This document shows, piece by piece, positions 1 to 64,000 of a stretch of 64,000 bases of DNA (positions are counted from its first letter, which is position 1; each line of letters opens with the position of its first letter). The stretch comes from Desulfobacterales bacterium (GTDB lineage Bacteria > Desulfobacterota > Desulfobacteria > Desulfobacterales > JAFDDL01), in assembly GCA_040235505.1 (NCBI GenBank), contig JBECKW010000017.1:8139-72138 (forward strand). Direction: 5' to 3'. A model generated the notes under the pieces. That model was not told the origin of the DNA. It worked only from the letters and a program-made list of their open reading frames with translations, and made no database searches. The position numbers and the translations under genes are program-made.

Positions 1-366
1 CGTTTTGCCGCTGCCGGTGGGACCGATCAGCAGGATGTTGCTTTTCTGGAGTTCCACGTCCCCGGAAGAAACCATGGAATCCAGCCGCTTATAATGGTTG
101 TGGACCGCCACCGCCAGGATTTTCTTGGCGTGATCCTGCTCGATGACATATTCATCGAGTTTCACCTTGATGTCTTTGGGGACCAGCCCCTGGACCAGCT
201 TCTCGGCGTCTTTTTCGCTTTCCTCTTCAATGATCTCACTGCACAGCTGGATGCATTCGTCGCAGATGTAGACCGCAGGCCCCGCGATCAGCTTTTTTAC
301 CTCTTTCTGGTTTTTCCCGCAAAAAGAGCAAAAGAGATTGTCGCCCACATCGCCTTTTTTGGCCAT
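1..366 (-). CDS. clpX: ATP-dependent Clp protease ATP-binding subunit ClpX (N-terminal ~122 codons; gene continues past the left edge)
   Basis: Not in the ORF track because it runs off the window. Reverse translation from the ATG at 366 gives [42 protein letters not shown] (C4 zinc finger), then ...[11 protein letters not shown] (Walker A). It lies immediately downstream of clpP. Confidence 0.9.
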
Positions 367-367
367 G

Positions 368-982
368 CTATGCCTCCGTTGTTCCGATGTTATCTAAGTC
401 ATCCCGGTTGGTGATGACATGGTCGATCAGCCCGTAATCCCTGGCCTCACGACTCGACATAAAATAATCCCGATCCGTATCGTTTGCAATCTGCTCGAGC
501 TTCCTGCCGGTGTGAAAGGAAAGAATCGTATTCAGCGTCTCCTTCATGCGCAGAATTTCCTTGGCCTGGATCGCGATATCCGATGCCTGCCCCTGAAATC
601 CGCCCATGGGTTGATGGATCAAAATGCGGGCGTTGGGCAGCGCATAGCGCTTTCCCTTGGCCCCGGCAGCCAGGAGCACGGCCCCCATGCTGGCGGCCTG
701 ACCGATACAAACGGTGGCAATATCCGGTTTGATGTATTGCATGGTATCATACACCGCCATCCCGGCCGTTACCACCCCCCCGGGCGAGTTTACATAAAAA
801 TTGATATCCTTCTCCGGGTCTTCCGATTCCAGGAACAGAAGCTGTGCGATCAGCAGGTTGGCCACTTCATCGTTGATGGCGGTCCCCAGAAAGATGATCC
901 GGTCCTTCAGGAGTCTTGAATAAATATCATATGACCGCTCGCCCCTGCTGCTCTGTTCAACGACCATCGGTATTAACGGCAC
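368..982 (-). CDS. clpP: ATP-dependent Clp protease proteolytic subunit ClpP
   Basis: 204 aa. Contains [27 protein letters not shown] (catalytic Ser) and IHQP (catalytic His). Sits in the canonical tig-clpP-clpX order. Confidence 0.97.
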
Positions 983-1030
983 CGCATTTCTCCTTATTTT
1001 TCATAAAAAGTTGTGTTTTTGTCAAACGAA

Positions 1031-2356
1031 TTACTCTGTGTCTGCTTCCTTCGGCGCTTCTTCAGCTTTCACTTCGTTCATGTTAGCATGCTCCAGTATA
1101 AGTTTCATCGCTTTTTTTTCAAGGAGCGTCTCTTTGAAATAGGCCAGTTTATCCTGCTGGGTCATGAAATAATTCTTAAACCCCTCAAACGGCTGCCGGT
1201 AAGCGTCGGCCATCTCCCGCAGGCCTTCATCGAGCTCTTCATCCGAAAGGGTCAGAGCCTCCTGCTCTATAATGCCACCCAGGATCAGATGACGGCGAGC
1301 CTGTTTTTCAGCGGTGTCCCGGTACTTTTCCGTCAGGCTTTCTCTGGAAATGCCGGCATCCTCGAAGGACATGTTGTGATAGGAAAAGGATCGTTCAGCA
1401 TCCGCCACAATGTTCTCGAGTTCAAAATTTACCAGAATTTCAGGAACTTCGAAATCCACCTTTCCGATAAGATCGGTAAACGCCTGTTCGTTTAGCTCCT
1501 GCTCGGTTCTCTTCTCATACCCCTGAACCAGGTTTTCCCGTATCGACGTTTTAAGGGCTTCCAGGGATTCGAACTTGCCCAGTTTTTTCGCAAACTCGTC
1601 ATCGATGTCCGGAAGCTCTTCTTCCAGAATATCTTTGACAGCCACCTTGAAGTCCACTATCTGCCCCGCCAGCTTTTCATTGTGATAATCCTCCGGAAAC
1701 GTAATGGAAAACTCCTTGTCATCCCCCGTATTCGAGCCCAAAATCTCTTTGTCGAATGCGTCAAGGATGGCACCGTCCCCAAGCTTCATGGTAAAATTTT
1801 CCGTTTTTCCGACCTCTTCAAACGACTTGCCGTCCTGGAAACCCTCATAATCGACAATCACAAAATCTCCATCGGCAGCCGGACGCTTTTCCTTCAGGGG
1901 CGTTTTCTGGGCCAGGTTGGACTGAAGCATTTTGAGCTGGCCGTCCACCATGTCGTCGGTCACGTCGTAAACGGTTTTTTTAAGCTCAAGACCTTTGAAA
2001 TCGATGGCACCCAGGGCGGGTTTTATCTCGATCGTGGCGTCGTAGCTGTAAGGCGAATCGGCACTGAGTTCCGGCGGATCAATCTGCGGATTTCCGATAG
2101 GCTCGAGCGCCTTCTCCTTGAGGGCCTCAAAAAAGGAGTCCTGAATCAAGCTCGATGAAACATCCGCCAGAACATCTCTTTTATAGAGCCGCTCCAGAAC
2201 GCTTCGGGGGGCCTTGCCCTGCCTGAACCCTTTGATTTTCGCTGTTTTTTTAAGCGTGTTATATGCCTTGTCCAATTCGCTGGTGATTTTTTCAACAGGA
2301 ATTTCGATATGGAGCACTTTTTTAACTGAACTGATATCTTCCACCGTCGCTTGCAT
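1031..2356 (-). CDS. tig: Trigger factor (ribosome-associated peptidyl-prolyl isomerase)
   Basis: 441 aa. The N-terminus MQATVEDISSVKKVLHIEIP...GFRQGKAP is the trigger-factor ribosome-binding motif region. Position upstream of clpP fits. Confidence 0.95.
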   Translation of the reverse strand: MQATVEDISSVKKVLHIEIPVEKITSELDKAYNTLKKTAKIKGFRQGKAPRSVLERLYKRDVLADVSSSLIQDSFFEALKEKALEPIGNPQIDPPELSADSPYSYDATIEIKPALGAIDFKGLELKKTVYDVTDDMVDGQLKMLQSNLAQKTPLKEKRPAADGDFVIVDYEGFQDGKSFEEVGKTENFTMKLGDGAILDAFDKEILGSNTGDDKEFSITFPEDYHNEKLAGQIVDFKVAVKDILEEELPDIDDEFAKKLGKFESLEALKTSIRENLVQGYEKRTEQELNEQAFTDLIGKVDFEVPEILVNFELENIVADAERSFSYHNMSFEDAGISRESLTEKYRDTAEKQARRHLILGGIIEQEALTLSDEELDEGLREMADAYRQPFEGFKNYFMTQQDKLAYFKETLLEKKAMKLILEHANMNEVKAEEAPKEADTE

Positions 2357-2381
2357 GATATTCCTTTCTGATAAAAAAACT

Positions 2382-2468
2382 TGGTGCGAGAGGGGAGACT
2401 TGAACTCCCACTCTGTCGCCAGAGCTGGATCCTAAGTCCAGTGCGTCTACCAATTCCGCCACTCTCGC
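2382..2468 (-). tRNA. tRNA-Leu (anticodon TAG), CCA encoded
   Basis: Minus-strand read: GCGAGAG...CTGGA-CTTAGGA-TCCAG...long variable arm...GGGAG-TTCAAGT-CTCCC-CTCTCGC-ACCA. A 7-bp acceptor stem, an anticodon loop with TAG and a type-II variable arm all fold by hand. Confidence 0.9.
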
Positions 2469-2713
2469 AATAATCGTCTGACCGGCACAACCTTCATAAA
2501 ATAGTCAAAACCCGTTCCCCCACGATCAATATCAAATCACCCCCTGGCTCTGTTCTGGTCTTTGTAAGGCTGAAACACCAAGGGGATCGCCCACGCGGGA
2601 TGACAGAAAACCACTTCTGGTGGAAACGGGTCGGGATCAACAGCTTGACATTATACCTATATATATTACAGTGCCAAAATAAATTTTTCCAAAGATAATA
2701 TCAAACCTGTTGG

Positions 2714-3532
2714 GTGTCAAGAAATTTTAAAAAAGCGCTTGAAATGTCAACATATTGTTTTCATGTCACATTTAAGCGGCTTGCCGGATTCCTGGCCATC
2801 GTGCTGGTATCTTGTGTCGCTTTATCATTTGAATCGCTTCGGGCTGAAACGACCCGCTCCTCATCCGATCATCCCGTCATATTCTTGGATCCAGGCCACG
2901 GCGGGCAGGACATCGGTGCCCGGGGAGCAACCGGTCTCCAGGAAAAGGATGTCACGCTGACATTGGCAAAACTTGTCGAAGAGAAGCTGGACAGCAACGA
3001 TGTCGTCCGGCTCTCCCGAAATGATGATTACGGTCTGGCGCTTTACCAGCGCACCGAAAACGCCAACAGCCGCAATGCCGACCTTTTTATCAGTCTTCAC
3101 ACAGGAGGCGCTTTCAACTACAGCGGCGAGGGAATCGTCGTTTTTTATTTCCTGGATTCTCCCGGCCGGATTCTTCCCGAAGATTCTTCCGAAGATGAGC
3201 CCGTCGACCGGAACACCGGCCGGATCCCGTGGCAAAGCGTCCAATATCGGCACACATCGGAAAGCCGGTTGCTGGCCCAGCTCCTCCAGGCGGCCCTTGC
3301 GGACAAAGCCGGCACTCAGGGCTGCCACGTCATCGGCGCCCCTCTCTCGGTACTTTCAGGGGCCGACATGCCGGCCGTTTTGATAGAAACCGGCAATCTG
3401 AACAATCCGGCCGAAGAGGAAAAACTCAGAGATCCGGATTACCTCGCTTCCCTGGCGAAAGCCATCACCGGCGCAATAGACGGCTATTTTAAAAAGACGG
3501 CCGACATCACATCAATAGACTTGCACGAGTAG
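2714..3532 (+). CDS. N-acetylmuramoyl-L-alanine amidase (Amidase_3 family), secreted
   Basis: 272 aa. Contains VIFLDPGHGGQDIGARG, LFISLHTGG and VLIETGNLNNPAEEEKL, typical AmiA/B/C catalytic-domain blocks. Has an N-terminal hydrophobic segment. The start is a GTG at 2714, with an alternative ATG at about 2744. Confidence 0.85.
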   Translation: MSRNFKKALEMSTYCFHVTFKRLAGFLAIVLVSCVALSFESLRAETTRSSSDHPVIFLDPGHGGQDIGARGATGLQEKDVTLTLAKLVEEKLDSNDVVRLSRNDDYGLALYQRTENANSRNADLFISLHTGGAFNYSGEGIVVFYFLDSPGRILPEDSSEDEPVDRNTGRIPWQSVQYRHTSESRLLAQLLQAALADKAGTQGCHVIGAPLSVLSGADMPAVLIETGNLNNPAEEEKLRDPDYLASLAKAITGAIDGYFKKTADITSIDLHE

Positions 3533-3583
3533 CCAAAGCATGATAGGAATCGCTGCCATCTTTTCCGGTACTTAGGAATCATC

Positions 3584-3695
<112 letters not shown>

Positions 3696-3743
3696 GGCGT
3701 ATACAACGCCCCCGATAATGTTACATCGCATTATAAAAGATCG

Positions 3744-5165
3744 TCAGTTCAAAAGCAGATCCGAATCGATCACCGTCCCTTCGGGGATAGTCCGGGGTTT
3801 GGCGCCCGGCGAGGTGATGGTGACCGCGCCGCGGATGGTGACGTTTTTTTCAAAGAAGACATTGCCCTCGATGCTCAAAAATTTGCAGGCGGAAAGGTTC
3901 GGGATGCCCCGGGCAAATCGCTCTTCGAACTGATCCAGGTTTTTGTAATATTCGGGATCGAGGGTGACGTGGATGCTTTCGGATTCAACTCCCGGCGCTG
4001 GAATCAGGCCCTCTTCATCCGAAAGATAGTATCGGTCGGATTTGAGGACCAGAAGATCGTTGGTGGATTTGACCGGAATGAACCGGGTTCGCGGCACGCG
4101 GACGGCGGCGGCACCCTTGAACAGAGAGATGGCTGCGCCCATGGCGGTTTCGATCTGATATACCCGGGGGCTGTCTGGGTCACGCGGGTCCAGATGCTTC
4201 GGGTTCAGCATCATGGGGAGTTTGATTCCCCCGTTCTTTTCAATATGCTTTTTCAGGTGTACCAGGTTGATCCAGATGTTGTTGGTATTGAAAAACCGGT
4301 ACCGCTCGATGTCCTGGAAAGCGGCGCGGTCCTCGGGCCGGCATTGCGCCGCCTCCCGAAGCAAAAGGTGGTCGTTTTCATCCATGGCCAGATGTCCGCC
4401 CTTGGCATCGGACAAAGTTCGTTGGGTAACTTCCATCATAAATGAAAAGCCGGCCTTCGAAAAATACCCGAGGAGAGAAGGATCCAGGGTCGCCCCGAGA
4501 TTATCCGAGTTCGAGATGAAGGCATAGTGGATGCCATGGCCCAGAAGCTTATCAAGAAGTCCCGAAGTGTACAGACTGTTGTAGACATCCCCGTGACCCG
4601 CCGGGTTCCACTCCAGGGTTTCATCTTCCGGATGAAAGGCCGGCATAAGGGTTTCCTGAAGAAGTTTAGGAAACATGTTCTGAAAAAACATGAGGGGCGG
4701 AAGATTCTCATCCGCGCCGGCAACTTCCCGGCAGATGGCTTCATGGGTGCTGTCGCTGTTCATCAGACACAGGGGAATATTTTCCCGCCCGGCATCCTGA
4801 ATAATGATATCAATGAAGCGCTTCCCATTTTTCACCTTCACCAAGGACTTGGGACCGGTCAGGCCCATGGTGGTACCGAGGCCTCCGTTTAGAACAATTC
4901 TCGCGGTTCTATTCAGGGCAGAACGGCCATGGAATTCAAATCCCTTCAAATCATCATAGGAATCGATACGTGTTTCCGGGACAGGCTGAATGCACGCTTC
5001 CGTCACAAATCCGTCCTTTTTGTCAAGCAGTTGACGGTAGTAGTCGAAAAACACTTCGATCGTCGTCGTGTCAAGACCCTTTTCTCTCATCTTCCACGCA
5101 AACAACTCCTGCGGGTCTGCCGACAGGCAGCTTTCACTTGAATGGTTCGTCGTTAAGGAGATCAT
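3744..5165 (-). CDS. UTP--glucose-1-phosphate uridylyltransferase, UDPGP (UGP2-like) family, paralog 1
   Basis: 473 aa. Contains VLNGGLGTTMGLTGPKSLVKVKNGKRFIDI, FISNSDNLGATLDP and FFNTNNIWINL, blocks shared with eukaryote-type UDP-glucose pyrophosphorylase. Confidence 0.85.
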   Translation of the reverse strand: MISLTTNHSSESCLSADPQELFAWKMREKGLDTTTIEVFFDYYRQLLDKKDGFVTEACIQPVPETRIDSYDDLKGFEFHGRSALNRTARIVLNGGLGTTMGLTGPKSLVKVKNGKRFIDIIIQDAGRENIPLCLMNSDSTHEAICREVAGADENLPPLMFFQNMFPKLLQETLMPAFHPEDETLEWNPAGHGDVYNSLYTSGLLDKLLGHGIHYAFISNSDNLGATLDPSLLGYFSKAGFSFMMEVTQRTLSDAKGGHLAMDENDHLLLREAAQCRPEDRAAFQDIERYRFFNTNNIWINLVHLKKHIEKNGGIKLPMMLNPKHLDPRDPDSPRVYQIETAMGAAISLFKGAAAVRVPRTRFIPVKSTNDLLVLKSDRYYLSDEEGLIPAPGVESESIHVTLDPEYYKNLDQFEERFARGIPNLSACKFLSIEGNVFFEKNVTIRGAVTITSPGAKPRTIPEGTVIDSDLLLN

Positions 5166-5310
5166 TTGGAGTACCTTTAAACTTCAAGAATAGTAAAGAA
5201 GCTGCCTTTCCGCTATCAAGTCAATCTCTTTCGACCTTAATAAGGCCTGATTGAAATGCGCCAACCGGCGCTTTAAAAAGAGTTTCTCCAGTTGCCCGGT
5301 AACCCGAAAA

Positions 5311-5326
5311 GCAATTATGATGCCAT
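5311..5326 (-). promoter_or_regulatory. Candidate sigma54 (RpoN) promoter reading toward the UGP gene at 5165
   Basis: Minus strand reads TGGCAT-CATAA-TTGCT. The GG and GC are separated by exactly 10 nt, against the consensus TGGCAC-N5-TTGCW. It lies about 145 nt upstream of the start codon. Confidence 0.5.
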
Positions 5327-5581
5327 AAATGCATTTGCTATGAACCTTTATGCAAAGTAAAATTATATCTGTTTGATTTAGCAGACAATACTGTTAAACC
5401 ATGGGGAATAGCATACTAGAACAAAAAAACACTTCTCCCTTTGAAGCCAATAACAGATTGAAAAAATTACTTATTTTTAGCTAAGAGCAATAGAGTTCGA
5501 CAGAGGTTTTTTACCTAATATTAAGTAATTTTTTTCACACATAGAAGTGCTGTGTGTAGATGGCAGGACTATTGGTGCTGA

Positions 5582-5711
5582 GTGCTGAGTGACTGCGAAA
5601 GACGGTGAAGATATATAAGGTTATAACGGTATACAGTCCAAGATATACGGTAAAAATAAAGTGCACACCGTAAACCGCATACCGTTCACCGTTTTCGCAG
5701 TTTCTCACCAC
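5582..5711. repeat. Long imperfect inverted repeat (27-28 nt arms, 75-nt spacer) built from tandem words
   Basis: Left arm 5582-5609 is gtgctgagtgactgcgaaagacggtgaa. Right arm 5685-5711 is ttcaccgttttcgcagtttctcaccac. Hand pairing gives 24 Watson-Crick pairs, 1 G·U, 2 mismatches and 1 bulge. The spacer carries further acggt/accgt words. Confidence 0.6.
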
Positions 5712-5716
5712 CCCTT

Positions 5717-6676
5717 TCAATTCGTAACCCAGATATAATCGGCCGAATGGAGAACAATCGGTTCATCCGGTTCCGTCAGCACAATTGTGCGAAAGCAGGC
5801 GCCGTTTCGTCTGTAAGCCCGGTCGGGAATCCCGAATTTGTAAATGATGTGGCCATTGCCGGCCAGCACTACCATGGAAGATTCAGACAGATGCTCTGAA
5901 ATGGTTTCAGCCATGGCCTCGTCCCATACGCATTGGGCGGCATAGAAATTATCAAAATTATCAAACCCGGGCACCTGATGCTTGCCGAAAATTTTCCGGA
6001 CATACTCCTGATGGGTTTTGTTGCCAAGATCGATGGTTTTCGGCAGGAATTTTTTTTCGTCCGCCGAAAGGGTATCGAGGCCGCCTGTCGCGATTTTGGG
6101 TGGGATGTGGAAGGGGATATTTAAAGCAACAAGCGAGAGATGCTTTTCCCGGGCCAATAAGAAGATATCGCGGTATAAAGAAAAAGGGTATCTCCAATTG
6201 GCGTACCAGTGAAGCGTCGCTATCAGCCGTTTTTCATCCAGACGGCCCGATGTCCACAGATCAAGCTGGGGCTGATAGGTGCGATCCACCATTTCGATAC
6301 CGATCTTGAGTCCCGGATCTATTTCCGAAAGACGCCTGATAATGCGCTGCTGAACCTGATGATGACTTTGATTGTTATGGTTTTCACCGATATAAACGAT
6401 TCGCACGGCCCGAATCTCGGAGATTAATTGATCGAATGAAATCGAGGTTCCATCGATACCGGCAAGAATGGTGTTTTCCGGATAAGAAGCGGTCATGGAC
6501 GCCTTTTCGGGGATCCCGCCTTTTTGAGCGAAACAGCCCGGGACCGTGATCACCAGGCAGATGCCCAGAAACGCGACAGAGAAAAAAAAGGGGCTGGGTT
6601 TCAACGATGCCATCATGAATATTATTTTACGATGTTCGCAAAATGAGTACCAGGTATTTTTCTCCCAAACCTGCAT
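5717..6676 (-). CDS. ChaN-family (haem-binding/Tiki-like) lipoprotein
   Basis: 319 aa. Contains VYIGENHNNQSHHQVQQRII and LAGNGH, blocks I recognise from ChaN-like proteins. Has a signal/lipobox-like ITVPGC. The real start is probably the internal MMASL at about 6616. Confidence 0.6.
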   Translation of the reverse strand: MQVWEKNTWYSFCEHRKIIFMMASLKPSPFFFSVAFLGICLVITVPGCFAQKGGIPEKASMTASYPENTILAGIDGTSISFDQLISEIRAVRIVYIGENHNNQSHHQVQQRIIRRLSEIDPGLKIGIEMVDRTYQPQLDLWTSGRLDEKRLIATLHWYANWRYPFSLYRDIFLLAREKHLSLVALNIPFHIPPKIATGGLDTLSADEKKFLPKTIDLGNKTHQEYVRKIFGKHQVPGFDNFDNFYAAQCVWDEAMAETISEHLSESSMVVLAGNGHIIYKFGIPDRAYRRNGACFRTIVLTEPDEPIVLHSADYIWVTN

Positions 6677-6764
6677 GCCGTTGCTTTTTCTTTGACGGGA
6701 CAGTAAGGTAGCGCCAACCGTCAGGCACGGGGCATCTATTTGATTATTAACAGCAGGAGGAACT

Positions 6765-6938
6765 ATGCATCTGTATTGGCGCGTGCAACAGGATCTGAAT
6801 TGCCTTGGCGAGGTGATCCATTTCCATGACCCGAGCTTTATTCGCAGCCAGAAGGAATGGGTGAGGCGAAATTTGGCGGGAATCCGCCTGGCGGAAGGTA
6901 TTGATTCCGAAGTTTGGGAAAAGCCAAGCTTGAATTGA
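6765..6938 (+). CDS. Hypothetical small protein (57 aa)
   Basis: ATG preceded by AGGAGG at ideal spacing. Translates to MHLYWRVQQDLNCLGEVIHFHDPSFIRSQKEWVRRNLAGIRLAEGIDSEVWEKPSLN and is followed by a terminator hairpin. Below the ORF-track length cutoff. I recognise no family. Confidence 0.3.
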   Translation: MHLYWRVQQDLNCLGEVIHFHDPSFIRSQKEWVRRNLAGIRLAEGIDSEVWEKPSLN

Positions 6939-6951
6939 TTCTCAATGCAAA

Positions 6952-6996
6952 AAAAGGTGCTGCCTCAGAGAAAAGCTCTCTTTGGGAGCACCTTTT
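6952..6996. terminator. Bidirectional terminator-like hairpin between convergent genes
   Basis: aaaaggtgct...agcacctttt is a 10-bp outer stem with an extra inner GAG/CTC stem. It is flanked by an A run and a T run. Confidence 0.5.
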
Positions 6997-7013
6997 GTTA
7001 ATTTTTCAGCATA

Positions 7014-7442
7014 TTAGTCGGCATCGGCAAACGGGGTTCCGACCTGGTTGATCTCGATCAGGTTTCCCGCGTTATCGCGGATAAAGCCCATCGCCACACC
7101 GTCGATCACATTCTCCATGGCGATTTCCACGCCGCTCGCCTTCAACTTGTCCAGGGCCGCCCGGGCATCCGGCACCTCGATTGAAAGATGCTTCCAGCCG
7201 TGGGTCAACAAATCCTTGTTGGGAATTTTTCGGTCTTCGGACATGCGTGTGGCGCCTTCCATTTCGAAAATTTCAAGGCGAAAATCATCGCGCTTCAGAA
7301 AGGCGATTTTGGCGCCGATGGGCGGAATTTCCATCCGCTTTTCAACAGCAAAGCCTAAAACATCCCCATACCACTTTATGGAAGCTTCCAGATCCGGAAC
7401 GCTCAACCCCATATGATGCGCGCGAAAGTCTATGACACTCAT
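7014..7442 (-). CDS. VOC-family protein (glyoxalase / methylmalonyl-CoA epimerase-like)
   Basis: 142 aa. HHMGLSVPDLEASIKWYGDVLGF and HLSIEV match the metal-ligand pattern of the glyoxalase/bleomycin-resistance fold. Confidence 0.8.
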   Translation of the reverse strand: MSVIDFRAHHMGLSVPDLEASIKWYGDVLGFAVEKRMEIPPIGAKIAFLKRDDFRLEIFEMEGATRMSEDRKIPNKDLLTHGWKHLSIEVPDARAALDKLKASGVEIAMENVIDGVAMGFIRDNAGNLIEINQVGTPFADAD

Positions 7443-7500
7443 TTTTTCCTCCCGTTATTGATTATTTCAGTAAATAGAAGGCCTATACCATACTTTTTTT

Positions 7501-7531
7501 AATCTGCGCAAATCTACGGAATCTGCGGATC
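7501..7531. repeat. Tandem word repeat (aatctgcg / aatctacgg / aatctgcgg)
   Basis: aatctgcgc-aaatctacgg-aatctgcgg-atc lies directly after the glgB stop codon. I found no inverted partner nearby. Confidence 0.5.
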
Positions 7532-7540
7532 ACTTTTTGC

Positions 7541-9580
7541 TTATGTCGGTTCCAGAACAATGCCTGTGCGGGTCGGTAGATAAAGCTGAAGCGTCTGGAC
7601 ATCGGCATTCTCGGACGCAACGGGCAGGGGATGGTGAACCTGGCCCGGGGTAAGCCGTCCATGGCCGCCGAACTCGGCCGCATCCGAATCGAGAAGCATC
7701 CGATAGGTGCCGCGCGGCACCTGGATGCCATAGCCCGTATACGAGTTCGTCGGATGAAAATTGAAGACAAACAGCAGGCCCTTTCGGTGAAAGGCGATCA
7801 CCTTGTCATCGTTATGTTCATGGAGAAGATACGGCCAGGAAGCCTTCAGAACTTCCCGTTTTTTGACGAGACGGATCATCTCCTTGTCAAACCGGTCCAG
7901 GCATCTGTATTTCAGGTCCGGATTATCCACCAGGTGCCATTGACGCCGGGCGTATTTGTAGGACCAGCCGTTTCCTTCCCTGGGAAAATCAATCCATTCC
8001 GGGTGACCGAATTCGTTTCCCATGAAATTGAGGTATCCATGGCCGGCCGTGGCGATGGTGATGAGCCGGATCATTTTGTGAAGCGCTATTCCCCGGGCCA
8101 CATTCATGTGATCGTCGTCCCGGTGCATGTGCTCGTACATATTCGCGTCGATCAGGCGGAACATCAGGCTCTTGTCTCCCACCAACGCCTGGTCATGGGA
8201 CTCGGCATAGCTGATGGTCCGTTCATCGGATCTCCGGTTGTTGAGTTCAAACCACAGGTGCCCCATGTGCCAGTCCTCATCCCGGGTATCCTTGGTCAGT
8301 TTGATCCAGTGGTCTGGAACTCCCATGGCGAACCGGTAGTCAAATCCGGCGCCGCCGTTATCCGGATGCACGCCCAGGCCGGGCATCCCGCTGACATCTT
8401 CGGCGATGACAACGGCGTCAGGATGAATCGTGTGGATAAGCTTGTTGGCCAGGGTCAGATAGGTCAGTGCCTCCTCATCCACGGACGCATCGAAGTAATC
8501 ATCATAGGAAGTAAACGCCTTGGACAGGCCGTGGTGGGTGTAAAGCATGCTTGTAACCCCGTCGAACCGGAATCCGTCCACCCGGTACTCGTCGAGCCAG
8601 AACCGGCAGTTGGAAAGAAGAAAATGGAGCACCTGGGGTTTTCCGTAATCAAAACACCTGGAATCCCAAGCTCGATGATGCCCCTTTTCCCCCTCATGAA
8701 AATACTGATGGGCGGTTCCGTCAAACCGACCCAACCCCTCGACTTCATTGGAGACCGCATGGGAATGGACCATGTCCATCAGCACCGTCAGGCCGGCACC
8801 ATGGGCGGCGTCAATGAGTGCCTTCAGATCCTCTGGAGGGCCGAACCGGGACGATGCGGCGAAAAAATTAGAAACATGATATCCGAAGGAGCCGTAATAT
8901 GGATGCTGTTGAATGGCCATGAGCTGGAGGGTGTTGTATCCTGCGGAAACGATCCGGGGAAGAACGTTTTCCGTAAACTCCCGGTAGGTGCCGACCCCCT
9001 CCCGGTCCTGGGCCATGCCGACATGGACTTCATACACCAGCGGGGCGTCGCACCCACCGGGGGCGGCGTGTCGCCAACGGTAAGCGTCGGGCGGATCCCA
9101 GACCTGGGCATTAAAAATATGTGTTTCGCCGTCCTGGTGAACCCGCCGGACATAGACCGGAATGCGGTCTCCTTCGCCCCCCTCCCAATGGATCCGCAGC
9201 CGGTAAAGGTCTGCATGTTTCAGCACCTTATCCGGAAGCTCTATTTCCCAAACCCCCTCCGAAGAGATGCGGCGGAGTTCAAACTCGCTTGTTTCCCCCC
9301 AACCTGAAAAGTCTCCCACCAGAAAAACCGTCGTGGCATTCGGAGCCCACTCCCGGAACACCCAGCCGGAGGCTGTCCGGTGAAGTCCAAAAAATTCATG
9401 CCCGGACGCAAACTCGGCCAAGGACATCTTCCCGCCCGTCAACCGATGCTCCGTTTCTTTGACCGCCCGGATCCGGCGAAGCAATGCCTCCGAATAGGGT
9501 GTTAAATATGGATCCTGCCGAAGCAACCGCTTCAACTGCTGCTCACCGTATCGATTTAAATTGGACGCCGTTTTCTTCAT
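7541..9580 (-). CDS. glgB: 1,4-alpha-glucan branching enzyme, eukaryote-type (GH13_8-like)
   Basis: 679 aa. GH13 regions are DMVHSHA, DGFRFDGVTSMLY, IAEDVSG and YAESHDQ. NFMGNEFGHPEWIDFPR resembles the eukaryotic GBE1-type signature. Confidence 0.92.
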   Translation of the reverse strand: MKKTASNLNRYGEQQLKRLLRQDPYLTPYSEALLRRIRAVKETEHRLTGGKMSLAEFASGHEFFGLHRTASGWVFREWAPNATTVFLVGDFSGWGETSEFELRRISSEGVWEIELPDKVLKHADLYRLRIHWEGGEGDRIPVYVRRVHQDGETHIFNAQVWDPPDAYRWRHAAPGGCDAPLVYEVHVGMAQDREGVGTYREFTENVLPRIVSAGYNTLQLMAIQQHPYYGSFGYHVSNFFAASSRFGPPEDLKALIDAAHGAGLTVLMDMVHSHAVSNEVEGLGRFDGTAHQYFHEGEKGHHRAWDSRCFDYGKPQVLHFLLSNCRFWLDEYRVDGFRFDGVTSMLYTHHGLSKAFTSYDDYFDASVDEEALTYLTLANKLIHTIHPDAVVIAEDVSGMPGLGVHPDNGGAGFDYRFAMGVPDHWIKLTKDTRDEDWHMGHLWFELNNRRSDERTISYAESHDQALVGDKSLMFRLIDANMYEHMHRDDDHMNVARGIALHKMIRLITIATAGHGYLNFMGNEFGHPEWIDFPREGNGWSYKYARRQWHLVDNPDLKYRCLDRFDKEMIRLVKKREVLKASWPYLLHEHNDDKVIAFHRKGLLFVFNFHPTNSYTGYGIQVPRGTYRMLLDSDAAEFGGHGRLTPGQVHHPLPVASENADVQTLQLYLPTRTGIVLEPT

Positions 9581-9592
9581 ATAACATCCTCC

Positions 9593-11107
9593 TCACCTCA
9601 CCAACGGCCGATTGAGCATTTTCTCATACAAGTCAATATACTTTTTCGCAGTCACCCCATGCGTGAATATCTCGGCACTCTCTTTCATAATCCTTTCAAT
9701 CTCACGTGCCTTCACCTCCCGGGGCAGGTGGTGAAACGCCATGGCCTGCTCTATTGCCCAGAAAAGTCCCTGCGGGTCCGCGGTGTTAAACAGAAAGCCG
9801 TTTCCCGTGCGCTTCTTCACATCCAAGTGGGCCACGGTGTCATGGATACCGCCGGTGTCATGGGCAACCGGCAGCGCCCCGTATAGAGCCCCGACCATCT
9901 GGGGGAGTCCGCAGGGTTCGAAAAATGAAGGCATCAGGATGAAATCCGCAACACCGTAAGCGAGCCGGGACAGATTTTCCTGAAAATCGGCCACCAGCAC
10001 CCGCTGGTGAATATTGTGAAACCGGACAATGTTGTGAAAATGAATTTTAAAGTCGCCGTTCGCTACAATAACCACCTGCAGGTGGTCGTCCCAGTACCTG
10101 GAAACAACGTCATATAAAATTTCCGCAAGGAGCTGAGAGCCCTTTTGAACCGTATCGAGCCGCGACGGCCAGAAAAAAACCGGGGCTTCCGGATCGAGAA
10201 CCAGCCCCAGATGTTTCTGAAAAAACCTCTTGTTTTCCCGCTTTGCCTCAGCATGATCTTCGGGTCCATAGGTTCGCGCCAGGGCCTTGTCGGTGGTGGG
10301 ATTGTAGGACGGGTCCGGCGCATTCAAAATTCCAGTGGCACACTCGGCATTCCATTTGTTGGAAAGCTCCTGCTGAAGGGAGGGTTCGAAAAACTGATGC
10401 CGGCCTTCCACCACCTCGGCCAGAAAGGTCGAGCTGACCGTATTGACAAAGTGGGCCGCAAAAACACCGCTGCATAGAAAATCCACGGGATTCCATTCCC
10501 GGGTGTCTTCATAGGACCAGGGCATATAACGAAAATAAAGATGCTTCCAGAAAGCGGCGGCATCGATTCCCATATCTTCAATATGGGCAAGGGGTTTTCG
10601 GACCGTGTAGATATTGTGAATGGTGAACAGACAGGGAATATCCATTTCGCGCGCCATGGCGGGCACCAGGCCGGTCATCCAGTCGTTGCAGTGGATGAGA
10701 TCGGGCTGAACCCGGGGGACAATATTGTTGATCACTTCCCGCTGAAACGCCAGGGATATTTTTGCGTTTTCCCATTCATAGCTGGAGTAGACCCGGTCCA
10801 CATAAAAAAACGCCCGATCCTCGGCCAGATGGATCCGCTCCTGGGGCATGGTACCCCGAATGGTTTTCATCTCATTGCGAAGGATCGGAGACAGATGTTC
10901 CGAAAACAAGGTTCGGTAATCCGGAAGCGCCACATGCACATCGGCACCCTGCTGAAACAAGGCGCTGACAAGCGCCGAGGAAACATCCGCAAGACCCCCT
11001 GCCTTGGCCGTCAGGCTGTTTGCGATATTCCCCATGCCGTCCGGCAAATACGTTACTTCCGGTGTGACAATCAATATCCTCGGATTTTTTTTATTATTTA
11101 CCGCCAT
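9593..11107 (-). CDS. glgA: Glycogen/starch synthase (GT5-like)
   Basis: 504 aa. ILIVTPEVTYLP...KAGGLADVSSALVSAL matches the N-terminal KTGGL-type motif, and LMPSFFEPCGLPQM matches the C-terminal GT-B block. Lies 12 nt upstream of glgB. Confidence 0.85.
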   Translation of the reverse strand: MAVNNKKNPRILIVTPEVTYLPDGMGNIANSLTAKAGGLADVSSALVSALFQQGADVHVALPDYRTLFSEHLSPILRNEMKTIRGTMPQERIHLAEDRAFFYVDRVYSSYEWENAKISLAFQREVINNIVPRVQPDLIHCNDWMTGLVPAMAREMDIPCLFTIHNIYTVRKPLAHIEDMGIDAAAFWKHLYFRYMPWSYEDTREWNPVDFLCSGVFAAHFVNTVSSTFLAEVVEGRHQFFEPSLQQELSNKWNAECATGILNAPDPSYNPTTDKALARTYGPEDHAEAKRENKRFFQKHLGLVLDPEAPVFFWPSRLDTVQKGSQLLAEILYDVVSRYWDDHLQVVIVANGDFKIHFHNIVRFHNIHQRVLVADFQENLSRLAYGVADFILMPSFFEPCGLPQMVGALYGALPVAHDTGGIHDTVAHLDVKKRTGNGFLFNTADPQGLFWAIEQAMAFHHLPREVKAREIERIMKESAEIFTHGVTAKKYIDLYEKMLNRPLVR

Positions 11108-11122
11108 CGACTGATCCTTGAA

Positions 11123-13675
11123 TTATTTGGGCCAGGTGATAAACCCCGGACTGTTTTTTATCCAATGGTCCGCCCGGGGCGTTACCCGGGCGGTGAACCC
11201 GAAACGACCCGACAAACCGCAGGAAATCCTGCAACCATAGAGATATCTTCCTCCACCAAGATCTTTTTCCACCGTCATGCTCTCGGCGCGTCCCTCCGAA
11301 AGCGAATTAAAGGTTTTCACGTGTCCGTAATACAGTTCCACATCGACTTCGTCGGGAATCAGCTGTCCAAGAAAAACCCGAACGGTGGCATAAAATTCGT
11401 CCCCCACCCGGAAAGGTCCTTCCTCGTCCCGAACCGGCTGTTCAATCCGGACGTTTCTCCACAGAGAGCGGATTCGTTCCGATTGCTTGACCAGTTCCCT
11501 GGCCTGCCAGGCATCTTTTTCCAGCAATCCGGCATGCCGGCGGGCTGCCGGCCGGTAGAACCGTTTTTCGTATTCATCCACCATTCGATATCCACTGTAT
11601 TCCCTGAGGGCGATTTTCATGGATTCCTTCATCATCTTCAGCCACCGCTCCGGCGGTTCCCCGCCCTTTCTTTCATAAAAGGAGGGGACCACTTCGTTTT
11701 CGAGGATATTATAAAGCGCCTGACTTTCCACGGCATCCTGGTAGGCCGGATCCTGATATTCAGTTCCGTCGCCGATGGCCCATCCCCGGCCTGGGGCATA
11801 TCCCTCGCACCACCAACCGTCCAGGACGCTGACATTCAAGACACCGTTCAGGGCCGCTTTCATACCGGACGTACCGCACGCCTCCAGGGGACGCCGGGGG
11901 GTGTTGAGCCAGACATCGGCCCCCTGAACCAGGTACTTCGAAAGACGCATATCGTAATTTTCCAGAAAAATAACCCGATGCCCCAGTTTTTCCTGCCGAA
12001 TGAAGTTAATGAGCTGCTGGATCAGCATTTTTCCGTCATGATCCTTTGGATGGGCTTTTCCCGCAAAAATAATCTGTATCGGCCGCGTTTCCGATCGAAG
12101 CAGATCCTTCAGACGCTTGGGATCCTGAAGCAATAGATGCGCCCGCTTATACACCGCAAACCGCCTGGCAAAGGCAATGGTGAGAACCCCTTGATCCAGA
12201 ACGGAGCCGGCCGCTTCCATCGTGGCTTTGGGGGCGTTTCGCTGCCCGTACTGTCTGACCATCAGTTCCCGGCATATCCGTATCAGGCGGGATCGACATA
12301 TCTCATGGGCGTGCCACAGTTCCTCATCATAAATCTCGTCGATTCGGTCTATGAAGGCCCCGTTTTTCTTCATCAGATGCCATTCCGGCCCAAGGTTTCT
12401 TTCCAGCAGGGCGGCGTTCTCGTGGGAGATCCAGGTGGCCGAATGTACTCCATTGGTCAGATGTGAAATCGGCACCTCGTCCTCGGGAAGCTCCGGCCAC
12501 AAGTGAGACCACATTCTACGGGCCACGTGACCATGCAGCCGGCTCACCCCGTTGCAGTATTCGGCCATGCGAAGCCCCAGCACGAACATGGACACCGGTG
12601 TTGACGGCCCGCTTCCCCTGGGCTGACCCCAGGACAAAATATCCTCCGCTGTTGTGTTCAGCCGTTTCTCCAGAGGAAGGATGTAGGGGCGGATCATCTC
12701 CACGGGAAATTCGTCATGCCCGGCGGAAACCGGCGTATGGGTCGTGAACACGGTACTCCGGGGCACCACCTGAAGTGCGGTCTTCAGATCGACGTTGTCG
12801 GTCTCCATGGTTTGGGCCAGGCGTTCGAGGCTGGAGAACGCGGAATGCCCCTCGTTCATATGACAAACCACAGGTCGAATACCCATGGCCGAGAGGGCCC
12901 GAATCCCCCCGATGCCCAGCACCATTTCCTGGGCAAGGCGTATTTTCGAATCGCCTTCGTAGAGACGGGCCGTGATATCCCGCAGTTCCTTCGGGTTTTC
13001 GCTGATATGGGTGTCAAGCAAATAGAGCGGAATCCTGCCCACCGGAACTTCCCATACAACGACTTGCACCGTCCCCATGGGGCTTTCGATGGAAACCAGG
13101 ACTTCTTTTCCGTCCGCCGCTTTTGCCCGCTTGATGGGCAGATAGAACAGATCCGTTTCCGGGTATGCTTCCTGCTGCCATCCATCCTGATTCAAATACT
13201 GCTCGAAGTATCCCTGGCGGTATAAAAGTCCAAGGCCCACCAGCGGAAGCTTTTTGTCCGAAGCCGCCTTGAGGTGATCCCCGGCGAGTACCCCCAGCCC
13301 GCCAGCAAAAAGCGGCAGACTTTCATGGAGCCCGAATTCCATCGAGAAGTATGCGATGGTGCCGTTTCTGTCGAACAGCCCAGCCGGTGTTGCCCCCTCA
13401 CTCTTTATATCCTGATCAAAACTTTTCTTTACCCATTCCAGGTGAGCCAGAAAACCGTTATCTTCCGCCAGCTGTTCCAATTGCGCCTGGGATAAAAGGG
13501 TCGAAAACCGGATCGGATTGCCGCCGGCCTGATCCCAAAGCTTTGGATCGATACGCCGGAAAAGTTCTTTGGCATCCCAGTGCCAGGTCCACCAGAGGTT
13601 TCTCGATAGTGTGGAGAGAAACCTCAAGTTTTCGGGTAGATATGGAAAAACTTGAAATGTCTGTAGATGGCTCAT
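11123..13675 (-). CDS. glgP: Alpha-glucan phosphorylase (GT35, with DUF3417-type N-terminus)
   Basis: 850 aa. EACGTSGMKAALNG carries the PLP lysine block. The N-terminus LPENLRFLSTLSRNLWWTWHWDAKELFRRIDPKLW is typical of the alpha-glucan phosphorylase clade. Confidence 0.9.
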   Translation of the reverse strand: MSHLQTFQVFPYLPENLRFLSTLSRNLWWTWHWDAKELFRRIDPKLWDQAGGNPIRFSTLLSQAQLEQLAEDNGFLAHLEWVKKSFDQDIKSEGATPAGLFDRNGTIAYFSMEFGLHESLPLFAGGLGVLAGDHLKAASDKKLPLVGLGLLYRQGYFEQYLNQDGWQQEAYPETDLFYLPIKRAKAADGKEVLVSIESPMGTVQVVVWEVPVGRIPLYLLDTHISENPKELRDITARLYEGDSKIRLAQEMVLGIGGIRALSAMGIRPVVCHMNEGHSAFSSLERLAQTMETDNVDLKTALQVVPRSTVFTTHTPVSAGHDEFPVEMIRPYILPLEKRLNTTAEDILSWGQPRGSGPSTPVSMFVLGLRMAEYCNGVSRLHGHVARRMWSHLWPELPEDEVPISHLTNGVHSATWISHENAALLERNLGPEWHLMKKNGAFIDRIDEIYDEELWHAHEICRSRLIRICRELMVRQYGQRNAPKATMEAAGSVLDQGVLTIAFARRFAVYKRAHLLLQDPKRLKDLLRSETRPIQIIFAGKAHPKDHDGKMLIQQLINFIRQEKLGHRVIFLENYDMRLSKYLVQGADVWLNTPRRPLEACGTSGMKAALNGVLNVSVLDGWWCEGYAPGRGWAIGDGTEYQDPAYQDAVESQALYNILENEVVPSFYERKGGEPPERWLKMMKESMKIALREYSGYRMVDEYEKRFYRPAARRHAGLLEKDAWQARELVKQSERIRSLWRNVRIEQPVRDEEGPFRVGDEFYATVRVFLGQLIPDEVDVELYYGHVKTFNSLSEGRAESMTVEKDLGGGRYLYGCRISCGLSGRFGFTARVTPRADHWIKNSPGFITWPK

Positions 13676-13690
13676 GACGGAAGCCTCCCT

Positions 13691-16600
13691 TTATAATTGT
13701 TTCAACATCAGCCGCACTCGCAAAAGTTCGCTCACGCTCCATGCCTGGGCATCGCAGCCGCGCTGTTGGTGGGGCACGTCCCCGTCCAGAATTTCCGGAA
13801 TCTGCCCCAGACAGCCTTCCGACATTAATCGAACGCTGCTGCAAAGCCAGGCGCCGGCTGTCGCGGCGGCCAAGGGGCCATAGGTCATGACCCACGCCTC
13901 GCAGAAACCTGGCAGGAGCCAGGCCCAGGCGGTGCCGTTGTGGTAAGCGGGTTTTCTTCCGGTATCTTCATCTCCGAGATAAACCCCCCTGTATGGATTC
14001 AGCGGATCATTGAGAGCCGTTCCATGGTGCAGGATGGGGAGTGGGCGCTTTACCGGCCGGTCCGCCAGGCTTCGTACTGCTCCCGGAACCAGAAGCTCCT
14101 GGCAGGCGTCCAGGATTCTCCGACACAGATCGCTGTCCGTAACCGCTCCCAGCGTAATGGCCAGAAGCTGGTTCGGCCGCAGGTAGTCATCGGCGTCTGC
14201 CTTACCGGCGGTTTCGCCGCCGGGGGCGTGCAGACAGTCGGCCAAATATCCGCGCTCCGGTAGGAAAAAGAGTTTCCGGATGGCAGCACGAACCTTTTCG
14301 AGCAACTCTCGCCAAGGGCCCTGCTTCTGCTGCGGATCGATTCGGGAAAGAAAAGAAAGGGCATGGCACCACAATGCCTGAATTTCGATGGGATACCCTT
14401 CCCGGGGCGTTCCGGCCGGAAAATTGGTGTCCATCCAGGTAAAGTGGGCGGGACTGAAGATGAGCCCCGTTTCCCCATCCATCCGGACTCCGTTTTCGGT
14501 TCCGGCCATATAGCCGGCTGCAATGGAAAAAAGAACTTCCCGAATGGTTCTGCGCCCCACCCGGGTATCGACAAACCGAAAGGACGCTTCCTTCTCCACC
14601 ATGTCCCGGCATCCCACAAAGAACCACAGGGGAGCATCGGAAGTGTCCCGGTTTGAAACGTTACTTCCTGCGATCATGTTCGGCAGCATGCCGCCTTTTT
14701 CAAACTGCCCGAACTGACGTAAAACCGACCGGGCATCGGAAAGACGGCCGGCCGCCACAAGGCCCCGGACCACAATCAGCGAATCCCGGCCCCAGTCTAG
14801 AAACCAGGGATATCCGGCAATGATGGATTTAAGCCCCCCCCGACGAACCACAAACTGCCCCAGGGCCCGCTCCAGCGCCTCGTCCATGGGAAACGACGAG
14901 GGCAGGCCGTAGAGAGATTCTTCGGAAAGCCCGGAAATGTCCTGGTTCGGCGGTTGCTGTTCATCGCCCGAACCCACGCGGGCGGTCAATACTACCGGCC
15001 GACCACCCGAAAGTGTCGCTGTGAAATATCCCGGACTGAACAGATCCGAATCCGGGTCATACCCCCGCCGGCTGTCGCCGGGCCGATGTACCATATACTG
15101 CCATTCGGGCTCCGAAACAAACCGGCTGCCCGGAGAAAAGACCGCCAACCGGCAATCGGGCTCCGGCGTAAAAAGAAAACCCTCCGGGCGCGGCGACACC
15201 GCCTGTTTCCAGGCATTTTCCGGCCCGAGGTATGCCTTTGTCGTGGAATGAAAGTTTCTGCTTTCAACATCGGGGCGAATGATCAGGCGAACCGGGTACT
15301 GATCGTCAAGCCTTCCGTCGCGCCCTTCCGCAGGATGCCGGTAGAAAAGAAGTCTTACGGAATTTTCTTCTTTCGCCATTTCCGCGCGAATCGTCAGCCG
15401 CACATGCTCTCCCTGTCCCGTGGGCACGTGAAACCGCCACAGGCCCCGTCCCTCCATGTCCAAATGAAAGGTATGAAAGGTGTCGAAGCAAAGCTCCTGG
15501 GAAAAGGCCTGATAAACGATCCAGCAACGGCACCGGGCAAGCATGATCCACCGGTCTTCGGGATACTTCGGGTTTCGGTTGGCGGCTAAAAGCGCATCAT
15601 ACCTGCTTTCGAGGCGTCCCCAGACAAGGGGGGCCCTGAGCATGCCGCCCAGACGGTTGGTGGCCAGGTAGCTGCGGGAAGAGAATAGAAGATCGCCGCG
15701 GCCCAGAAGAGTGGGTATCTGCAGTTTTTCCGGCTCTGGCAGATAGAGCAAGGGCGCGATAACATGGCGGCAATCCGGGCTTGAAAAAATCGATAATCTC
15801 AAGGACCGTTGCCGCAATCCGGCGGAAGGCGGCAGGGGCGAGAAGATTGCAAACCAGGAGCCGTCGGCCGCCGGCAGACTTTCTTCTTTGACAAGCGTTT
15901 TTTCTTCTTCCGTAATGCGCGCCTGGAAGGAAGTGTCGGCGGTTACCAGAAGAAAATGCCCGGGGGGAATCATTATTTCCCGCTTCATATCCCGGGGCCA
16001 GCACCAAGCGATAAAGCCCGGCTGGGGGGAAAGTTTGCCCTGCTTCCGGCAGTACGCCTTTGGATCGTGGTGGAGTTCTTCAGCTTCATTTTCCGGGTCA
16101 ACGTCTCCCACATCCGCTATCGTCAAACCGCCGCAACGAATTTCCAGCGCCTTTGCACGAAGCTGCTGACGTACGATTCTGGGAATCAGCCCCGGCTGAT
16201 ATCGCTCCTGAATATCCAGGTACTTCAGATCCTCAGGCTCCTGCGTCAGGCACAGGACCCGGCCGGGGGCGAGCTTACAGGCGGGCTTTCCCCCGCGGCG
16301 GACTGGGGTGACGGTTTCCCGGGTCAGAAGATCGGTCAGCGGCCGGGTGCCGGGATCGAACACGCTCCCGTCCCATGCGGCCTCTGTTTCCTTCGTGTCA
16401 TCCAGGTTGGCCAGAATCAGAAGCTCTTTGCCCGATGGCCGGTGGCGACGAAAAAGCGCCACATGGTTCCCGGTGCCTTTCTGCACCAGCGAGAGCTGGG
16501 TGCGATCATGAAACGCCGGATGGTTCCTTAAAAGCGTTGCCAGCAGGCCGATGGTCGAAACTTGGTTTTCCGATGCCCCCCAGTTAAGGCCCGGGGCATC

Positions 16601-17977
16601 GTGCACATTGATCTTTTCGGTGGCAAACCACTCCACACCGTTGGCAAACCCGAAGGCGCCGTAAGGTGCAAACAGGGCGCAAAGATCGGTTCGGAGCTTG
16701 GCCCAGGTTTTCGATTTTGCCGCCAGTCGCGGGTTGTCATGGGTTTCTGCAAAATGCACCATGATGCCCATCGTCTCGGCACTCTCGTTGGCTCCGGGCA
16801 GGTAGGTCTCGATCTGGGCCCGGTCGTAATTCTGAAACAGCTCCGAGTATGCCCAGTTGAAATTTCCTTCGTCCAGAAGGCGCTGCGTCACCGAAACCTT
16901 GCCGCCGAGCCCTTCGAGCAGAAAAATCGTGTCGGGGTACCGATCACGGATCATTGCAATGATAAACCGCCAGGCCTCCAGGGGAATCATGTATCCTGCA
17001 TCGCAGCGAAAGCCGTCCACCCCGCGGCGGCACCATGTCAGAAAAACATCCGCCATGTATTGCCAGAGATCCTTCTTCCGGTAATCGAGTTTGGTCAGAT
17101 CCGCCCACTCCACGCCCCAGGCGCCCGGCACTTCAATGCGGCCGTCCGCCCCCCGTGAAAGCCACTCGGGATGTGTCTCATGAAGATCCGCAGCCCAGCC
17201 GGTATGATTAATGGCGATATCCAGAATCAGCTTTCCATGTCGCTGGTGCACGGCGTCGAGCAGTTCGATAAACTGCTCCAGGGGGGTTGCATGGGGGTCA
17301 AATGCAGCCAGTGCCGGATCAACGGTCGTAAAACTCAAGGCCGCATACGGACTTCCAAACCGGCCCATGCGCGCATATGTGGTGGGGGTGGGGTGAATCG
17401 GAAGCAGCTGCAGATAGCGGCATCCGAGGGTTCCGATGATAAAATCGAGCTGGCTGGCCAGATCCCGAAACGTCCCGGAAGGGGGAATCACCGTATACCC
17501 GGCCTGGTCCAGGGCGGATATATCCGAGCTCAGCGCCGTCCGGTCCTTGAATCCGGGCTCTCCGGCCGCTCCGAATTGCCGTACAAAGGCATTGTAAAGA
17601 ATATTGGCACAACAGGTATGGGCCGGCTCAACATTCAACACCGTATTGGACCCGGAAGGCCAGACCGGATCCGAGGCCCCCTCGGGAAGAAAATAGCATT
17701 TTGCTTCAAAATGACCCACTTCGAGAAGCGGCACCACCACTTCAAAACGACCGCCGCCCAGGCTTCGCATGGGAACATCGAACCAATCGAGACCGAGGGG
17801 CGGAAGTTCTTCCTGAACCGACCGGATAATCTCCGCACGGATTTGAACCGCGTGACCGATATTGGTGCGAAGCCTTGCAGTTCCGGCATATTCTTCCGGC
17901 AGATGCAGATGAAACTTCTGCACATCTCCCCGAAAACGAAGCAAATGCGCACCGGGTGCGGGATACTGTTGGATCAC
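13691..17977 (-). CDS. Fusion protein: N-terminal GH13 alpha-amylase-family catalytic module + C-terminal archaeal/bacterial-type glycogen debranching enzyme (GDE_N + amylo-alpha-1,6-glucosidase, GH133-like)
   Basis: 1428 aa, GTG start. The N-terminal half has all four GH13 regions (LDIAINHTG, GVDGFRCDAGY, IFLLEGLGG, FAETHDN). The C-terminal half has GYPWFLDWGRDSLIVVRGL and YHNGTAWAWLLPGF, typical of amylo-1,6-glucosidase (GDE_C). Confidence 0.85.
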   Translation of the reverse strand: MIQQYPAPGAHLLRFRGDVQKFHLHLPEEYAGTARLRTNIGHAVQIRAEIIRSVQEELPPLGLDWFDVPMRSLGGGRFEVVVPLLEVGHFEAKCYFLPEGASDPVWPSGSNTVLNVEPAHTCCANILYNAFVRQFGAAGEPGFKDRTALSSDISALDQAGYTVIPPSGTFRDLASQLDFIIGTLGCRYLQLLPIHPTPTTYARMGRFGSPYAALSFTTVDPALAAFDPHATPLEQFIELLDAVHQRHGKLILDIAINHTGWAADLHETHPEWLSRGADGRIEVPGAWGVEWADLTKLDYRKKDLWQYMADVFLTWCRRGVDGFRCDAGYMIPLEAWRFIIAMIRDRYPDTIFLLEGLGGKVSVTQRLLDEGNFNWAYSELFQNYDRAQIETYLPGANESAETMGIMVHFAETHDNPRLAAKSKTWAKLRTDLCALFAPYGAFGFANGVEWFATEKINVHDAPGLNWGASENQVSTIGLLATLLRNHPAFHDRTQLSLVQKGTGNHVALFRRHRPSGKELLILANLDDTKETEAAWDGSVFDPGTRPLTDLLTRETVTPVRRGGKPACKLAPGRVLCLTQEPEDLKYLDIQERYQPGLIPRIVRQQLRAKALEIRCGGLTIADVGDVDPENEAEELHHDPKAYCRKQGKLSPQPGFIAWCWPRDMKREIMIPPGHFLLVTADTSFQARITEEEKTLVKEESLPAADGSWFAIFSPLPPSAGLRQRSLRLSIFSSPDCRHVIAPLLYLPEPEKLQIPTLLGRGDLLFSSRSYLATNRLGGMLRAPLVWGRLESRYDALLAANRNPKYPEDRWIMLARCRCWIVYQAFSQELCFDTFHTFHLDMEGRGLWRFHVPTGQGEHVRLTIRAEMAKEENSVRLLFYRHPAEGRDGRLDDQYPVRLIIRPDVESRNFHSTTKAYLGPENAWKQAVSPRPEGFLFTPEPDCRLAVFSPGSRFVSEPEWQYMVHRPGDSRRGYDPDSDLFSPGYFTATLSGGRPVVLTARVGSGDEQQPPNQDISGLSEESLYGLPSSFPMDEALERALGQFVVRRGGLKSIIAGYPWFLDWGRDSLIVVRGLVAAGRLSDARSVLRQFGQFEKGGMLPNMIAGSNVSNRDTSDAPLWFFVGCRDMVEKEASFRFVDTRVGRRTIREVLFSIAAGYMAGTENGVRMDGETGLIFSPAHFTWMDTNFPAGTPREGYPIEIQALWCHALSFLSRIDPQQKQGPWRELLEKVRAAIRKLFFLPERGYLADCLHAPGGETAGKADADDYLRPNQLLAITLGAVTDSDLCRRILDACQELLVPGAVRSLADRPVKRPLPILHHGTALNDPLNPYRGVYLGDEDTGRKPAYHNGTAWAWLLPGFCEAWVMTYGPLAAATAGAWLCSSVRLMSEGCLGQIPEILDGDVPHQQRGCDAQAWSVSELLRVRLMLKQL

Positions 17978-18030
17978 GACAAGAAGCTCCTTGATAAAAA
18001 AAACGCCTTCGGGGCTCTGGAGAGGCCTGA

Positions 18031-18237
18031 TTATGGATGCTTATGTCGAGGTGCGGGTTGCTCCAGACAGTCGTCTCTGAAACAGCATGCCGGTTGGTCG
18101 CAGAAATCCGAAGCGGATTTAAAACAGTCAAAATTTCCTTCAGACAGCTGAATCTCCCTAATCAGGGCTTCCTTTGTTTTTCCAAATGAAGAAATGTGGA
18201 GTTGTTTTGCCTTTTGGCGAATCTCTTGCATTTTCAT
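18031..18237 (-). CDS. Small SAP/Rho_N-like (helix-extension-helix) protein with Cys-rich C-terminus
   Basis: 68 aa. MKMQEIRQKAKQLHISSFGKTKEALIREIQ resembles the Rho_N/SAP fold. It is followed by GNFDCFKSASDFCDQPACCFRDDCL, which has 6 Cys. GGAGAG RBS. Confidence 0.6.
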   Translation of the reverse strand: MKMQEIRQKAKQLHISSFGKTKEALIREIQLSEGNFDCFKSASDFCDQPACCFRDDCLEQPAPRHKHP

Positions 18238-18377
18238 GGGGATGTTCTCTCCTGTTTTTTAGGAACTTTGGATCTGTAAAAACCCGGGGTACCCCCCCTC
18301 AGTTTCATTGCCGGATATCCTCAGATCAGGGCCACCGTCAACAAGAGAGCCGTAACGCAGACTCTCTTGTTCCCACC

Positions 18378-18386
18378 ATAATACCA
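18378..18386 (-). promoter_or_regulatory. Candidate extended -10 promoter (TGgTATTAT) for the SAP-like gene and possibly the glycogen operon
   Basis: Minus strand reads cgTGgTATTATgg. The -35 is weak (GTTGCT/TTGCTT). The predicted start site falls at the foot of the 18340-18371 hairpin. Confidence 0.3.
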
Positions 18387-18441
18387 CGGTGTCTCAAAAG
18401 CAACTGCCAAGTTGTAAAACGATGAATTTGTTAGACTATTG

Positions 18442-19833
18442 CTAGAAAGAGATGTCTTTTTCAATCACCGACCCCTCGGTGACCACCGCCGGCGTCTTCC
18501 GTGAATTGGTAATACATACCGACCCGACGATCGATACATTGGATTCGAAATGGACATCGCCGACAATGGTCAACGCGTCGCAGTTTATGAGGGACGGCAC
18601 CCCGTTTGGAAAGCGGCGGGTAAAATCGTCTATTTTGGTATAGTAGTTCGGGTCCAGATTAATCCGCATAATGCCTTTTTTCGAATTCGGATGTGCCTGA
18701 AAGCGTGAATTTTCTCCAAGAACAAACCGGTCCGATCGAAGAACCAGAAGGTCATTGCTCGTTTTGACGGGGAAGAACCGAATACGGGGAACCACCACCG
18801 CCGCTGCCCCCTTGAACAGGGAAATTGCCGCCCCCATGGCGGTTTCCACCTGAAATACCGGCGGGCTGTCTTCGTCCCTCGGGTCGATGGGTTTGGGGTT
18901 GAGAATCATGGGAAGTTTCACGACCCCCTCCCGGTCGATGATCTCTTGCAGGTGCTGCAGATTGATCCAGATATTGTTGGTGTTGAAGTATCGATACCGC
19001 CCGATATCCTGAAAAGAATTTATCTCCTCGGCGGGACACTGGGCGGACTCACGAAGCACCAGCCCTCCGCCTTTTGAATAGGCCAGATGACCGCCTTTTG
19101 CATCCGAAGGCAGCCTCTTGGCAACCTCCATCATGAAGGGTATTTCTCTCTCCGCAACATACCCCAGAAGAGAAGGGTCGAGGGATGCGCCCAGGTTGTC
19201 GGAGTTGGAAATAAGCGCATACCGAACCCCCAGGTCCAGCAATTTCCGGAGAAGTCCCGATATATGGAGGCTGATGTAAATATCGCCGTGCCCCGGCGGA
19301 TTCCATTCCAGTGTCGGATTTTCAGGATGCAAGGCGGGCATTAAATCCGATTGAAGAATCTTCGGAAACTTATGCTGAAGAAACATCATGGGGGTAATCG
19401 GTGACCCGATGCGCTCAAGCGCGGATGATGTCTCCTGCTGAGTATTGAAGCTGTTCATAAGACACAGGAGGCCGTTTTCCGCTTCCACCTGCTCCAGAAT
19501 GATTTCCAGAAAGCTCTTGCCGTTTTTGGCTTTCAGCAGCGATTTGGGGCCGGTTAGCCCCATGCTTGTCCCCAACCCACCATTGAGAACGATGCGAACG
19601 AACCGGTTGGATACGCGAAGGCCTGCTTCTTTATAATCTCCAAGCATCTTGGCATGCAGTAAATCTTCAGGCGCAACCGGTTCTATCTCCCGGTCATAAA
19701 TCATGGCGGTTCTGCCGGACACCACCTGGTCGTAGTAATACAGGAAAGTACGAATGATAGCCGGTTCAATACCCTCGGCTTCCATTTTTTCAACAATGGC
19801 GTTTCGGTTATTGGAGTTTGAAGACTCCGTCAT
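18442..19833 (-). CDS. UTP--glucose-1-phosphate uridylyltransferase, UDPGP (UGP2-like) family, paralog 2
   Basis: 463 aa. Contains VLNGGLGTSMGLTGPKSLLKAKNGKSFLEI, LISNSDNLGASLDP and YFNTNNIWINL. Roughly 60% identical to the 3744-5165 product by eye. Confidence 0.85.
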   Translation of the reverse strand: MTESSNSNNRNAIVEKMEAEGIEPAIIRTFLYYYDQVVSGRTAMIYDREIEPVAPEDLLHAKMLGDYKEAGLRVSNRFVRIVLNGGLGTSMGLTGPKSLLKAKNGKSFLEIILEQVEAENGLLCLMNSFNTQQETSSALERIGSPITPMMFLQHKFPKILQSDLMPALHPENPTLEWNPPGHGDIYISLHISGLLRKLLDLGVRYALISNSDNLGASLDPSLLGYVAEREIPFMMEVAKRLPSDAKGGHLAYSKGGGLVLRESAQCPAEEINSFQDIGRYRYFNTNNIWINLQHLQEIIDREGVVKLPMILNPKPIDPRDEDSPPVFQVETAMGAAISLFKGAAAVVVPRIRFFPVKTSNDLLVLRSDRFVLGENSRFQAHPNSKKGIMRINLDPNYYTKIDDFTRRFPNGVPSLINCDALTIVGDVHFESNVSIVGSVCITNSRKTPAVVTEGSVIEKDISF

Positions 19834-19856
19834 GGATGAATTCCTTTCCGAAAACC

Positions 19857-20648
19857 CTAAAACGCCGCCCGGATAGCGCCTCCATCCACAGGAATGGACG
19901 CCCCGCTGATATAAGCGGCCTTTTCCGAGGATAAAAACGCCGCCAGTGCGCCCAGTTCCCCGGGCTCTCCGATTCGACCCACCGGCACCGGCTTCCCCAT
20001 GTCCCCGAAGACCTCTTCTACGCTTTTTCCGGTCTGTTTCGCCACGGCCTCTCCATATTCAACAATCCGGTCCGTCCGGGTATAGCCGGGCATAATATTG
20101 TTGACGGTGATGCCGTCTTTGCCGAGCTGGTTCGCCAGGGTCTTTGCAAGTCCGTGCACCGAGGGCCGGGTGGCGTTCGACAGTACCAGCGGCGCAAGGG
20201 GTTCCTTGACCGACAGGCTCGTGATGTTGATGACCCGGCCCCATTTGGCGGCCCGCATATGCGGCACGGCGGCACGGATCAACCGCACCGCGCTCATCAT
20301 GGAAAGCTCGAACGCCGACAACCAGGCGGCATCGTCAAAGTCGAAAAAATCTCCTCCCGGCGGCCCTCCCGCGTTGGTAACGAGAATGTGCAGTGCCCCG
20401 AAATACGCGGCCGTCTTTTCCACAAGCCTGTTGATATCCTCCGGCTTGGTCATGTCGGCGGTCACCGCCAGAATGTCCGTCCCGGTGATTTTTGAAATCT
20501 CTTCTGCGGTCCGCCTGAGATCAGCTTCATTCCGGGCACAGATGGCAACTTTTGCGCCTTCGGCTGCCAGCGCCTCGGCGCATGCACGCCCCAGGCCTTT
20601 TGAGCTGGCGGTGACAAGGGCGACTTTATTTGTCAGTCCAAGATCCAT
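19857..20648 (-). CDS. SDR-family oxidoreductase (3-oxoacyl-ACP reductase-like)
   Basis: 263 aa. TASSKGLGRACAEALAAEGAKV is a Rossmann motif, NAGG is present, and the C-terminal block is ISGASIPVDGG. Lies 23 nt upstream of UGP paralog 2. Confidence 0.85.
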   Translation of the reverse strand: MDLGLTNKVALVTASSKGLGRACAEALAAEGAKVAICARNEADLRRTAEEISKITGTDILAVTADMTKPEDINRLVEKTAAYFGALHILVTNAGGPPGGDFFDFDDAAWLSAFELSMMSAVRLIRAAVPHMRAAKWGRVINITSLSVKEPLAPLVLSNATRPSVHGLAKTLANQLGKDGITVNNIMPGYTRTDRIVEYGEAVAKQTGKSVEEVFGDMGKPVPVGRIGEPGELGALAAFLSSEKAAYISGASIPVDGGAIRAAF

Positions 20649-20717
20649 GATCGTCTCCTTTTTTCGTCCTTGTACCGAAAACGGGCGGAGGTGTAAAGCA
20701 GGATTCGCCTCCCCCCC

Positions 20718-20746
20718 TTGACAAACAAATCCTGGGCGCCTATAAG
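20718..20746 (+). promoter_or_regulatory. Near-consensus sigma70 promoter (TTGACA-17 nt-TATAAG)
   Basis: TTGACA at 20718-20723, a 17-nt spacer and TATAAG at 20741-20746. It points toward moxR, which lies about 320 nt downstream. Confidence 0.4.
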
Positions 20747-21073
20747 AACCGGTGCAACTTGAACATCAGATGCCACCTCCCGATAGCCGCGACGGGCCTT
20801 GACATACTGTGTATGGTGATATTTTTCGTTGGACGTTTTAAGCGCCTGGGCGAATGTGTTCGATAGCTTTGATAATGATGCAACGGCAGCGTATGTTTTT
20901 CTGTCAGGACACGGGCGGCTTTTTCTTCAGACCCCGAAAACGGCTGCAAAAGACTTTTCTTCGTTCTGCAGTTCCCGTTTGTCGGCTGCCCATCACTGCC
21001 AGCATCTCAAACCGCAACGCCCAATTGTTTCGGCCACCGAAAAATCACCGGACATAACCCGTAAAACCTAAAG

Positions 21074-22066
<993 letters not shown>

Positions 22067-22122
22067 CGATGCGATCAGCGATCGGCTGTCAGCCGTCAGC
22101 TTTTAAAGGATGAATTTTTTCG

Positions 22123-23001
22123 ATGCTGCCCCCTGAACTGATCAAAAAAATAAAACGGATTCATATCCGAAGCGGCCGCGTGGTCAATACCATGATGGCG
22201 GGACAGTATAAATCCGTGTTCCGCGGTTCCGGCATAGAATTTGAAGAGGTCCGGGAATATTCTCCGGGTGATGAGGTCAAGAGCATCGACTGGAAAGTGT
22301 CGGCCCGGATGGGGCGGCCCTACATCAAACGATACCGGGAAGAGCGCGAACGCATCGTGATGCTCCTGGTGGACATGAGCGCCTCCGGTGATTTCGGCAC
22401 CACGGAAGCCCTCAAAAAGGAAGCCGCCGTGGAAACCGCGGCCGTGCTCGCCTTCAATGCCGTTCGAAACAACGACAAGGTGGGCGTGATTCTGTTTACG
22501 GACCAGGTGGAAAAATATATCCCCCCCCAGAAGGGCACCGCCCATGTCTGGCGCGTCATCAAGGAAATTTACACCTTCGCGCCGACACGTAAAAAAACGG
22601 ATATCGGGTGCGCCGTCCGGTACCTGGGGCAGGTCTCCAGAAAACGCGCCCTGTCCTTTCTGATCTCCGATTATCTTTCCGAAAATTATACGGGCCCGCT
22701 TAAAATCGCAGCCAAAAAGCATGAAATGATCGGGGTGCTCATTTCAGATCCCGGAGACTTTGCCCTTCCCCCGGGAGGGATGATGACCCTGGAGGACCTG
22801 GAAACCGGAGAGCGGCTTTTTCTGGATGCCTGGGACCGCCGGACCCGGCAGGCTTTCGCGGACAAACGGAAAGCGGATTACGACCGGACCCTGGAAACGC
22901 TGAAAGCCGCGGATATCGACTGCATTGAAATAAGCACCTGTGGGTCGGTGTCGGATGCGCTGATCAAGTATTTTCGGTACCGGGAGAAAATGAAACGATA
23001 G
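22123..23001 (+). CDS. DUF58 domain protein (vWA-like, MoxR partner)
   Basis: 292 aa. EEVREYSPGDEVKSIDWKVSARMGRPYIKRYREERE is the characteristic DUF58 block. Confidence 0.85.
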   Translation: MLPPELIKKIKRIHIRSGRVVNTMMAGQYKSVFRGSGIEFEEVREYSPGDEVKSIDWKVSARMGRPYIKRYREERERIVMLLVDMSASGDFGTTEALKKEAAVETAAVLAFNAVRNNDKVGVILFTDQVEKYIPPQKGTAHVWRVIKEIYTFAPTRKKTDIGCAVRYLGQVSRKRALSFLISDYLSENYTGPLKIAAKKHEMIGVLISDPGDFALPPGGMMTLEDLETGERLFLDAWDRRTRQAFADKRKADYDRTLETLKAADIDCIEISTCGSVSDALIKYFRYREKMKR

Positions 23002-23005
23002 TGTC

Positions 23006-23755
23006 ATGAGAAACCTCTGCGTCATCATCATGGGAGCCTTGATTCTTTTAGGCGGTGCGGCCGCCACCCGGGAATCTTCCGCCGCCCAGACGGCTTCCCC
23101 CGCGGGCCAGGCGGCCAATACCGGTCAGGTGACAAACACCGCCCCGGTGGCTGTCCCCGGCCAGACCGGGAAAGCCGCGCCCATGACCGACATTCATGAC
23201 ATCAAGCCCCTGGTTTCGGTGCCGGTGCCCATATCCCTGGCCGCCATTTTGCTCTGGGGGGGAATCGGTCTTCTGGCCGCTGCCGTGTTATTGGGGGGTT
23301 GGTTTTTGTGGAAACGGCGCCGCGGCAAAACGGTGGAAAGCGTCACGGCGATGCTCTCCCCGGAGGATACGGCATTTCAGCAGCTTTCGGCCCTGTCGCC
23401 GGATACCGCGAACGGAAAAGCCTTTTATTTCGCGCTGTCTGCTATTTTCAGGCAATATCTTGAGGGAAGGTTCGGCATCGACGGTCTGGAAATGACCACC
23501 GAGGAACTGCTGCCTCATGTGGAGACCCTGCCCCTTGAAAGGGATCTGAAACGGGATGCCAAGAAATTTCTGGTTTCCAGCGATCCCGTGAAATTTGCGG
23601 GCCTTCCGGCCTGCCTGGAATCCATGGAATCCGATCTCGGATTTGTCAGAAGCTTTGTCGAAACATCGGCGGCCTCCCTTCAGGCAGCGGAGGAAGAGGC
23701 CGGGCCGCCGGATGCCAAGGGCGAAATGGAGCAAGCGAATCGTGTTTCGATTTGA
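23006..23755 (+). CDS. Hypothetical membrane protein at the DUF4381 position of Bat operons
   Basis: 249 aa. It has a signal-like N-terminus, a low-complexity Ala/Gly/Thr stretch, one TM segment (LAAILLWGGIGLLAAAVLLGGWFLW) and then KRRRGK. The family call is by position and architecture only. Confidence 0.55.
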   Translation: MRNLCVIIMGALILLGGAAATRESSAAQTASPAGQAANTGQVTNTAPVAVPGQTGKAAPMTDIHDIKPLVSVPVPISLAAILLWGGIGLLAAAVLLGGWFLWKRRRGKTVESVTAMLSPEDTAFQQLSALSPDTANGKAFYFALSAIFRQYLEGRFGIDGLEMTTEELLPHVETLPLERDLKRDAKKFLVSSDPVKFAGLPACLESMESDLGFVRSFVETSAASLQAAEEEAGPPDAKGEMEQANRVSI

Positions 23756-24740
23756 AAATCCATATCTTCTGTTTCTATTGGGGCTCGTTCCCCTGCTGGC
23801 GGTGTTTCGAACCCGGCGGCGCCGTCCCCTTCACGTGGGCGTCTCCACACTTCGTCCGGTCAAAACGCTCCCCTCCGGCATGTTTGCCACCCTGGCCCGG
23901 ATGCTTCCGGTGCTCAAATACGGCGCCCTGTGCCTGATGGTCATTGCGCTTGCCCGGCCCCAGTGGGGCACCCGGGAAGTCAATGTCCGCACCGAAGGCA
24001 TCAACATCATTCTGGCGGTGGATCTTTCCGGAAGCATGGCGGCCCTTGATTTCAACAAAAACGGAAAAATCATCGACCGGCTGGAGGCGGCCAAGGGCGT
24101 TATACAGGACTTTATCAGTAAGCGCTCCGGGGACCGGATCGGCCTGGTGGTGTTCGGCTCCGAGGCCTATACCCAGCTTCCCCTCACCCGGGATTACAAC
24201 ACCATTTCGGAGATCCTCCAGCGGCTTAAAATCGGTGCCGCCGGACAGAGCACCGCCATCGGGGACGCCATCGGCATCTCGCTGAAACGTCTGGAAGACA
24301 TCAAGGGAAAATCGAATATCATCATTCTGCTCACCGACGGGCGGAGCAACGCCGGAACCCTCTCTCCCGAAGCGGCGGTGGATATTGCCGCTCGGAAGGG
24401 CGTGAAAATTTACACCATCGGTATCGGGGGTGAGGGCCGGGCCCCGTTTGCCGTGAATGTTCCCGGATTCGGCGTGAGATATGTCTATCAGCAGGTGGAC
24501 ATTGACGAAAATGCGCTGAAGGAAATCGCGAAAAAAACGAACGGCCAATATTTCCGGGCGGAAGATTTGAAGGGGCTTGAAAAAATATACAACACCATCG
24601 ACCGGCTTGAAAAGACCCAGGCCATCGTCAAAATCTACGACAACTATCGGGATCTATATCCCTACAGCCTCTTTCCTGCGTTTGCGCTGCTCGGGCTTTG
24701 GATCCTCCTGGCTCATACACGGTTTTTGAGGCTGCCATGA
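23742..24740 (+). CDS. batA: vWA-domain membrane protein BatA
   Basis: (V)FRFENPYLLFLLGLVPLL is the typical BatA N-terminus. MIDAS motif is ILAVDLSGSM. I chose the GTG at 23742. The in-frame ATG at 23712 and the ORF-track start at 23595 are alternatives. Confidence 0.8.
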   Translation: MFRFENPYLLFLLGLVPLLAVFRTRRRRPLHVGVSTLRPVKTLPSGMFATLARMLPVLKYGALCLMVIALARPQWGTREVNVRTEGINIILAVDLSGSMAALDFNKNGKIIDRLEAAKGVIQDFISKRSGDRIGLVVFGSEAYTQLPLTRDYNTISEILQRLKIGAAGQSTAIGDAIGISLKRLEDIKGKSNIIILLTDGRSNAGTLSPEAAVDIAARKGVKIYTIGIGGEGRAPFAVNVPGFGVRYVYQQVDIDENALKEIAKKTNGQYFRAEDLKGLEKIYNTIDRLEKTQAIVKIYDNYRDLYPYSLFPAFALLGLWILLAHTRFLRLP

Positions 24741-26560
24741 GTTTTTCAAACATCAACATGCTATGGCTCATCTGGGCGGTGCCGGTCATGCTTCTGGTGT
24801 GCCTCTGGGGGTTTCGGAAACGGAAAAAAATCCTTACCGAATATGCGTCGGGAAAGGGGATTTCGGCCATATCCCCGAACATATCCCCTTTCCGCCGATG
24901 GCTTAAAATTATTCTCCTCATGGTGGTAATTCTCTTGACCGCCGTCTCCCTGGCGGGACCCCAGTACGGATTCACCTGGAAAAAAATCGATCGCCGGGGC
25001 GTGGATCTGGTTATCGCCCTGGACTGCTCCCGAAGCATGCTGGCGGAGGACATCAAACCGAACCGGCTGAAACGGGCCAAACGGGAGGTGCTCGATCTTC
25101 TGGGCATGCTCCAGGGGGACCGGGTAGGGCTTGTGGCCTTTGCCGGCACCGCATTTCTGCAATGTCCCCTGACTTTGGACTATGAAGGCTTCAACCTGTT
25201 TCTGGGGGCTTTAAACCCGGATTTCCTGCCCGTGGGGGGCACCGATCTGGCCGCCGCCATCAATACCTCCGTATCGGCCTTCAATCTGGAGGATGCCACC
25301 GACAAGGCGATTATCCTCATCACGGACGGGGAAGCCACCGGGGAGAGCCCGCTGGAGGCGGCAAAGGCAGCCGCCAAGGACGGTATCAAGATTTTCTCCA
25401 TCGGCATCGGCGCCAAGGACGGTGCTCCCATTCCCAGTCCGGACGGCGGATTCGTGAAAGATCGCAAAGGCAACATTGTACTGAGCAAGCTCGACGAGGA
25501 CACCCTGAAACAGCTGGCCACCGTGACCTCCGGTGCCTATGTCCGATCGGTGGCCGGAGATATGGGTCTGGATGTCATCTACAAAAAGTATATCCGGGGA
25601 ACCATGAAATCCGCAGAACTGGGGGAGCAGAAAAGCAAGGTGTTTGAAAACCGTTTTCAGTGGGTGCTTGCCTTGGCCTTCGGGCTTTTCGTTCTTGAGA
25701 TCCTGCTTCCGGAAAGAAAGCCGGCGGCGATCTGGGTGCTGGTGTTTCTGGCCGCAGCCTCCCCCCGGCCCGTATCGGCTTCGGAATTGAAGGATGCGCT
25801 GCGTCAGGGGGAGTCCGCCTACGCTTCCGGGAATTATGACGCGGCGATACAACACTTTATCACCTCCCAGTTGGATGCTCCCGAAAAAGCGGGAATTGCC
25901 TACAATTTAGGTAATGCACGCTATAAAAACAAAGACTATGACGGCGCCATCCAGGCATACCGACAGGTGCTTGACTCCAAAGACAAATCCCTGAAGGAAA
26001 AAGCCCTATACAACATGGGAAATGCCTATTACAAAAAGGGAGATTTCGACAAGGCAATCGAGAATTATAAAACCGCTCTTTCCCTGGACGCAGGCGATCA
26101 ACAGGCCCGGGAAAACCTGGATTTTGTTAAAAAAATCAAGAAAAATCCACCCAAGCAATCGTCACAGGATCAGCAGAACCAGAAAAATCAGAAGAACCAG
26201 AAAGACCAGAAAAATCAGGAACAGAAGAAGGATAAGGACGAGGAGAAAAATAAGCAGGACGAAAACCAGGGGAAAAACAGTTCGGAGCAGCAGCAGAAAA
26301 ACACCGAAAATCAGAAACAACAAAAGGGAAACGACCAGGAGAAATCCCAGGAGCAGCCTTCCGAATCACCGAAGCAAAAAGAATCGCAACCCTCTCAGCC
26401 GGAGGAATCACAGCAGCAATCCGCCGGACAGAACCAGGCCGCCACCCCCGATGAAGAATCGCTCCGCCAGGCCGAAAAAATGCTCAACCGGCTGCAGGAC
26501 CAGCCCGGAAAGGCCATGATGCCGGCCTATGGTCAGCGGCAAGTGGAAAAGGATTGGTAG
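24737..26560 (+). CDS. batB: BatB-like vWA protein fused to BatC-like TPR region and a Q/K/N/E-rich tail
   Basis: ATGA start/stop overlap with batA. Contains MSFSNINMLWLIWAVPVMLL and the MIDAS motif VIALDCSRSM. TPR repeats include YNLGNARYKNKDYDGAIQAYRQVL and YNMGNAYYKKGDFDKAIENYKTAL. These are followed by about 130 aa of low complexity. Confidence 0.8.
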   Translation: MSFSNINMLWLIWAVPVMLLVCLWGFRKRKKILTEYASGKGISAISPNISPFRRWLKIILLMVVILLTAVSLAGPQYGFTWKKIDRRGVDLVIALDCSRSMLAEDIKPNRLKRAKREVLDLLGMLQGDRVGLVAFAGTAFLQCPLTLDYEGFNLFLGALNPDFLPVGGTDLAAAINTSVSAFNLEDATDKAIILITDGEATGESPLEAAKAAAKDGIKIFSIGIGAKDGAPIPSPDGGFVKDRKGNIVLSKLDEDTLKQLATVTSGAYVRSVAGDMGLDVIYKKYIRGTMKSAELGEQKSKVFENRFQWVLALAFGLFVLEILLPERKPAAIWVLVFLAAASPRPVSASELKDALRQGESAYASGNYDAAIQHFITSQLDAPEKAGIAYNLGNARYKNKDYDGAIQAYRQVLDSKDKSLKEKALYNMGNAYYKKGDFDKAIENYKTALSLDAGDQQARENLDFVKKIKKNPPKQSSQDQQNQKNQKNQKDQKNQEQKKDKDEEKNKQDENQGKNSSEQQQKNTENQKQQKGNDQEKSQEQPSESPKQKESQPSQPEESQQQSAGQNQAATPDEESLRQAEKMLNRLQDQPGKAMMPAYGQRQVEKDW

Positions 26561-26572
26561 GTAAATGACAAG

Positions 26573-26800
26573 GCACAAAGGCACAGAGGCATCCCGGCGC
26601 CGGGATAAACTGCGGCACAGAGGAACGACAAAAGGCCGTCGCCAAGGAATCAGATTTTGAAATCATTTTTCAAGGCACAATCATCCATGCTTTATGGAAA
26701 GTTCATGAAACGCTTCGTTCAGAACTCTCGGAAACGCTTTTTATCTTTTCCTTTGTGCCGCAGTTTTTCCCGGCGTCGGAAAGCCTCTGTGCCTCTTTGC
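26573..26800. repeat. 51-nt inverted repeat pair (44/51 complementary) separated by 126 nt, made of ggcacaaag/ggcacagag words
   Basis: The left arm is 26573-26623. The reverse complement of the right arm (26750-26800) differs from it at 7 of 51 positions. Each arm carries an internal palindrome (atcccggcgccgggat). More ctttgtg words continue to about 26850. Confidence 0.7.
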
Positions 26801-28546
26801 TTTCGCTTCTTTGTGTCTTTGTGCCTTCTCTTTTTTATGCCTTTGTGTCTACCCGCTTCGTCATGGGCCCAGCAGGCTTCCGTTGACACAACCCAGACAA
26901 CCCTGGATTCCCCCATCCAGCTTTCCGTCACGATGAGTGCGGGCTCCGGTACTGTGGATACCAGCGGTATAACGGATTTCAAGATTCTCTCCCAATCCAG
27001 CAGCAGCAGCGTTCAGATCATCAACGGCCGCGTCAACAGTGAGCATACCAAAACATACTCCCTTCTTCCGCTTCGGGAAGGACGGCTCACCATTCCATCA
27101 CTGCCGGTGACCGTTGACGGCAAGACCCGCTACACCACCCCCATCACCATTGACGTTACAAAAAGCGCGGCAACCTCCGCCTCTTCCGAAAACGTTCGGG
27201 TCACTGCGAGCGTTAGCGACGAAAAACCCTATCTGGGCCAGCAGTTCGTCTACACCTTCCGGCTGCTCTACGGCGTTCAGATCACCAACACCAGTTATGA
27301 TGCACCCTCCTTCGATGGTTTCTCCGCAACCCAGATCGGAGATCAGCAAACCGCCCAGCGGATTATCGGCGGCAAGCGCTATCAGGAGGTCACGATTTCG
27401 TACCTGCTGATGCCCCTTAAGACGGGCCCCCTCACCATCTCCCCGGCCCAGCTCAAATGCGATGTGGTAACGTCCAGCCGCAGCAGCCGCTCTCCCTTCG
27501 ATTCGTTCTTCAACGATCCTTTTTTCGGGGGATCCCAGCTGGAAACGCGGGTGTTCAGGACCGAACCGGTCACCATCAAGGTGCAGCCGCTGCCGCCCTG
27601 GACGGGCAGCGAACCGTTTTCGGGCCTTGTGGGTGAGTTTGAGATGAAATCCGAACTGGCATCCCATAAGGCGAACCTCGGCGAGTCGGTGACCCTCTCC
27701 GTGACCCTCCAGGGGAATGGAAACCTTCAGGATGCCGACAGGCCAAAGATTCAAGTCCCCGACGCTTTCAAACAGTATGCGGATCAGCCGGAAAGCGATG
27801 TGAAACTCGGCGCCGACGGCTATAGCGGAAGCAGGATTTTCAGGACGGCCCTGGTGGCGGTCAAGTCCGGTTCCTACACCATCACCACGGCCCCCGTGGT
27901 TTATTTCGACCCGGCAAAAAAAGCCTACCGCCGACTGGCACCGCCGCCGCTTTCGATCGAAGTGACCGCCTCCGGAGCACCCATTGAAACACCGAAGGTG
28001 TTTTCTCCCCTGCAGGCCGGCGGAAGCGCCTCTGAACTTCAAAAAAACAAGGTTGATTTCACCGGCCGGGACATTCTTTCCATTAAAACGGGCCTGGACG
28101 CTCTCTCCAGCCAGGAGCCGATGCCCACCGGGTGGTTTATCGGTTTTCTTCTGGCCCCCGGAGTTCTTTTTCTGGCGATTTTCTGCCTGTTTCGTGCGCT
28201 TAAAAAGGACGAGCGGCCGGCTGCCGAAATGGCCCGGAAAAGCCGGATCGCATTGAAAGATGCGGCGCAGGCCACCGGTAATGAAACGGACCTTCTTTCA
28301 TCACTTTACCGGAGCCTGCTGTACGCCGTTTATGCCAGGGCCGGCAGCCTTGGTGAATCTCTGACCTCGGGAGAGGCGGAAACCCTGCTGAAACAAAACG
28401 ATGTGGATTCCGAAACCGCCACCGCCGTTTCAGAGCTCCTGGGCCGCCTTGAATCTGCACGCTTCGGAAAAGGCACGCTTTCCATGGAGCAGCAAAAAGC
28501 ACTGGTATCTGAAACCCGCAAACTGGTGAAAGGGCTCATTCCATGA
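26705..28546 (+). CDS. batD: BatD-family protein (oxygen-tolerance operon component), secreted with a C-terminal TM
   Basis: Large beta-rich protein at the BatD position. It has a signal peptide ending ...LPASSWA-QQ and a late TM segment (WFIGFLLAPGVLFLAIFCLF). The start is uncertain: TTG 26657, ATG 26687 and ATG 26705 are all in frame. Confidence 0.75.
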   Translation: MKRFVQNSRKRFLSFPLCRSFSRRRKASVPLCFRFFVSLCLLFFMPLCLPASSWAQQASVDTTQTTLDSPIQLSVTMSAGSGTVDTSGITDFKILSQSSSSSVQIINGRVNSEHTKTYSLLPLREGRLTIPSLPVTVDGKTRYTTPITIDVTKSAATSASSENVRVTASVSDEKPYLGQQFVYTFRLLYGVQITNTSYDAPSFDGFSATQIGDQQTAQRIIGGKRYQEVTISYLLMPLKTGPLTISPAQLKCDVVTSSRSSRSPFDSFFNDPFFGGSQLETRVFRTEPVTIKVQPLPPWTGSEPFSGLVGEFEMKSELASHKANLGESVTLSVTLQGNGNLQDADRPKIQVPDAFKQYADQPESDVKLGADGYSGSRIFRTALVAVKSGSYTITTAPVVYFDPAKKAYRRLAPPPLSIEVTASGAPIETPKVFSPLQAGGSASELQKNKVDFTGRDILSIKTGLDALSSQEPMPTGWFIGFLLAPGVLFLAIFCLFRALKKDERPAAEMARKSRIALKDAAQATGNETDLLSSLYRSLLYAVYARAGSLGESLTSGEAETLLKQNDVDSETATAVSELLGRLESARFGKGTLSMEQQKALVSETRKLVKGLIP

Positions 28547-29304
28547 GACGCATCCTGTTTCACTGCCTATGGATATCCCTTCTGGCGACCACATGCCTGG
28601 TTCCGCCCGCGGCCAGGGCCCAGCAGGACGCCCGGACATTTCTAGACGGGGTCAAGCTTTACGAGGCCAAGGAATATACCCAGGCGGCGCAATCTTTCGA
28701 AAAACTGGCGGCGGAAGGCATTCACAACGGAAAGCTGTATTACAACATCGCCAATTGTTATCTGAAGGAAAAACGATTGGGCCTGGCCATTCTCTGGTAC
28801 GAGCGGGCGCTTCGCATGATTCCGGGAGACCCGGACGTTCGTTTTAATCTCGAATATGCCCGAACTTTATTGAAAGACGAACCGGCGAGCCTCGGTTCGC
28901 CGGTTCTGCAGGTGCTTTTTTTCTGGAAAAACCTTCTGGGCGTTTCCGCATGGCAGTGGCTGGGAATCGCAGCGGGTGCGATTTTCTGGTGCCTTTGGGC
29001 GGCGATCTGGTTTTTTAAAAAACCCGCCCTGAAACCGCTTCTGTACGGAGTTCTTTGCCTGACCCTGATATCTTCCGGCACCGCCCTGTATCTGAAGCAC
29101 GCACCCTCGCTTCATCCCCGGGCGGTGATTCTGAATACGGCCGTGCCGGTAAGATCGGGCTTTTCCGAGGACAGCACCGAGCTTTTCGTACTTCACGAAG
29201 GCACCCTGGTGGCGGTGGAAAAACAGACCAACGGGTATTTAAAAATCCGATACGCCGATGACAAAATCGGATGGGTACCCGATACGATGGCGGAAATAAT
29301 ATAA
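28543..29304 (+). CDS. batE: BatE-like TPR + SH3b protein
   Basis: 253 aa with an ATGA overlap with batD. Has a signal peptide, TPR repeats (YYNIANCYLKEKRLGLAILWYERAL), two TM segments and a C-terminal SH3b-like GYLKIRYADDKIGWVPD. Confidence 0.7.
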   Translation: MRRILFHCLWISLLATTCLVPPAARAQQDARTFLDGVKLYEAKEYTQAAQSFEKLAAEGIHNGKLYYNIANCYLKEKRLGLAILWYERALRMIPGDPDVRFNLEYARTLLKDEPASLGSPVLQVLFFWKNLLGVSAWQWLGIAAGAIFWCLWAAIWFFKKPALKPLLYGVLCLTLISSGTALYLKHAPSLHPRAVILNTAVPVRSGFSEDSTELFVLHEGTLVAVEKQTNGYLKIRYADDKIGWVPDTMAEII

Positions 29305-29323
29305 TTTTTAAGGAGCTTTGAAA

Positions 29324-30265
29324 ATGATTCATATTGAAAAGCTGACGAAGTATTATGACGACCTGTGCGCGGTGGACCATATCGATCTGACCGTCAACCG
29401 GGGGGAGATCCTGGGCCTGCTGGGACCCAACGGGGCGGGAAAAACCTCCACACTGCGCATGCTCACCGGCTACTTTCTGCCGACCTCCGGAACCATCCGG
29501 GTCAAGGACTTCTCGATCCACCAGCATCCGAAACAGATCAAAAGTATTATGGGGTACCTGCCGGAATCGGCCCCTTTGTATCACGGTATGCTGGTCTATG
29601 ATTATCTCAGCTACGTGGCGGATATCCGGGGACTGGGAAAAGCGAAGAAGGAAGAAAGATTGCGGAAGCTGGTGACCCTCTGCGGACTTGGGCATATCAT
29701 GCACCGGACCATCCATGAGCTTTCCAAGGGGCTCAAACAGCGGGTGGGGCTTGCCCATGCCATGATGAGCGATCCGGAAATCCTGGTGCTCGACGAGCCG
29801 ACCTCCGGCCTGGATCCCAACCAGATCGTTGAAATCCGGGACATCATCCGCGAAATCGGGAAAGAAAAAACCGTTATTCTCTCCACCCATATTCTGCCGG
29901 AAGCCGAGGCCACCTGTGACCGGGTGGTGATTATCAACAAGGGCCGCATCGTGGCGGACGGCCCCACCGAAACCCTGAAACACTCGATGGACGCCGGAGG
30001 CCATCTTTTTCTTTCCCTTAAAAACGCACCCCAGGGGGAAGCCATCCGGCTGCTGTCGGAAATCGACGGTGTTCGCTCGGTGCAAACGGTGGAGGGCGCC
30101 AACTCGGAAAACCTGACGGCCTTGAAAATGGGCTGCCGCGGCGGCATGGATCTTCGGGAAACCATTTACAATGCCATCAAGCAGACGGACTGGGCGCTCA
30201 TGGAATTTCGTCAGGAGACCAAGTCCCTTGAAAGCATCTTTCAAGAGTTAACCAAGGAGAATTGA
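29324..30265 (+). CDS. ABC transporter ATP-binding protein (GldA-like)
   Basis: GPNGAGKTS is Walker A, LSKGLKQRV is the signature motif and LVLDEPTSGLD is Walker B. I prefer the ATG at 29324, 8 nt after AAGGAG, over the ORF-track TTG at 29318. Confidence 0.9.
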   Translation: MIHIEKLTKYYDDLCAVDHIDLTVNRGEILGLLGPNGAGKTSTLRMLTGYFLPTSGTIRVKDFSIHQHPKQIKSIMGYLPESAPLYHGMLVYDYLSYVADIRGLGKAKKEERLRKLVTLCGLGHIMHRTIHELSKGLKQRVGLAHAMMSDPEILVLDEPTSGLDPNQIVEIRDIIREIGKEKTVILSTHILPEAEATCDRVVIINKGRIVADGPTETLKHSMDAGGHLFLSLKNAPQGEAIRLLSEIDGVRSVQTVEGANSENLTALKMGCRGGMDLRETIYNAIKQTDWALMEFRQETKSLESIFQELTKEN

Positions 30266-30266
30266 C

Positions 30267-30971
30267 ATGCAGCAGGTGCTTTATATTTTTAGAAAAGAAT
30301 TCAAAGACTATTTTATTTCACCCATTGCCTATTTCGTCATCTCCATTTTTCTTTTGATCACCGGCTGGTTTTTTTTCATGTCCTTCTTTATCTATGACCA
30401 GGCGGTGTTGCGAAACTTTTTTCAATTGCTGCCTCTGATCTTTTCATTCGTGATACCGGCCGTGACCATGAGGCTTTTCTCCGAGGAGATGAATGTCGGT
30501 TCCTACGAAACGCTACTGACCCTGCCGGTAACAACAAGGGAAATCATTATAGGCAAATTCCTGGCAGGCACTGCGTTTATCGCGGCCATGCTGATCCCCA
30601 CCCTCTCCTATCCCGTCTTTATTTCCTTCATGGGAGATCTGGACTGGGGTCCGGTGTTCGGCGGGTATATCGGTGCCATTTGCCTGGGAGGCGCTTTCTG
30701 TGCCGTGGGGCTTTTTGCTTCAAGTCTGACACGAAACCAGATCATCGCCTTCATTCTCGGAATGATCATATGCTTCTTCCTGACCGCTGTCGACAAGATG
30801 CTTTTTTTCTTCCCGAGAGAAATCGTTTCGCTCATCAGCTATCTGGGCGCCGGTACTCATTTTGAAAACATCGCCAAGGGAATCGTCGATACCCGGGATC
30901 TTATATATTTTCTAAGCGTTGTTTTTGTCGCCCTCTTTGCCACTGGTCTGGTGATGGAAGAAAAGAAATAA
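30267..30971 (+). CDS. ABC-2 type permease (GldF-like)
   Basis: 234 aa with six hydrophobic segments. Starts 1 nt after the ATPase stop. Good RBS. Confidence 0.8.
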   Translation: MQQVLYIFRKEFKDYFISPIAYFVISIFLLITGWFFFMSFFIYDQAVLRNFFQLLPLIFSFVIPAVTMRLFSEEMNVGSYETLLTLPVTTREIIIGKFLAGTAFIAAMLIPTLSYPVFISFMGDLDWGPVFGGYIGAICLGGAFCAVGLFASSLTRNQIIAFILGMIICFFLTAVDKMLFFFPREIVSLISYLGAGTHFENIAKGIVDTRDLIYFLSVVFVALFATGLVMEEKK

Positions 30972-30980
30972 GGAGATATC

Positions 30981-33224
30981 ATGGTCGCAAAAAAAAGATC
31001 GGAAAAATACTTCAAATTCATCATCTATCTGGTGGTGGTGGTGCTGGTAAATTTGGCGGGGCTCTCTCTGTTTTTCCGGTGGGACCTGACCAAGGACGGT
31101 GTGTACTCCCTCTCCGATGTAAGCAAAAAGGTCGTCAGCACACTGAAGGAACCTCTCACCGTCAAGGTTTTTTTCACCAAAAACCTTCCGGCCCCATACA
31201 ATGGCACTGAACGTTACCTTCGAGACCTTCTGGAGGAGTATGCCGTCCATGGCAACCGGTATTTCAACTACCAGTTTTACGATGTCAGCCCCGCGTCCGA
31301 AGGTGCCGCATCCTCTTCAACTGAAAATCAGCAGATGGCCTCGAGCTACGGCATTCAGCCGCTGCAGATCCAGCAGCTGGAAAACGACGAGTTCAAGTCC
31401 ACGCTGGCGTATATGGGACTGGTCATCATTCATGGCGACATCGTGGAAAAGATTCCGTCCATCACGTCCACCGACGGGCTTGAATATAAGCTGACCACCG
31501 CCTTTCAGAAGGCAAACAACAAGATCAGCACCCTGCTCGCCCTGTCCCAAAATATTCAGGTAAAATTGATTCTTTCCGACACACTGAAATCCGTGGGCCC
31601 GGTCTTCGGCATCGACGAACTGCCGAAACTTCCCGATACGGTGGAGGCTGCGGTAAAGAACTTGAACCGGACCAACTACAACCGCATCTCTTATTCATTC
31701 TCGAACCCGTCCACCGACGAGGAGAAGAAAGCGCTTTCGGACAAATATCATCTCATGCGCCTCAAGTGGCCCGATATTGAATCGAAAAACATAGCCGCCG
31801 GAAACGGGGAAGTCGGTCTGGTCATGAGCTATGGGGATAAAACGGCTTCCCTTCCCATTTTAACGGAAGTTCGCATACCGCTTTTCGGTACCCAGTATCA
31901 CCTGGCTTCGGCGGATGAAATTAAAGAGATGATCGACGACGAAGTGGAAACCCTGACCAACAGCAATGAGAACATCGGATATCTGGCGGATCACGGCACC
32001 CTCTCCCTGAACAGCAGCCAAGCGTCCATGATGGGGCTTCAAACCAACGGGGATCTAACCACCTTCAACGAACTTCTTGGAAAAACCTACAACGTTCGCC
32101 AGATCAATCTCGCCAAGGATTCGATCCCCCCGGACCTCCAATGCCTCATCATTGCCCGGCCCACCGAACCGTTCACGGATTGGGAGCTGTTTCAGATCGA
32201 CCAGGCCCTGATGCGCGGGCAGAACCTTGCGCTCTTTCTCGAACCCTTCAAGGAGACCGTCAACAAGCAGGCAGCCGCGATGGGTTTCCAGAATCAGGTC
32301 AGCTATGAACCCCTGGATACCGGTCTGCAAAAGCTTCTGGCGCATTGGGGGATCGAGATCGGAAAGTCCGTCGTGATGGACGAAAAATGCTATAAACAAA
32401 CCCGTTCCCAAGCCATGGGCGGGGGAAAGCAGCCCATTTATTATGCGCCCATCATTCAGCCGGAAAACATCAACCAGTCGCTTCCGATGATGCACAATAT
32501 CAAGGAATTTCTGGCACTCAAGGATTCTCCTCTGATTCTTCACGAGGACACCCTCAAGAAAAACAATCTGAAGGCAACCGTGGTGTTTTCCTCCTCCGAC
32601 AAATCCTGGGAGATGAAGGCGCCCATCAACCTGAATCCCATGTATCACAGCCCTCCCACCTCCGACGACGCATTTAAGAAAGAGCCCCTGGCCTGCCTGG
32701 TCGAGGGAGACTTCCCCAGCTATTTTGCCGGAAAGCAGATACCGGAAAAGCCGTCGGACGAGAGTAAGGATAAGGACACGGATAAAGATAAGGAGAAGAA
32801 AAAGGGGGATGTCCAGGAAGAGGCTCTCAAGGATTCGAATAAAACCGCATCCGTGGCGTCCCAGGTCACCAGCGAAGGCGCCATCATTGCAAAAGGAAAG
32901 CCCGCCAAAGTCTTTATCATCGGCTCCGGCGAGATGTTGCGGGACGATCTCCTCGATACCGACGGGACCACCCCCAACAGCATGTTCGTGATGAACATGA
33001 TCGACACCCTCAACGGCCATGAAGATATCGCGCTCATGCGGAGCAAAACCCAGAGTCAAAATCCGCTGAATAAAACCAGTCCCCTGCTTAAAACAGTGGT
33101 GAAAGCGTTCAATATCGCCGGACTTCCGATTCTGGTGGTATTTTTCGGTCTGTTTGTCTGGATTCGGCGGCATGTCCGCAGAAAAGCAATTCAAAAGATG
33201 TTTGAAACCAATCAAGGAGCATAA
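30981..33224 (+). CDS. GldG-like ABC-transport auxiliary protein (ABC_transp_aux family)
   Basis: 747 aa with N- and C-terminal TM anchors around a large periplasmic region. It sits at the position conserved after GldA/GldF-like genes. The call is by architecture and context. Confidence 0.75.
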   Translation: MVAKKRSEKYFKFIIYLVVVVLVNLAGLSLFFRWDLTKDGVYSLSDVSKKVVSTLKEPLTVKVFFTKNLPAPYNGTERYLRDLLEEYAVHGNRYFNYQFYDVSPASEGAASSSTENQQMASSYGIQPLQIQQLENDEFKSTLAYMGLVIIHGDIVEKIPSITSTDGLEYKLTTAFQKANNKISTLLALSQNIQVKLILSDTLKSVGPVFGIDELPKLPDTVEAAVKNLNRTNYNRISYSFSNPSTDEEKKALSDKYHLMRLKWPDIESKNIAAGNGEVGLVMSYGDKTASLPILTEVRIPLFGTQYHLASADEIKEMIDDEVETLTNSNENIGYLADHGTLSLNSSQASMMGLQTNGDLTTFNELLGKTYNVRQINLAKDSIPPDLQCLIIARPTEPFTDWELFQIDQALMRGQNLALFLEPFKETVNKQAAAMGFQNQVSYEPLDTGLQKLLAHWGIEIGKSVVMDEKCYKQTRSQAMGGGKQPIYYAPIIQPENINQSLPMMHNIKEFLALKDSPLILHEDTLKKNNLKATVVFSSSDKSWEMKAPINLNPMYHSPPTSDDAFKKEPLACLVEGDFPSYFAGKQIPEKPSDESKDKDTDKDKEKKKGDVQEEALKDSNKTASVASQVTSEGAIIAKGKPAKVFIIGSGEMLRDDLLDTDGTTPNSMFVMNMIDTLNGHEDIALMRSKTQSQNPLNKTSPLLKTVVKAFNIAGLPILVVFFGLFVWIRRHVRRKAIQKMFETNQGA

Positions 33225-33225
33225 C

Positions 33226-34305
33226 ATGAAATCAAAGGAATATATCATCCTGGGGGTGATCATTGTCCTTTTGGGGGCCTATCTTTTTCTGAGAAACACC
33301 AACCGCTCCCACTATGAACTGCCGACCCTGCCCGCGGTCGCCGATAAAGACATTTCCCGTATCGAAATCTCGACCTCTACCGGAACCATCGATCTTACCC
33401 TCAGCGGTGACCAGTGGCAAATCGGCAAAAACAAATATCCGGCGGACGCGTCGAAGGTCAAAGAGATGCTGTCCGCGCTCGGCAGCCTCAAGCTGACCGC
33501 TCTGGTTTCGGAGGCCGGGAGCTATTCCCGCTATGATCTGACGGACGACAAGAAAATCCAGGTCAGTGCCTGGGCCGGCGACCGGAAGATACGGGATTTT
33601 GCCATCGGTAAAACGGCGGAAACCTATCGGCATACCTTTGTTCGCCTGGGCAAGGATCCCAACGTCTATCAGGCCGAGGATAATTTCCGCCAAACCTTCG
33701 ATCAAACCGTAGAGGGCCTGCGGGATAAAACCGCCCTTTCCTTTAAAGTCCAGGATATCACCGGAATCGACATCGCTTCCGGTGACCGTCATTGCACTCT
33801 CTCCCTGGAAACTCCGCCGGCGGAAAAAACCGCTTCCGAAGCGCCTTCAGCGGAGAAAGCGACGGAACCGGCGAAAACAGAAAAATCCGCTACTGAAACA
33901 TCCTCAACAGAGAATACGGCTGTATCGGCTAAAACGGAAAAAACAGCTTCCGAAACACCTTCAACGAAGAAACCTGCTGAAGCGGCGAAACCCGTCTGGA
34001 AGGCGGAAGACGGCACCCCGGCCGATTTTGAAACCGTCAAGCGTCTGCTTTCCCAGCTGGGTTACCTGAATTGCAGCCAGTACCTGGAAAACAAGAAAAA
34101 GGAAGATTTCCGTGAGCCCATCCTTACCGTCACGTTAAAGGGGACGAAAACCTATTCCCTGTCACTTTTCAGCAAAGATGCCTCCCAGAAGGAATATCCT
34201 GCGATTTCCAGCCAGAATGATTACCCGTTTTCACTCGACGAGACGACGTACAAACGGCTCAAAGATACCGTGGAGAAGCTACTGGGCACAAAAACAGGGA
34301 CCTGA
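33226..34305 (+). CDS. DUF4340-like protein with three 19-aa tandem repeats
   Basis: ATG at 33226 with AAGGAGC RBS (the ORF-track start at 33154 overlaps gldG). Has an N-terminal TM (YIILGVIIVLLGAYLFL). It is the usual fourth gene of GldAFG-like clusters. Confidence 0.65.
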   Translation: MKSKEYIILGVIIVLLGAYLFLRNTNRSHYELPTLPAVADKDISRIEISTSTGTIDLTLSGDQWQIGKNKYPADASKVKEMLSALGSLKLTALVSEAGSYSRYDLTDDKKIQVSAWAGDRKIRDFAIGKTAETYRHTFVRLGKDPNVYQAEDNFRQTFDQTVEGLRDKTALSFKVQDITGIDIASGDRHCTLSLETPPAEKTASEAPSAEKATEPAKTEKSATETSSTENTAVSAKTEKTASETPSTKKPAEAAKPVWKAEDGTPADFETVKRLLSQLGYLNCSQYLENKKKEDFREPILTVTLKGTKTYSLSLFSKDASQKEYPAISSQNDYPFSLDETTYKRLKDTVEKLLGTKTGT

Positions 34306-34337
34306 GATAGGGGAGAAAGCGATACTTTTAAACGGAT

Positions 34338-34521
34338 GAACGTCCAACGTTCAACGTCCGGCGTTCAACATCCTATGGAAGGATAACCTCCCTTCTGAAA
34401 AATGCGTGTGAAGCATTATCTATTGAAGGGATTTACACCTGGTGCCGTGGAGATCTGGTGTATCAAACGGCAAAAAGTCCTTCTTGGACGTTGGACGTTC
34501 GATGTTCGATGTTGGACGTTT
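34338..34521 (+). repeat. 36-nt inverted repeat arms (word repeats aacgtcc/aacgttc) around a 112-nt core; predicted plus-strand RNA stem
   Basis: Left arm 34338-34373 pairs with right arm 34486-34521. Hand pairing gives 26 Watson-Crick pairs, 7 G·U pairs and 3 mismatches. All 7 wobble pairs exist only in the plus-strand RNA sense. Confidence 0.7.
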
Positions 34522-34719
34522 GTTTGTTTCGATTCGATATTGTTTTTTTGACCATACCGGTATATAGGGGTCACGGGCATATTTTGCATGAATTTAGGGG
34601 GAGGGGATAGAAATATCCGTTATGGATATCAAGAGCGTGTCCATTTGATCCCTATCTGCAACCATCGATTATTTTTCTAAAATCGAGCCGTTCATTAAAA
34701 AGAATTTCAAGGAAGACGT

Positions 34720-36987
34720 ATGAACATTATCCTGATCTCACTGATCATTCTCGCATCGCTGGCTGTTTTTGACCTGGTTGTCGGCGTCAGCAATGACGCC
34801 GTTAATTTTCTGAATTCCTCCATCGGATCCAAGGTGGCGCCGATGTATGTGATCCTGATTGTCGCCAGCCTTGGAATACTGGCGGGCGTTACTTTTTCCA
34901 GCGGGATGATGGAGGTGGCCCGGAAGGGTATTTTCCACCCCCAAAACTTCAAAGCGCTCGATCTGATGATGATCTTCCTGGCGGTGATGATCACCGACAT
35001 TCTGTTGCTGGACATGTTCAACACCTTCGGTCTTCCCACATCCACCACCGTCTCCATCGTCTTTGAACTACTGGGGGCGGCCGTGGCCGTTTCGATTATC
35101 AAAATCATGAATTCCGGGGAGAGTCTCACCACCCTGTCGGAATACATCAATTCCAGCAAAGCACTCGGGATCATCTCCGGCATCCTTCTGTCGGTGGTAG
35201 TCGCCTTTTTTTTCGGCGCCGTCATTCAATATGTGACCCGGCTTATTTTCACCTTTGATTATCAAAAGCGCATGAAGCGTTATGGCGGCCTCTGGGGTGG
35301 CGTCTCGCTTTCCATGATCACCTATTTCATTCTCCTCAAAGGCGCCAGTGGCGCCTCTTTTATTTCTCCGGAAACGGTCCAATGGATGCAGAGCCATACG
35401 ACCCTGATCCTGATCGGCAGCTTTTTAATATTTACCATTTTATTTCAGATGCTTCTGCTTTTCACACGCATCAATATTCTGAAACCGATCGTGCTCATCG
35501 GCACCTTCGCTCTGGCCATGGCCTTTGCCGCCAATGATCTGGTGAATTTTATCGGTGTCTTCATGGCCGGCATGAATGTCTTTCAGGTTGCAAAAGCCGC
35601 CGCCGATCCTTTAACTGCCTCCATGGCCGCCCTTCAGGCAAAGGTGCCCATCAATACTTACCTGCTGCTTCTGGCGGGGGTTATTATGGTCTTTACCATG
35701 GCGCTTTCTAAAAAGGCCCGAACCGTTACGGAAACCACGGTCAATCTGAGCCGTCAGGATGAGGGTATCGAACGCTTCGGCTCTTCCCCCCTCTCCCGGG
35801 TGGTGGTGCGAATGGCCTCCACGCCCATTGACCTCGTCAAACGGTTGACCCCCGCGCCCGTCGGACGATGGGTGGGAGGACGCCTTATGCCACCCGCGTT
35901 CAAGCAAAAGCGGTCATCCGGAGAAGAAACGCCTTCCTTTGACCTTCTGCGGGCATCCGTCAACTTGATCGTGGCAAGCGCGCTGGTATCATATGCAACC
36001 TCCTACAAGCTGCCGCTGTCCACCACATACGTGACATTCATGGTGGCCATGGGTTCCTCCCTGGCCGACCAGGCCTGGGGACGGGAGTCCGCCGTCTATC
36101 GGGTGACCGGCGTCCTGGCTGTCATTGGCGGCTGGTTTCTGACAGCCTTGGCGGCCTTTACCGTCTCCATGGTATTCGGTTACATTATTTTTCATTTAAA
36201 GCTGCTGGGCGCCTTTGTACTGCTTGCCTTTGCGGTGTTCATGATCTGGCGAAATCATCACGTGCATGCAAAACGAAAAGAGGAGGAGGACACTCTGACC
36301 GCCTTCAGCCTGAAAACAGTGACCACGCCCCAGGCGGCCATTACCATGTCCTTTGAACATGCCGGTGAGTTCCTGAAGGAAATTGGGAGCAATCTGGCCA
36401 ACTCCTTTGACGGACTTTTTCTTGAAAACCGCACCATTCTCAAAGCCGCCCGGGAAAAAACGCGGTGGATCCAGATGTGGGCGAATGTCATTATGGCCAA
36501 CATTTTCAAGACGCTCTATTTACTGAAAAAGTATGACCTCAACGACACCCAGAAATACGTCTCCACCATCCGATCCCTGCAGGAGCTCGCCGAAGGCCAC
36601 CGGGACCTTGTCATCCGCGCCTATCAGCATGTGGATAATGTCCATGCGGGGGTAACGGTCGCGCAACGTGAGGAGCTGGAAAAGATCAAAACCTGCGTTG
36701 TGGGATTGCTGAGCGATGTCTCCGGCATGCTACTGGAAAGAAAAGTTATTGATTACGGATCGTTATTACGGCAGCGCGATACACTGCAGCAGCTGGTGGA
36801 CGAATTTGACAAGCGGCAGATCGAACGTATCCAGAAAAGAGAAACCAAGACCCGGCTCAGCATCCTTTTTTACGGCTTTCTGGACGGCTGCTTGAAAATT
36901 TCAGACCAGACCCTGGCGCTGGTGTCCATCTTCAGAGATTCGTTCATGGAGGAAAATGGCTTGAAAGAAACCTCAAGCCAGGGGTGA
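34720..36987 (+). CDS. PiT-family inorganic phosphate transporter with long C-terminal cytoplasmic (PhoU-like?) extension
   Basis: 755 aa. GVSNDAVNFLNSSIGSKV and FAANDLVNFIGVF are duplicated PiT-type signatures. There are about 11 hydrophobic segments, then about 250 aa of hydrophilic helical tail. Confidence 0.8.
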   Translation: MNIILISLIILASLAVFDLVVGVSNDAVNFLNSSIGSKVAPMYVILIVASLGILAGVTFSSGMMEVARKGIFHPQNFKALDLMMIFLAVMITDILLLDMFNTFGLPTSTTVSIVFELLGAAVAVSIIKIMNSGESLTTLSEYINSSKALGIISGILLSVVVAFFFGAVIQYVTRLIFTFDYQKRMKRYGGLWGGVSLSMITYFILLKGASGASFISPETVQWMQSHTTLILIGSFLIFTILFQMLLLFTRINILKPIVLIGTFALAMAFAANDLVNFIGVFMAGMNVFQVAKAAADPLTASMAALQAKVPINTYLLLLAGVIMVFTMALSKKARTVTETTVNLSRQDEGIERFGSSPLSRVVVRMASTPIDLVKRLTPAPVGRWVGGRLMPPAFKQKRSSGEETPSFDLLRASVNLIVASALVSYATSYKLPLSTTYVTFMVAMGSSLADQAWGRESAVYRVTGVLAVIGGWFLTALAAFTVSMVFGYIIFHLKLLGAFVLLAFAVFMIWRNHHVHAKRKEEEDTLTAFSLKTVTTPQAAITMSFEHAGEFLKEIGSNLANSFDGLFLENRTILKAAREKTRWIQMWANVIMANIFKTLYLLKKYDLNDTQKYVSTIRSLQELAEGHRDLVIRAYQHVDNVHAGVTVAQREELEKIKTCVVGLLSDVSGMLLERKVIDYGSLLRQRDTLQQLVDEFDKRQIERIQKRETKTRLSILFYGFLDGCLKISDQTLALVSIFRDSFMEENGLKETSSQG

Positions 36988-37012
36988 CTCTTTTGTAAAG
37001 ACCGTCAGGCTC

Positions 37013-37525
37013 TCATCCAATGTGAAGGTGGCGTACCAGATGCCCGAGTTCCGGAAAAATCAGTGTCTTACAGGCTAATTTGCAGGCCGCCAGACTTCCG
37101 GGCATACAAAATACCACCGTTCGATCGATAATTCCCGCCAAGGCCCTGGATAAAAGGGCGGCTGAATCGATCTGTTCAAAGCTCAGTTGTGCAAAAAGAC
37201 AACTGAACGCCGTCATTTCCTTTTTTAGCAGCGGCCGTACCGCCTCGATGGTAACGTCCTGAAGACTGATGCCGGTTCCGCCCGTCAGCAGCACCGCCTG
37301 GGGTGAATAATTACGGATCACATCCAGAAGCGTTTTGCTGATGATCGCCGAATCATCAGGGACTATCGAATGATGAAGAACACGATGTCCCTCCTTTTGG
37401 GCCTGCGTTCGGATCCAAAGTCCGCTTTTATCCGTCTCAATGGTCCGGGTGGTCGAAACTGTCAAAATCCCCAGGGTGATATTTTTAGGGGCTGTTTTTT
37501 TATGTTCGTTCGTGCTCATTATCAT
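37013..37525 (-). CDS. moaB: Molybdenum cofactor biosynthesis protein B (MoaB/MogA family)
   Basis: 170 aa. Contains ILTVSTTRT...DKSG and LLTGGTGISLQDVTIEAV, MoCF_biosynth domain blocks. Confidence 0.85.
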   Translation of the reverse strand: MIMSTNEHKKTAPKNITLGILTVSTTRTIETDKSGLWIRTQAQKEGHRVLHHSIVPDDSAIISKTLLDVIRNYSPQAVLLTGGTGISLQDVTIEAVRPLLKKEMTAFSCLFAQLSFEQIDSAALLSRALAGIIDRTVVFCMPGSLAACKLACKTLIFPELGHLVRHLHIG

Positions 37526-37650
37526 CCTTCCGTTTTTTCATGAATCGGGATCCCGAAAAATTCATCTGTAAAATCCCCGTCGACAGAACCAAAATCTATA
37601 TCAACATGAAAGGGAATTTCAAGGACCGATTTGTATATGTATTTAAAATG

Positions 37651-37678
37651 TTGACTTTTTTAGGATAAAAAGTATATA
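37651..37678 (+). promoter_or_regulatory. Candidate sigma70 promoter (TTGACT-16 nt-TATATA)
   Basis: TTGACT at 37651-37656 and TATATA at 37673-37678. It lies about 28 nt upstream of the 37706 start codon. Confidence 0.4.
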
Positions 37679-37705
37679 ACATCGTCATAATTCTTGGAGA
37701 AATTT

Positions 37706-38293
37706 ATGGAAGATATCAAAGAAAAAAAACAGGAAATCCGCGAACAGATGGCCTCCCGCCTCGACGCAATTCCCAGAGAAACACTTGTGGGAAAAAATCA
37801 TGTCGTTGTGGAAAAGCTTTTCGATTTCGCAAATTTTTTAGAGGCAAAAATCGTACTGCTGTACTTGAACAAAGATTGGGAGATAGAATCCAAGAGCATT
37901 ATCGATCGTGCGCTTGAAATGCGTAAGATCGTTGTATTGCCTTTCATCAGTAGAGACAAACCAAAAGTCGCTCTTTACAAAATCGACCAACCGGACAAGG
38001 ACATTATTCTGGATCCCGATGGCATTTCTGCACCGGATACCGGCCGATGTAAAAAGGTACCCATCGACTGTATCGATATTGCCATTGTGCCGGGGTTGGC
38101 TTTTGATGAAAAAGGGGGGCGTATTGGCAGCGGTGAAGGCTATTACGACCACCTGATTCCCAGATTACCCATCACGACACGAAAGGTGGCGGTTGCCCTT
38201 GAAGAACAAGTGATTTCCATGGTTCCCATGGAATCCCACGACAAGTATGTGGACATCATTATCACGGACAACCGGGTGATTTACAAAATTTGA
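37706..38293 (+). CDS. 5-formyltetrahydrofolate cyclo-ligase
   Basis: 195 aa from the ATG at 37706, with a GGAGA RBS (the ORF-track TTG at 37694 is less likely). Contains IAIVPGLAFDEKGGRIGSGEGYYD, the family signature. Confidence 0.8.
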   Translation: MEDIKEKKQEIREQMASRLDAIPRETLVGKNHVVVEKLFDFANFLEAKIVLLYLNKDWEIESKSIIDRALEMRKIVVLPFISRDKPKVALYKIDQPDKDIILDPDGISAPDTGRCKKVPIDCIDIAIVPGLAFDEKGGRIGSGEGYYDHLIPRLPITTRKVAVALEEQVISMVPMESHDKYVDIIITDNRVIYKI

Positions 38294-38946
38294 TGAGCAA
38301 AGAACCTTTGAAGTATGCACGGCAGCGGGAAGATATGGTCCGGCGACAAATTGAAGGTCGTGGCATCGCAGACACCCACGTTCTTTCTGCCATGCGAAGG
38401 GTGCCCCGGCATCTTTTTGTAAGTGAAGCGCTGCGGGACCAGGCATACGGCGATTTTCCGCTGCCCATCGGCCAGCAGCAGACGATTTCCCAGCCTTTCA
38501 TCGTCGCGGAAATGACCCAGGCGCTGACACTGAAAAAGGAGGACCGGGTACTGGAAATCGGTACCGGCTCCGGGTATCAGGCCGCCGTTCTGGCTGAAAT
38601 CGTTTATCGCGTTTATACCATCGAGCGTATTAACTCCCTCTACATCAACGCAAGACGACTGTTCGACCAGCTCAAATATCACAACATCCTGACACGCTAC
38701 TCGGACGGCACCACCGGTTGGCGGGATGAAAGCCCGTTTGACGCCATTATCGTCACGGCCGGTGCTCCCGGCATTCCCCAAGTGCTGGTGGATCAACTGG
38801 CCATCGGCGGGCGTTTGGTCTTGCCGGTGGGAAGCGAGCACAGCCAGGAACTCATCCGGATCGACAAGGACGAGGAGGGTGAAATTCACCAAAGCCCCCT
38901 GGGCGGGTGCAGGTTTGTGAAACTTGTGGGGGAGTATGGCTGGTAG
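38290..38946 (+). CDS. pcm: Protein-L-isoaspartate O-methyltransferase
   Basis: 218 aa. Contains VPRHLFV, QTISQPFIVAEMTQAL, VLEIGTGSGYQAAVLA and GGRLVLPVG. Overlaps the upstream gene by ATGA. Confidence 0.9.
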   Translation: MMSKEPLKYARQREDMVRRQIEGRGIADTHVLSAMRRVPRHLFVSEALRDQAYGDFPLPIGQQQTISQPFIVAEMTQALTLKKEDRVLEIGTGSGYQAAVLAEIVYRVYTIERINSLYINARRLFDQLKYHNILTRYSDGTTGWRDESPFDAIIVTAGAPGIPQVLVDQLAIGGRLVLPVGSEHSQELIRIDKDEEGEIHQSPLGGCRFVKLVGEYGW

Positions 38947-38959
38947 CCCCCTATTTTTC

Positions 38960-39991
38960 CTATAACGCCGGGGTATTTTTCTCGAACCGGCTGAAGACCA
39001 TCATCACCGCTCCCCCCACTGCAAACGTCACCAAAACAGGGATCAAGTCTCCAAGCCCGTGCCACCATGTCAGGTGATTGCTGTAGAGTTTATATCCCGA
39101 GATATGCGTAATCCCTCCATTTACTTTCGTATACAGATCCACCAGCCGGTAAGTCTTGAACGGCCACAGTGCGTAAAGGGAACCCACCATCAGGCCGATC
39201 AGAAAAAAGATGGTCTGGTCTTTGAACCGAGAAAAAACATAATTGAAAATCCGGACGAAAACGGCGAGTCCAGCCAGGCAACCCACCCCGAAAGATCCCA
39301 GATATAAAAGATCTTCCGGATACAAATGGCGCAGCCGGGATATGGCGGCAATCACCGGGTAGTAATAGCCGAAAAGCAGCAGAATGAACGACCCGCTGAT
39401 GCCGGGCAGCACCATGGCGGAAATGGCCAAAGCCCCCATGAGAAAAACGACCAGATATTCCGAAAGCGCATAACCGGTGGAAACATGGGCGCCGACACCT
39501 TGGAGAATCGACTCGTAGTGAAGACTTTTTTCCAGCATCTTGGCCGAGGGATCCACTTGAATGCTGATCAGCAGCGTCACTCCCACGCCCACCAGAAGCC
39601 ACACCGCCGCCGATGGTTTTTTGCTGGATAGAAGCCGGTAAGGAATCGGGATTGAAAACAGAATCAGTCCCAGAAAAAGACCGTAGGTTGCACTGTAGTA
39701 GTTTTCCAGGCTGAATTTCAGCCCCTGACTGAGCAAAAATATGGCCGCCAGGACGCCTATCAGAAGTCGCAGCAAAAATAAAGAATCCTCCGTAAGCATC
39801 AGGGTTTTGAATTCCCGCCATCGGGGTTTTCCAATCCATGACAGCAATGCTTTTGCAAAACGGGCATTATAAGATCCAAGCGCCTTGAGCAGCCTCGGAT
39901 AGATTCCCAGAATCAGGGCGAAGGTCCCCCCGGAGACACCGGGGATAATATTGGCAATTCCGATAATGGCTCCAAAAAAAATCAGCTTCAA
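38960..39991 (-). CDS. DUF368 family membrane protein (family linked to undecaprenyl-phosphate recycling)
   Basis: 343 aa and polytopic. The motif IIPGVSGGTFALILGIY is repeated as VLPGISGSFILLLFGYY, the DUF368 internal duplication. Confidence 0.8.
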   Translation of the reverse strand: MKLIFFGAIIGIANIIPGVSGGTFALILGIYPRLLKALGSYNARFAKALLSWIGKPRWREFKTLMLTEDSLFLLRLLIGVLAAIFLLSQGLKFSLENYYSATYGLFLGLILFSIPIPYRLLSSKKPSAAVWLLVGVGVTLLISIQVDPSAKMLEKSLHYESILQGVGAHVSTGYALSEYLVVFLMGALAISAMVLPGISGSFILLLFGYYYPVIAAISRLRHLYPEDLLYLGSFGVGCLAGLAVFVRIFNYVFSRFKDQTIFFLIGLMVGSLYALWPFKTYRLVDLYTKVNGGITHISGYKLYSNHLTWWHGLGDLIPVLVTFAVGGAVMMVFSRFEKNTPAL

Positions 39992-40054
39992 TGAGACTCC
40001 TTTACCTCCCAGGGGCTCTTTCCCCTGTAAAAATAGAAAGACGTTCCGTATAGG

Positions 40055-41929
40055 TTAACCGCATCGGGTAAATCCGCAACCGCGGCACATCAGGCACCCC
40101 TCTTCGTATAACAACCAGCTACCGCATTCCGGACATTTGCCCGGAGAAAGACGCTTTTCCGGTCCGGGTGGTTTCATCGAAACATTATCGGCCGGATGGA
40201 CGCTCTTGGCGCCGGAAAGTGACGCCTCTGCCATATGAAGCACCTGGTTTTTCCGGCTGCCATACCGGTAAATGGTCACCCCCTTGCATTGGTGACGGTA
40301 AGCGGACAGAAAAATATTTCCAACATCCGTTTGGGTGGCATGGGCCGGCAGGTTGACCGTCTTTGATACCGCGTTATCGGTATATTTTTGAAAAGCGGCC
40401 TGTATCCGGATATGCCAGTCGGGCTCGATATCCAAAGACGTTCGAAAAAGCATCTTTACCGGTTCCGGCACCGAGGCCAGCGATTGAACGGAGCCGCCGG
40501 TTGCGATCTCTTCCGCCAGCTTTTCATTATAAAAACCTCCCGCCTTGGCCGCCTTCATGAATAGCGGATGTGTTTCAAAAAGGTTTCTGCCTTCGAGGAC
40601 CCGCCGGTAGTAGGCAACGGCAAAAAGCGGCTCCACACCGCTGGTTGTACCGGCAATGATACTGATGGTGCCGGTGGGAGCGATGGTGGTGGTGGTGGCA
40701 TTGCGTACATGGGGTGTTTCGGGCCGATCATGACGGCTTCCCCGGTAGGCGGGGAAATTGCCGCGTCGGCGCGCAAGGGCCGCCGTTGCTTCCCGGGCTG
40801 AGGATTGAATCCGCGCCATAACGGATTCCGCCTGATGTGTCGCCTCCTCGGAATCATACCGGATCCCCATACGGATGAGCATATCTGCAAACCCCATCAC
40901 TCCCAGTCCGATCTTTCGGGTCTGCCGGCTCATCCGTTCAATCTCCGGCAGTGGGTATCGATTCACTTCTATGACATTGTCCAAGAAATGTACCGAGTGA
41001 CGTACGACCTCATCGAGCCGGTTGTAATCGACGCTGTTTTTTACGACCATCCGGGACAGGTTAATGGACCCCAGGGTGCAGGATTCATATGGAAGCAGCG
41101 GCTGCTCTCCGCAAGGATTGGTAGCTTCGAAGTTTCCGAGATGGGGTGTCGGATTGTGGCGATTGACCGTGCCCAGAAAAAGGGCCCCGGGCTCACCCGT
41201 CTCCCAGGCCATGGATACGATCCGGCGGAAAATCTTTTCAGAGGAGACCCGGGATACGGACTTACTGGTTCTCGGGTTGATGAGATCGTACTCTCCGCCC
41301 GTTGAGAGGGCGTCCATAAAAGTATCGGTCACGCCGACGGATAAATTGAAATTATTGAGTTTTCCGAGATCCTTCTTGGCATCGATGAAGGCTTCTATGT
41401 CCGGATGATCCACCCGGAGTACCCCCATGTTGGCCCCCCGGCGGGTACCGCCCTGCTTGACAATCTCCGTGGCCACATCGAACACCGACATAAAAGAGAT
41501 CGGTCCGCTCGAAATCCCGGCGGTCGACATCACCACATCGTGCTCTGGTCGTATCCTGGAAAAGGAAAAGCCGGTGCCGCCGCCGCTCTTGTGAATCATG
41601 GCCGAATGTTTCAGGGTGCCGAAAATAGAATCGATGGAATCTTCCACCGGCAACACAAAGCAAGCTGCCAGTTGACCCAAACGGCGTCCCGCATTCATCA
41701 GGGTCGGTGAATTGGGTAGAAACCAGAGGTTTTCCAGCAAGGTTTGAAATACTTCCCGCGTACTGTCGACATTTGCCGCCGCGTCAAGCAGGCGATCCCC
41801 CTCGGCCACCGCCGAAGCGACCCGGGCAAACATTTCTTCCGGTGTTTCGATTACCCGTCCGGCGGCATCTTTTTTAAGATAGCGCTTCTGTAATATGATC
41901 TCGGCCTGCTCTGTCAGATGATGCGACAT
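40055..41929 (-). CDS. nrdJ: Adenosylcobalamin-dependent ribonucleotide reductase (class II, NrdJ), short form with C-terminal zinc ribbon
   Basis: 624 aa. Contains ILQKRYLKKD, NPCGEQPLLPYESCTLGSINL (the active-site Cys/Glu block) and the C-terminal CPECGS...CLMCRGCGFTRCG. Confidence 0.9.
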   Translation of the reverse strand: MSHHLTEQAEIILQKRYLKKDAAGRVIETPEEMFARVASAVAEGDRLLDAAANVDSTREVFQTLLENLWFLPNSPTLMNAGRRLGQLAACFVLPVEDSIDSIFGTLKHSAMIHKSGGGTGFSFSRIRPEHDVVMSTAGISSGPISFMSVFDVATEIVKQGGTRRGANMGVLRVDHPDIEAFIDAKKDLGKLNNFNLSVGVTDTFMDALSTGGEYDLINPRTSKSVSRVSSEKIFRRIVSMAWETGEPGALFLGTVNRHNPTPHLGNFEATNPCGEQPLLPYESCTLGSINLSRMVVKNSVDYNRLDEVVRHSVHFLDNVIEVNRYPLPEIERMSRQTRKIGLGVMGFADMLIRMGIRYDSEEATHQAESVMARIQSSAREATAALARRRGNFPAYRGSRHDRPETPHVRNATTTTIAPTGTISIIAGTTSGVEPLFAVAYYRRVLEGRNLFETHPLFMKAAKAGGFYNEKLAEEIATGGSVQSLASVPEPVKMLFRTSLDIEPDWHIRIQAAFQKYTDNAVSKTVNLPAHATQTDVGNIFLSAYRHQCKGVTIYRYGSRKNQVLHMAEASLSGAKSVHPADNVSMKPPGPEKRLSPGKCPECGSWLLYEEGCLMCRGCGFTRCG

Positions 41930-41976
41930 GGATATTCACACGGATGTCAACTTTTAGGGCGTTCGAAAAAACTTGG

Positions 41977-42882
41977 TTACGAAACCTTTATCCTTGACGT
42001 TAAAAAGTCGAGAAAACATTTGCAAAGTGGTGATGGCGTCCGCTTCTTCAATCGGGTCACGTAGAATCGCTGCGTCAAATCCACCCCTCGAATTTTCAAC
42101 GTTCGAAGCCGATCGGCACGAACGTCGTCGGAAACTGCCAGCATGGATAGAATGGAAACCCCCGCCTCTGCCTTGATCGCCTGAAGCACGGCTTCGGTAC
42201 TGCCCATTTCGGCCGCGACGTTGAGTTTTCGAATGCTGCTGCCTTTTTGCTCAAAACTCTGTTGGATGGATTTAAGGGTTCCCGATCCGCTTTCCCGAAT
42301 AATGAACGGTTCCTTTTGAAGGTCGTCCAAGGTCACCTGCTCTTTTGACGACCATTGGTGGGATGGGGGAATTACGAGTCTCATTTCATCTTCAAACAGG
42401 AGCTCCTGGTGGACGCCGCCGTCTTCTTCCGACAGGGCGCCGACAACCCCCAGCTCCAAATCTCCGGATATGATTTTATCGATGATGCTTCCCGTATCCC
42501 CCAGCACCAGAGAAATCTTTACATCCGGGTAATTTCGGGTAAACATCCCCACCATTCGCGGCAGGATATACACCCCGGGAATTGTGCTCCCGCCAATGGT
42601 TAACCGGCCCTTAATCATCCCCTGAAATTGGGCCAGCGCGGTTTCCGCTTCGTCCCGAAGTGCCAACAGTTTTTTTGCATATCCGTACAGTAGCGCACCG
42701 GCTTTTGTCGGAAGGGCTTCCTTCGGCATCCGGTCTATCAGCTTGCATCCGACGCCTTCTTCGAGATCCTTGATATGGCTGCTCACCGTCGGCTGTGAAA
42801 GATAAACGGCACTGCCGGCTTTGGAAAAGCTCTTGAGTTCTATCACCTTGCAGAACACATTCAGCTGCCACAAATCCATCAC
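41977..42882 (-). CDS. LysR-family transcriptional regulator
   Basis: 301 aa. [36 protein letters not shown] is the wHTH region. It is followed by a LysR substrate-binding domain. Confidence 0.85.
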
Positions 42883-43397
42883 CTCTGGCCTCCGGCCATT
42901 GAGGAGAATTTCTCCTTCAATTTTTCATACACCACCTCCGGCACCAATTCTTTAATCTGCCCGCCGAATGAGGCTGCTTCCTTGATGATGGAGGAGCTGG
43001 TGAAAATCCATCGAAGTCCTGTCATTAAGAATACCGTTTCAATTTTTCGGTTAAGCCGCCGGTTCATGAGTGCCATCTGAAATTCATGCTCGAAATCGGA
43101 CACCGCCCGCATGCCCCTCAAAATGGCCCCGGCATTTTTAACGACCGCATAATCCACCAAAAGCCCTTCCGACGTGCTCACCTCCACATTGGGAAGATGT
43201 GCCAAACTTTTATTTAACAGTTCAAGGCGTTCCTCCACGGAAAAAAGAGGCTTTTTGGCCGGATTGATCAAAACGGCCACAATAATTCGATCAAACAGCT
43301 TCAGCCCCCGTTCAATAATATCCAGATGGCCGTTGGTCACCGGATCAAAGGATCCGGGATATATCGCTAATCGCTCTGTCATCGATCGCATGTCCAA
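42879..43397 (-). CDS. coaD: Pantetheine-phosphate adenylyltransferase
   Basis: 172 aa. Contains [20 protein letters not shown] and FVMGLRAVSDFE-like ([12 protein letters not shown]) blocks. Confidence 0.93.
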
Positions 43398-43430
43398 TTT
43401 ATAATTTGTAGTTTCGTTTTAAATAAATGA

Positions 43431-43991
43431 TTATATGGCATAAAGTAAAAAAGAAACAAGGGTTTTTCCGTATTTTCGCTGATCCTGCAGAACATACGGC
43501 GAAGCCCCCACTTCAATGGGCTCCCGGGGGGAATGTTCCACCATCACAATGGCGTCTTTTTCCAGCAGCCGGCCGGCATGCAGGCGGGCAAGGGTTGAAC
43601 CGACAAAGCCCTTGTCATACGGCGGATCCATGAACACCAGCTGAAATCCGCCGCCCGAGGCGGACTGCCAGCTGAACTCAAGCCCCAGATCGCAGCGAAG
43701 CACCCGGCAGGCGGTGTCCAGCTTGCAGGCTGAAATGTTTTTTTGAATCACTGAAAGGGGTTGAGGATGATTGTCGACAAATACGGCATATACCGCCCCG
43801 CGGCTCAACGCCTCCAGCCCCAGACTTCCGGTCCCGGCAAACAGATCCAGAACTTTGGCCCCGTTCACTTCGGAGGTCAGGATATTAAAAACGGCCTCTC
43901 TTACCCGGTTTGCCGTCGGCCGGGTCAGCATTCCCGGAACGGAATACAGTTTTTTCCCTCTCAGCCGTCCGCCAATTACCCGAAGTTGCAT
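43431..43991 (-). CDS. rsmD: 16S rRNA (guanine966-N2)-methyltransferase RsmD
   Basis: 186 aa. Contains RVIGGRLRGKKL, RPTANRVREAVFNIL, LDLFAGTGSLGLEALSRGA and FMDPPY. Confidence 0.88.
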   Translation of the reverse strand: MQLRVIGGRLRGKKLYSVPGMLTRPTANRVREAVFNILTSEVNGAKVLDLFAGTGSLGLEALSRGAVYAVFVDNHPQPLSVIQKNISACKLDTACRVLRCDLGLEFSWQSASGGGFQLVFMDPPYDKGFVGSTLARLHAGRLLEKDAIVMVEHSPREPIEVGASPYVLQDQRKYGKTLVSFLLYAI

Positions 43992-43994
43992 GGT

Positions 43995-45359
43995 TCAGGT
44001 TGTTTCATTCATATGTTTGATCTTTTTCCGCAGGGTTTCCACCGTCACCCCGATCGCTTCGGCGGCTTTGGTCAGATCGTTGTTGTGTTCCGAAAGCTTT
44101 TTCTGGATGAAGACCGCTTCAAATGCTTTGCTGGCTTCCTTCAACTGACCGACTGCAAACAAGTCATTCCCGTCCTGCATCGCCGACGGCGAACTCGATG
44201 GATTATAGGCTGGCGGCAGGTCAGACGCATCGATCACCTTTCGGCCCCCCATGATGGAAAGCCTTTCGATTAAATTTCGAAGCTCCCGAACATTTCCCGG
44301 CCAGTGGTAGGACATCAGGCAGTCCATCGCCTCCTGGCTCATTTTTTTCGGCTTGATTCGGCCCTGTTGGGAAAATTCGGATAAAAAGGTGTCCACAAGC
44401 ATCGGGATATCTTCCAGACGCTGTCTCAGGGGCGGCACCTGAATCGGTATGACATTGAGCCGAAAATAAAGATCATCCCGAAAGCGACCCTCTTTGATTT
44501 CCTGCTCCAGATCCTTGTTCGTCGCCGCAATGACCCGGACATTCACCTGGATGGTCCGGGAACTGCCAAGCCGCTGAAATTGTTGTTCCTGAAGCACCCG
44601 GAGAATTTTGGCCTGGGTTGAAAGATTCATATCACTGATCTCATCGAAGAAGAGGGTGCCGTGGTTCGCAATTTCAAATTTACCCAACTTTTTTACCTGG
44701 TTGTCTGATACCGCCCCCTTTTCCTGTCCGAACAGTTCGCTTTCGATCATGGCCTCGGGAATGGCCGCACAATTCACGTCGACCCAGGCATTTCCCGCGC
44801 GGTTACTGAGATTATGGATGGTTCTTGCCACCAACTCCTTTCCCGTACCGTTTTCGCCAGAAATTAAAATCCATGCATCCGACGGAGCCGCCTTGGCGAT
44901 CTGTTTTCGAAGCAGCTGAACTTGCGGGCTGCTCCCGGTGATGGAGTGCTTTTCAATGGTTTTTTTCCTCAAATACTTATTTTCTTCTTCGAGCCGTCTG
45001 AAATCGAGAGCATTGTTGATGGCAAGAATGACCTTGTCGATGGAAAGCGGCTTTTCGATCAAATCGAACGCTCCCATTTTTGTGGCCTTTACCGCGGTTT
45101 CGATGTTTCCGTGGCCGGAAATGAGGATCACCGGTATCGAAGGATTCTCCTTTTTTATCTCTTTCAGCGTTTCAATGCCGTCCATCCCCTGCATCCAGAT
45201 GTCCAAAAGCACGATATCGGGGGATTCCGTTTCGATGATTTTAAGCGCCTCGTATCCGTTGGCCGCTGTCAGCACATCGAACCCGTCGTCGGAAAGTATT
45301 CCGCTCAAAGACTGGCGAATGGAAGCTTCATCGTCCACGATCAGTACAGATGGAAACAT
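43995..45359 (-). CDS. NtrX-like response regulator (REC + AAA+ sigma54-activator-type domain + Fis HTH) with degenerate GAFTGA
   Basis: 454 aa. The REC domain has LLDIWMQGMDG. The AAA+ domain has GENGTGKE and FFDEI. The loop reads GAVSDN where GAFTGA is expected. The C-terminal HTH is NNDLTKAAEAIGVTVETLRKKI. Confidence 0.85.
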   Translation of the reverse strand: MFPSVLIVDDEASIRQSLSGILSDDGFDVLTAANGYEALKIIETESPDIVLLDIWMQGMDGIETLKEIKKENPSIPVILISGHGNIETAVKATKMGAFDLIEKPLSIDKVILAINNALDFRRLEEENKYLRKKTIEKHSITGSSPQVQLLRKQIAKAAPSDAWILISGENGTGKELVARTIHNLSNRAGNAWVDVNCAAIPEAMIESELFGQEKGAVSDNQVKKLGKFEIANHGTLFFDEISDMNLSTQAKILRVLQEQQFQRLGSSRTIQVNVRVIAATNKDLEQEIKEGRFRDDLYFRLNVIPIQVPPLRQRLEDIPMLVDTFLSEFSQQGRIKPKKMSQEAMDCLMSYHWPGNVRELRNLIERLSIMGGRKVIDASDLPPAYNPSSSPSAMQDGNDLFAVGQLKEASKAFEAVFIQKKLSEHNNDLTKAAEAIGVTVETLRKKIKHMNETT

Positions 45360-45457
45360 GTTGTATCCTTAAAATAAAGTCGTTTAAGCTTGTGGTGCGC
45401 TTTCAAACTGGGCTAGCCTATCGGCCCGAAAATGTCAATGGTCCGCCAGCGTTTTTC

Positions 45458-47713
45458 CTAAGCCTCCACCCCGCCGGGTTCAACCGGCAGTTCGATGACG
45501 AACCTGGCACCCTGGGGCTGATTATCCAAGACCCGGATCATCCCGTAATGATCCGCGACAATCGAATTTACGATGGTGAGACCAAGCCCCATGCCGGTTT
45601 GTTTGGTCGAAAAATAAGGCTCGAACAAACGAATCTTTTCTTCGTCGGTCACCCCCGGGCCTGTGTCAGTGACCTCGATACGAATCATTTTCAGGATCGG
45701 ATCATGGGACACCGAAATGCCCAGGGTTCCCGAAGCCTTCATGGCCCCGATGGCATTATCGACCAGGTTGATCATGGCCTGTTTCATCTGTTGCCGATCC
45801 AGGCTGACATCCGGAAGATTTTTGGAAATATTCACATCAAACGTCACGTCCGGGTGTCCTTCGCGATACAGGGCAACCGTTTCCTCGATGATGCTTTCCA
45901 GGCGGCACGGCAGCGGATTTGCCGACGGAAATTTTGCAAACGCGGAAAACTCGTTCACAAGGTTCCGAATCAGGGAAACATGGTCGACGATGGTCTGAAC
46001 GCATTCCGTAAAAACCGTCTCGTTAATCCGATCCGAATATTTTCGATTCAGGCGCTGGGCGGAAAGTGCAATGGGCGTCAACGGATTTTTAACCTCGTGG
46101 GCGATGCGCCGGGCCACTTCACGCCATGCGGCAAGTCTCTGCGCCTTTTCAAGCTCGGTCAGGTCGTCAAACACCAGAACATAGCCCAGAGGATTGTCAC
46201 GATCGTCCTTCAGTGCTTTCACATGCAGCAAAAAGCTTCGCGGACGATCCTGGATCGAGATGCGAATGGTCGTTTCCAGCGACCCTGTCACTGACCGCGA
46301 AAGCTTCTCGCGAAGTTCCTCGGCGAGTTTGGTGTTTCCACTTTTTAAAAGCCGGTGGTAGGATCGGCTCAGGACTTCATCCACATCCAAATTCAGCATC
46401 TGTTCTGCAGATTTGCTCATGGTCGTGATCCTGCCGCGTGCATCCAGCGAGACAACCCCCGCGGAGACGTGCTTCAACACGATTTCCATAAACTGCCGCC
46501 GTTCTTCTATCTCAATATTCTGGGTCCGAAGTATTTGAGCCGATCGTTCGAGCTGCCGCCTTCCGTCACGCAGATCCTGTGTCATCTTATTGAAGGAATC
46601 CACCAGACTTCCGATTTCATCATCCGCAACAAGATCAATCGTTACATCCAGATCCCCTTCGGCCACACGAAGCGTTCCCTCCGCAAGCTCTTTGATGGGG
46701 ATGCTTAAGGTTTTGGCAAGATAAAAACCGAACCAAACGGAGCAAAAAAGAACCAGAAGCGCAACGATGGAAAGCGCCAGGTAGTAAATGATCTGAATCG
46801 GTCGCCGGAGGAGCTTCATCTGCCCATACCCCTCGTACCCGCTTTTGATGGTCTGAAGTGCATCGGCAAGATCAATTGAAATAATATCCGTCACCACAAC
46901 AAATCCTTGCGCCGTCTCCCGCTGCGCGCCAAAGGGAATCGTTGAGATCGTTTTGACAAGTTCTCCCGAAGAAAACGACTGCGTCAGAAGACGGACCCCG
47001 TTCGGCCCCGGCTCCTTCTGAAGTTGATCGGCTGAAATCTGCCTGAACTCGACCGCCTCGAGTTTTTGGGAAAAGGAGGATGCTATCTGCTGAAAATTGC
47101 CTGTATATATTTCTACCCCCTGAAGGTGGTAAGCCGCCCGTGCCGTTTTCAGATAATCGGTCAGTGCCGCCCGTTTGTCTTCTGCCAAAAAGCCCCTTGA
47201 TTTTACATGCGAAGATATTTCTTCCAAGAAATATCGATTGTCTTTTTCCTCCTGGGCATAAACCTGCTGGCCCACGCTCAGTGAGGATTTGAGAGCTTGT
47301 TCGACATTCACATCCAGCCAACTCGATACCTGTAAAGTGATAAAGTTGATTGAAAAGAAAAAAAGCACAGTCGTCGGGAGTAGTGAAAGGGTAACAAAGG
47401 ATAGAACCATCCTTGTTCGAAGCTTTGCCCCCATGGTTTTTCTCTTGCGGTCGTAGAGGAGTTTGACGATGTTTCGAAACACGAGGAAAATCATCAGGAG
47501 GAGAAGCAGGAGATTGATATTGATCAGAATGAACATCAAGACCGTGCTGGAGAGCGAAATATCCCTGCCGATATCCACGATCCTGTTTTCAGCATACGTG
47601 AGCAGGGCGACGACAAACACAATACAAACGATAATGATGATTTCCCGTTTTCTACGCTTTCGGTCCTCTTCCGTAAAAAACGATACGGCAGGTTTCGGGG
47701 AGGCTTCGTTCAT
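45458..47713 (-). CDS. NtrY-like sensor histidine kinase (TM-HAMP-PAS-HisKA-HATPase)
   Basis: 751 aa. The H-box is IAHEVKNPLTPI, the N-box is INLVDNAI and the G-boxes are DTGPGV / GMGLGL. The N-terminal half has four TM segments. Confidence 0.8.
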   Translation of the reverse strand: MNEASPKPAVSFFTEEDRKRRKREIIIIVCIVFVVALLTYAENRIVDIGRDISLSSTVLMFILININLLLLLLMIFLVFRNIVKLLYDRKRKTMGAKLRTRMVLSFVTLSLLPTTVLFFFSINFITLQVSSWLDVNVEQALKSSLSVGQQVYAQEEKDNRYFLEEISSHVKSRGFLAEDKRAALTDYLKTARAAYHLQGVEIYTGNFQQIASSFSQKLEAVEFRQISADQLQKEPGPNGVRLLTQSFSSGELVKTISTIPFGAQRETAQGFVVVTDIISIDLADALQTIKSGYEGYGQMKLLRRPIQIIYYLALSIVALLVLFCSVWFGFYLAKTLSIPIKELAEGTLRVAEGDLDVTIDLVADDEIGSLVDSFNKMTQDLRDGRRQLERSAQILRTQNIEIEERRQFMEIVLKHVSAGVVSLDARGRITTMSKSAEQMLNLDVDEVLSRSYHRLLKSGNTKLAEELREKLSRSVTGSLETTIRISIQDRPRSFLLHVKALKDDRDNPLGYVLVFDDLTELEKAQRLAAWREVARRIAHEVKNPLTPIALSAQRLNRKYSDRINETVFTECVQTIVDHVSLIRNLVNEFSAFAKFPSANPLPCRLESIIEETVALYREGHPDVTFDVNISKNLPDVSLDRQQMKQAMINLVDNAIGAMKASGTLGISVSHDPILKMIRIEVTDTGPGVTDEEKIRLFEPYFSTKQTGMGLGLTIVNSIVADHYGMIRVLDNQPQGARFVIELPVEPGGVEA

Positions 47714-47767
47714 CTCAAAGAAAAAATGCCTGTTTCGGGTCTGAGGTTGGTTAAGGCCCCCTTGAAC

Positions 47768-48322
47768 TTAAAATGTGAAATCAATCGCATACCAATCCGT
47801 TTCAACGTCCCAGAAAGAAAGAAAGAAAAGAATTTTGTGCAGGTGCAGGGGAAGCGTAAATTTGCTTAATTCCGCCTTGGCGCGTATCTGGTAGTGTTGG
47901 CCCTTTTCCAGCTTCTTGAGAGATACGATTCGAAGACTGTCGATCTTGATCATCAGCTGTTGAGCCTCTTCAAAAGAACTGGTGTACACCGGTCCGCTCG
48001 AATCCCAGGATCGGTCTACACGAAATTCCTTTTTCAGATTATCGTATTTAATCACATGGGTGACCTTTAAATCGACGATATTTTTATTGAACCAGTAATT
48101 TCGCTCCTTGTTGAGCGTGATGTAAAATGTAAACGTGGTGGGCACGCCGCTTAGAATCGCTTTTTTTGTCTTGTCGCTGAAAGCACCCGTGGCGTTTAGA
48201 TACAACAGCAAGTCATCGCGGTTGTTGGTGACCACGATATTTGTCAACGCCGCGTCTTGAGCAAAGAGAATCTGCTGGGAAAAAAGCAGCAGTCCGATAA
48301 ATATGAGTAACCCTTTTCGCAT
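47768..48322 (-). CDS. DUF4390-like secreted protein (usual upstream partner of ntrY)
   Basis: 184 aa with a signal peptide (LLIFIGLLLFSQQILFA). The family call is mainly by size and conserved position ahead of ntrYX. Confidence 0.55.
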   Translation of the reverse strand: MRKGLLIFIGLLLFSQQILFAQDAALTNIVVTNNRDDLLLYLNATGAFSDKTKKAILSGVPTTFTFYITLNKERNYWFNKNIVDLKVTHVIKYDNLKKEFRVDRSWDSSGPVYTSSFEEAQQLMIKIDSLRIVSLKKLEKGQHYQIRAKAELSKFTLPLHLHKILFFLSFWDVETDWYAIDFTF

Positions 48323-48437
48323 CAGTAATTATTCACTTAACAGTTCGAAAACTCGCCTTAAAAGTGGGCAATGGCATATAAAATTATTTAAACCGGCAAT
48401 TATGAAAACATATTCGCTGTTTATAACGAATAGAGGC

Positions 48438-49346
48438 TCAAATGGCAAGTTCTTTCAACTGTGGTTTGGAGGGGTAAATCGGCGCTGATAGAATTTTGGT
48501 TTCCCAGGCATCCTTTCTGGCAAAAAAAGTGTTGAGAAAGTGGTAATGAAAGGCATGTCCCGACTTCTCGGCCACGATACGACCCTGAATCGGCATTCCT
48601 AGTAGCGAAAAATCTCCAAGACAATCCAGCATCTTATGGCGGACAAATTCATCCGGATACCGGAGGCCGTTGGGATTGAGAATTTTTTGATTGTCGATCA
48701 CCACCACATTGTCCAGAGAGGCGCCCCGTGCAAACCCATATTGTTTCAAGTATTCATATTCATGAAGAAAACCAAAGGTTCGGGCACCGGCTATATCCGC
48801 TTCGAACAACTCGCCGGTTAAATCCAAAGAGCATGTCTGCCGTCCAATCAGGGGGTGATCATAATCAATGGCATAGGTGATCTGGAATTGATCCGCTGGG
48901 TATAGACCGATGAATTTACCCCCTTCCTCCAATTCTATCGGCTGCTTCACGACAAAATAACATCGGGAGCTGCTTTGTTCTTCGACCCCCGCGGATTTCA
49001 GAAGTGAAGCAAACGGTGCGGCACTGCCATCCATGATGGGCATTTCATATGAATCGAGTTCCACCTTTGCATTATCAATCCCCAGCGCGGCGAAGCTGGC
49101 CATCAAGTGTTCAATGGTGGAAACGATAAAGCCGTCATTTCCAATGACCGTTGCAAGGCTTGTGTCCACCACATTGTTAAAATGGGCGGAAACGCCGGGG
49201 CAATCCGGAAGGTCTGTACGGAAAAATTTAATGCCGTAATTATCCTGTGCCGGATGAATCGTCAGCTGGACCGCTTTCCCAGAGTGCATGCCGACACCGG
49301 AACAGCTGACGGTTTCAGCTAATGTTCGTTGATTTGTATGAAACAT
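48438..49346 (-). CDS. lpxC: UDP-3-O-acyl-N-acetylglucosamine deacetylase
   Basis: 302 aa. Contains QRTLAETVSCSGVGMHSG, STIEHLMASF and HKMLDCLGDFSLLG. Confidence 0.93.
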   Translation of the reverse strand: MFHTNQRTLAETVSCSGVGMHSGKAVQLTIHPAQDNYGIKFFRTDLPDCPGVSAHFNNVVDTSLATVIGNDGFIVSTIEHLMASFAALGIDNAKVELDSYEMPIMDGSAAPFASLLKSAGVEEQSSSRCYFVVKQPIELEEGGKFIGLYPADQFQITYAIDYDHPLIGRQTCSLDLTGELFEADIAGARTFGFLHEYEYLKQYGFARGASLDNVVVIDNQKILNPNGLRYPDEFVRHKMLDCLGDFSLLGMPIQGRIVAEKSGHAFHYHFLNTFFARKDAWETKILSAPIYPSKPQLKELAI

Positions 49347-49403
49347 GTTCCCTGCTCTTATTCTTAATAAAAACCACGCTCTTTATGTGGTTATTAATTT
49401 TTA

Positions 49404-49433
49404 TTGACAAAACAATTACCGCTAACTTATACA
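49404..49433 (+). promoter_or_regulatory. Candidate sigma70 promoter (TTGACA-18 nt-TATACA) for comM/yifB
   Basis: TTGACA at 49404-49409 and TATACA at 49428-49433. It lies about 115 nt upstream of the ATG at 49549. Confidence 0.3.
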
Positions 49434-49548
49434 ACTAACTGAAATAAAATACAAGTTTTCTCTTACCTTTTGATGTTTCCTGTCGTTTATCCCCTTTGAA
49501 CCGGCCCGCGGGCTGTTCTGTTACCTGGCCACCCCAAAAGGAGATGAG

Positions 49549-51084
49549 ATGATCGCAAGAGTCATGAGCAGCACAGTTATCGGGATTGATGCCCATTTGA
49601 TAGAGGTGGAAGTGGATATTTCCAATGGACTTCCGTCCTTTACCATCGTTGGTCTTCCCGAAGCCGCCGTCAAGGAAAGCAAAGAGCGGGTTAAATCGGC
49701 AATCCATAATTCTGGTTATTCCTTTCCCGATGATAGAATTACAGTAAATCTGGCGCCGGCGAACATTAAAAAAGACGGTACCGGTTTTGATCTGCCCATG
49801 GCTATCGGACTTCTGTCCGCCACGGGCATCCTGCCAGGCCATATCACCTCCCGTTTTTGCATCATGGGAGAATTGTCACTCGATGGTAGAATAAAGCCGG
49901 TCAAAGGTTCTCTACCCATGGCCTTGGCTGCCGGAGCGGCCGGGTATGCCGGCATCCTGGTCCCCATGGAAAACGGCAAAGAGGCCGCTGTCACTCCGGA
50001 TATCCCTGTGTATCCGGTATCAACGTTGCACCAGGCAGTCGATTTTTTCAGGGGCAGCGAAACGATACAGCCGCAACACATTGAAATAAAAGACGTTTTC
50101 AACACAGTCCCCAATGAGGATATCGATTATGCCGAAGTCCAGGGACAGGAACATGCAAAGCGGGCCCTCGAAATATCGGCCGCCGGCGGCCACAATCTCC
50201 TGATGATAGGTCCTCCCGGATCCGGAAAGACGATGCTCGCACGACGACTGCCCACGATTCTTCCGCCCCTTTCTTTCGACGAATCAATGGATACCACGAA
50301 AGTATTTTCCGTGGCGGGCTTGCTGGACTCAAACCAGGCCCTGGTCCAAACCCGACCGTTTCGATCTCCTCACCATACGATTTCCGATGCCGGCCTGATT
50401 GGTGGCGGGCATATTCCCCGTCCGGGGGAAGTCAGCCTGGCACATAACGGGGTTCTTTTTCTCGACGAACTTTCCGAATTTAAGAAGCACGTTCTCGAGG
50501 TGCTGAGGCAACCCCTGGAAGACCAGTCCGTCACGATCTCCCGTGCGGCCATGCCCCTCTCCTATCCCGCCTGTTTTATGCTGGTGGCTGCCATGAACCC
50601 TTGCCCGTGCGGATTTTTTGGGGATCCCAAGCACGAATGCTACTGCACCCACCACCAAATTCACCGGTATCGTTCCAAGATTTCAGGTCCGCTTCTGGAC
50701 CGGATTGACCTGCAGGTGGAAGTACCGGCCGTTCCGTTTAAGGATCTGAAAAATACGCACGCCGCCGAATCGTCAAAGGAAATTCGTGGGCGGGTAATGG
50801 CTGCCCGGCGTATCCAGTCAAAACGTTTTCAAAAAACAAAGCTTCATGCGAATGCGCAAATGAAGAGCCGACATATCCACAAATACTGTCAAATCGATGG
50901 TCGGGCCGAGTCGCTGTTGGAAACAGCGATCGAGAAACTGGGTCTATCGGCCCGGGCCTATAACCGTATTTTAAAGATTTCAAGAACCATCGCGGACCTT
51001 TGCGGTGAAATGCAGATCACCGCCGAGCACATTTCCGAGGCGGTTCAATATCGAAACCTGGATAGAAAAGCCCGCACCGCCTGA
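49549..51084 (+). CDS. comM: YifB/ComM family Mg-chelatase-like AAA+ ATPase
   Basis: 511 aa. Contains [44 protein letters not shown] and the Cys cluster [18 protein letters not shown]. Confidence 0.9.
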
Positions 51085-51092
51085 AAATAGAA

Positions 51093-52148
51093 TCAGTTCC
51101 GTGAACCGGGGTTGGCTGCAAGTTCGATCATGGCCCACAACTGAAGGGAAGATGCCGAGCTTCTGCTCATGCCACCGCCTCCCGGACCGCCGCCCATTCC
51201 ACCACCCGGACTCCTCCCCATGCCGCCGCCGCCCATTCCACCGCCCGAGCTACTCCCCACGTCTCCAAAGTTCATAATGCCCCCCATGTCGCCTACCGTG
51301 CCACCGCTCATACCACCACTGCCCATACCACTTCGCATATCGCCCCCCCTGCCACCTTTCATGCCGTCGCCACTCTTTCCTTGGGCATCCGTTTTTTCTG
51401 AAACCAAGCCGATCAGGCAATCTCCATTTTTAGAGCGCACCGCGGCATATGGGGTTTTTTCGGTTTTATTCAAAGGAATCTTAACTTCATACACGAGGCC
51501 CCCTTCCTTTGCCTGGGAAAAGCTTTCCTCAACGCCCAGTTTCTTAAGTTTTTCAGCCTGGATGATTTGGCCGGAATCATCTTCGGAGGAAAGTATTTCA
51601 AAATCCGTTGCAGTTTCAGAAGCTCGGCTGTCCCGTCCACCGAGGTCTTCCTTAGGAGAGCCCTGTCCTTGGTTCGGAGGATTTTGGTCCGGACCTTTCT
51701 GGTCTTCACCTTTTCCAAGATCACCTGGCGGAGCATTTCTCGAACTTCTTGGAGCGCCGCGACCTTCCGGGCCGCCAAAACCGCCCATGTCTCCGGAACC
51801 GTCTGCTCCCGCCAGGTATCGCAACCCCCAAAGTTTATTTTTTGTTTTGTTCTGGCACACCCAAAGCGTAAAACCGCCCTGCCGGATCTGCCGCTCGATA
51901 TTTTCATCTTTGCATACCAGGCAAAGGTAAAGGTTCTGAGCGTCATTTCGAATTCCTATCTTGGTGTTGGTCTCCTCATCATAATACATGCTCCCGTCCA
52001 GCCATTCATTATACCGGCCATCCACGACGATTTGTCCGCTTGCCCATCGACTGTTGACGGAAACCATCTGCTCACAACCACCGACAAATAACATTCCAAG
52101 GCTCAAGACACCTCCCAGAAAACCGACACCCCACCGATTTAAATTCAT
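51093..52148 (-). CDS. Hypothetical lipoprotein with split beta-sandwich-like domain and Gly/Met-rich C-terminal region
   Basis: I chose the start at MNLNRW (52148) because it has a GGAG-type RBS. The ORF track extends to 52172. The lipobox is MLFVGGC. The tail reads GGRGGDMRSGMGSGGMSGGTVGDMGG...GGGMGGGGMGRSPGGGMGGGPGGGGM. Confidence 0.6.
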   Translation of the reverse strand: MNLNRWGVGFLGGVLSLGMLFVGGCEQMVSVNSRWASGQIVVDGRYNEWLDGSMYYDEETNTKIGIRNDAQNLYLCLVCKDENIERQIRQGGFTLWVCQNKTKNKLWGLRYLAGADGSGDMGGFGGPEGRGAPRSSRNAPPGDLGKGEDQKGPDQNPPNQGQGSPKEDLGGRDSRASETATDFEILSSEDDSGQIIQAEKLKKLGVEESFSQAKEGGLVYEVKIPLNKTEKTPYAAVRSKNGDCLIGLVSEKTDAQGKSGDGMKGGRGGDMRSGMGSGGMSGGTVGDMGGIMNFGDVGSSSGGGMGGGGMGRSPGGGMGGGPGGGGMSRSSASSLQLWAMIELAANPGSRN

Positions 52149-52515
52149 GCGCTTTCCACTCCCTAGCATCAAGAGGTTATAATCGACTCGTTTTTAGCTC
52201 CGTTATCTGCACATGTAGGAAACGGTCCAACCGCCGGTTAGGTTACCGCCTTTTACCCTATCAAAAGAAATTTATTGAAAGCGACGGCAAAGTTGAAAGA
52301 CGGCTTGAAAACGGACGCATTTCAAGGCATGTGCGTCATTATCTGAAAATGGTGGCAGGTCATGTCGTCGAGAGATGGCCTGATATCAATTTTAAGGGGT
52401 GGTTTGTTTTATGCAGCCCGAGTATTTGACCAACAGAAGATCGCCCGTCTTGAACGATTTGAAAGAGTCGTTTTTTTGGGAGATCCAAAATTTTTCTCGA
52501 GAATCAAGCAGCGGA

Positions 52516-52863
52516 TTACGCTTCGAGCCCCTCCTTTTTTAAGAGGTCATGATACCAGATGGAAAATTCATACATGGCACGGAATCGGTCCTCATCGTTC
52601 ACCATTCCAAGACAGATCTCAAGAACGCCGCGGCCGTATTCATTGCTGTAAGTTTCTCCTTCCCGGGTTTGAAGAAATTCACGGACAAGCATCTGACTCG
52701 TCCGCCGGGTTTTATCCTTTCGAATATCGATCGGATCTTTGGGTTCTTCAAAAGGATCCCACTTGTCGTATCCCCGTTTCAGAATATGCTTCTGACGTCT
52801 GGGGGACATGCTTTCAAAAATGGCTTTTTTTCTTTCCGCTTTCTTTTCTTCCATATCGTCCAT
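52516..52863 (-). CDS. Hypothetical protein (115 aa, basic/acidic, no recognised family)
   Basis: I chose the start at MDDMEEKK (52863), 10 nt after the upstream gene's stop. The ORF track extends to 52935 and would overlap that gene. Confidence 0.45.
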   Translation of the reverse strand: MDDMEEKKAERKKAIFESMSPRRQKHILKRGYDKWDPFEEPKDPIDIRKDKTRRTSQMLVREFLQTREGETYSNEYGRGVLEICLGMVNDEDRFRAMYEFSIWYHDLLKKEGLEA

Positions 52864-52873
52864 CACGGTACCT

Positions 52874-53554
52874 TTATTTTTCCCCACCCTCTTCCCCGGA
52901 TGCAGCGTTGCCAATCCCCAGGAATTCATCGTCAAACTCCGTCAGAAGCGCCGCCGAAACCGGCATCACCAGTTCGGACAGCTGGGCAAATCTGGAACCC
53001 ATCTCGGCCACAAGATTAACCGCCAGTGCAAAAAGCTGCTGATTCATTTTTTCCATGTGTACCGTCGGATAAGATTTGCCTTTGATAAAGCCGGTCTGTC
53101 CGCAGCTGTGCGACAACCCTCCGATTTCCGTTGGCACGCCATACAAGCGGCAGGTAATCGGCCGGTATTCGTACATTACACAGTGATTCCCATTGTCTAA
53201 AAGAGGACACCGGACCCGCTCCGCTGACAGGGATACCAGCAGATCTTCTTCCATATGCCCTTTTTCCAGGCGCTTTCGGGCATCGCGTTTGACCTTATAG
53301 ATGGTCCGGTCCGCCCGATTGGCTCTTTCGATGAGTCCGGCCCGTTCTTTTTCATCGAAGCACCGGTAAAAATGATGGTTTAAATACATGGCCTCCACAA
53401 GAGAGACATCAAAGAGGGCATGACAACAATCCGAACATCCGGGTTTGCAGGTCGTTTCCTTTGGAAACTCTGTTTTCACCTTTTCAAAAATGCGGTCCGC
53501 CGCCCCTGCCAATTTTTCATAATGAGAAAAAGTTTCTTCAAAACGATATGTCAT
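52874..53554 (-). CDS. YkgJ-family Cys-cluster protein (CxxCxxCC zinc/iron-chelating domain)
   Basis: Start at MTYRF (53554), behind a strong GGAGGAGAG RBS. Contains CKPGCSDCCHALFDV and CPLLDNGNHCVMYEYRPITCRLYG. Confidence 0.7.
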   Translation of the reverse strand: MTYRFEETFSHYEKLAGAADRIFEKVKTEFPKETTCKPGCSDCCHALFDVSLVEAMYLNHHFYRCFDEKERAGLIERANRADRTIYKVKRDARKRLEKGHMEEDLLVSLSAERVRCPLLDNGNHCVMYEYRPITCRLYGVPTEIGGLSHSCGQTGFIKGKSYPTVHMEKMNQQLFALAVNLVAEMGSRFAQLSELVMPVSAALLTEFDDEFLGIGNAASGEEGGEK

Positions 53555-53591
53555 ATGCTCTCCTCCACCTCCCAATGTTTCACGTGAAACA

Positions 53592-55016
53592 TTATTTTCC
53601 GATACAAAACCGGCTGAAAACCACATCCATCACATCCGCTTTGACCGATTCTCCGGTTATTTCATCAAGTGCATCCATTGCCCCCCGCAGATCGATGGCG
53701 ATTAATTCCTTCGGCAGATTTTGTTTGAGGCCTTCCTGTGCGGCGGAGATGTCCTGGTGTGCTCTTTCAAGCAATTTGTTTTGTCTCAAGTTCGGCACAA
53801 TGCCACCTTCACAATCCGCTCCGTCCTCGGTTCCAAAACGATAAATCTGCTTCTTCAGATCTTCGATACCCTGATCAAACTTTACAGATGTGTATAGCGT
53901 GGCAAAAAAATGCCACCCTTTCGGGATATCGATAACCGGATTCCCCTTCACGAGATCCTTTTTATTAATCACGAGAATTTTCTCTTTTCCTTGAATCTTT
54001 CCGTAAAGCGCATGGTCCTCTTCAAGAAAGCCCTTTTCCGCTTCCACCATAAAAAGCACAAGATCCGCGGACTCCGCCATCTCCCGGGTTCTCTCGATAC
54101 CAATCCGCTCCACCGGGTCCGTTGTATCACGCCAACCGGCGGTGTCAATGAGAACAACCGGCAGACCGGACATGTTTAGGGTTTCCTCTATGCTGTCCCG
54201 GGTTGTACCTGGAAAATCCGTTACGATGGCCCGATCCTTTCGTAGAAACCGGTTCAGGAGGCTTGATTTTCCGACATTTGCCTTTCCGATAATGGCAAGC
54301 CTCAGCCCTTCGCGAATTAAATGACCGCTACGATATCCTTCCAGAAGTCCTTCCAGGGAAGCTTGGATCTCATGCATCCAATTTTGATAAAGCTCCTCGC
54401 TTTGAACATCATCTTCGATATCGTCCGGAAATTCGATCTCTGCTTCGATCATTGCCTGGATATTCAGAATTCGTTCCTTGATTTTTTTTGCAGCGTTTCC
54501 CACCGCACCTTCGAGTTGTCTCGTTGCGATCTTAAGGGAACTCTCGGTTTTTGCCTGAATGATGTCAATTACGGCCTCTGCCTGGGAAAGATCTATCCTT
54601 CCATTCAGATAGGCCCGTTTAGTAAATTCCCCGGGTTCCGCCATACGGGCGCCGGCAATCAGGACCTGTTCAAGAATCGATCTGAGCACCACTGTGCCGG
54701 CATGGGCTTGTATCTCTACGACGTCGTCCCCTGTATAGGACTTTGGTTTCGGCATAAACACCAACAGCACCTCGTCCAAAAAGCCCTTTTGGTCGGGTGC
54801 TGAAATGTGTCCGTGGTACATTCTGCGGGGTGAAAAGGGATCTGAGGGGTTTTCGGTTAAAAGCGTCTCTTTCTTATCCGCTGTAATCCGGGTCGGTGTG
54901 AAGATCTTTCCTGCGATGCTTGCGGCTTCCGGTCCTGAAATTCTGATAACGCCGATGCCACCAACCCCCATCGGCGTGGATATTGCTGCAATGGTATCAC
55001 TTTTTTCAATGATCAA
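53592..55016 (-). CDS. mnmE: tRNA uridine-5-carboxymethylaminomethyl modification GTPase MnmE
   Basis: 474 aa. Contains DTIAAISTPMGVGGIGVIRISG and the G-domain motifs GKANVGKSSLLN and DTAG. The C-terminus is FCIGK. Confidence 0.93.
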   Translation of the reverse strand: MIIEKSDTIAAISTPMGVGGIGVIRISGPEAASIAGKIFTPTRITADKKETLLTENPSDPFSPRRMYHGHISAPDQKGFLDEVLLVFMPKPKSYTGDDVVEIQAHAGTVVLRSILEQVLIAGARMAEPGEFTKRAYLNGRIDLSQAEAVIDIIQAKTESSLKIATRQLEGAVGNAAKKIKERILNIQAMIEAEIEFPDDIEDDVQSEELYQNWMHEIQASLEGLLEGYRSGHLIREGLRLAIIGKANVGKSSLLNRFLRKDRAIVTDFPGTTRDSIEETLNMSGLPVVLIDTAGWRDTTDPVERIGIERTREMAESADLVLFMVEAEKGFLEEDHALYGKIQGKEKILVINKKDLVKGNPVIDIPKGWHFFATLYTSVKFDQGIEDLKKQIYRFGTEDGADCEGGIVPNLRQNKLLERAHQDISAAQEGLKQNLPKELIAIDLRGAMDALDEITGESVKADVMDVVFSRFCIGK

Positions 55017-55803
55017 CCGGTGGATCCTTCCGAGGCTTTTTCTCGTTTCCCTTTTTAGGAAAAATAACGAGCTTGCGATAAAACCCTGAACCCATACTTT
55101 GGGTTCGCACGTCTTTTTCCTCCTTCAGACAGAGGTGAACGATTTTACGATCATAGACATTCAGCTCTCCAACGGTTACCGGTTTTCCGGTCTTTTTCAC
55201 CTTTTCCGCTAAATGTATCGCTCGTTGTTCCAGGTTGGTCCTTTTATTTTCCAGGTACCCGGCCACATCGATCTGAAGCCGGATTCTTTTTTCACTGTTT
55301 TTGTTGACGACCCGATCTACAAGGTATTGGATGGCTTCAAGCGTCTGCCCTCTTTTTCCGATGATCAGAGCCGATTTTCCTCCCTCCACATGAAACACAA
55401 GGCCTTCTTCATTTTGTTCCATTCTAACGGTGGCACCGTCTGTTATTTTATCCACGATTCTTTGAATAATCGTCCGACCTATTTCGACGGCATGCGTATC
55501 ATCGATAAGTGTCTTTTCTTGGAGCACCGGTGCAGGCGTGGGGTTCGAAACCTCCGTTTCCTCCCTTTCCTTTTCTTCTTTGATTTTTTTGGGTGCTTCG
55601 TTTTTTACTTGCTTAGCTTTAGGAGGAACTTTATCCCCTTTTGATGTAATAACGCGAATCTTAGCCTTTTTAGCGCCCACCAGGCCGAAAATTCCCGTGG
55701 AGCCATAAGATATCACTTCGTACTTCAGAGTTTCCTCAGGAACTTTCAGCACCTTTGCGGCCCTTTTTACAACGGCCTTCAAATTCTTGTCTTCAAATTC
55801 CAT
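55006..55803 (-). CDS. jag: Jag-family RNA-binding protein (Jag_N + KH + R3H)
   Basis: I chose the start at MEFEDK (55803), after the yidC stop. Has the KH-like block GKRGQTLEAIQYLV and the R3H-like block LNVYDRKIVHLCLKE. Sits in the canonical yidC-jag-mnmE order. Confidence 0.8.
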   Translation of the reverse strand: MEFEDKNLKAVVKRAAKVLKVPEETLKYEVISYGSTGIFGLVGAKKAKIRVITSKGDKVPPKAKQVKNEAPKKIKEEKEREETEVSNPTPAPVLQEKTLIDDTHAVEIGRTIIQRIVDKITDGATVRMEQNEEGLVFHVEGGKSALIIGKRGQTLEAIQYLVDRVVNKNSEKRIRLQIDVAGYLENKRTNLEQRAIHLAEKVKKTGKPVTVGELNVYDRKIVHLCLKEEKDVRTQSMGSGFYRKLVIFPKKGNEKKPRKDPPVDH

Positions 55804-55825
55804 GCTGGGTGCCAAGCCTCCAAAT

Positions 55826-57487
55826 TTAAGTAGTTTTTTTAGTAACATAATATTGCTGTATGATGGAAATAACGTTGCTCACGAACCAGTATAAAACGAG
55901 TCCGGATGATAGATTTACACAGATGACAATGAAAAACAGCGGCATGAACATCATCATTTTTGCCTGTGACGGATCCCCCATGGGTGGTTGCATCTTCTGC
56001 TGAACGAACATGGTCACACCCATGAGAATGGTAAGAACCGGAATCCCATAAGGCGCGTGCATGAAAGGAATGTGGAATCCGAAGTGACCCAGCCGTTCCG
56101 GCGCGGATAAATCGTTAATCCAACCGATGAACGGTTTATGCCGAAGTTCCACCGCCTGATACAGCATCTCATATAATCCGAATAAAACCGGGAACTGTAC
56201 CAGCATCGGCAAACATCCTCCGAGAGGGTTTACCTTATAGGTCTTATAAAGCGACATCATCTCCATATTCATCTTCTGCTTGTCGTCTTTATATCGTTCC
56301 CTTATTTCCGCCATGAGCGGCTGCATTTTTTTCATCTGACTCATGGACTTGTAGCTTTTGTTTCCCAGTGGCCAGAGGATGCCTTTGATGATCAGGGTCA
56401 ACAGGATAATGGCAACCCCATAGTTGGGGATGAACCGGTAAATCAGATTCATGATCCACAGACAGGGCCGCGCAATGAAGTCAAAAAAGCCGAAGTTTGT
56501 CACCTTCTCCAACTGATGACCCATCTTTTTAAGGATGGAAATGCTCTTAGGCCCGAAATATACGTTATAGTTGTAAGCTGCACTTGAATCGGGCGCAATG
56601 GTCGATACGGGCATCAACACCCGACTCTCAATAAAGGTGTCGTCTCCTTCCAGAAGGAATTTTACCGAGGTATTCTCAGGTTTGGAGGGAATAATGGTGG
56701 ACATGAAATATTGTTCCTGATACGCAGCCCAGGAAATATTGCCATTGAAACTGTTCTGATCTGAAAGTTTTTTAGGTTTAATCTTTTCTAGCTTGTTGTC
56801 CACCATGACGCTGGGCCCGCTAAATCCATATCGGCTGCTCGTTTTCTCCACTATATCGATCATGGAGAGGGTGAGCTGATCCCGGATCGCGGATGCAGAT
56901 TGGTTTTTCACCGTTACATCAACACCGATCAGATAGGTGTCCGGAGAGAAAACGTAGGATTTTTCGATGATCACGCCGCGTTTTGATCTCCATTGGAATG
57001 TGACCTTTTTAGATTCTTTAAGGACCTCAAGGTCCTTTGTTTCGGCTTGGCAGGTGTAAACTGCTTCCTTCATACCCGGGACGCTTTGGTCTTCAAAACC
57101 GGAAAGAAGGGTTCCTTCCTTGTTTTCCGGATTGATCAGCTCTTTTAAAGGTGAATCCTTTTCAACAGTTTCTTTGTAATCTTTGAGCTTGAAGCTTTGA
57201 AACGCAGCTCCCTTTTCATTAATTCTTACCACATACAGAGGCGTGTCTATCGTAATAATTTCAGGTAGTTTCTGCTCTTCCACCTCTTCAGTCGCGTTTT
57301 CGGTCGCCGGTGTTTCTTTAGGTGCGAGCGTCGTTTCCGGTGCTTTTTCGTTCGTCTGCACCTTCTGGGTCACATTGGTTTCGGCAACCTCCTGTTTCTG
57401 TGGCGTTTTTTTCACGAAATACACCTGCCACAGCAGAAGAATGATAAATGACAAAACAATTGCCACCAATATTCTAGTTTGCTCCAT
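55826..57487 (-). CDS. yidC: Membrane protein insertase YidC
   Basis: 553 aa with an N-terminal TM, a large periplasmic domain and a conserved C-terminal core (GCLPMLVQFPVLFGLY, ILPILMG-like LTILMGVTMFVQQKM). Confidence 0.93.
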   Translation of the reverse strand: MEQTRILVAIVLSFIILLLWQVYFVKKTPQKQEVAETNVTQKVQTNEKAPETTLAPKETPATENATEEVEEQKLPEIITIDTPLYVVRINEKGAAFQSFKLKDYKETVEKDSPLKELINPENKEGTLLSGFEDQSVPGMKEAVYTCQAETKDLEVLKESKKVTFQWRSKRGVIIEKSYVFSPDTYLIGVDVTVKNQSASAIRDQLTLSMIDIVEKTSSRYGFSGPSVMVDNKLEKIKPKKLSDQNSFNGNISWAAYQEQYFMSTIIPSKPENTSVKFLLEGDDTFIESRVLMPVSTIAPDSSAAYNYNVYFGPKSISILKKMGHQLEKVTNFGFFDFIARPCLWIMNLIYRFIPNYGVAIILLTLIIKGILWPLGNKSYKSMSQMKKMQPLMAEIRERYKDDKQKMNMEMMSLYKTYKVNPLGGCLPMLVQFPVLFGLYEMLYQAVELRHKPFIGWINDLSAPERLGHFGFHIPFMHAPYGIPVLTILMGVTMFVQQKMQPPMGDPSQAKMMMFMPLFFIVICVNLSSGLVLYWFVSNVISIIQQYYVTKKTT

Positions 57488-57715
57488 TAATGTTGTTCTC
57501 CTCTTCCATTCGGAAAAATCTGCAACCTACAAGAACGTCAAGGCCTTGTTCAGGGAAAACGCATCATCGGTCGTCTTTAAGGGGATCGGTTTTCGGGGTG
57601 TCAAAGAAAAGGTGGCGTCTATTTCTTTGTTTGAAAACGTATTCGGCTTTTCAGCAGTCGGAACAGGCACATGGATGGCTTTTACCATCTTCTTTTCATC
57701 CGCCCCGCCTTAAGG

Positions 57716-57940
57716 TTAAGGTACGGGGTCCACCCCACCCGGGTGAAAAGGATGACATTTCAGCAGTCTTTTTCCAGACAAGAAAATACCTTTGATAGCC
57801 CCGTGCCGACGAATGGCCTCATATGCATATTCTGAACAAGAAGGATAAAATCGACAGGCAGGCCCTAAAACAGGTGATATCGTTATCTGATAGACACGAA
57901 TCGCCCCGAGAAGCACTTTTATGAAAGGCGCCCTGATCAT
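57716..57940 (-). CDS. yidD: Membrane protein insertion efficiency factor YidD
   Basis: 74 aa. Contains [31 protein letters not shown] and [19 protein letters not shown]. Confidence 0.85.
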
Positions 57941-58320
57941 TATTGAGCTTTTTCCCTTATCTTGCAGAATATGTTTTGAAGAGACTCATATGCCTCTGCT
58001 GACGGTATGCCGGAAGCTTGCATTTTGACGATAATATTTATATCGATTGCGCTTGGTATACTTTGACGATGATGTCTGAAAAACTCCCGTACGTACCGCT
58101 TCAGCCGGTTGCGGATCACCGCGTTGCCCACCCTTTTGGTAACCGTAATCCCCAGTCTCGTTCGTTCGGTGCCGCTTCCTTGATAAAGCGCTACGAAATT
58201 CCGGTTGCTGACCTTTTGGTTTGTTTGAGACAGCCGAACGAAATCCGATCTTTTTAAAATACGATGCTCTTTTTTAAATGTTTGATTTCCCGATCGATTC
58301 GACTCCTGATCTTTTTTCAT
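57940..58320 (-). CDS. rnpA: Ribonuclease P protein component
   Basis: 126 aa and basic. Has [25 protein letters not shown] (the RNR motif). Lies between rpmH and yidD. Confidence 0.85.
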
Positions 58321-58368
58321 ACGACACCGTTTTTTTGAGAAGTCATCTCGCGGGCCCTTCTTCCTTGA

Positions 58369-58503
58369 TTAGGCGGAAAGCCGTTTTCGACCCTTTGCAC
58401 GTCGCCGGTTGATAATCCTTCTTCCGGCCTTTGTGGACATGCGCTTCAAAAAGCCGTGATTGCGCGCTCGTTTAATCCTGCTCGGTTGATATGTTCGTTT
58501 CAT
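58369..58503 (-). CDS. rpmH: 50S ribosomal protein L34
   Basis: Not in the ORF track (44 aa). Reverse translation gives [44 protein letters not shown]. Confidence 0.92.
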
Positions 58504-58592
58504 TTTTTGACCCTTTTTCCTAGTTTATCTGGTTATCTTTGTGTTTATAACAAATGTGGAAAAAAATCATAAATCCGCTCCCAAGTCAACCC

Positions 58593-58613
58593 AAAAATAG
58601 CAGGAAGCCCTGC
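58593..58613 (-). terminator. Intrinsic terminator after the RNase G gene
   Basis: Minus strand reads GCAGG-gctt-CCTGC followed by TATTTTT. Confidence 0.5.
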
Positions 58614-58657
58614 AATATATTACTCTTTTTTACCCGCTTTTCATATTTTGTTTTTCC

Positions 58658-60202
58658 CTAAGTCTCTTTCAGAGTCTCAAAAACATCAAACTGTTCCAGA
58701 TGATAGGTTTCTTCAGGATAAATGATCACCCTTTTTCCGAGTTTTTTTTCGATGCTGACGATCAAATGATTTTCTTCACCGTGAAGCTGTTCGGCAATTA
58801 TCGGGTTCACATGGATGGCAAAATGGCTCCCCATGAAATCAGCGGCCTGTCTTATTATTTCCCTGTTAATATTGTAACAAATCGTTTTCTTGGACATCAA
58901 ATACCCTTGACCCTCGCAATAAAAACACGGCTCACATAGCGTTCGGGTCAAAGGTTCCCGAATTCTTTTCCGGGTCATCTGAACAAGGCCCAGTTCTGAT
59001 ATGGGCAGAACGTTTGTTTTGCTCTTGTCCTTTTGGAGCGCTTCCTGCAGCGCATTGAACACTTTTTCCTGATTTGTCTTTTTTTCCATATCGATAAAAT
59101 CGATGATGATGATGCCGCCGATATCCCGAAGCCGAATCTGATAGGCAATTTCCCTGACGGCTTCCAGATTGGTCTTTAGTATGGTTTCTTCGAGGTTGTG
59201 CTTTCCGACATACCGTCCTGTGTTGACATCGATTGCCAGCAAGGCCTCGGTATGGTCCAGCACGATGTAACCGCCTGATTTCAACCATATTTTTCTGTTC
59301 AAAGCCCGGCTGATATCCCCTTCCAGGTTGTAGGCGTCGAAAATTGGCTCCGCTCCCTCATAGAGTGATACGGACCCTTTAAGATTCGGCATGAACCCTT
59401 CAAGAAAAGTCAGCACGGATTCGTACCGGCTGAGGCTGTCAACAATCACGGTATCTGCCTCATGCGTCAGCAGATCCCGAACCGCCCTAAAGGTGGCACT
59501 GAGTTCCTGATGCAGCAGCGTCGGTGCGGATGCCGTCTGATATTTTATCTGTATGTTTTCCCATAGGTTTTTTAAAAAACCCATTTCGTAGGCGAGCTTT
59601 TCCTGGGACATATTTTCCCCGGCGGTTCGAACAATATATCCCTGTTTGCCCTGGCTTAAGTCCTGGACAATGCTTTTAAGCCTTGATCGCTCCTCCTCAT
59701 CCTCGATTCTTCTTGAAATACCGACTCGACTGGATGTTGGCATCAACACCAGAAATCTTCCCGGAAGCGAAGCGTGCGTGGTCACCCGTGCGCCCTTGGT
59801 CCCCAGCGGGGCTTTGGCAACCTGGACCAGGATTTCCTGCCCTTCCGAAATATAATCTTCAATGCGCAGGGTATCCTCTTCCTCTGGTTCTTGCTCAAAC
59901 CCCTCTCCATTGGGAGGCATGTCATCTTCCAGCGGCTCTTGCCCGTTAAACATTCCGGTTAACTCATCGCCATCCCGGTGGTTCAGGTCACTGGCATGCA
60001 GGAAAGCGGCATGATGAAGTCCGATATCAACAAACGCCGCCTGCATCCCCGGAAGCACCCGTACAACCCGTCCTTTATAAATATTTCCGGCGATTGTGGC
60101 TTCGTCACGCCTTTCCACCAAAAGCTCGGCGATGGTACCGTCTTCCAGCAACGCAACCCGTGTTTCATGGTCGGTTACATTTATAACGAGTTTTTTTTCC
60201 AT
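58658..60202 (-). CDS. rng: Rne/Rng-family ribonuclease (RNase G-like)
   Basis: 514 aa. The S1 domain has NIYKGRVVRVLPGMQAAFVDIG. The DNase-I-like block is ALLAIDVNTGRY. Also contains GGIIIIDFIDM and the Zn-link CEPCFYCEGQG. Confidence 0.88.
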   Translation of the reverse strand: MEKKLVINVTDHETRVALLEDGTIAELLVERRDEATIAGNIYKGRVVRVLPGMQAAFVDIGLHHAAFLHASDLNHRDGDELTGMFNGQEPLEDDMPPNGEGFEQEPEEEDTLRIEDYISEGQEILVQVAKAPLGTKGARVTTHASLPGRFLVLMPTSSRVGISRRIEDEEERSRLKSIVQDLSQGKQGYIVRTAGENMSQEKLAYEMGFLKNLWENIQIKYQTASAPTLLHQELSATFRAVRDLLTHEADTVIVDSLSRYESVLTFLEGFMPNLKGSVSLYEGAEPIFDAYNLEGDISRALNRKIWLKSGGYIVLDHTEALLAIDVNTGRYVGKHNLEETILKTNLEAVREIAYQIRLRDIGGIIIIDFIDMEKKTNQEKVFNALQEALQKDKSKTNVLPISELGLVQMTRKRIREPLTRTLCEPCFYCEGQGYLMSKKTICYNINREIIRQAADFMGSHFAIHVNPIIAEQLHGEENHLIVSIEKKLGKRVIIYPEETYHLEQFDVFETLKET

Positions 60203-60249
60203 TACAGATATTTAATCCATTTGCAGGTAAAATTCCACCAGGAATATTC

Positions 60250-62778
60250 TTAAGCGTATGTGGTTTCCGTTTTAATGATCCGGGCGTCTTTAATGATCTC
60301 CTCGGACAATTGAAATATCCCTTCAAGCACATATCCCGGCCTCAGGACGCTGCCGCCATCCGTCGAAACGACCATTTGGATTTTTTCCGGTGTCACCAGT
60401 TTCAAAAACCGAACCCCTTTTTTCAAATCTGTTTCGATGGTCTTTCCTTTTCGATTCGTTCTCCGAAATATAACTTTTTCTTCTTTCATAAAGCGATTGA
60501 GAAGCTCTTCATTAAATCGTGCCCCCGGCAGTGTTATCTCGTAGGACTCGATTCGGGAAAAGATTCCTTTTGGACGATGGTTGTCCAGCAGGCAGTCCGT
60601 TATCTTCAGCCCCTGGGGAAGTTCGCTGTTTAGTTTTTGAATCACCATGTCCGGTTTGACATGGGCGGGCACCCGCACTCGAAACGACTCCCGCATGCTT
60701 TCATATCCCAGCGGAAGCGGATCATCGAATGATATTTTCGGCATTGGATGAAACCCTTGAGAATAGGCAACGGGTATCTGTACTCGTCGAATCGCCCGAA
60801 GAAAAATATTCATAAGCTCCAGGTGACCGAAAAAACGTGCCTGATCTCGCCGGGAGTAGAACACCGTCATTACCTTATAAAATTCCTGCTGCAAATCTCC
60901 CTTCTCGGAAGAATTCTTCTCGCCAGCTTCATCACTGCTTGAGATCTTCGGACGCATGGTCTTGTGGTCACAAACACCGCACGCGCTGCAAGGGTTTTTT
61001 CGACAATCCAAGGTCAAAGCCTCCTCCTCAGCCTTTTCCCATTCAGTTTTTAAAAAATTCCTTTCAACACGACTGTCGATATGCTCCCAGGGCATCGGTT
61101 CTTCAAGGTCTCTTTTTCGGATGACAAAAAATGCGTCGTCAACACCCGCCTCTTTAATTGCTTCCACCCATTTGTCATACCGAAATTGATCGCTCCATCC
61201 ATCAAAACGACATCCCTTTTCATAGGCCGCCAGTAGTAGTTTCGAAAACCGCCTGTCCCCCCGCGCCCAGAGTCCTTCCAGATAGCTGTTTTCCGGATTC
61301 TGCCATTTAAATTGCAGACCCGGAAGGCGAAGCGCCGTTTTCAAATCCTCTATTCTGTTCCTTGATTCTTCAACGGATAGTTGGCCCGCCCACTGAAAGG
61401 GGGTGTGGGATTTTGGGATAAAGGTGTTGACGCTGACGTTTATTTTTCCTCTTCTTCCTTTGGGACCCCTTATTTTATGGATTTCCTTCACCAGTTCGAC
61501 CAGGGCATCCAGGTCCTCCTGCCGCTCTCCTGGAAGACCGATCATGAAATATAGTTTTATAACCTGCCATCCAAGGCGAAAGGCATCTTCCACCATACTA
61601 AGAATGTCTTCCCGTTCGATGTTCTTGTTGATGACATCCCGAAGCCGCTGGCTTCCCGCCTCCACCGCCATGGTGAACCCGGTTTTTCTTACCTTTTTAA
61701 CGAGAGCCATCATTTCGGGACTCATGGTACCGGCCCTGAGAGACGGAAAGGAAACTGCGATTTTATCCCTTTCACACCGGGCCATGAGTGCCTGCATCAA
61801 CGGCACAATCTGGCTGTAATCCCCGGTGCTCAGAGAAAGCAGCGAGATGTCCTCATATCCGGTGGCTGCCAGGGAACGCTTCGTCAGCGACATCAGTTGG
61901 GAAACGCTCCTCTCCCGTACAGGCCGGTAGATCATTCCGGCCTGACAGAACCTGCACCCCCGGGTGCACCCTCGGGCAACTTCCACCCGAAGCCGGTCAT
62001 GGATCGGTTTTCCAAAGGCAACGATGGGCCGGTCCGGAAAATCCTCCTCCTTCAGTTCTGGAATAATTGCCCGCCGAACAGTCTCCGGCGCGATGCCCCT
62101 GGCGTTCGCTTTGATGCTCAGTCTTTGAAAGCAGGCAGCGTCATATGACGCCTCATAAAAACCGGGAATGTAGACGCCTTCTATTTTTGCCCACCGCTCT
62201 AAGAGTAATGCCTTCCGCCCGCCGTCTTCTTTTTTCCATTGAAGCCATGATCGGGTCAATTCCGGAACCACCCCCTCCCCGTCCCCGATAACCATGGCAT
62301 CAAAAAAATCAGCCATCGGTTCGGGGTTGCTGGTACATGGGCCGCCCGCGATAATTACCGGAGATTCGTCTCCGCGCTCTTTCGCCAGAAAAGGGAGCCC
62401 CGCCAGAGACAGCATCCCGAGAACATTCGTATAGTTCATCTCATACAGAAGGCTGAAGCCGATAATATCGAACCGATTCATGGGGATTTCGGACTCGAGG
62501 CTGGAAAGCGGAAGCCCATACTCCCTCAGTTTCGCCTCCATATCCCTTGCCGGTGCAAACACCCTTTCCGCCATCAGGTCCGGTTCCCGATTGATGAGAT
62601 GATAAAGAATCTGGATACCGAAATGAGACGTTCCGATCTCATAGAGATCCGGAAAGGCCAGTAAAAATTTTAGCTTTACCTGTTTCGGATCCTTTTTTAT
62701 CCGATTGACCTCCGAACCCAGATACCGGCTCGGTAGCTCAACCCGGTGTATGAAATCTTGAATGCTCTCTGGACGCAT
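60250..62778 (-). CDS. B12-binding-domain radical SAM protein (TIGR03960-like) fused to DUF2344 (TIGR03936-like)
   Basis: I chose the start at MRPESIQDF (62778); the ORF track extends to 62838. The radical-SAM CxxxCxxC is ARGCTRGCRFCQAG. The C-terminal third (FYSRRDQARFFGHLELMNIFLRAIRRVQIPVAYSQGFHPMPKISF) is DUF2344-like. Confidence 0.85.
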   Translation of the reverse strand: MRPESIQDFIHRVELPSRYLGSEVNRIKKDPKQVKLKFLLAFPDLYEIGTSHFGIQILYHLINREPDLMAERVFAPARDMEAKLREYGLPLSSLESEIPMNRFDIIGFSLLYEMNYTNVLGMLSLAGLPFLAKERGDESPVIIAGGPCTSNPEPMADFFDAMVIGDGEGVVPELTRSWLQWKKEDGGRKALLLERWAKIEGVYIPGFYEASYDAACFQRLSIKANARGIAPETVRRAIIPELKEEDFPDRPIVAFGKPIHDRLRVEVARGCTRGCRFCQAGMIYRPVRERSVSQLMSLTKRSLAATGYEDISLLSLSTGDYSQIVPLMQALMARCERDKIAVSFPSLRAGTMSPEMMALVKKVRKTGFTMAVEAGSQRLRDVINKNIEREDILSMVEDAFRLGWQVIKLYFMIGLPGERQEDLDALVELVKEIHKIRGPKGRRGKINVSVNTFIPKSHTPFQWAGQLSVEESRNRIEDLKTALRLPGLQFKWQNPENSYLEGLWARGDRRFSKLLLAAYEKGCRFDGWSDQFRYDKWVEAIKEAGVDDAFFVIRKRDLEEPMPWEHIDSRVERNFLKTEWEKAEEEALTLDCRKNPCSACGVCDHKTMRPKISSSDEAGEKNSSEKGDLQQEFYKVMTVFYSRRDQARFFGHLELMNIFLRAIRRVQIPVAYSQGFHPMPKISFDDPLPLGYESMRESFRVRVPAHVKPDMVIQKLNSELPQGLKITDCLLDNHRPKGIFSRIESYEITLPGARFNEELLNRFMKEEKVIFRRTNRKGKTIETDLKKGVRFLKLVTPEKIQMVVSTDGGSVLRPGYVLEGIFQLSEEIIKDARIIKTETTYA

Positions 62779-62878
62779 GGTATGTTCTTTCTGTTGATGC
62801 AATATCTGTTTTGCCTTGGCGGCCCATAAAAATTTCAAATAAATTTTAATTGTATATCGTATTTTGGGAAAAAATAAA

Positions 62879-64000
62879 ATGCGCTTGAAAAATTCGCTCT
62901 CAAACTCTTTTCATTTAAAAAAACTGCCTTGGTTATGTTTCTTTTTTATGTTCGGCCTGTTCTTCGCTTCCACCGCCACAGCCGACCTTCGCACGGATAG
63001 TCCCGTGGTGAAAGCGGTTCAAAAAGTCAGTAATGCGGTGGTGAATATCAGCACCGAATATGAGGTTAAAACCACCTCCAATCCCTTTTCAAGGTTTAAC
63101 CAGGATTCTCTTTTTAATTATTTTTTCAAAGACTTCAATGAACCCGGATTTAGGCAGAATGCCAAACGCACCAGCCTGGGCTCCGGCGTGATCATCGATG
63201 GTACCCGCGGATTTGTGCTGACCAACACCCATGTAATTGCCGAAAGTGGTACCATCCATGTTATCTTGAAAGACAATCGTCAGTTCGATGCAAAAATCGT
63301 CGGAGCCGACAGTGATTCGGACCTGGCGGTGCTGAAAATTTTCTCCAGGGAAAAACTTCCATCCATTGAAATGGGAATTTCCGATGACCTTTTGATTGGA
63401 GAAACGGTGATTGCCATTGGAAATCCGTTCGGCTTTTCCAACACGGTCACCACCGGAGTTGTCAGCGCCTTGAATCGAACGGTCCAGACCGAAGACAAGA
63501 CCTACCGCGATTTTATCCAGACCGATGCCTCCATCAACCCCGGAAACAGTGGCGGGCCGCTGCTGAACATTAACGGGGATCTGATCGGTATCAACACGGC
63601 CGTATACGCCAACGCCCAGGGAATCGGTTTCGCCATTCCCATCAGCAAGGCTATCCGGATCGTAAACGACCTGATTAAATATGGCGAGGTGATTCATGCC
63701 TGGATCGGTCTTTCTCTTCAGGCCATGGACAGCCAGCTGTCGGCATATCTGAACACGGATCAGAAACAGGGCGTTCTGATCAACAAGGTGTATTCGGGCA
63801 GTCCTGCCGCTAAGGCGGGCCTCCGCCCGGGAGATATCCTCGTATCCATCGACAAGACGACTCTTTCCAACCCTGCTGACTACCGGGCAGCCTTGAAAGA
63901 TGCCTCGCTTGGCCAGAACCTTACCCTGGTATGCCGGAGAAACAACTCCTCTCTTAAAGTGAGCGTCACACCGTCGGCGTTTCCAATGGATTCGGCCCTG
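62879..64000 (+). CDS. HtrA/DegP-family periplasmic serine protease (partial; continues past the right edge)
   Basis: Not in the ORF track because there is no stop in the window. Starts MRLKNSLSNSF with a signal peptide. Catalytic triad blocks are LTNTHVI, DSDLAVLKI and NPGNSGGPLLN. The PDZ block is GVLINKVYSGSPAAKAGLRPGDILVSID. Confidence 0.85.
   Translation, partial: MRLKNSLSNSFHLKKLPWLCFFFMFGLFFASTATADLRTDSPVVKAVQKVSNAVVNISTEYEVKTTSNPFSRFNQDSLFNYFFKDFNEPGFRQNAKRTSLGSGVIIDGTRGFVLTNTHVIAESGTIHVILKDNRQFDAKIVGADSDSDLAVLKIFSREKLPSIEMGISDDLLIGETVIAIGNPFGFSNTVTTGVVSALNRTVQTEDKTYRDFIQTDASINPGNSGGPLLNINGDLIGINTAVYANAQGIGFAIPISKAIRIVNDLIKYGEVIHAWIGLSLQAMDSQLSAYLNTDQKQGVLINKVYSGSPAAKAGLRPGDILVSIDKTTLSNPADYRAALKDASLGQNLTLVCRRNNSSLKVSVTPSAFPMDSAL

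Follow-up and report, generated by a model that had tools for sequence, protein, structure and literature searches.

Organization of the operon

The analysed window is a stretch of 64,000 nucleotides from a Desulfobacterales bacterium. It includes a glycogen operon, the first gene of which encodes a 1428-residue-long protein with GH13 and GH133-type modules (Table 1). The sequence AAGGAG is located 9 nucleotides upstream of the start codon of the fusion gene, which is followed by genes for a phosphorylase (GlgP), a glycogen synthase (GlgA), and a branching enzyme (GlgB), with intergenic gaps of 12–15 nucleotides. The order fusion-GlgP-GlgA-GlgB, with the fusion gene in the first position, is shared by 41 of 47 related loci, and a UDP-glucose pyrophosphorylase is encoded upstream on the same strand in 12 of 44. 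Genes resembling glgX, malQ, or glgC were not found among the scanned open reading frames of the window with at least 150 codons, and neither treS nor pep2 was found in the window or the operon.

Table 1 Genes, domains, and predicted catalytic codons of the glycogen operon (positions in the window).
Feature	Position	Strand	Remarks
Branching enzyme, GlgB-like	7541..9580	-	CBM48-GH13-Alpha-amylase_C
GT5 glycogen synthase, GlgA-like	9593..11107	-	Score under NCBIfam cut-off
Alpha-glucan phosphorylase	11123..13675	-	TIGR02094 / Thermococcales maltodextrin-phosphorylase type; 15 nt downstream of fusion stop
Fusion gene	13691..17977	-	1428-aa GH13-GH133 protein; GTG start, stop (TAA) at 13691-13693
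GDE_C / GH133-type (α/α)6 barrel, aa 1041-1428	13694..14857	-	PF06202 (1041-1420), E 8.4e-66
Codon E1395 (IPEILDG), putative GH133 general base	13793..13795	-	Invariance; position in model
Codon D1183 (TWMD)	14429..14431	-	Aligned with C. glabrata GDE catalytic D1241
GDE_N β-sandwich, aa 768-995	14993..15676	-	PF12439, E 1.6e-29; AlphaFold2
Middle region, aa 581-760	15698..16237	-	Three-helix linker 581-646, then β-sandwich 655-745
GH13 domain C, β-sandwich, aa 491-580	16238..16507	-	AlphaFold2 strands 493-578, pLDDT ~90
GH13 (β/α)8 barrel, short domain B, aa 166-490	16508..17482	-	PF00128; conserved regions I-IV present
Codon D414 (FAETHDN), predicted GH13 transition-state stabiliser	16736..16738	-	Alignment, conservation
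Codon E355, predicted GH13 general acid/base	16913..16915	-	Alignment, conservation
Codon D326, predicted GH13 nucleophile	17000..17002	-	C325 before, A327 after
N-terminal β-sandwich, aa 1-130	17588..17977	-	AlphaFold2 pLDDT >90; no Pfam family
UDP-glucose pyrophosphorylase, eukaryote-type, upstream gene	18442..19833	-	PF01704

Architecture and distribution of the fusion protein

The polypeptide is composed of an N-terminal β-sandwich, a GH13 barrel, domain C, a helical linker, an additional β-sandwich, the GDE_N domain, and a GH133-type (α/α)6 barrel. The Pfam families PF00128, GDE_N, and GDE_C are matched within one open reading frame, as expected from the earlier note, which described the gene as a single-chain fusion. 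Nothing resembling a signal peptide is present at the N-terminus. As the structural match to GlgE spans about 720 columns, the first domain is probably a counterpart of the N-terminal domain in that protein. The earlier note recognized nothing in about 200 residues in the middle. A Pfam scan of residues ~580–767 indeed yields no family; however, AlphaFold2 predicts three helices and a β-sandwich in this segment with high confidence. The middle region is the least conserved part of the protein, with 17–25% identity among representatives.

The reading frame encodes a genuine single-chain protein and is not an artefact, because it is unbroken in 63 of 65 related loci and has relatives in at least 571 GTDB species genomes. 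The 65 loci are independent, come from different assemblies, and have enough sequence to be scored; the unbroken frames have at least 1380 codons across both halves, and include those in the complete isolate genomes of Desulfoluna limicola and Desulfonema ishimotonii. The joining of two genes by an assembly error or a frameshift, a concern raised in the earlier note, could be read from the two loci with interrupted frames and from locus L081, where the gene is split into two overlapping open reading frames of 970 and 461 residues. This explanation has next to no probability, since it is refuted by the comparative data; moreover, the GC content is even along the gene, and the domain junctions are confidently modelled by AlphaFold2.

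More than 100 full-length homologues with 57–76% identity share the architecture. The wider survey of its distribution, to which the earlier note had pointed, yielded 191 clusters (50% identity) with E ≤ 1e-30, most of them 1380–1570 residues long, and members are known from Desulfobacterota, Kiritimatiellia, and Planctomycetota. Published reviews describe the GH13-GH133 debranching fusion as restricted to eukaryotes, whereas the bacterial fusion occurs in hundreds of species.

The catalytic barrels are the most conserved parts of the protein, with identities of 58% and 52%, as opposed to 17–37% elsewhere. Residues D326, E355, D414, and E1395 are present in all 118 close homologues and in all 51 sequences of an alignment of the query with 50 cluster representatives, in which the identity falls as low as 32%. 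Residue D1183 is present in 118 of 118 and 50 of 51, respectively. This conservation indicates that both catalytic sets are under selection.

Structure and relatives of the GH13 module

The GH13 module scores 37.1 bits with the Pfam Alpha-amylase profile PF00128 (cut-off 22). The GH13 motifs read by the earlier note are all in place (LPIHP, 192–196; GSPYA, 208–212; LDIAINHTG, 252–260; GVDGFRCDAGY, 319–329; IFLLEGLGG, 351–359; FAETHDN, 409–415), including the invariant Asp/Glu/Asp triad. The nearest solved relatives of the barrel are Lp_0179 (3DHU) and AmyB (4GKL), which are exo-acting, maltose-forming enzymes, followed by the maltosyl-transferring GlgE. Searches of the PDB with the single sequence gave E-values of 1e-31 for 3DHU, 2e-19 for 4GKL, and 1e-9 for GlgE, and those with a profile gave 4e-34 for 3DHU and 1.5e-23 for 4GKL. 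The residue directly preceding the nucleophile D326 is C325, and a cysteine in this position is a signature of subfamily GH13_48 (PMC11239784). The residues H103 and D135 from the pocket of AmyB that binds the non-reducing end correspond to H258 and D293 of the fusion protein, both of which are invariant; D293 is also the counterpart of D359 from the −2 subsite of GlgE. The AlphaFold2 model has low confidence in the active-site loops 194–228, 414–421, and 447–465, so the subsite architecture of the GH13 module is derived from the alignment alone.

The resemblance to GlgE proposed in the earlier note holds at the level of the fold, as GlgE structures are the top Foldseek matches of the N-terminal half (E ~1e-26). 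However, it does not extend to the chemistry. The phosphate of maltose-1-phosphate is held in GlgE by N352, K355, Y357, and N395 (Sco numbering, PMC4526890), and none of the four is retained in the fusion protein, which has A286, V289, W291, and A327 instead. The residues A286, W291, and A327 are near-invariant in the family, and 49 of 51 sequences have V, T, or I at position 289. The position of Gln324 in GlgE is taken in the fusion protein by H258, the canonical histidine from conserved region I.

The homology of the GH13 module to the transferase of eukaryotic glycogen-debranching enzymes (GDEs), subfamily GH13_25, was also considered and rejected. The hDGE_amylase profile (PF14701) scores under the Pfam cut-off, hGDE_N and hGDE_central do not match the fusion protein, and the 50 best structural matches listed with the N-terminal half as query include no eukaryotic GDE.

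Structure and relatives of the GH133 module

The C-terminal half has the GDE_N domain, which is of the type that precedes GH133 barrels in prokaryotes, and a barrel that is a predicted amylo-α-1,6-glucosidase, in agreement with the earlier note. Among PDB structures, its best Foldseek match is the glucosidase domain of the GDE of Candida glabrata (cgGDE), with about 520 aligned columns, a root-mean-square deviation of 4.4 Å, and 18% identity; a search of the PDB with the GH133 profile gave 5e-13. The two proteins have the motifs WGRD, TWMD, GTPREG..EIQ, and YHNG..W in common; in the fusion protein GYPWFLDWGRDS is located at residues 1055–1066 and YHNGTAW at 1345–1351. Residue D1183 aligns with D1241, which is catalytic in cgGDE (PMC12219210). 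Residue E1395 may serve as the general base, as the putative counterpart of cgGDE E1492, because it is invariant and placed before the last helix. The NCBIfam model of archaeal and bacterial GDEs matches with an E-value of 1.4e-37, as opposed to 4.2e-7 for the eukaryotic model; the score with TIGR01561 of 129.9 bits is well under the cut-off of 364. Models of GlgX reach E-values of only 2e-5 to 0.02.

The comparisons indicate that both modules are of prokaryote-type origin. The bacterial fusion was most likely assembled independently of the eukaryotic GH13_25-GH133 enzyme, and the two appear to be convergent. The word analogue, used in the earlier note, is therefore apt.

Proposed function of the fusion protein

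It is moderately probable that the fusion protein is a cytoplasmic two-site enzyme of glycogen degradation, which debranches indirectly, in two steps, together with the phosphorylase encoded downstream. Two-step debranching by a single chain is the most economical reading, because the catalytic sets are intact and the glycogen operon is conserved. In the first step, the GH13 site would engage the non-reducing end of a branch trimmed by the phosphorylase and take off the α-1,4-linked remainder, most likely a maltosyl unit bound in closed −2/−1 subsites. The unit could be handed on to another chain end, at its 4-OH; transfer of this kind occurs in eukaryotic GDE and in the second half-reaction of GlgE. 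Alternatively, maltose could be released by hydrolysis, as in the closest characterized relatives of the module. The characterized GH13_48 enzymes are hydrolases and not transferases, which weighs against the proposed function. In the second step, judging from homology, the GH133 site would hydrolyse the leftover α-1,6-linked residue to free glucose. Removal of a maltosyl unit would expose a single-glucose stub only if the phosphorylase leaves stubs of odd length (three residues). Of the indirect mechanism suggested in the earlier note, the two-step role is retained, with transfer and hydrolysis both as candidates for the GH13 reaction. We infer the substrates, order of action, and products, as opposed to the architecture, catalytic residues, module origins, and operon context, which are shown.

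The two activities might instead be unlinked, with the GH133 site debranching by itself and the GH13 site acting as an exo-amylase that makes maltose from released or imported maltodextrins or from outer chains, so that no single branch would be processed by the two sites in succession. In favour of this reading, the closest characterized relatives of the GH13 module work on their own as exo-hydrolases, with maltopentaose, dextrin, and pNP-maltoside as substrates. Prokaryotes commonly have GDE_N-GDE_C proteins of the stand-alone type (PMC4236520), and conservation is poor in the linker and middle region. We consider this arrangement unlikely, although worth attention: at least three phyla have retained the fusion with an unchanged order of domains and an unchanged length, even where the identity falls to 32%, and of the shorter matches checked, with P0189 and P0123 from long contigs left out, most were fragments from short contigs and one was a probable frameshift. 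Furthermore, a GH133 glucosidase needs a partner that exposes single-glucose stubs, and the operon offers no other candidate.

The sharing of an operon with the synthase, branching enzyme, and phosphorylase, often after UDP-glucose pyrophosphorylase, would also suit an enzyme that edits branches during glycogen synthesis, trimming misplaced or too short ones alongside GlgA and GlgB by analogy with isoamylase in starch synthesis. Such a role is improbable, given that bacterial glg operons usually mix genes for synthesis and degradation (PMC11046441) and that the immediate and most constant neighbour of the fusion gene is the phosphorylase. Even less probable, to a degree that makes it hardly credible, is the GlgE-type maltosyltransferase coupled to debranching that the earlier note put forward, in which maltose-1-phosphate would elongate a glucan. 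The fold match including the N-terminal domain, the shared IHP...GSP(Y/W)A loop and −2 subsite Asp, and the automatic JGI annotation of many homologues as 'starch synthase (maltosyl-transferring)' speak for it. By contrast, the phosphate tetrad is replaced, the region-I histidine is present, GH13_48 hydrolases match the sequence better than GlgE does by about 20 orders of magnitude, and the window lacks detectable treS and pep2; GlgE-type chemistry was rejected on the tetrad and the missing genes.

Comparison with known systems

Eukaryotic GDE (AGL / Gdb1; GH13_25 + GH133; 5D06, 7EKU, 8ZEQ) resembles the fusion protein in being one chain of ~1430–1530 residues, with a GH13 barrel on the N-terminal side, β-sandwich connectors in the middle, and a C-terminal GH133 (α/α)6 barrel, and both are tied to phosphorylase-based degradation of glycogen. 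However, the GH13 module of the bacterial protein is of another type, its GH133 barrel is preceded by the prokaryote-specific GDE_N, and the unit it handles is probably maltosyl rather than maltotriosyl.

The GH13_48 enzymes AmyB from Thermotoga neapolitana and Lp_0179 from Lactiplantibacillus plantarum match the barrel best in sequence and share with it the cysteine before the nucleophile, the IHP...R-x-G..GSPYA loop, and the pocket residues. The target-normalized TM-scores are 0.71–0.72, although the identity is only 19–23%. These are stand-alone hydrolases of ~420–450 residues with domains A, B, and C only, whereas the fusion protein has an additional N-terminal β-sandwich and about 850 further residues. 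Its conserved region VII ends with G-V instead of the G-Q of the subfamily, and a methionine occupies position 204 in place of a lysine. In overall fold, residues 1–760 are closest to GlgE (GH13_3; 3ZSS, 4U33), with which they share the −2 subsite Asp and Ser and the IHP loop; both proteins appear to be built for a maltosyl unit. Unlike GlgE, the fusion protein has the canonical region-I histidine and lacks the phosphate-binding tetrad and the TreS/Pep2 context.

The C-terminal ~660 residues have a two-domain layout identical to that of prokaryotic GDE_N-GDE_C proteins (GH133; TIGR01561 archaeal type), which are ~600–700 residues long and, unlike the fusion protein, have no GH13 module. The GH133 gene of Sulfolobus acidocaldarius is of this kind; the over-accumulation of glycogen in its knockout, cited in PMC11046441, is the sole functional evidence known for prokaryotic GH133. 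GlgX / TreX enzymes (GH13_11) debranch alongside GlgP in bacterial glg operons and have the physiological role proposed for the fusion protein. However, their architecture is unrelated: they are CBM48-GH13 proteins with one active site, which cuts off whole maltotriosyl or maltotetraosyl branches.

Architecture, integrity and spread of the fusion protein

The earlier note described a single chain that joins a GH13 module to a GH133-type barrel, and this description is borne out. The gene is one open reading frame of 1428 codons with a GTG start, preceded at 9 nt by AAGGAG, and its GC content does not shift along its length. All motifs cited in that note were found at the expected positions of the protein. 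The N-terminal module is GH13 according to both the Alpha-amylase model PF00128 (37.1 bits; cut-off 22) and the barrel and domain C of the AlphaFold2 model; the hDGE_amylase and GH77 models gave sub-threshold matches only. The structure was predicted in two overlapping pieces, residues 1–760 (mean pLDDT 80.9, pTM 0.87) and 600–1428 (85.1, 0.89). Pfam scans of residues 1–131 and 580–760 returned no match. The middle part at approximately 580–767, previously reported as unrecognised, is thus still without a Pfam family, but AlphaFold2 folds it into three helices and a beta-sandwich. Among 50 cluster representatives, with overall identity down to 32%, the two barrels are the most conserved parts (58% and 52%), and the connector has the lowest identity (17–25%).

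Features of the fusion protein (residue numbers) and of the surrounding window (nucleotide positions)
Feature	Location	Strand	Evidence or content
Beta-sandwich	residues 1–130		AlphaFold2
(beta/alpha)8 barrel	residues ~166–490		AlphaFold2
GH13 domain B	residues ~255–301		AlphaFold2; ~47 aa
Domain C	residues 493–578		AlphaFold2
Three helices	residues 581–646		AlphaFold2
Second beta-sandwich	residues 655–745		AlphaFold2
GDE_N sandwich	residues 768–995		AlphaFold2; Pfam GDE_N over the same residues, E 1.6e-29
(alpha/alpha)6 barrel	residues 1041–1428		AlphaFold2; Pfam GDE_C (PF06202) at 1041–1420, E 8.4e-66, 222.8 bits (cut-off 21)
UGPase paralogue	3744–5165	-	PF01704, E 7e-120
GlgA and GlgB	7541–11107	-	275 bits (TIGR02095 cut-off 328) and 305 bits (cut-off 577)
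Phosphorylase	11123–13675	-	DUF3417; TIGR02094 'alpha-glucan family', 799 bits
Fusion gene	13691–17977	-	
68-aa Cys-rich ORF	18031–18237	-	MKMQEIRQKAKQLHISSFGKTKEALIREIQLSEGNFDCF...
UGPase paralogue	18442–19833	-	PF01704, E 2e-115
Bat-type 'aerotolerance' operon	21074–28546	+	MoxR AAA+ ATPase, DUF58, VWA/BatA-like, VWA-TPR, BatD
409-aa ORF	29015–30244	-	no Pfam family at E<=1e-5
359-aa ORF	51093–52172	-	no Pfam family at E<=1e-5
MnmE/TrmE and YidC genes	53592–57487	-	adjoining genes

A large protein database contains more than 100 full-length homologues of 1426–1453 aa, which share 57–76% identity and the same three Pfam domains. They carry automatic names such as 'amylo-alpha-1,6-glucosidase' and 'glycogen debranching protein' or, at JGI, 'starch synthase (maltosyl-transferring)'; therefore, the protein does not represent a new sequence family. 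The distribution survey proposed earlier was carried out with residues 1–760. When one genome for each GTDB species was scanned, at least 571 genomes proved to encode a relative, and the best 80 of these all belong to Desulfobacterales, Syntrophales or their relatives; the nearest relative among the matches listed is 73% identical. An exhaustive comparison with 1.84 billion cluster representatives yielded 191 clusters at E<=1e-30, mostly of 1380–1570 aa. Divergent members of the fusion family occur in Kiritimatiellia, Planctomycetota and the cultured Desulfoluna limicola. Desulfonema ishimotonii and Desulfosudis oleivorans are further carriers of the fusion.

In 63 of the 65 loci with enough sequence, both halves lie in a single unbroken frame of 1380 codons or more, and an assembly artefact joining two genes is thereby rejected. 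In one related locus (L081, positions 6001–10273 of a 146-kb metagenomic contig), the gene consists of two ORFs of 970 and 461 aa that overlap by 26 nt, with the break between GDE_N and GDE_C; this is probably a frameshift rather than a natural split. The same locus has an additional GT4-type glycosyltransferase gene between the UGPase and the fusion. The shorter database matches, searched for natural split forms, were mostly fragments on short contigs; two that lie on long contigs, P0189 and P0123, were outside this check.

The GH13 active site

The catalytic Asp/Glu/Asp, which had been read as being in place, are D326, E355 and D414. They are present without exception in 118 close homologues and in an alignment of 51 sequences, made up of the query and 50 cluster representatives. 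The conserved regions, with D253..H258, D326, E355 and H413-D414, align to the matching residues of 3DHU, 4GKL and GlgE. In sequence, the module is closest to 3DHU, Lp_0179 of L. plantarum (E 1e-31 with a single sequence, 4e-34 with a profile), followed by 4GKL, AmyB of T. neapolitana (2e-19 and 1.5e-23), and by GlgE, represented by 3ZSS and others (1e-9 and 7e-14). 3DHU and 4GKL are founding members of GH13_48, a subfamily whose enzymes are exo-acting and split off maltose at the non-reducing end (PMC11239784), and Lp_0179 has been described as an 'exotype glucan hydrolase' with high activity on pNP-maltoside (PMC6815381). A cysteine directly precedes the nucleophile in conserved region II of 81% of GH13_48 members (PMC11239784). 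The fusion has the corresponding GFRC325D326, with the cysteine retained in 117 of 118 close homologues and 45 of 51 aligned sequences, and the non-reducing-end pocket residues H103/D135 of AmyB correspond to its invariant H258/D293. By contrast, conserved region VII reads FANG447V448EW, with valine in 118 of 118 homologues, where 3DHU and 4GKL have NGQE. Because G-V takes the place of G-Q, the module is not classed as GH13_48. GH13_48 enzymes consist of domains A, B and C only, with a domain B of ~30–40 residues; in the model of the fusion, domain B covers roughly residues 255–301 (~47 aa), and the protein has many extra domains.

The earlier note considered, as an alternative, a GlgE-like module coupling maltosyl transfer with debranching. 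The structural comparison with GlgE and Candida GDE paired the N-terminal half with GlgE and the C-terminal half with C. glabrata GDE. More than 300 GH13 fold matches were found in the PDB by Foldseek at E<=1e-3, and ranks 1–14 for the N-terminal half are all GlgE (E 8e-27 to 1e-22, ~720 columns, TM-score normalised to target 0.57–0.60). An N-terminal beta-sandwich, barrel and domain C are common to both proteins, and the extent of the match suggests that it takes in the modelled N-terminal sandwich, which the small GH13_48 enzymes lack. The resemblance holds for the fold but not for the phosphate site, and in sequence the module is closer to 3DHU and 4GKL. Maltose-1-phosphate is bound in GlgE (Sco) by N352, K355, Y357 and N395 (PMC4526890); in both single-sequence and profile alignments these are replaced in the fusion by A286, V289, W291 and A327. 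The fusion also differs from GlgE in possessing the usual region I histidine. With the phosphate site replaced and this histidine present, a maltose-1-phosphate-dependent reaction is unlikely. The ORFs scanned in the window include no treS or pep2 (maltokinase), the neighbours being GlgP, GlgA, GlgB and UGPase, and a GlgE-type maltose-1-phosphate enzyme was rejected. GlgE and the GH13_48 enzymes both handle a maltosyl unit in a closed -2/-1 donor site. Residues of this site are also found in the fusion, where D293 corresponds to D359 of GlgE and the serine of GSPYA to Ser279/303. The GH13 site of the fusion is of the exo, maltosyl-handling kind.

The GH133 active site

In the PDB, the C-terminal model is best matched by the glucosidase domain of C. 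glabrata GDE (cgGDE; E 2e-14 to 2e-12), with an rmsd of 4.4 Å and 18% identity over ~520 columns, followed by other enzymes that combine a sandwich with an (alpha/alpha)6 barrel. The site carries the glucosidase motifs of eukaryotic GDE. Two catalytic residues, D1241 and E1492, are known in the Candida enzyme (PMC12219210). D1183 of the fusion, in the motif TWMD, aligns with the catalytic acid D1241 (D1261 of hsGDE) and is an aspartate in 118 of 118 close homologues and 50 of 51 aligned sequences. E1395, in the motif PEILDG, is invariant and sits right before the last helix. A comparison of the C-terminal 99 residues with eukaryotic GDE, aimed at locating the general base, yielded no alignment to E1492 (E1502 of hsGDE). 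Judged from its conservation and position, E1395 is the candidate general base and the putative counterpart of E1492; D1409, another candidate nearby, varies among the 51 aligned sequences.

Genomic context

The fusion gene is the first of four genes on one strand, with those for the phosphorylase, GlgA and GlgB following at gaps of 15, 15 and 12 nt. This arrangement is kept in 41 of the 47 related loci that reach far enough; of the other six, two show a rearrangement and in four these genes are missing. The phosphorylase is closest to the Thermococcales maltodextrin phosphorylase (732 bits) and is not of the classical GlgP/MalP type, whose model, TIGR02093, scores just 95 bits. GlgA and GlgB both fall under the curated NCBIfam cut-offs and are divergent versions of these enzymes. 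The two paralogous UGPases are of the eukaryotic PF01704 type and not of the bacterial GalU type, and no NCBIfam model matched them. The best PDB matches of the paralogue upstream of the fusion are UGPases of Trypanosoma, Leishmania, yeast, plant and human (E down to 4e-110), and a homologue occupies the upstream position in 12 of 44 related loci. No glgC-, glgX- or malQ-like gene was found among the ORFs scanned in the window. The presence of PF01704 UGPases and the lack of glgC in the window suggest that glycogen synthesis is based on UDP-glucose.

The conserved cysteine-rich ORF of 68 codons between the UGPase and the fusion lies 53 nt upstream of the latter and is followed by a run of eight T. 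Pfam gave no match for it, but tblastn placed a homologue ahead of the fusion gene, in the same orientation, in five other loci (L041, L003, L013, L004 and L012). A scan for promoters and terminators gave no signal exceeding the shuffled expectation. The Bat-type operon lies beside the glycogen cluster on the opposite strand. Farther along the window, an MnmE/TrmE gene adjoins a YidC gene, an adjacency that, in many bacteria, is typical of the neighbourhood of the chromosomal origin of replication.

Proposed role in glycogen breakdown

The protein combines two conserved active sites in one cytoplasmic chain encoded within a glycogen operon. We lean slightly towards its being an indirect debrancher. 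The phosphorylase would shorten the outer chains, the GH13 site would remove the alpha-1,4 remainder of a branch and either pass it on to a different chain end or release it hydrolytically as maltose, and the GH133 site would then hydrolyse the alpha-1,6 glucose stub. A weak point of this scheme is that removal of maltosyl units bares a single glucose only from stubs of odd length. Phosphorylases of the related Thermococcales type are reported to act down to short chains (PMC11046441).

A broader reading, which we regard as tentative and rather doubtful, is that Desulfobacterota and some PVC bacteria run a glycogen cycle of eukaryotic logic. It would comprise a eukaryote-type UGPase, a GT5 synthase, a branching enzyme, a phosphorylase and a single-chain indirect debrancher that releases glucose without malto-oligosaccharides, with the fusion having arisen by convergence. 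Such a cycle would overturn the rule by which eukaryotes are defined by indirect and bacteria by direct debranching, and would provide a natural experiment on the repeated joining of chain-trimming and stub-hydrolysing sites. If indirect debranching itself is true, sulfate reducers and their relatives would obtain glucose, and not malto-oligosaccharides, from glycogen turnover, and the dichotomy on which arguments about the origin of storage metabolism in eukaryotes and plastids draw would need revision. The family would then serve as a simpler model, of separate evolutionary origin, for two-site debranching enzymes; their human counterpart is the enzyme that is defective in glycogen storage disease III.

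Comparison with known debranching enzymes

According to a structural study of human GDE published in 2025, the bifunctional enzyme is 'not in bacteria' (PMC12219210). Zmasek and Godzik list prokaryotes with GDE_N-GDE_C only (PMC4236520), as does the available portion of a Chem Rev review. The paper on GH13_48 gives the signatures of the subfamily and does not discuss GH133 fusions (PMC11239784). A literature search found no paper on a bacterial GH13-GH133 fusion family. The enzyme is of a known kind, but this bacterial variant has been neither recognised nor characterised; conserved, widespread and located within a glycogen operon, it is relevant to specialists in glycogen and CAZymes because it contradicts explicit statements. 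If it does debranch indirectly, it would also give prokaryotic GH133 a first biochemical characterisation and add a new GH13 specificity beside subfamily 48.

In the eukaryotic bifunctional enzyme, a 4-alpha-glucanotransferase shifts a maltotriosyl unit before the glucosidase acts. In a PDB sequence search, the match of the fusion to eukaryotic GDE is confined to the C-terminal domain. There, the archaeal/bacterial GDE model of NCBIfam scores 1.4e-37 against 4.2e-7 for the eukaryotic one, both below their cut-offs, and TIGR01531 reaches 27.6 bits (cut-off 1399); given this preference and the presence of GDE_N, the C-terminal half is a prokaryote-type GH133 protein. For the GH13 half, PF14701 (hDGE_amylase) stays under its cut-off of 27 bits throughout, with 17.6 bits in the fusion and 22.8–26.8 bits in three of the six homologues examined; it is unlisted at E<=0.01 in the other three. 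Neither hGDE_N nor hGDE_central has a Pfam match in the fusion or in the six homologues scanned. Direct homology to the eukaryotic GH13_25 transferase was rejected on these grounds. Since the nearest relatives of both halves are prokaryotic, the likeness to eukaryotic GDE is best read as the result of an independent fusion.

Follow-up and report, generated by a model that had tools for sequence, protein, structure and literature searches.

A gene-less hairpin with heptamer-array arms between DUF4340 and PiT genes of a Desulfobacterales bacterium, probably a miniature relative of S23p cassettes

The stretch of DNA analysed here, which we call the window, comprises 64,000 nucleotides (64 kb) from a Desulfobacterales bacterium. 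Three genes of interest lie on its plus strand, all in the same direction: an ABC_transp_aux gene (30981-33224), a DUF4340 gene (33154-34305) and a gene for a PHO4/PiT-family transporter (34720-36987). A hairpin element at 34330-34529 occupies the spacer between the last two, 24 nt after the stop codon of the DUF4340 gene and 190 nt before the start of the PHO4/PiT gene. Its left arm (34330-34373), of the SAACRTC type, opens with the boundary AAACGGATGAAC and continues with about five units, GTCCAAC GTTCAAC GTCCGGC GTTCAAC ATCC, an array that can also be parsed as (G)AACGTC CAACGTT CAACGTC CGGCGTT CAACATC. After a gene-less core of 112 nt (34374-34485), the right arm (34486-34529) comprises five SGAYGTT units (GGACGTT GGACGTT CGATGTT CGATGTT GGACGTT) and ends with the boundary TGTTTGTTT. 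This right boundary pairs with the left one via G·U and is degenerate, with GTTTGT in place of GTTCAT. A T-rich tail, CGATTCGATATTGTTTTTTTGAC (34530-34552), follows 3' of the stem and is a possible but weak terminator tail. The outer flanks, AAAG...CTTT, are inverted, not direct.

The unit of the arms is SAACRTC, with the complement GAYGTTS. That both arms consist of tandem words had been noticed in a reading of the bare sequence, hereafter the first-pass annotation, and TRF indeed finds tandem heptamers in both. The arms are stop-free in all frames, and the only ORFs, of 21-57 aa, run through them, in line with the earlier view that the core has no convincing ORF. A comparison with Rfam, also proposed at that stage, gave no match at E <= 10 in 34250-34760; at gathering thresholds, the whole 64-kb window contains two tRNA genes only (2385-2468, minus strand, and 3584-3657, plus strand) and no rRNA. 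Of note, the DUF4340 gene itself contains a 57-nt tandem repeat (33823-33990; 2.9 copies, 72% match), which encodes a low-complexity linker rich in K, T, E, S and A.

Counted position by position, 34338-34373 and 34486-34521 form 26 Watson-Crick pairs, 7 G·U pairs and 3 mismatches, exactly as the first-pass annotation had described its 36-bp stem. As for its statement that the non-canonical but allowed pairs are all one-sided wobbles, the seven G·U pairs of the plus strand stand, but not every non-canonical pair is G·U, as one of the three mismatches is C·A and two are of other kinds. Over the full 44-nt arms (34330-34373 and 34486-34529), there are 31 Watson-Crick pairs, 10 G·U, 1 C·A and 2 other mismatches; a repeat search independently returned the same 44-nt arms and 112-nt core. 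Comparison of both strands with shuffled sequences bore out the expected strand-specific folding. The plus-strand RNA folds at -86.8 kcal/mol (z = -8.5), with none of 200 dinucleotide shuffles as good, whereas the minus-strand RNA, at -63.8 kcal/mol (z = -5.05), is 23 kcal/mol weaker. In the plus strand, single mismatches divide the outer helix into stretches of 22, 6, 10 and 3 bp; its longest uninterrupted stretch is thus 22 bp, compared with 10 bp in the minus strand. The core does pair internally, but the small ggaagg...ccttc hairpin once proposed for it does not form in the minimum-energy fold, in which ggaagg pairs with 34477-34484. In a gapless hairpin scan of the 64-kb window, only this element and another at 26570-26803 were this strong.

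The one-sided wobble is thus real, and the plus-strand RNA is the sole strand that forms a long helix at this locus. It lends some credit to a reading in which selection at this very locus maintains a dedicated RNA structure or processing site of the plus strand that keeps the ABC/DUF4340 transcript apart from that of PiT, with the G·U pairs as its signature. The 10 G·U pairs against 1 C·A over 44 pairs depart from balance (two-sided binomial p ~0.01). They stem from both C>T- and A>G-type differences, so that a single mutational (deamination) bias is insufficient to account for them, and the plus strand is the coding strand of both neighbours.

Two other hairpins of the window point in different directions in this respect. 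The element at 5560-5725, with arms of ACGGT/ACCGT words, directly follows the stop codon of a minus-strand gene (5717-6676) and also folds better on the strand of the neighbouring genes (-64.9 kcal/mol on the minus strand vs -50.3 on the plus strand, with 8 vs 4 G·U pairs), as a dedicated RNA might. By contrast, the strong hairpin at 26570-26803 shows no asymmetry, its G·U and C·A pairs numbering three each, which goes against that reading. Taken at its full extent (26563-26834), the latter hairpin has 56-nt arms built from the 8-nt words AAGGCACA / TGTGCCTY around a 122-nt core and folds equally on both strands (-129.6 and -131.6 kcal/mol). A plus-strand ORF (24698-26560) ends immediately before this hairpin, and the metagenomes in which the arms described below are multicopy contain its left arm (26577-26623) in multiple copies as well. 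Upstream of it, near the 3' end of that ORF, are tandem repeats of 9, 18 and 27 nt (CAGAAGAAC-like; 26169-26254).

We scanned public metagenome contigs with the pattern GAYGTTSGAYGTTSGAYGTT and obtained at least 120 loci. The 120 loci listed contain at least 41 distinct elements in which a GAYGTT-type array lies no more than 300 nt 3' of an AACRTC-type array, so the search for similar arm and core arrangements that had been suggested from the window alone was fruitful. The polarity of the pairs is convergent in 53 instances among the matches listed, vs 9 divergent ones, each with a weak two-unit array. As array polarity is invariant under reverse complementation, this bias is a real property of the elements. 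Arrays of the family occur in the same polarity in Desulfobacterales genomes as well. Every relative among the matches listed folds into a long hairpin, the core of which measures 8-280 nt, and many share the boundary (A)AAGATGAAC ... GTTCATCTTT(T). The window copy has this boundary and the same unit: it combines a 5' SAACRTC array, a 3' GAYGTTS array and ATGAAC/GTTCAT-type boundaries, the features that define the family. In terms of sequence, the arms of the window element thus belong to a dispersed heptamer-array family. The host GC of the relatives ranges from 0.43 to 0.65, which indicates that the family is not restricted to one lineage.

The window sequence itself matches four sediment metagenome runs only. 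In these source metagenomes, the right arm has a depth of 14-16, vs ~3 for the single-copy flanks, and it continues into many different flanks: the arm is multicopy in the source community. One source-metagenome contig carries a further copy, with a 47-nt core, and a related left arm from another locus reaches a depth of 137 in the same run. For the family as a whole, we saw no target-site duplication, no associated transposase and no empty site, and mobility is therefore inferred solely from dispersal and copy number. The window copy has the traits of a MITE, being short, ORF-less and multicopy, with terminal inverted repeats, and the proposal of the first-pass annotation that it might be a non-autonomous mobile RNA/DNA element fits well with a dispersed family that has heptamer-array arms.

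What the longer members of the family contain is informative. At six loci, the arrays stand 430-510 nt apart; those of L054, L073, L082, L110 and L124 enclose an ORF of ~122 aa, and so do those of L061. The product of this ORF belongs to PF05635 (E = 4e-15) and TIGR02436 (E = 6e-26), i.e. it is the 23S rRNA intervening-sequence protein, 'S23p', with 2RLD as a relative in the PDB. PF05635 is homologous to the DGR accessory protein Avd (PMC10053308). A protein search for S23p returned at least 7946 clusters at E <= 1e-10. Desulfobacterales, the order to which the nearest genomic relative of the window also belongs, Desulfosarcina and Desulfatiglandaceae are named among the closest S23p matches listed.

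The cassettes follow the plan AAAAGATGAAC(RTCSAAC)n, S23p gene, (SGAYGTT)nCATCTTT, and all those of the SAACRTC subfamily have AAAAGATGAAC(RTCSAAC)n on the 5' side and (SGAYGTT)nCATCT on the 3' side. The right arms of cassettes and derivatives number from 4 to 20 units. In all eight independent cassettes with gene calls (L173-L181), the S23p gene follows another gene of that strand, at a distance of 40-120 nt from its stop codon, and four more cassettes agree on this co-directional position, as far as crude ORF calls can tell. The cassettes are often found between the cistrons of an operon. Their contexts include, in order of transcription, epimerase, S23p and Poly_export; NTP_transferase, S23p and rfbC; T2SSE, S23p and T2SSF; UvrB, S23p and UvrC; fumarase followed by S23p; and GFO_IDH, S23p, a hexapeptide transferase, S23p and EpsH, where there are two cassettes. 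The window copy likewise sits just 3' of its DUF4340 gene, as full-length cassettes do after their host genes.

Shorter forms connect these cassettes with gene-less hairpins. At L174 19246-20058, the initial ~25-40 nt of the S23p start region are joined directly to the 3' end in each of three tandem ORF-less copies, which makes them plain internal deletions. Other ORF-less copies have preserved either a 3' module, GAGCGAAGCGAYATCATTATTCG, or the final codons of the ORF. In the window, tblastn and nhmmer found no S23p gene, and comparison of the 112-nt core with other cores and with the S23p cassette profile detected no similarity. The motif GTATCAAACGGCAAAAAG in the core was considered as a remnant of the S23p C-terminus and discarded as a chance resemblance, blastn and nhmmer against 2000 shuffles having yielded nothing. 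We infer from its arms and boundaries alone that the window copy descends from an S23p cassette.

The arm words are not the same throughout. A distant S23p paralog (L173 5145-5540) is flanked by inverted arrays of GTTRGTT and AACYAAC, which shows that the architecture is common while the word differs. The notion of a family defined by architecture rather than by sequence, put forward in the first-pass annotation, agrees well with S23p paralogs that have different words around them on the same plan. As for the cargo, it may not always be S23p: at L153 1123-1763, convergent AACATCC/GGATGTT arrays surround a hydrophobic, non-S23p ORF of ~170 aa, followed by a short second hairpin.

Several loci display more complex arrangements. 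Mosaic or nested arrays are found at L173 6170-6585 and 12040-12270, where an AACRTC array is directly followed by a GTTGGTT...AACCAAC hairpin; in the former, ~20 CGATGTT/GGACGTT units are nested in a hairpin whose arms are GTTGGTT/AACCAAC arrays. Two S23p cassettes share one eps operon at L176 8874-10481, with one host gene between them; their right arms consist of 11 and 9 CGATGTT units, all perfect. The uvrB/uvrC cassette (L181 9888-10637) has two left arms and three right arms, the latter each with a repeated segment of ~100 nt. Some cassettes (L054, L082, L124) have the ATG of the boundary, together with the heptamer array, in the reading frame of S23p, which would add N-terminal 7-residue repeats (NIEHRTS-like) to the protein, while in others a short uORF ends before the S23p start. 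We considered that the arrays might be peptide-coding, with ATGAAC... read as MNVEHRTS repeats, and rejected this idea, since the reading frame is not maintained and the ATG belongs to the palindromic boundary. Because the arrays are stop-free in every frame, ORF calls beside such elements are inflated.

With these relatives at hand, the significance of the wobble pairs can be reassessed. Arms taken from different elements pair at 83% on average and own partners at 89% (p = 2e-5). Any two inverted SAACRTC arrays thus pair at ~83%, and good pairing is to be expected whatever their history; the window arms, with 70-72% Watson-Crick pairs, fall below this value for random family arrays. Among the matches listed, the 41 relatives have 88 G·U against 92 A·C on the plus strand, with no over-dispersion (chi-square p = 0.76), and non-redundant S23p cassettes, whose sense strand is known, have 43 G·U and 40 A·C. 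In the relatives, the asymmetry of fold energy does not follow gene direction, with which it is consistent in ~11 cases and inconsistent in 9, by crude ORF calls; high-GC loci are unreliable for gene direction because the arms are open in all frames. As G·U and A·C are balanced family-wide, the one-sided wobble belongs to the window copy and provides no evidence of family-wide selection for RNA. This copy had, in addition, been picked out for its asymmetry. The wobble asymmetry is therefore a trait of one copy, neither a family signature nor proof of selection, and the argument that one-sided G·U pairs betray selection for an RNA helix is not supported.

The same locus in a related genome also weighs on the matter. 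A look-up of the exact PiT protein of the window gave no entry. In a genome scan, the closest genome for the window PiT (75% identical) was that of a Desulfobacterales MAG, L004. Its orthologous DUF4340-PiT spacer is without the heptamer element and contains a different hairpin instead (L004 3545-3740), in which TTTTCAAAACGT ... ACGTTTTGAAA surround two tandem 25-mers (CCCGACACAGACGGGATCAAGCCCA) and which is followed by a terminator-like CCCAGGTGGG...CCCACCTGGGAAAAA. The DUF4340-PiT spacer seems to collect hairpin elements. Another candidate for an orthologous locus, L060, with flanking ORFs of 383 and 753 aa, was dismissed, as tblastn detected no homology and the resemblance is a coincidence. 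Given an orthologous spacer without the element and arms that are a multicopy repeat, the idea of a dedicated regulator loses its footing. Together with the lack of wobble bias in the relatives listed and on the known sense strand, the low share of Watson-Crick pairs and the choice of this copy for its asymmetry, these observations make a locus-selected, purpose-made RNA very improbable, and the element is apparently a dispersed, selfish repeat and not a purpose-built regulator of its neighbours.

Two other identities were examined for the site and set aside. A PhoB-type operator for the PiT gene is hard to reconcile with a period of 7 bp, with the dispersal of the arms in many copies and with an ortholog that has no such element. 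An integron attC site could account for GTCCAAC/GTTGGAC, which fit R boxes of the forms RYYYAAC and GTTRRRY, but attC boxes are single, the arms are tandem arrays and GTCGAAC units do not fit; moreover, the flanking genes are syntenic with those of L004 and hence are not cassettes.

It may also be asked whether the element works mainly as a transcription terminator or as a 3' stabiliser of the upstream mRNA, exapted in the manner of REP or ERIC sequences and with no involvement of RNase III. Its position 24 nt past the DUF4340 stop codon, the T-rich stretch after it and a terminator-like call at 34492-34522 are compatible with such a role, as are the many relatives that begin with an A-run and ATGAAC and end with GTTCAT and a T-run, and the several relatives that lie between convergent genes. 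The call is nevertheless weak, comprising 14 pairs of which 3 are G-C, and its U-rich run is paired in the full fold; more generally, most of the T-run is engaged with the A-run as part of the stem. AT-rich stems of 30-45 bp are unlike canonical terminators, which have a short G+C-rich stem and a free U-tract directly after it, and cassettes between the cistrons of operons (T2SSE-T2SSF, rfb, UvrB-UvrC) occupy places where termination would be harmful. We consider this function unlikely as the main one.

Alternatively, DNA might be the functional form, with the arrays as putative protein-binding sites, for a pentameric Avd-like S23p or a recombinase, or as hairpin or cruciform substrates for mobility, the RNA stem being incidental. 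The family-wide balance of G·U and A·C is what a DNA palindrome predicts; array polarity is strictly fixed, boundary motifs are conserved, and one-word arrays can be nested in other-word hairpins (as at L173 6170-6585). Avd, a relative of S23p, binds nucleic acid and the reverse transcriptase in DGRs. The 7-bp period is, however, out of helical phase, and the sense-only orientation after genes in eight of eight cases points to a dependence on host transcription. In the window copy, the plus-strand RNA is far superior to both the minus strand and the duplex palindrome. On balance, a function in DNA form is doubtful.

We favour the view that the element is a gene-less, non-autonomous member of a dispersed palindromic family related to S23p cassettes, to which we assign a probability of roughly 0.6. 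According to this proposal, short copies arise by internal deletion, and unit numbers shift by slippage. The window copy would be read through from the ABC-aux/DUF4340 transcript, and its plus-strand RNA would then form a 44-bp stem with a perfect 22-bp segment. An uninterrupted plus-strand helix of this length is compatible with RNase III cleavage. By analogy with IVS stems, RNase III might cleave the stem, which would at least block 3' exonucleases; processing by RNase III is plausible on these grounds. Cleavage or blocking would determine where the ABC-aux/DUF4340 mRNA ends and part it from the PiT transcript, presumably as a side effect of a selfish insertion, with no dedicated regulator at work.

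The 23S rRNA IVSs and their S23p ORF have raised questions of origin, mobility and purpose since about 1990. Judged by sequence, the full-length cassettes have the anatomy of an S23p-carrying 23S rRNA IVS, outside rRNA. Like the S23p IVSs of Coxiella, Leptospira, Xanthomonas and Brucella, the members of the family have long terminal inverted repeats around a loop that can hold a PF05635 ORF, read in the direction of the host transcript. The ORF is often decaying in the IVSs, and the window copy is ORF-less but has an IVS-like long and stable stem (44 bp, -86.8 kcal/mol, z = -8.5). The best documented case is the IVS of Coxiella burnetii, of 428 nt, which is inserted in helix 45 of the 23S rRNA, has a 28-bp terminal stem and carries the S23p ORF in sense orientation (PMC4990558). 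Its stem contains two to three tandem heptamers, GACAGAT, just upstream of the ORF, in a strain-dependent number, and RNase III cuts its stem at the first repeat, as established in vitro and by RACE mapping (PMC4990558). The IVSs of Leptospira, Salmonella and alphaproteobacteria are RNase III substrates as well (PMC4990558). The comparison with RNase III substrates drawn in the first-pass annotation was thus apt, since IVS stems, including heptamer-containing ones, are proven substrates (PMC4990558). Nevertheless, the IVSs are located in 23S rRNA (helix 9, 25 or 45), whereas the window element lies between protein-coding genes; its family word is SAACRTC instead of the Coxiella word GACAGAT; and the family is high-copy and dispersed, unlike 23S rRNA IVSs, for which RNase III cleavage is proven, while here it is proposed by analogy.

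Other classes of small repeats resemble the element in some of its features. MITEs such as Correia/NEMIS of Neisseria and ERIC/IRU of enterobacteria are, like it, small, ORF-less, multicopy and intergenic, with terminal inverted repeats. Both Correia/NEMIS and ERIC/IRU are co-transcribed with their neighbours, and Correia hairpins are cut by RNase III. In contrast with the unique terminal inverted repeats of Correia and ERIC, the arms of the window family are arrays of a 7-nt word, and no TA or other target duplication was seen; whereas MITEs have autonomous partners, the ORF-bearing relatives encode S23p only and no known transposase. REPIN/REP sequences are also dispersed, non-autonomous, multicopy intergenic hairpins made of two inverted units and a short spacer. 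The window arms, however, have no GTAG-type REP motif and are not palindromic REPs, and the associated gene is S23p, vs RAYT in REPIN systems.

The cyanobacterial STRR and the TAACTGA repeats, both known from filamentous bacteria, are, as the window arrays are, intergenic tandem heptamers of variable copy number. STRR arrays can reportedly extend helix P12 of the RNase P RNA. The window word is AACGTCC/AACATCG-like and differs from the STRR/TAACTGA words CCCCAGT, TTGGTCA, CAACAGT and TAACTGA. TAACTGA repeats occur in Beggiatoaceae, cyanobacteria and Bacteroidetes, in a patchy distribution across phyla, and are nearly all direct: of 170 sets, a single one is inverted (PMC4679880). In the window family, by contrast, inverted pairing in one fixed polarity is the rule, with S23p as cargo.

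In the literature searched, we found no paper describing these heptamer dimers, and no description of heptamer-armed S23p cassettes outside rRNA or of their miniatures. For S23p/PF05635 outside rRNA, we came across passing mentions only, e.g. of PF05635 genes between operon genes such as cmr3 and cmr2 (PMC3936711). An IVS-type element outside rRNA, in miniature form and with heptamer-array arms, is what is new here. It is tempting to go further and to speculate that word-array cassettes encoding S23p, an Avd-like four-helix-bundle protein, constitute a large, unrecognised class of mobile elements inserted in sense orientation after genes, including in operons and in 23S rRNA. The arrays would then be candidate recognition sites for pentameric S23p or an RNA- or hairpin-based substrate for insertion, and ORF-less copies would be mobilised in trans, fragmenting transcripts via RNase III. 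We regard this extension as no better than a tentative possibility.

The significance of the finding rests on the family more than on the single window copy. On the practical side, the arrays break metagenome assemblies and the stop-free arms lengthen ORF calls, and annotation pipelines would gain by recognising them. The family also offers hundreds of independent insertions for studying target choice, the processing of mRNA by RNase III and the function of Avd-related proteins. Our study suggests that rRNA IVSs are just the conspicuous part of a far larger set of cassettes and miniatures with word-array stems and S23p cargo, and that such elements invade ordinary genes and operons at their 3' ends, in Desulfobacterales as well as in other sediment and soil bacteria.
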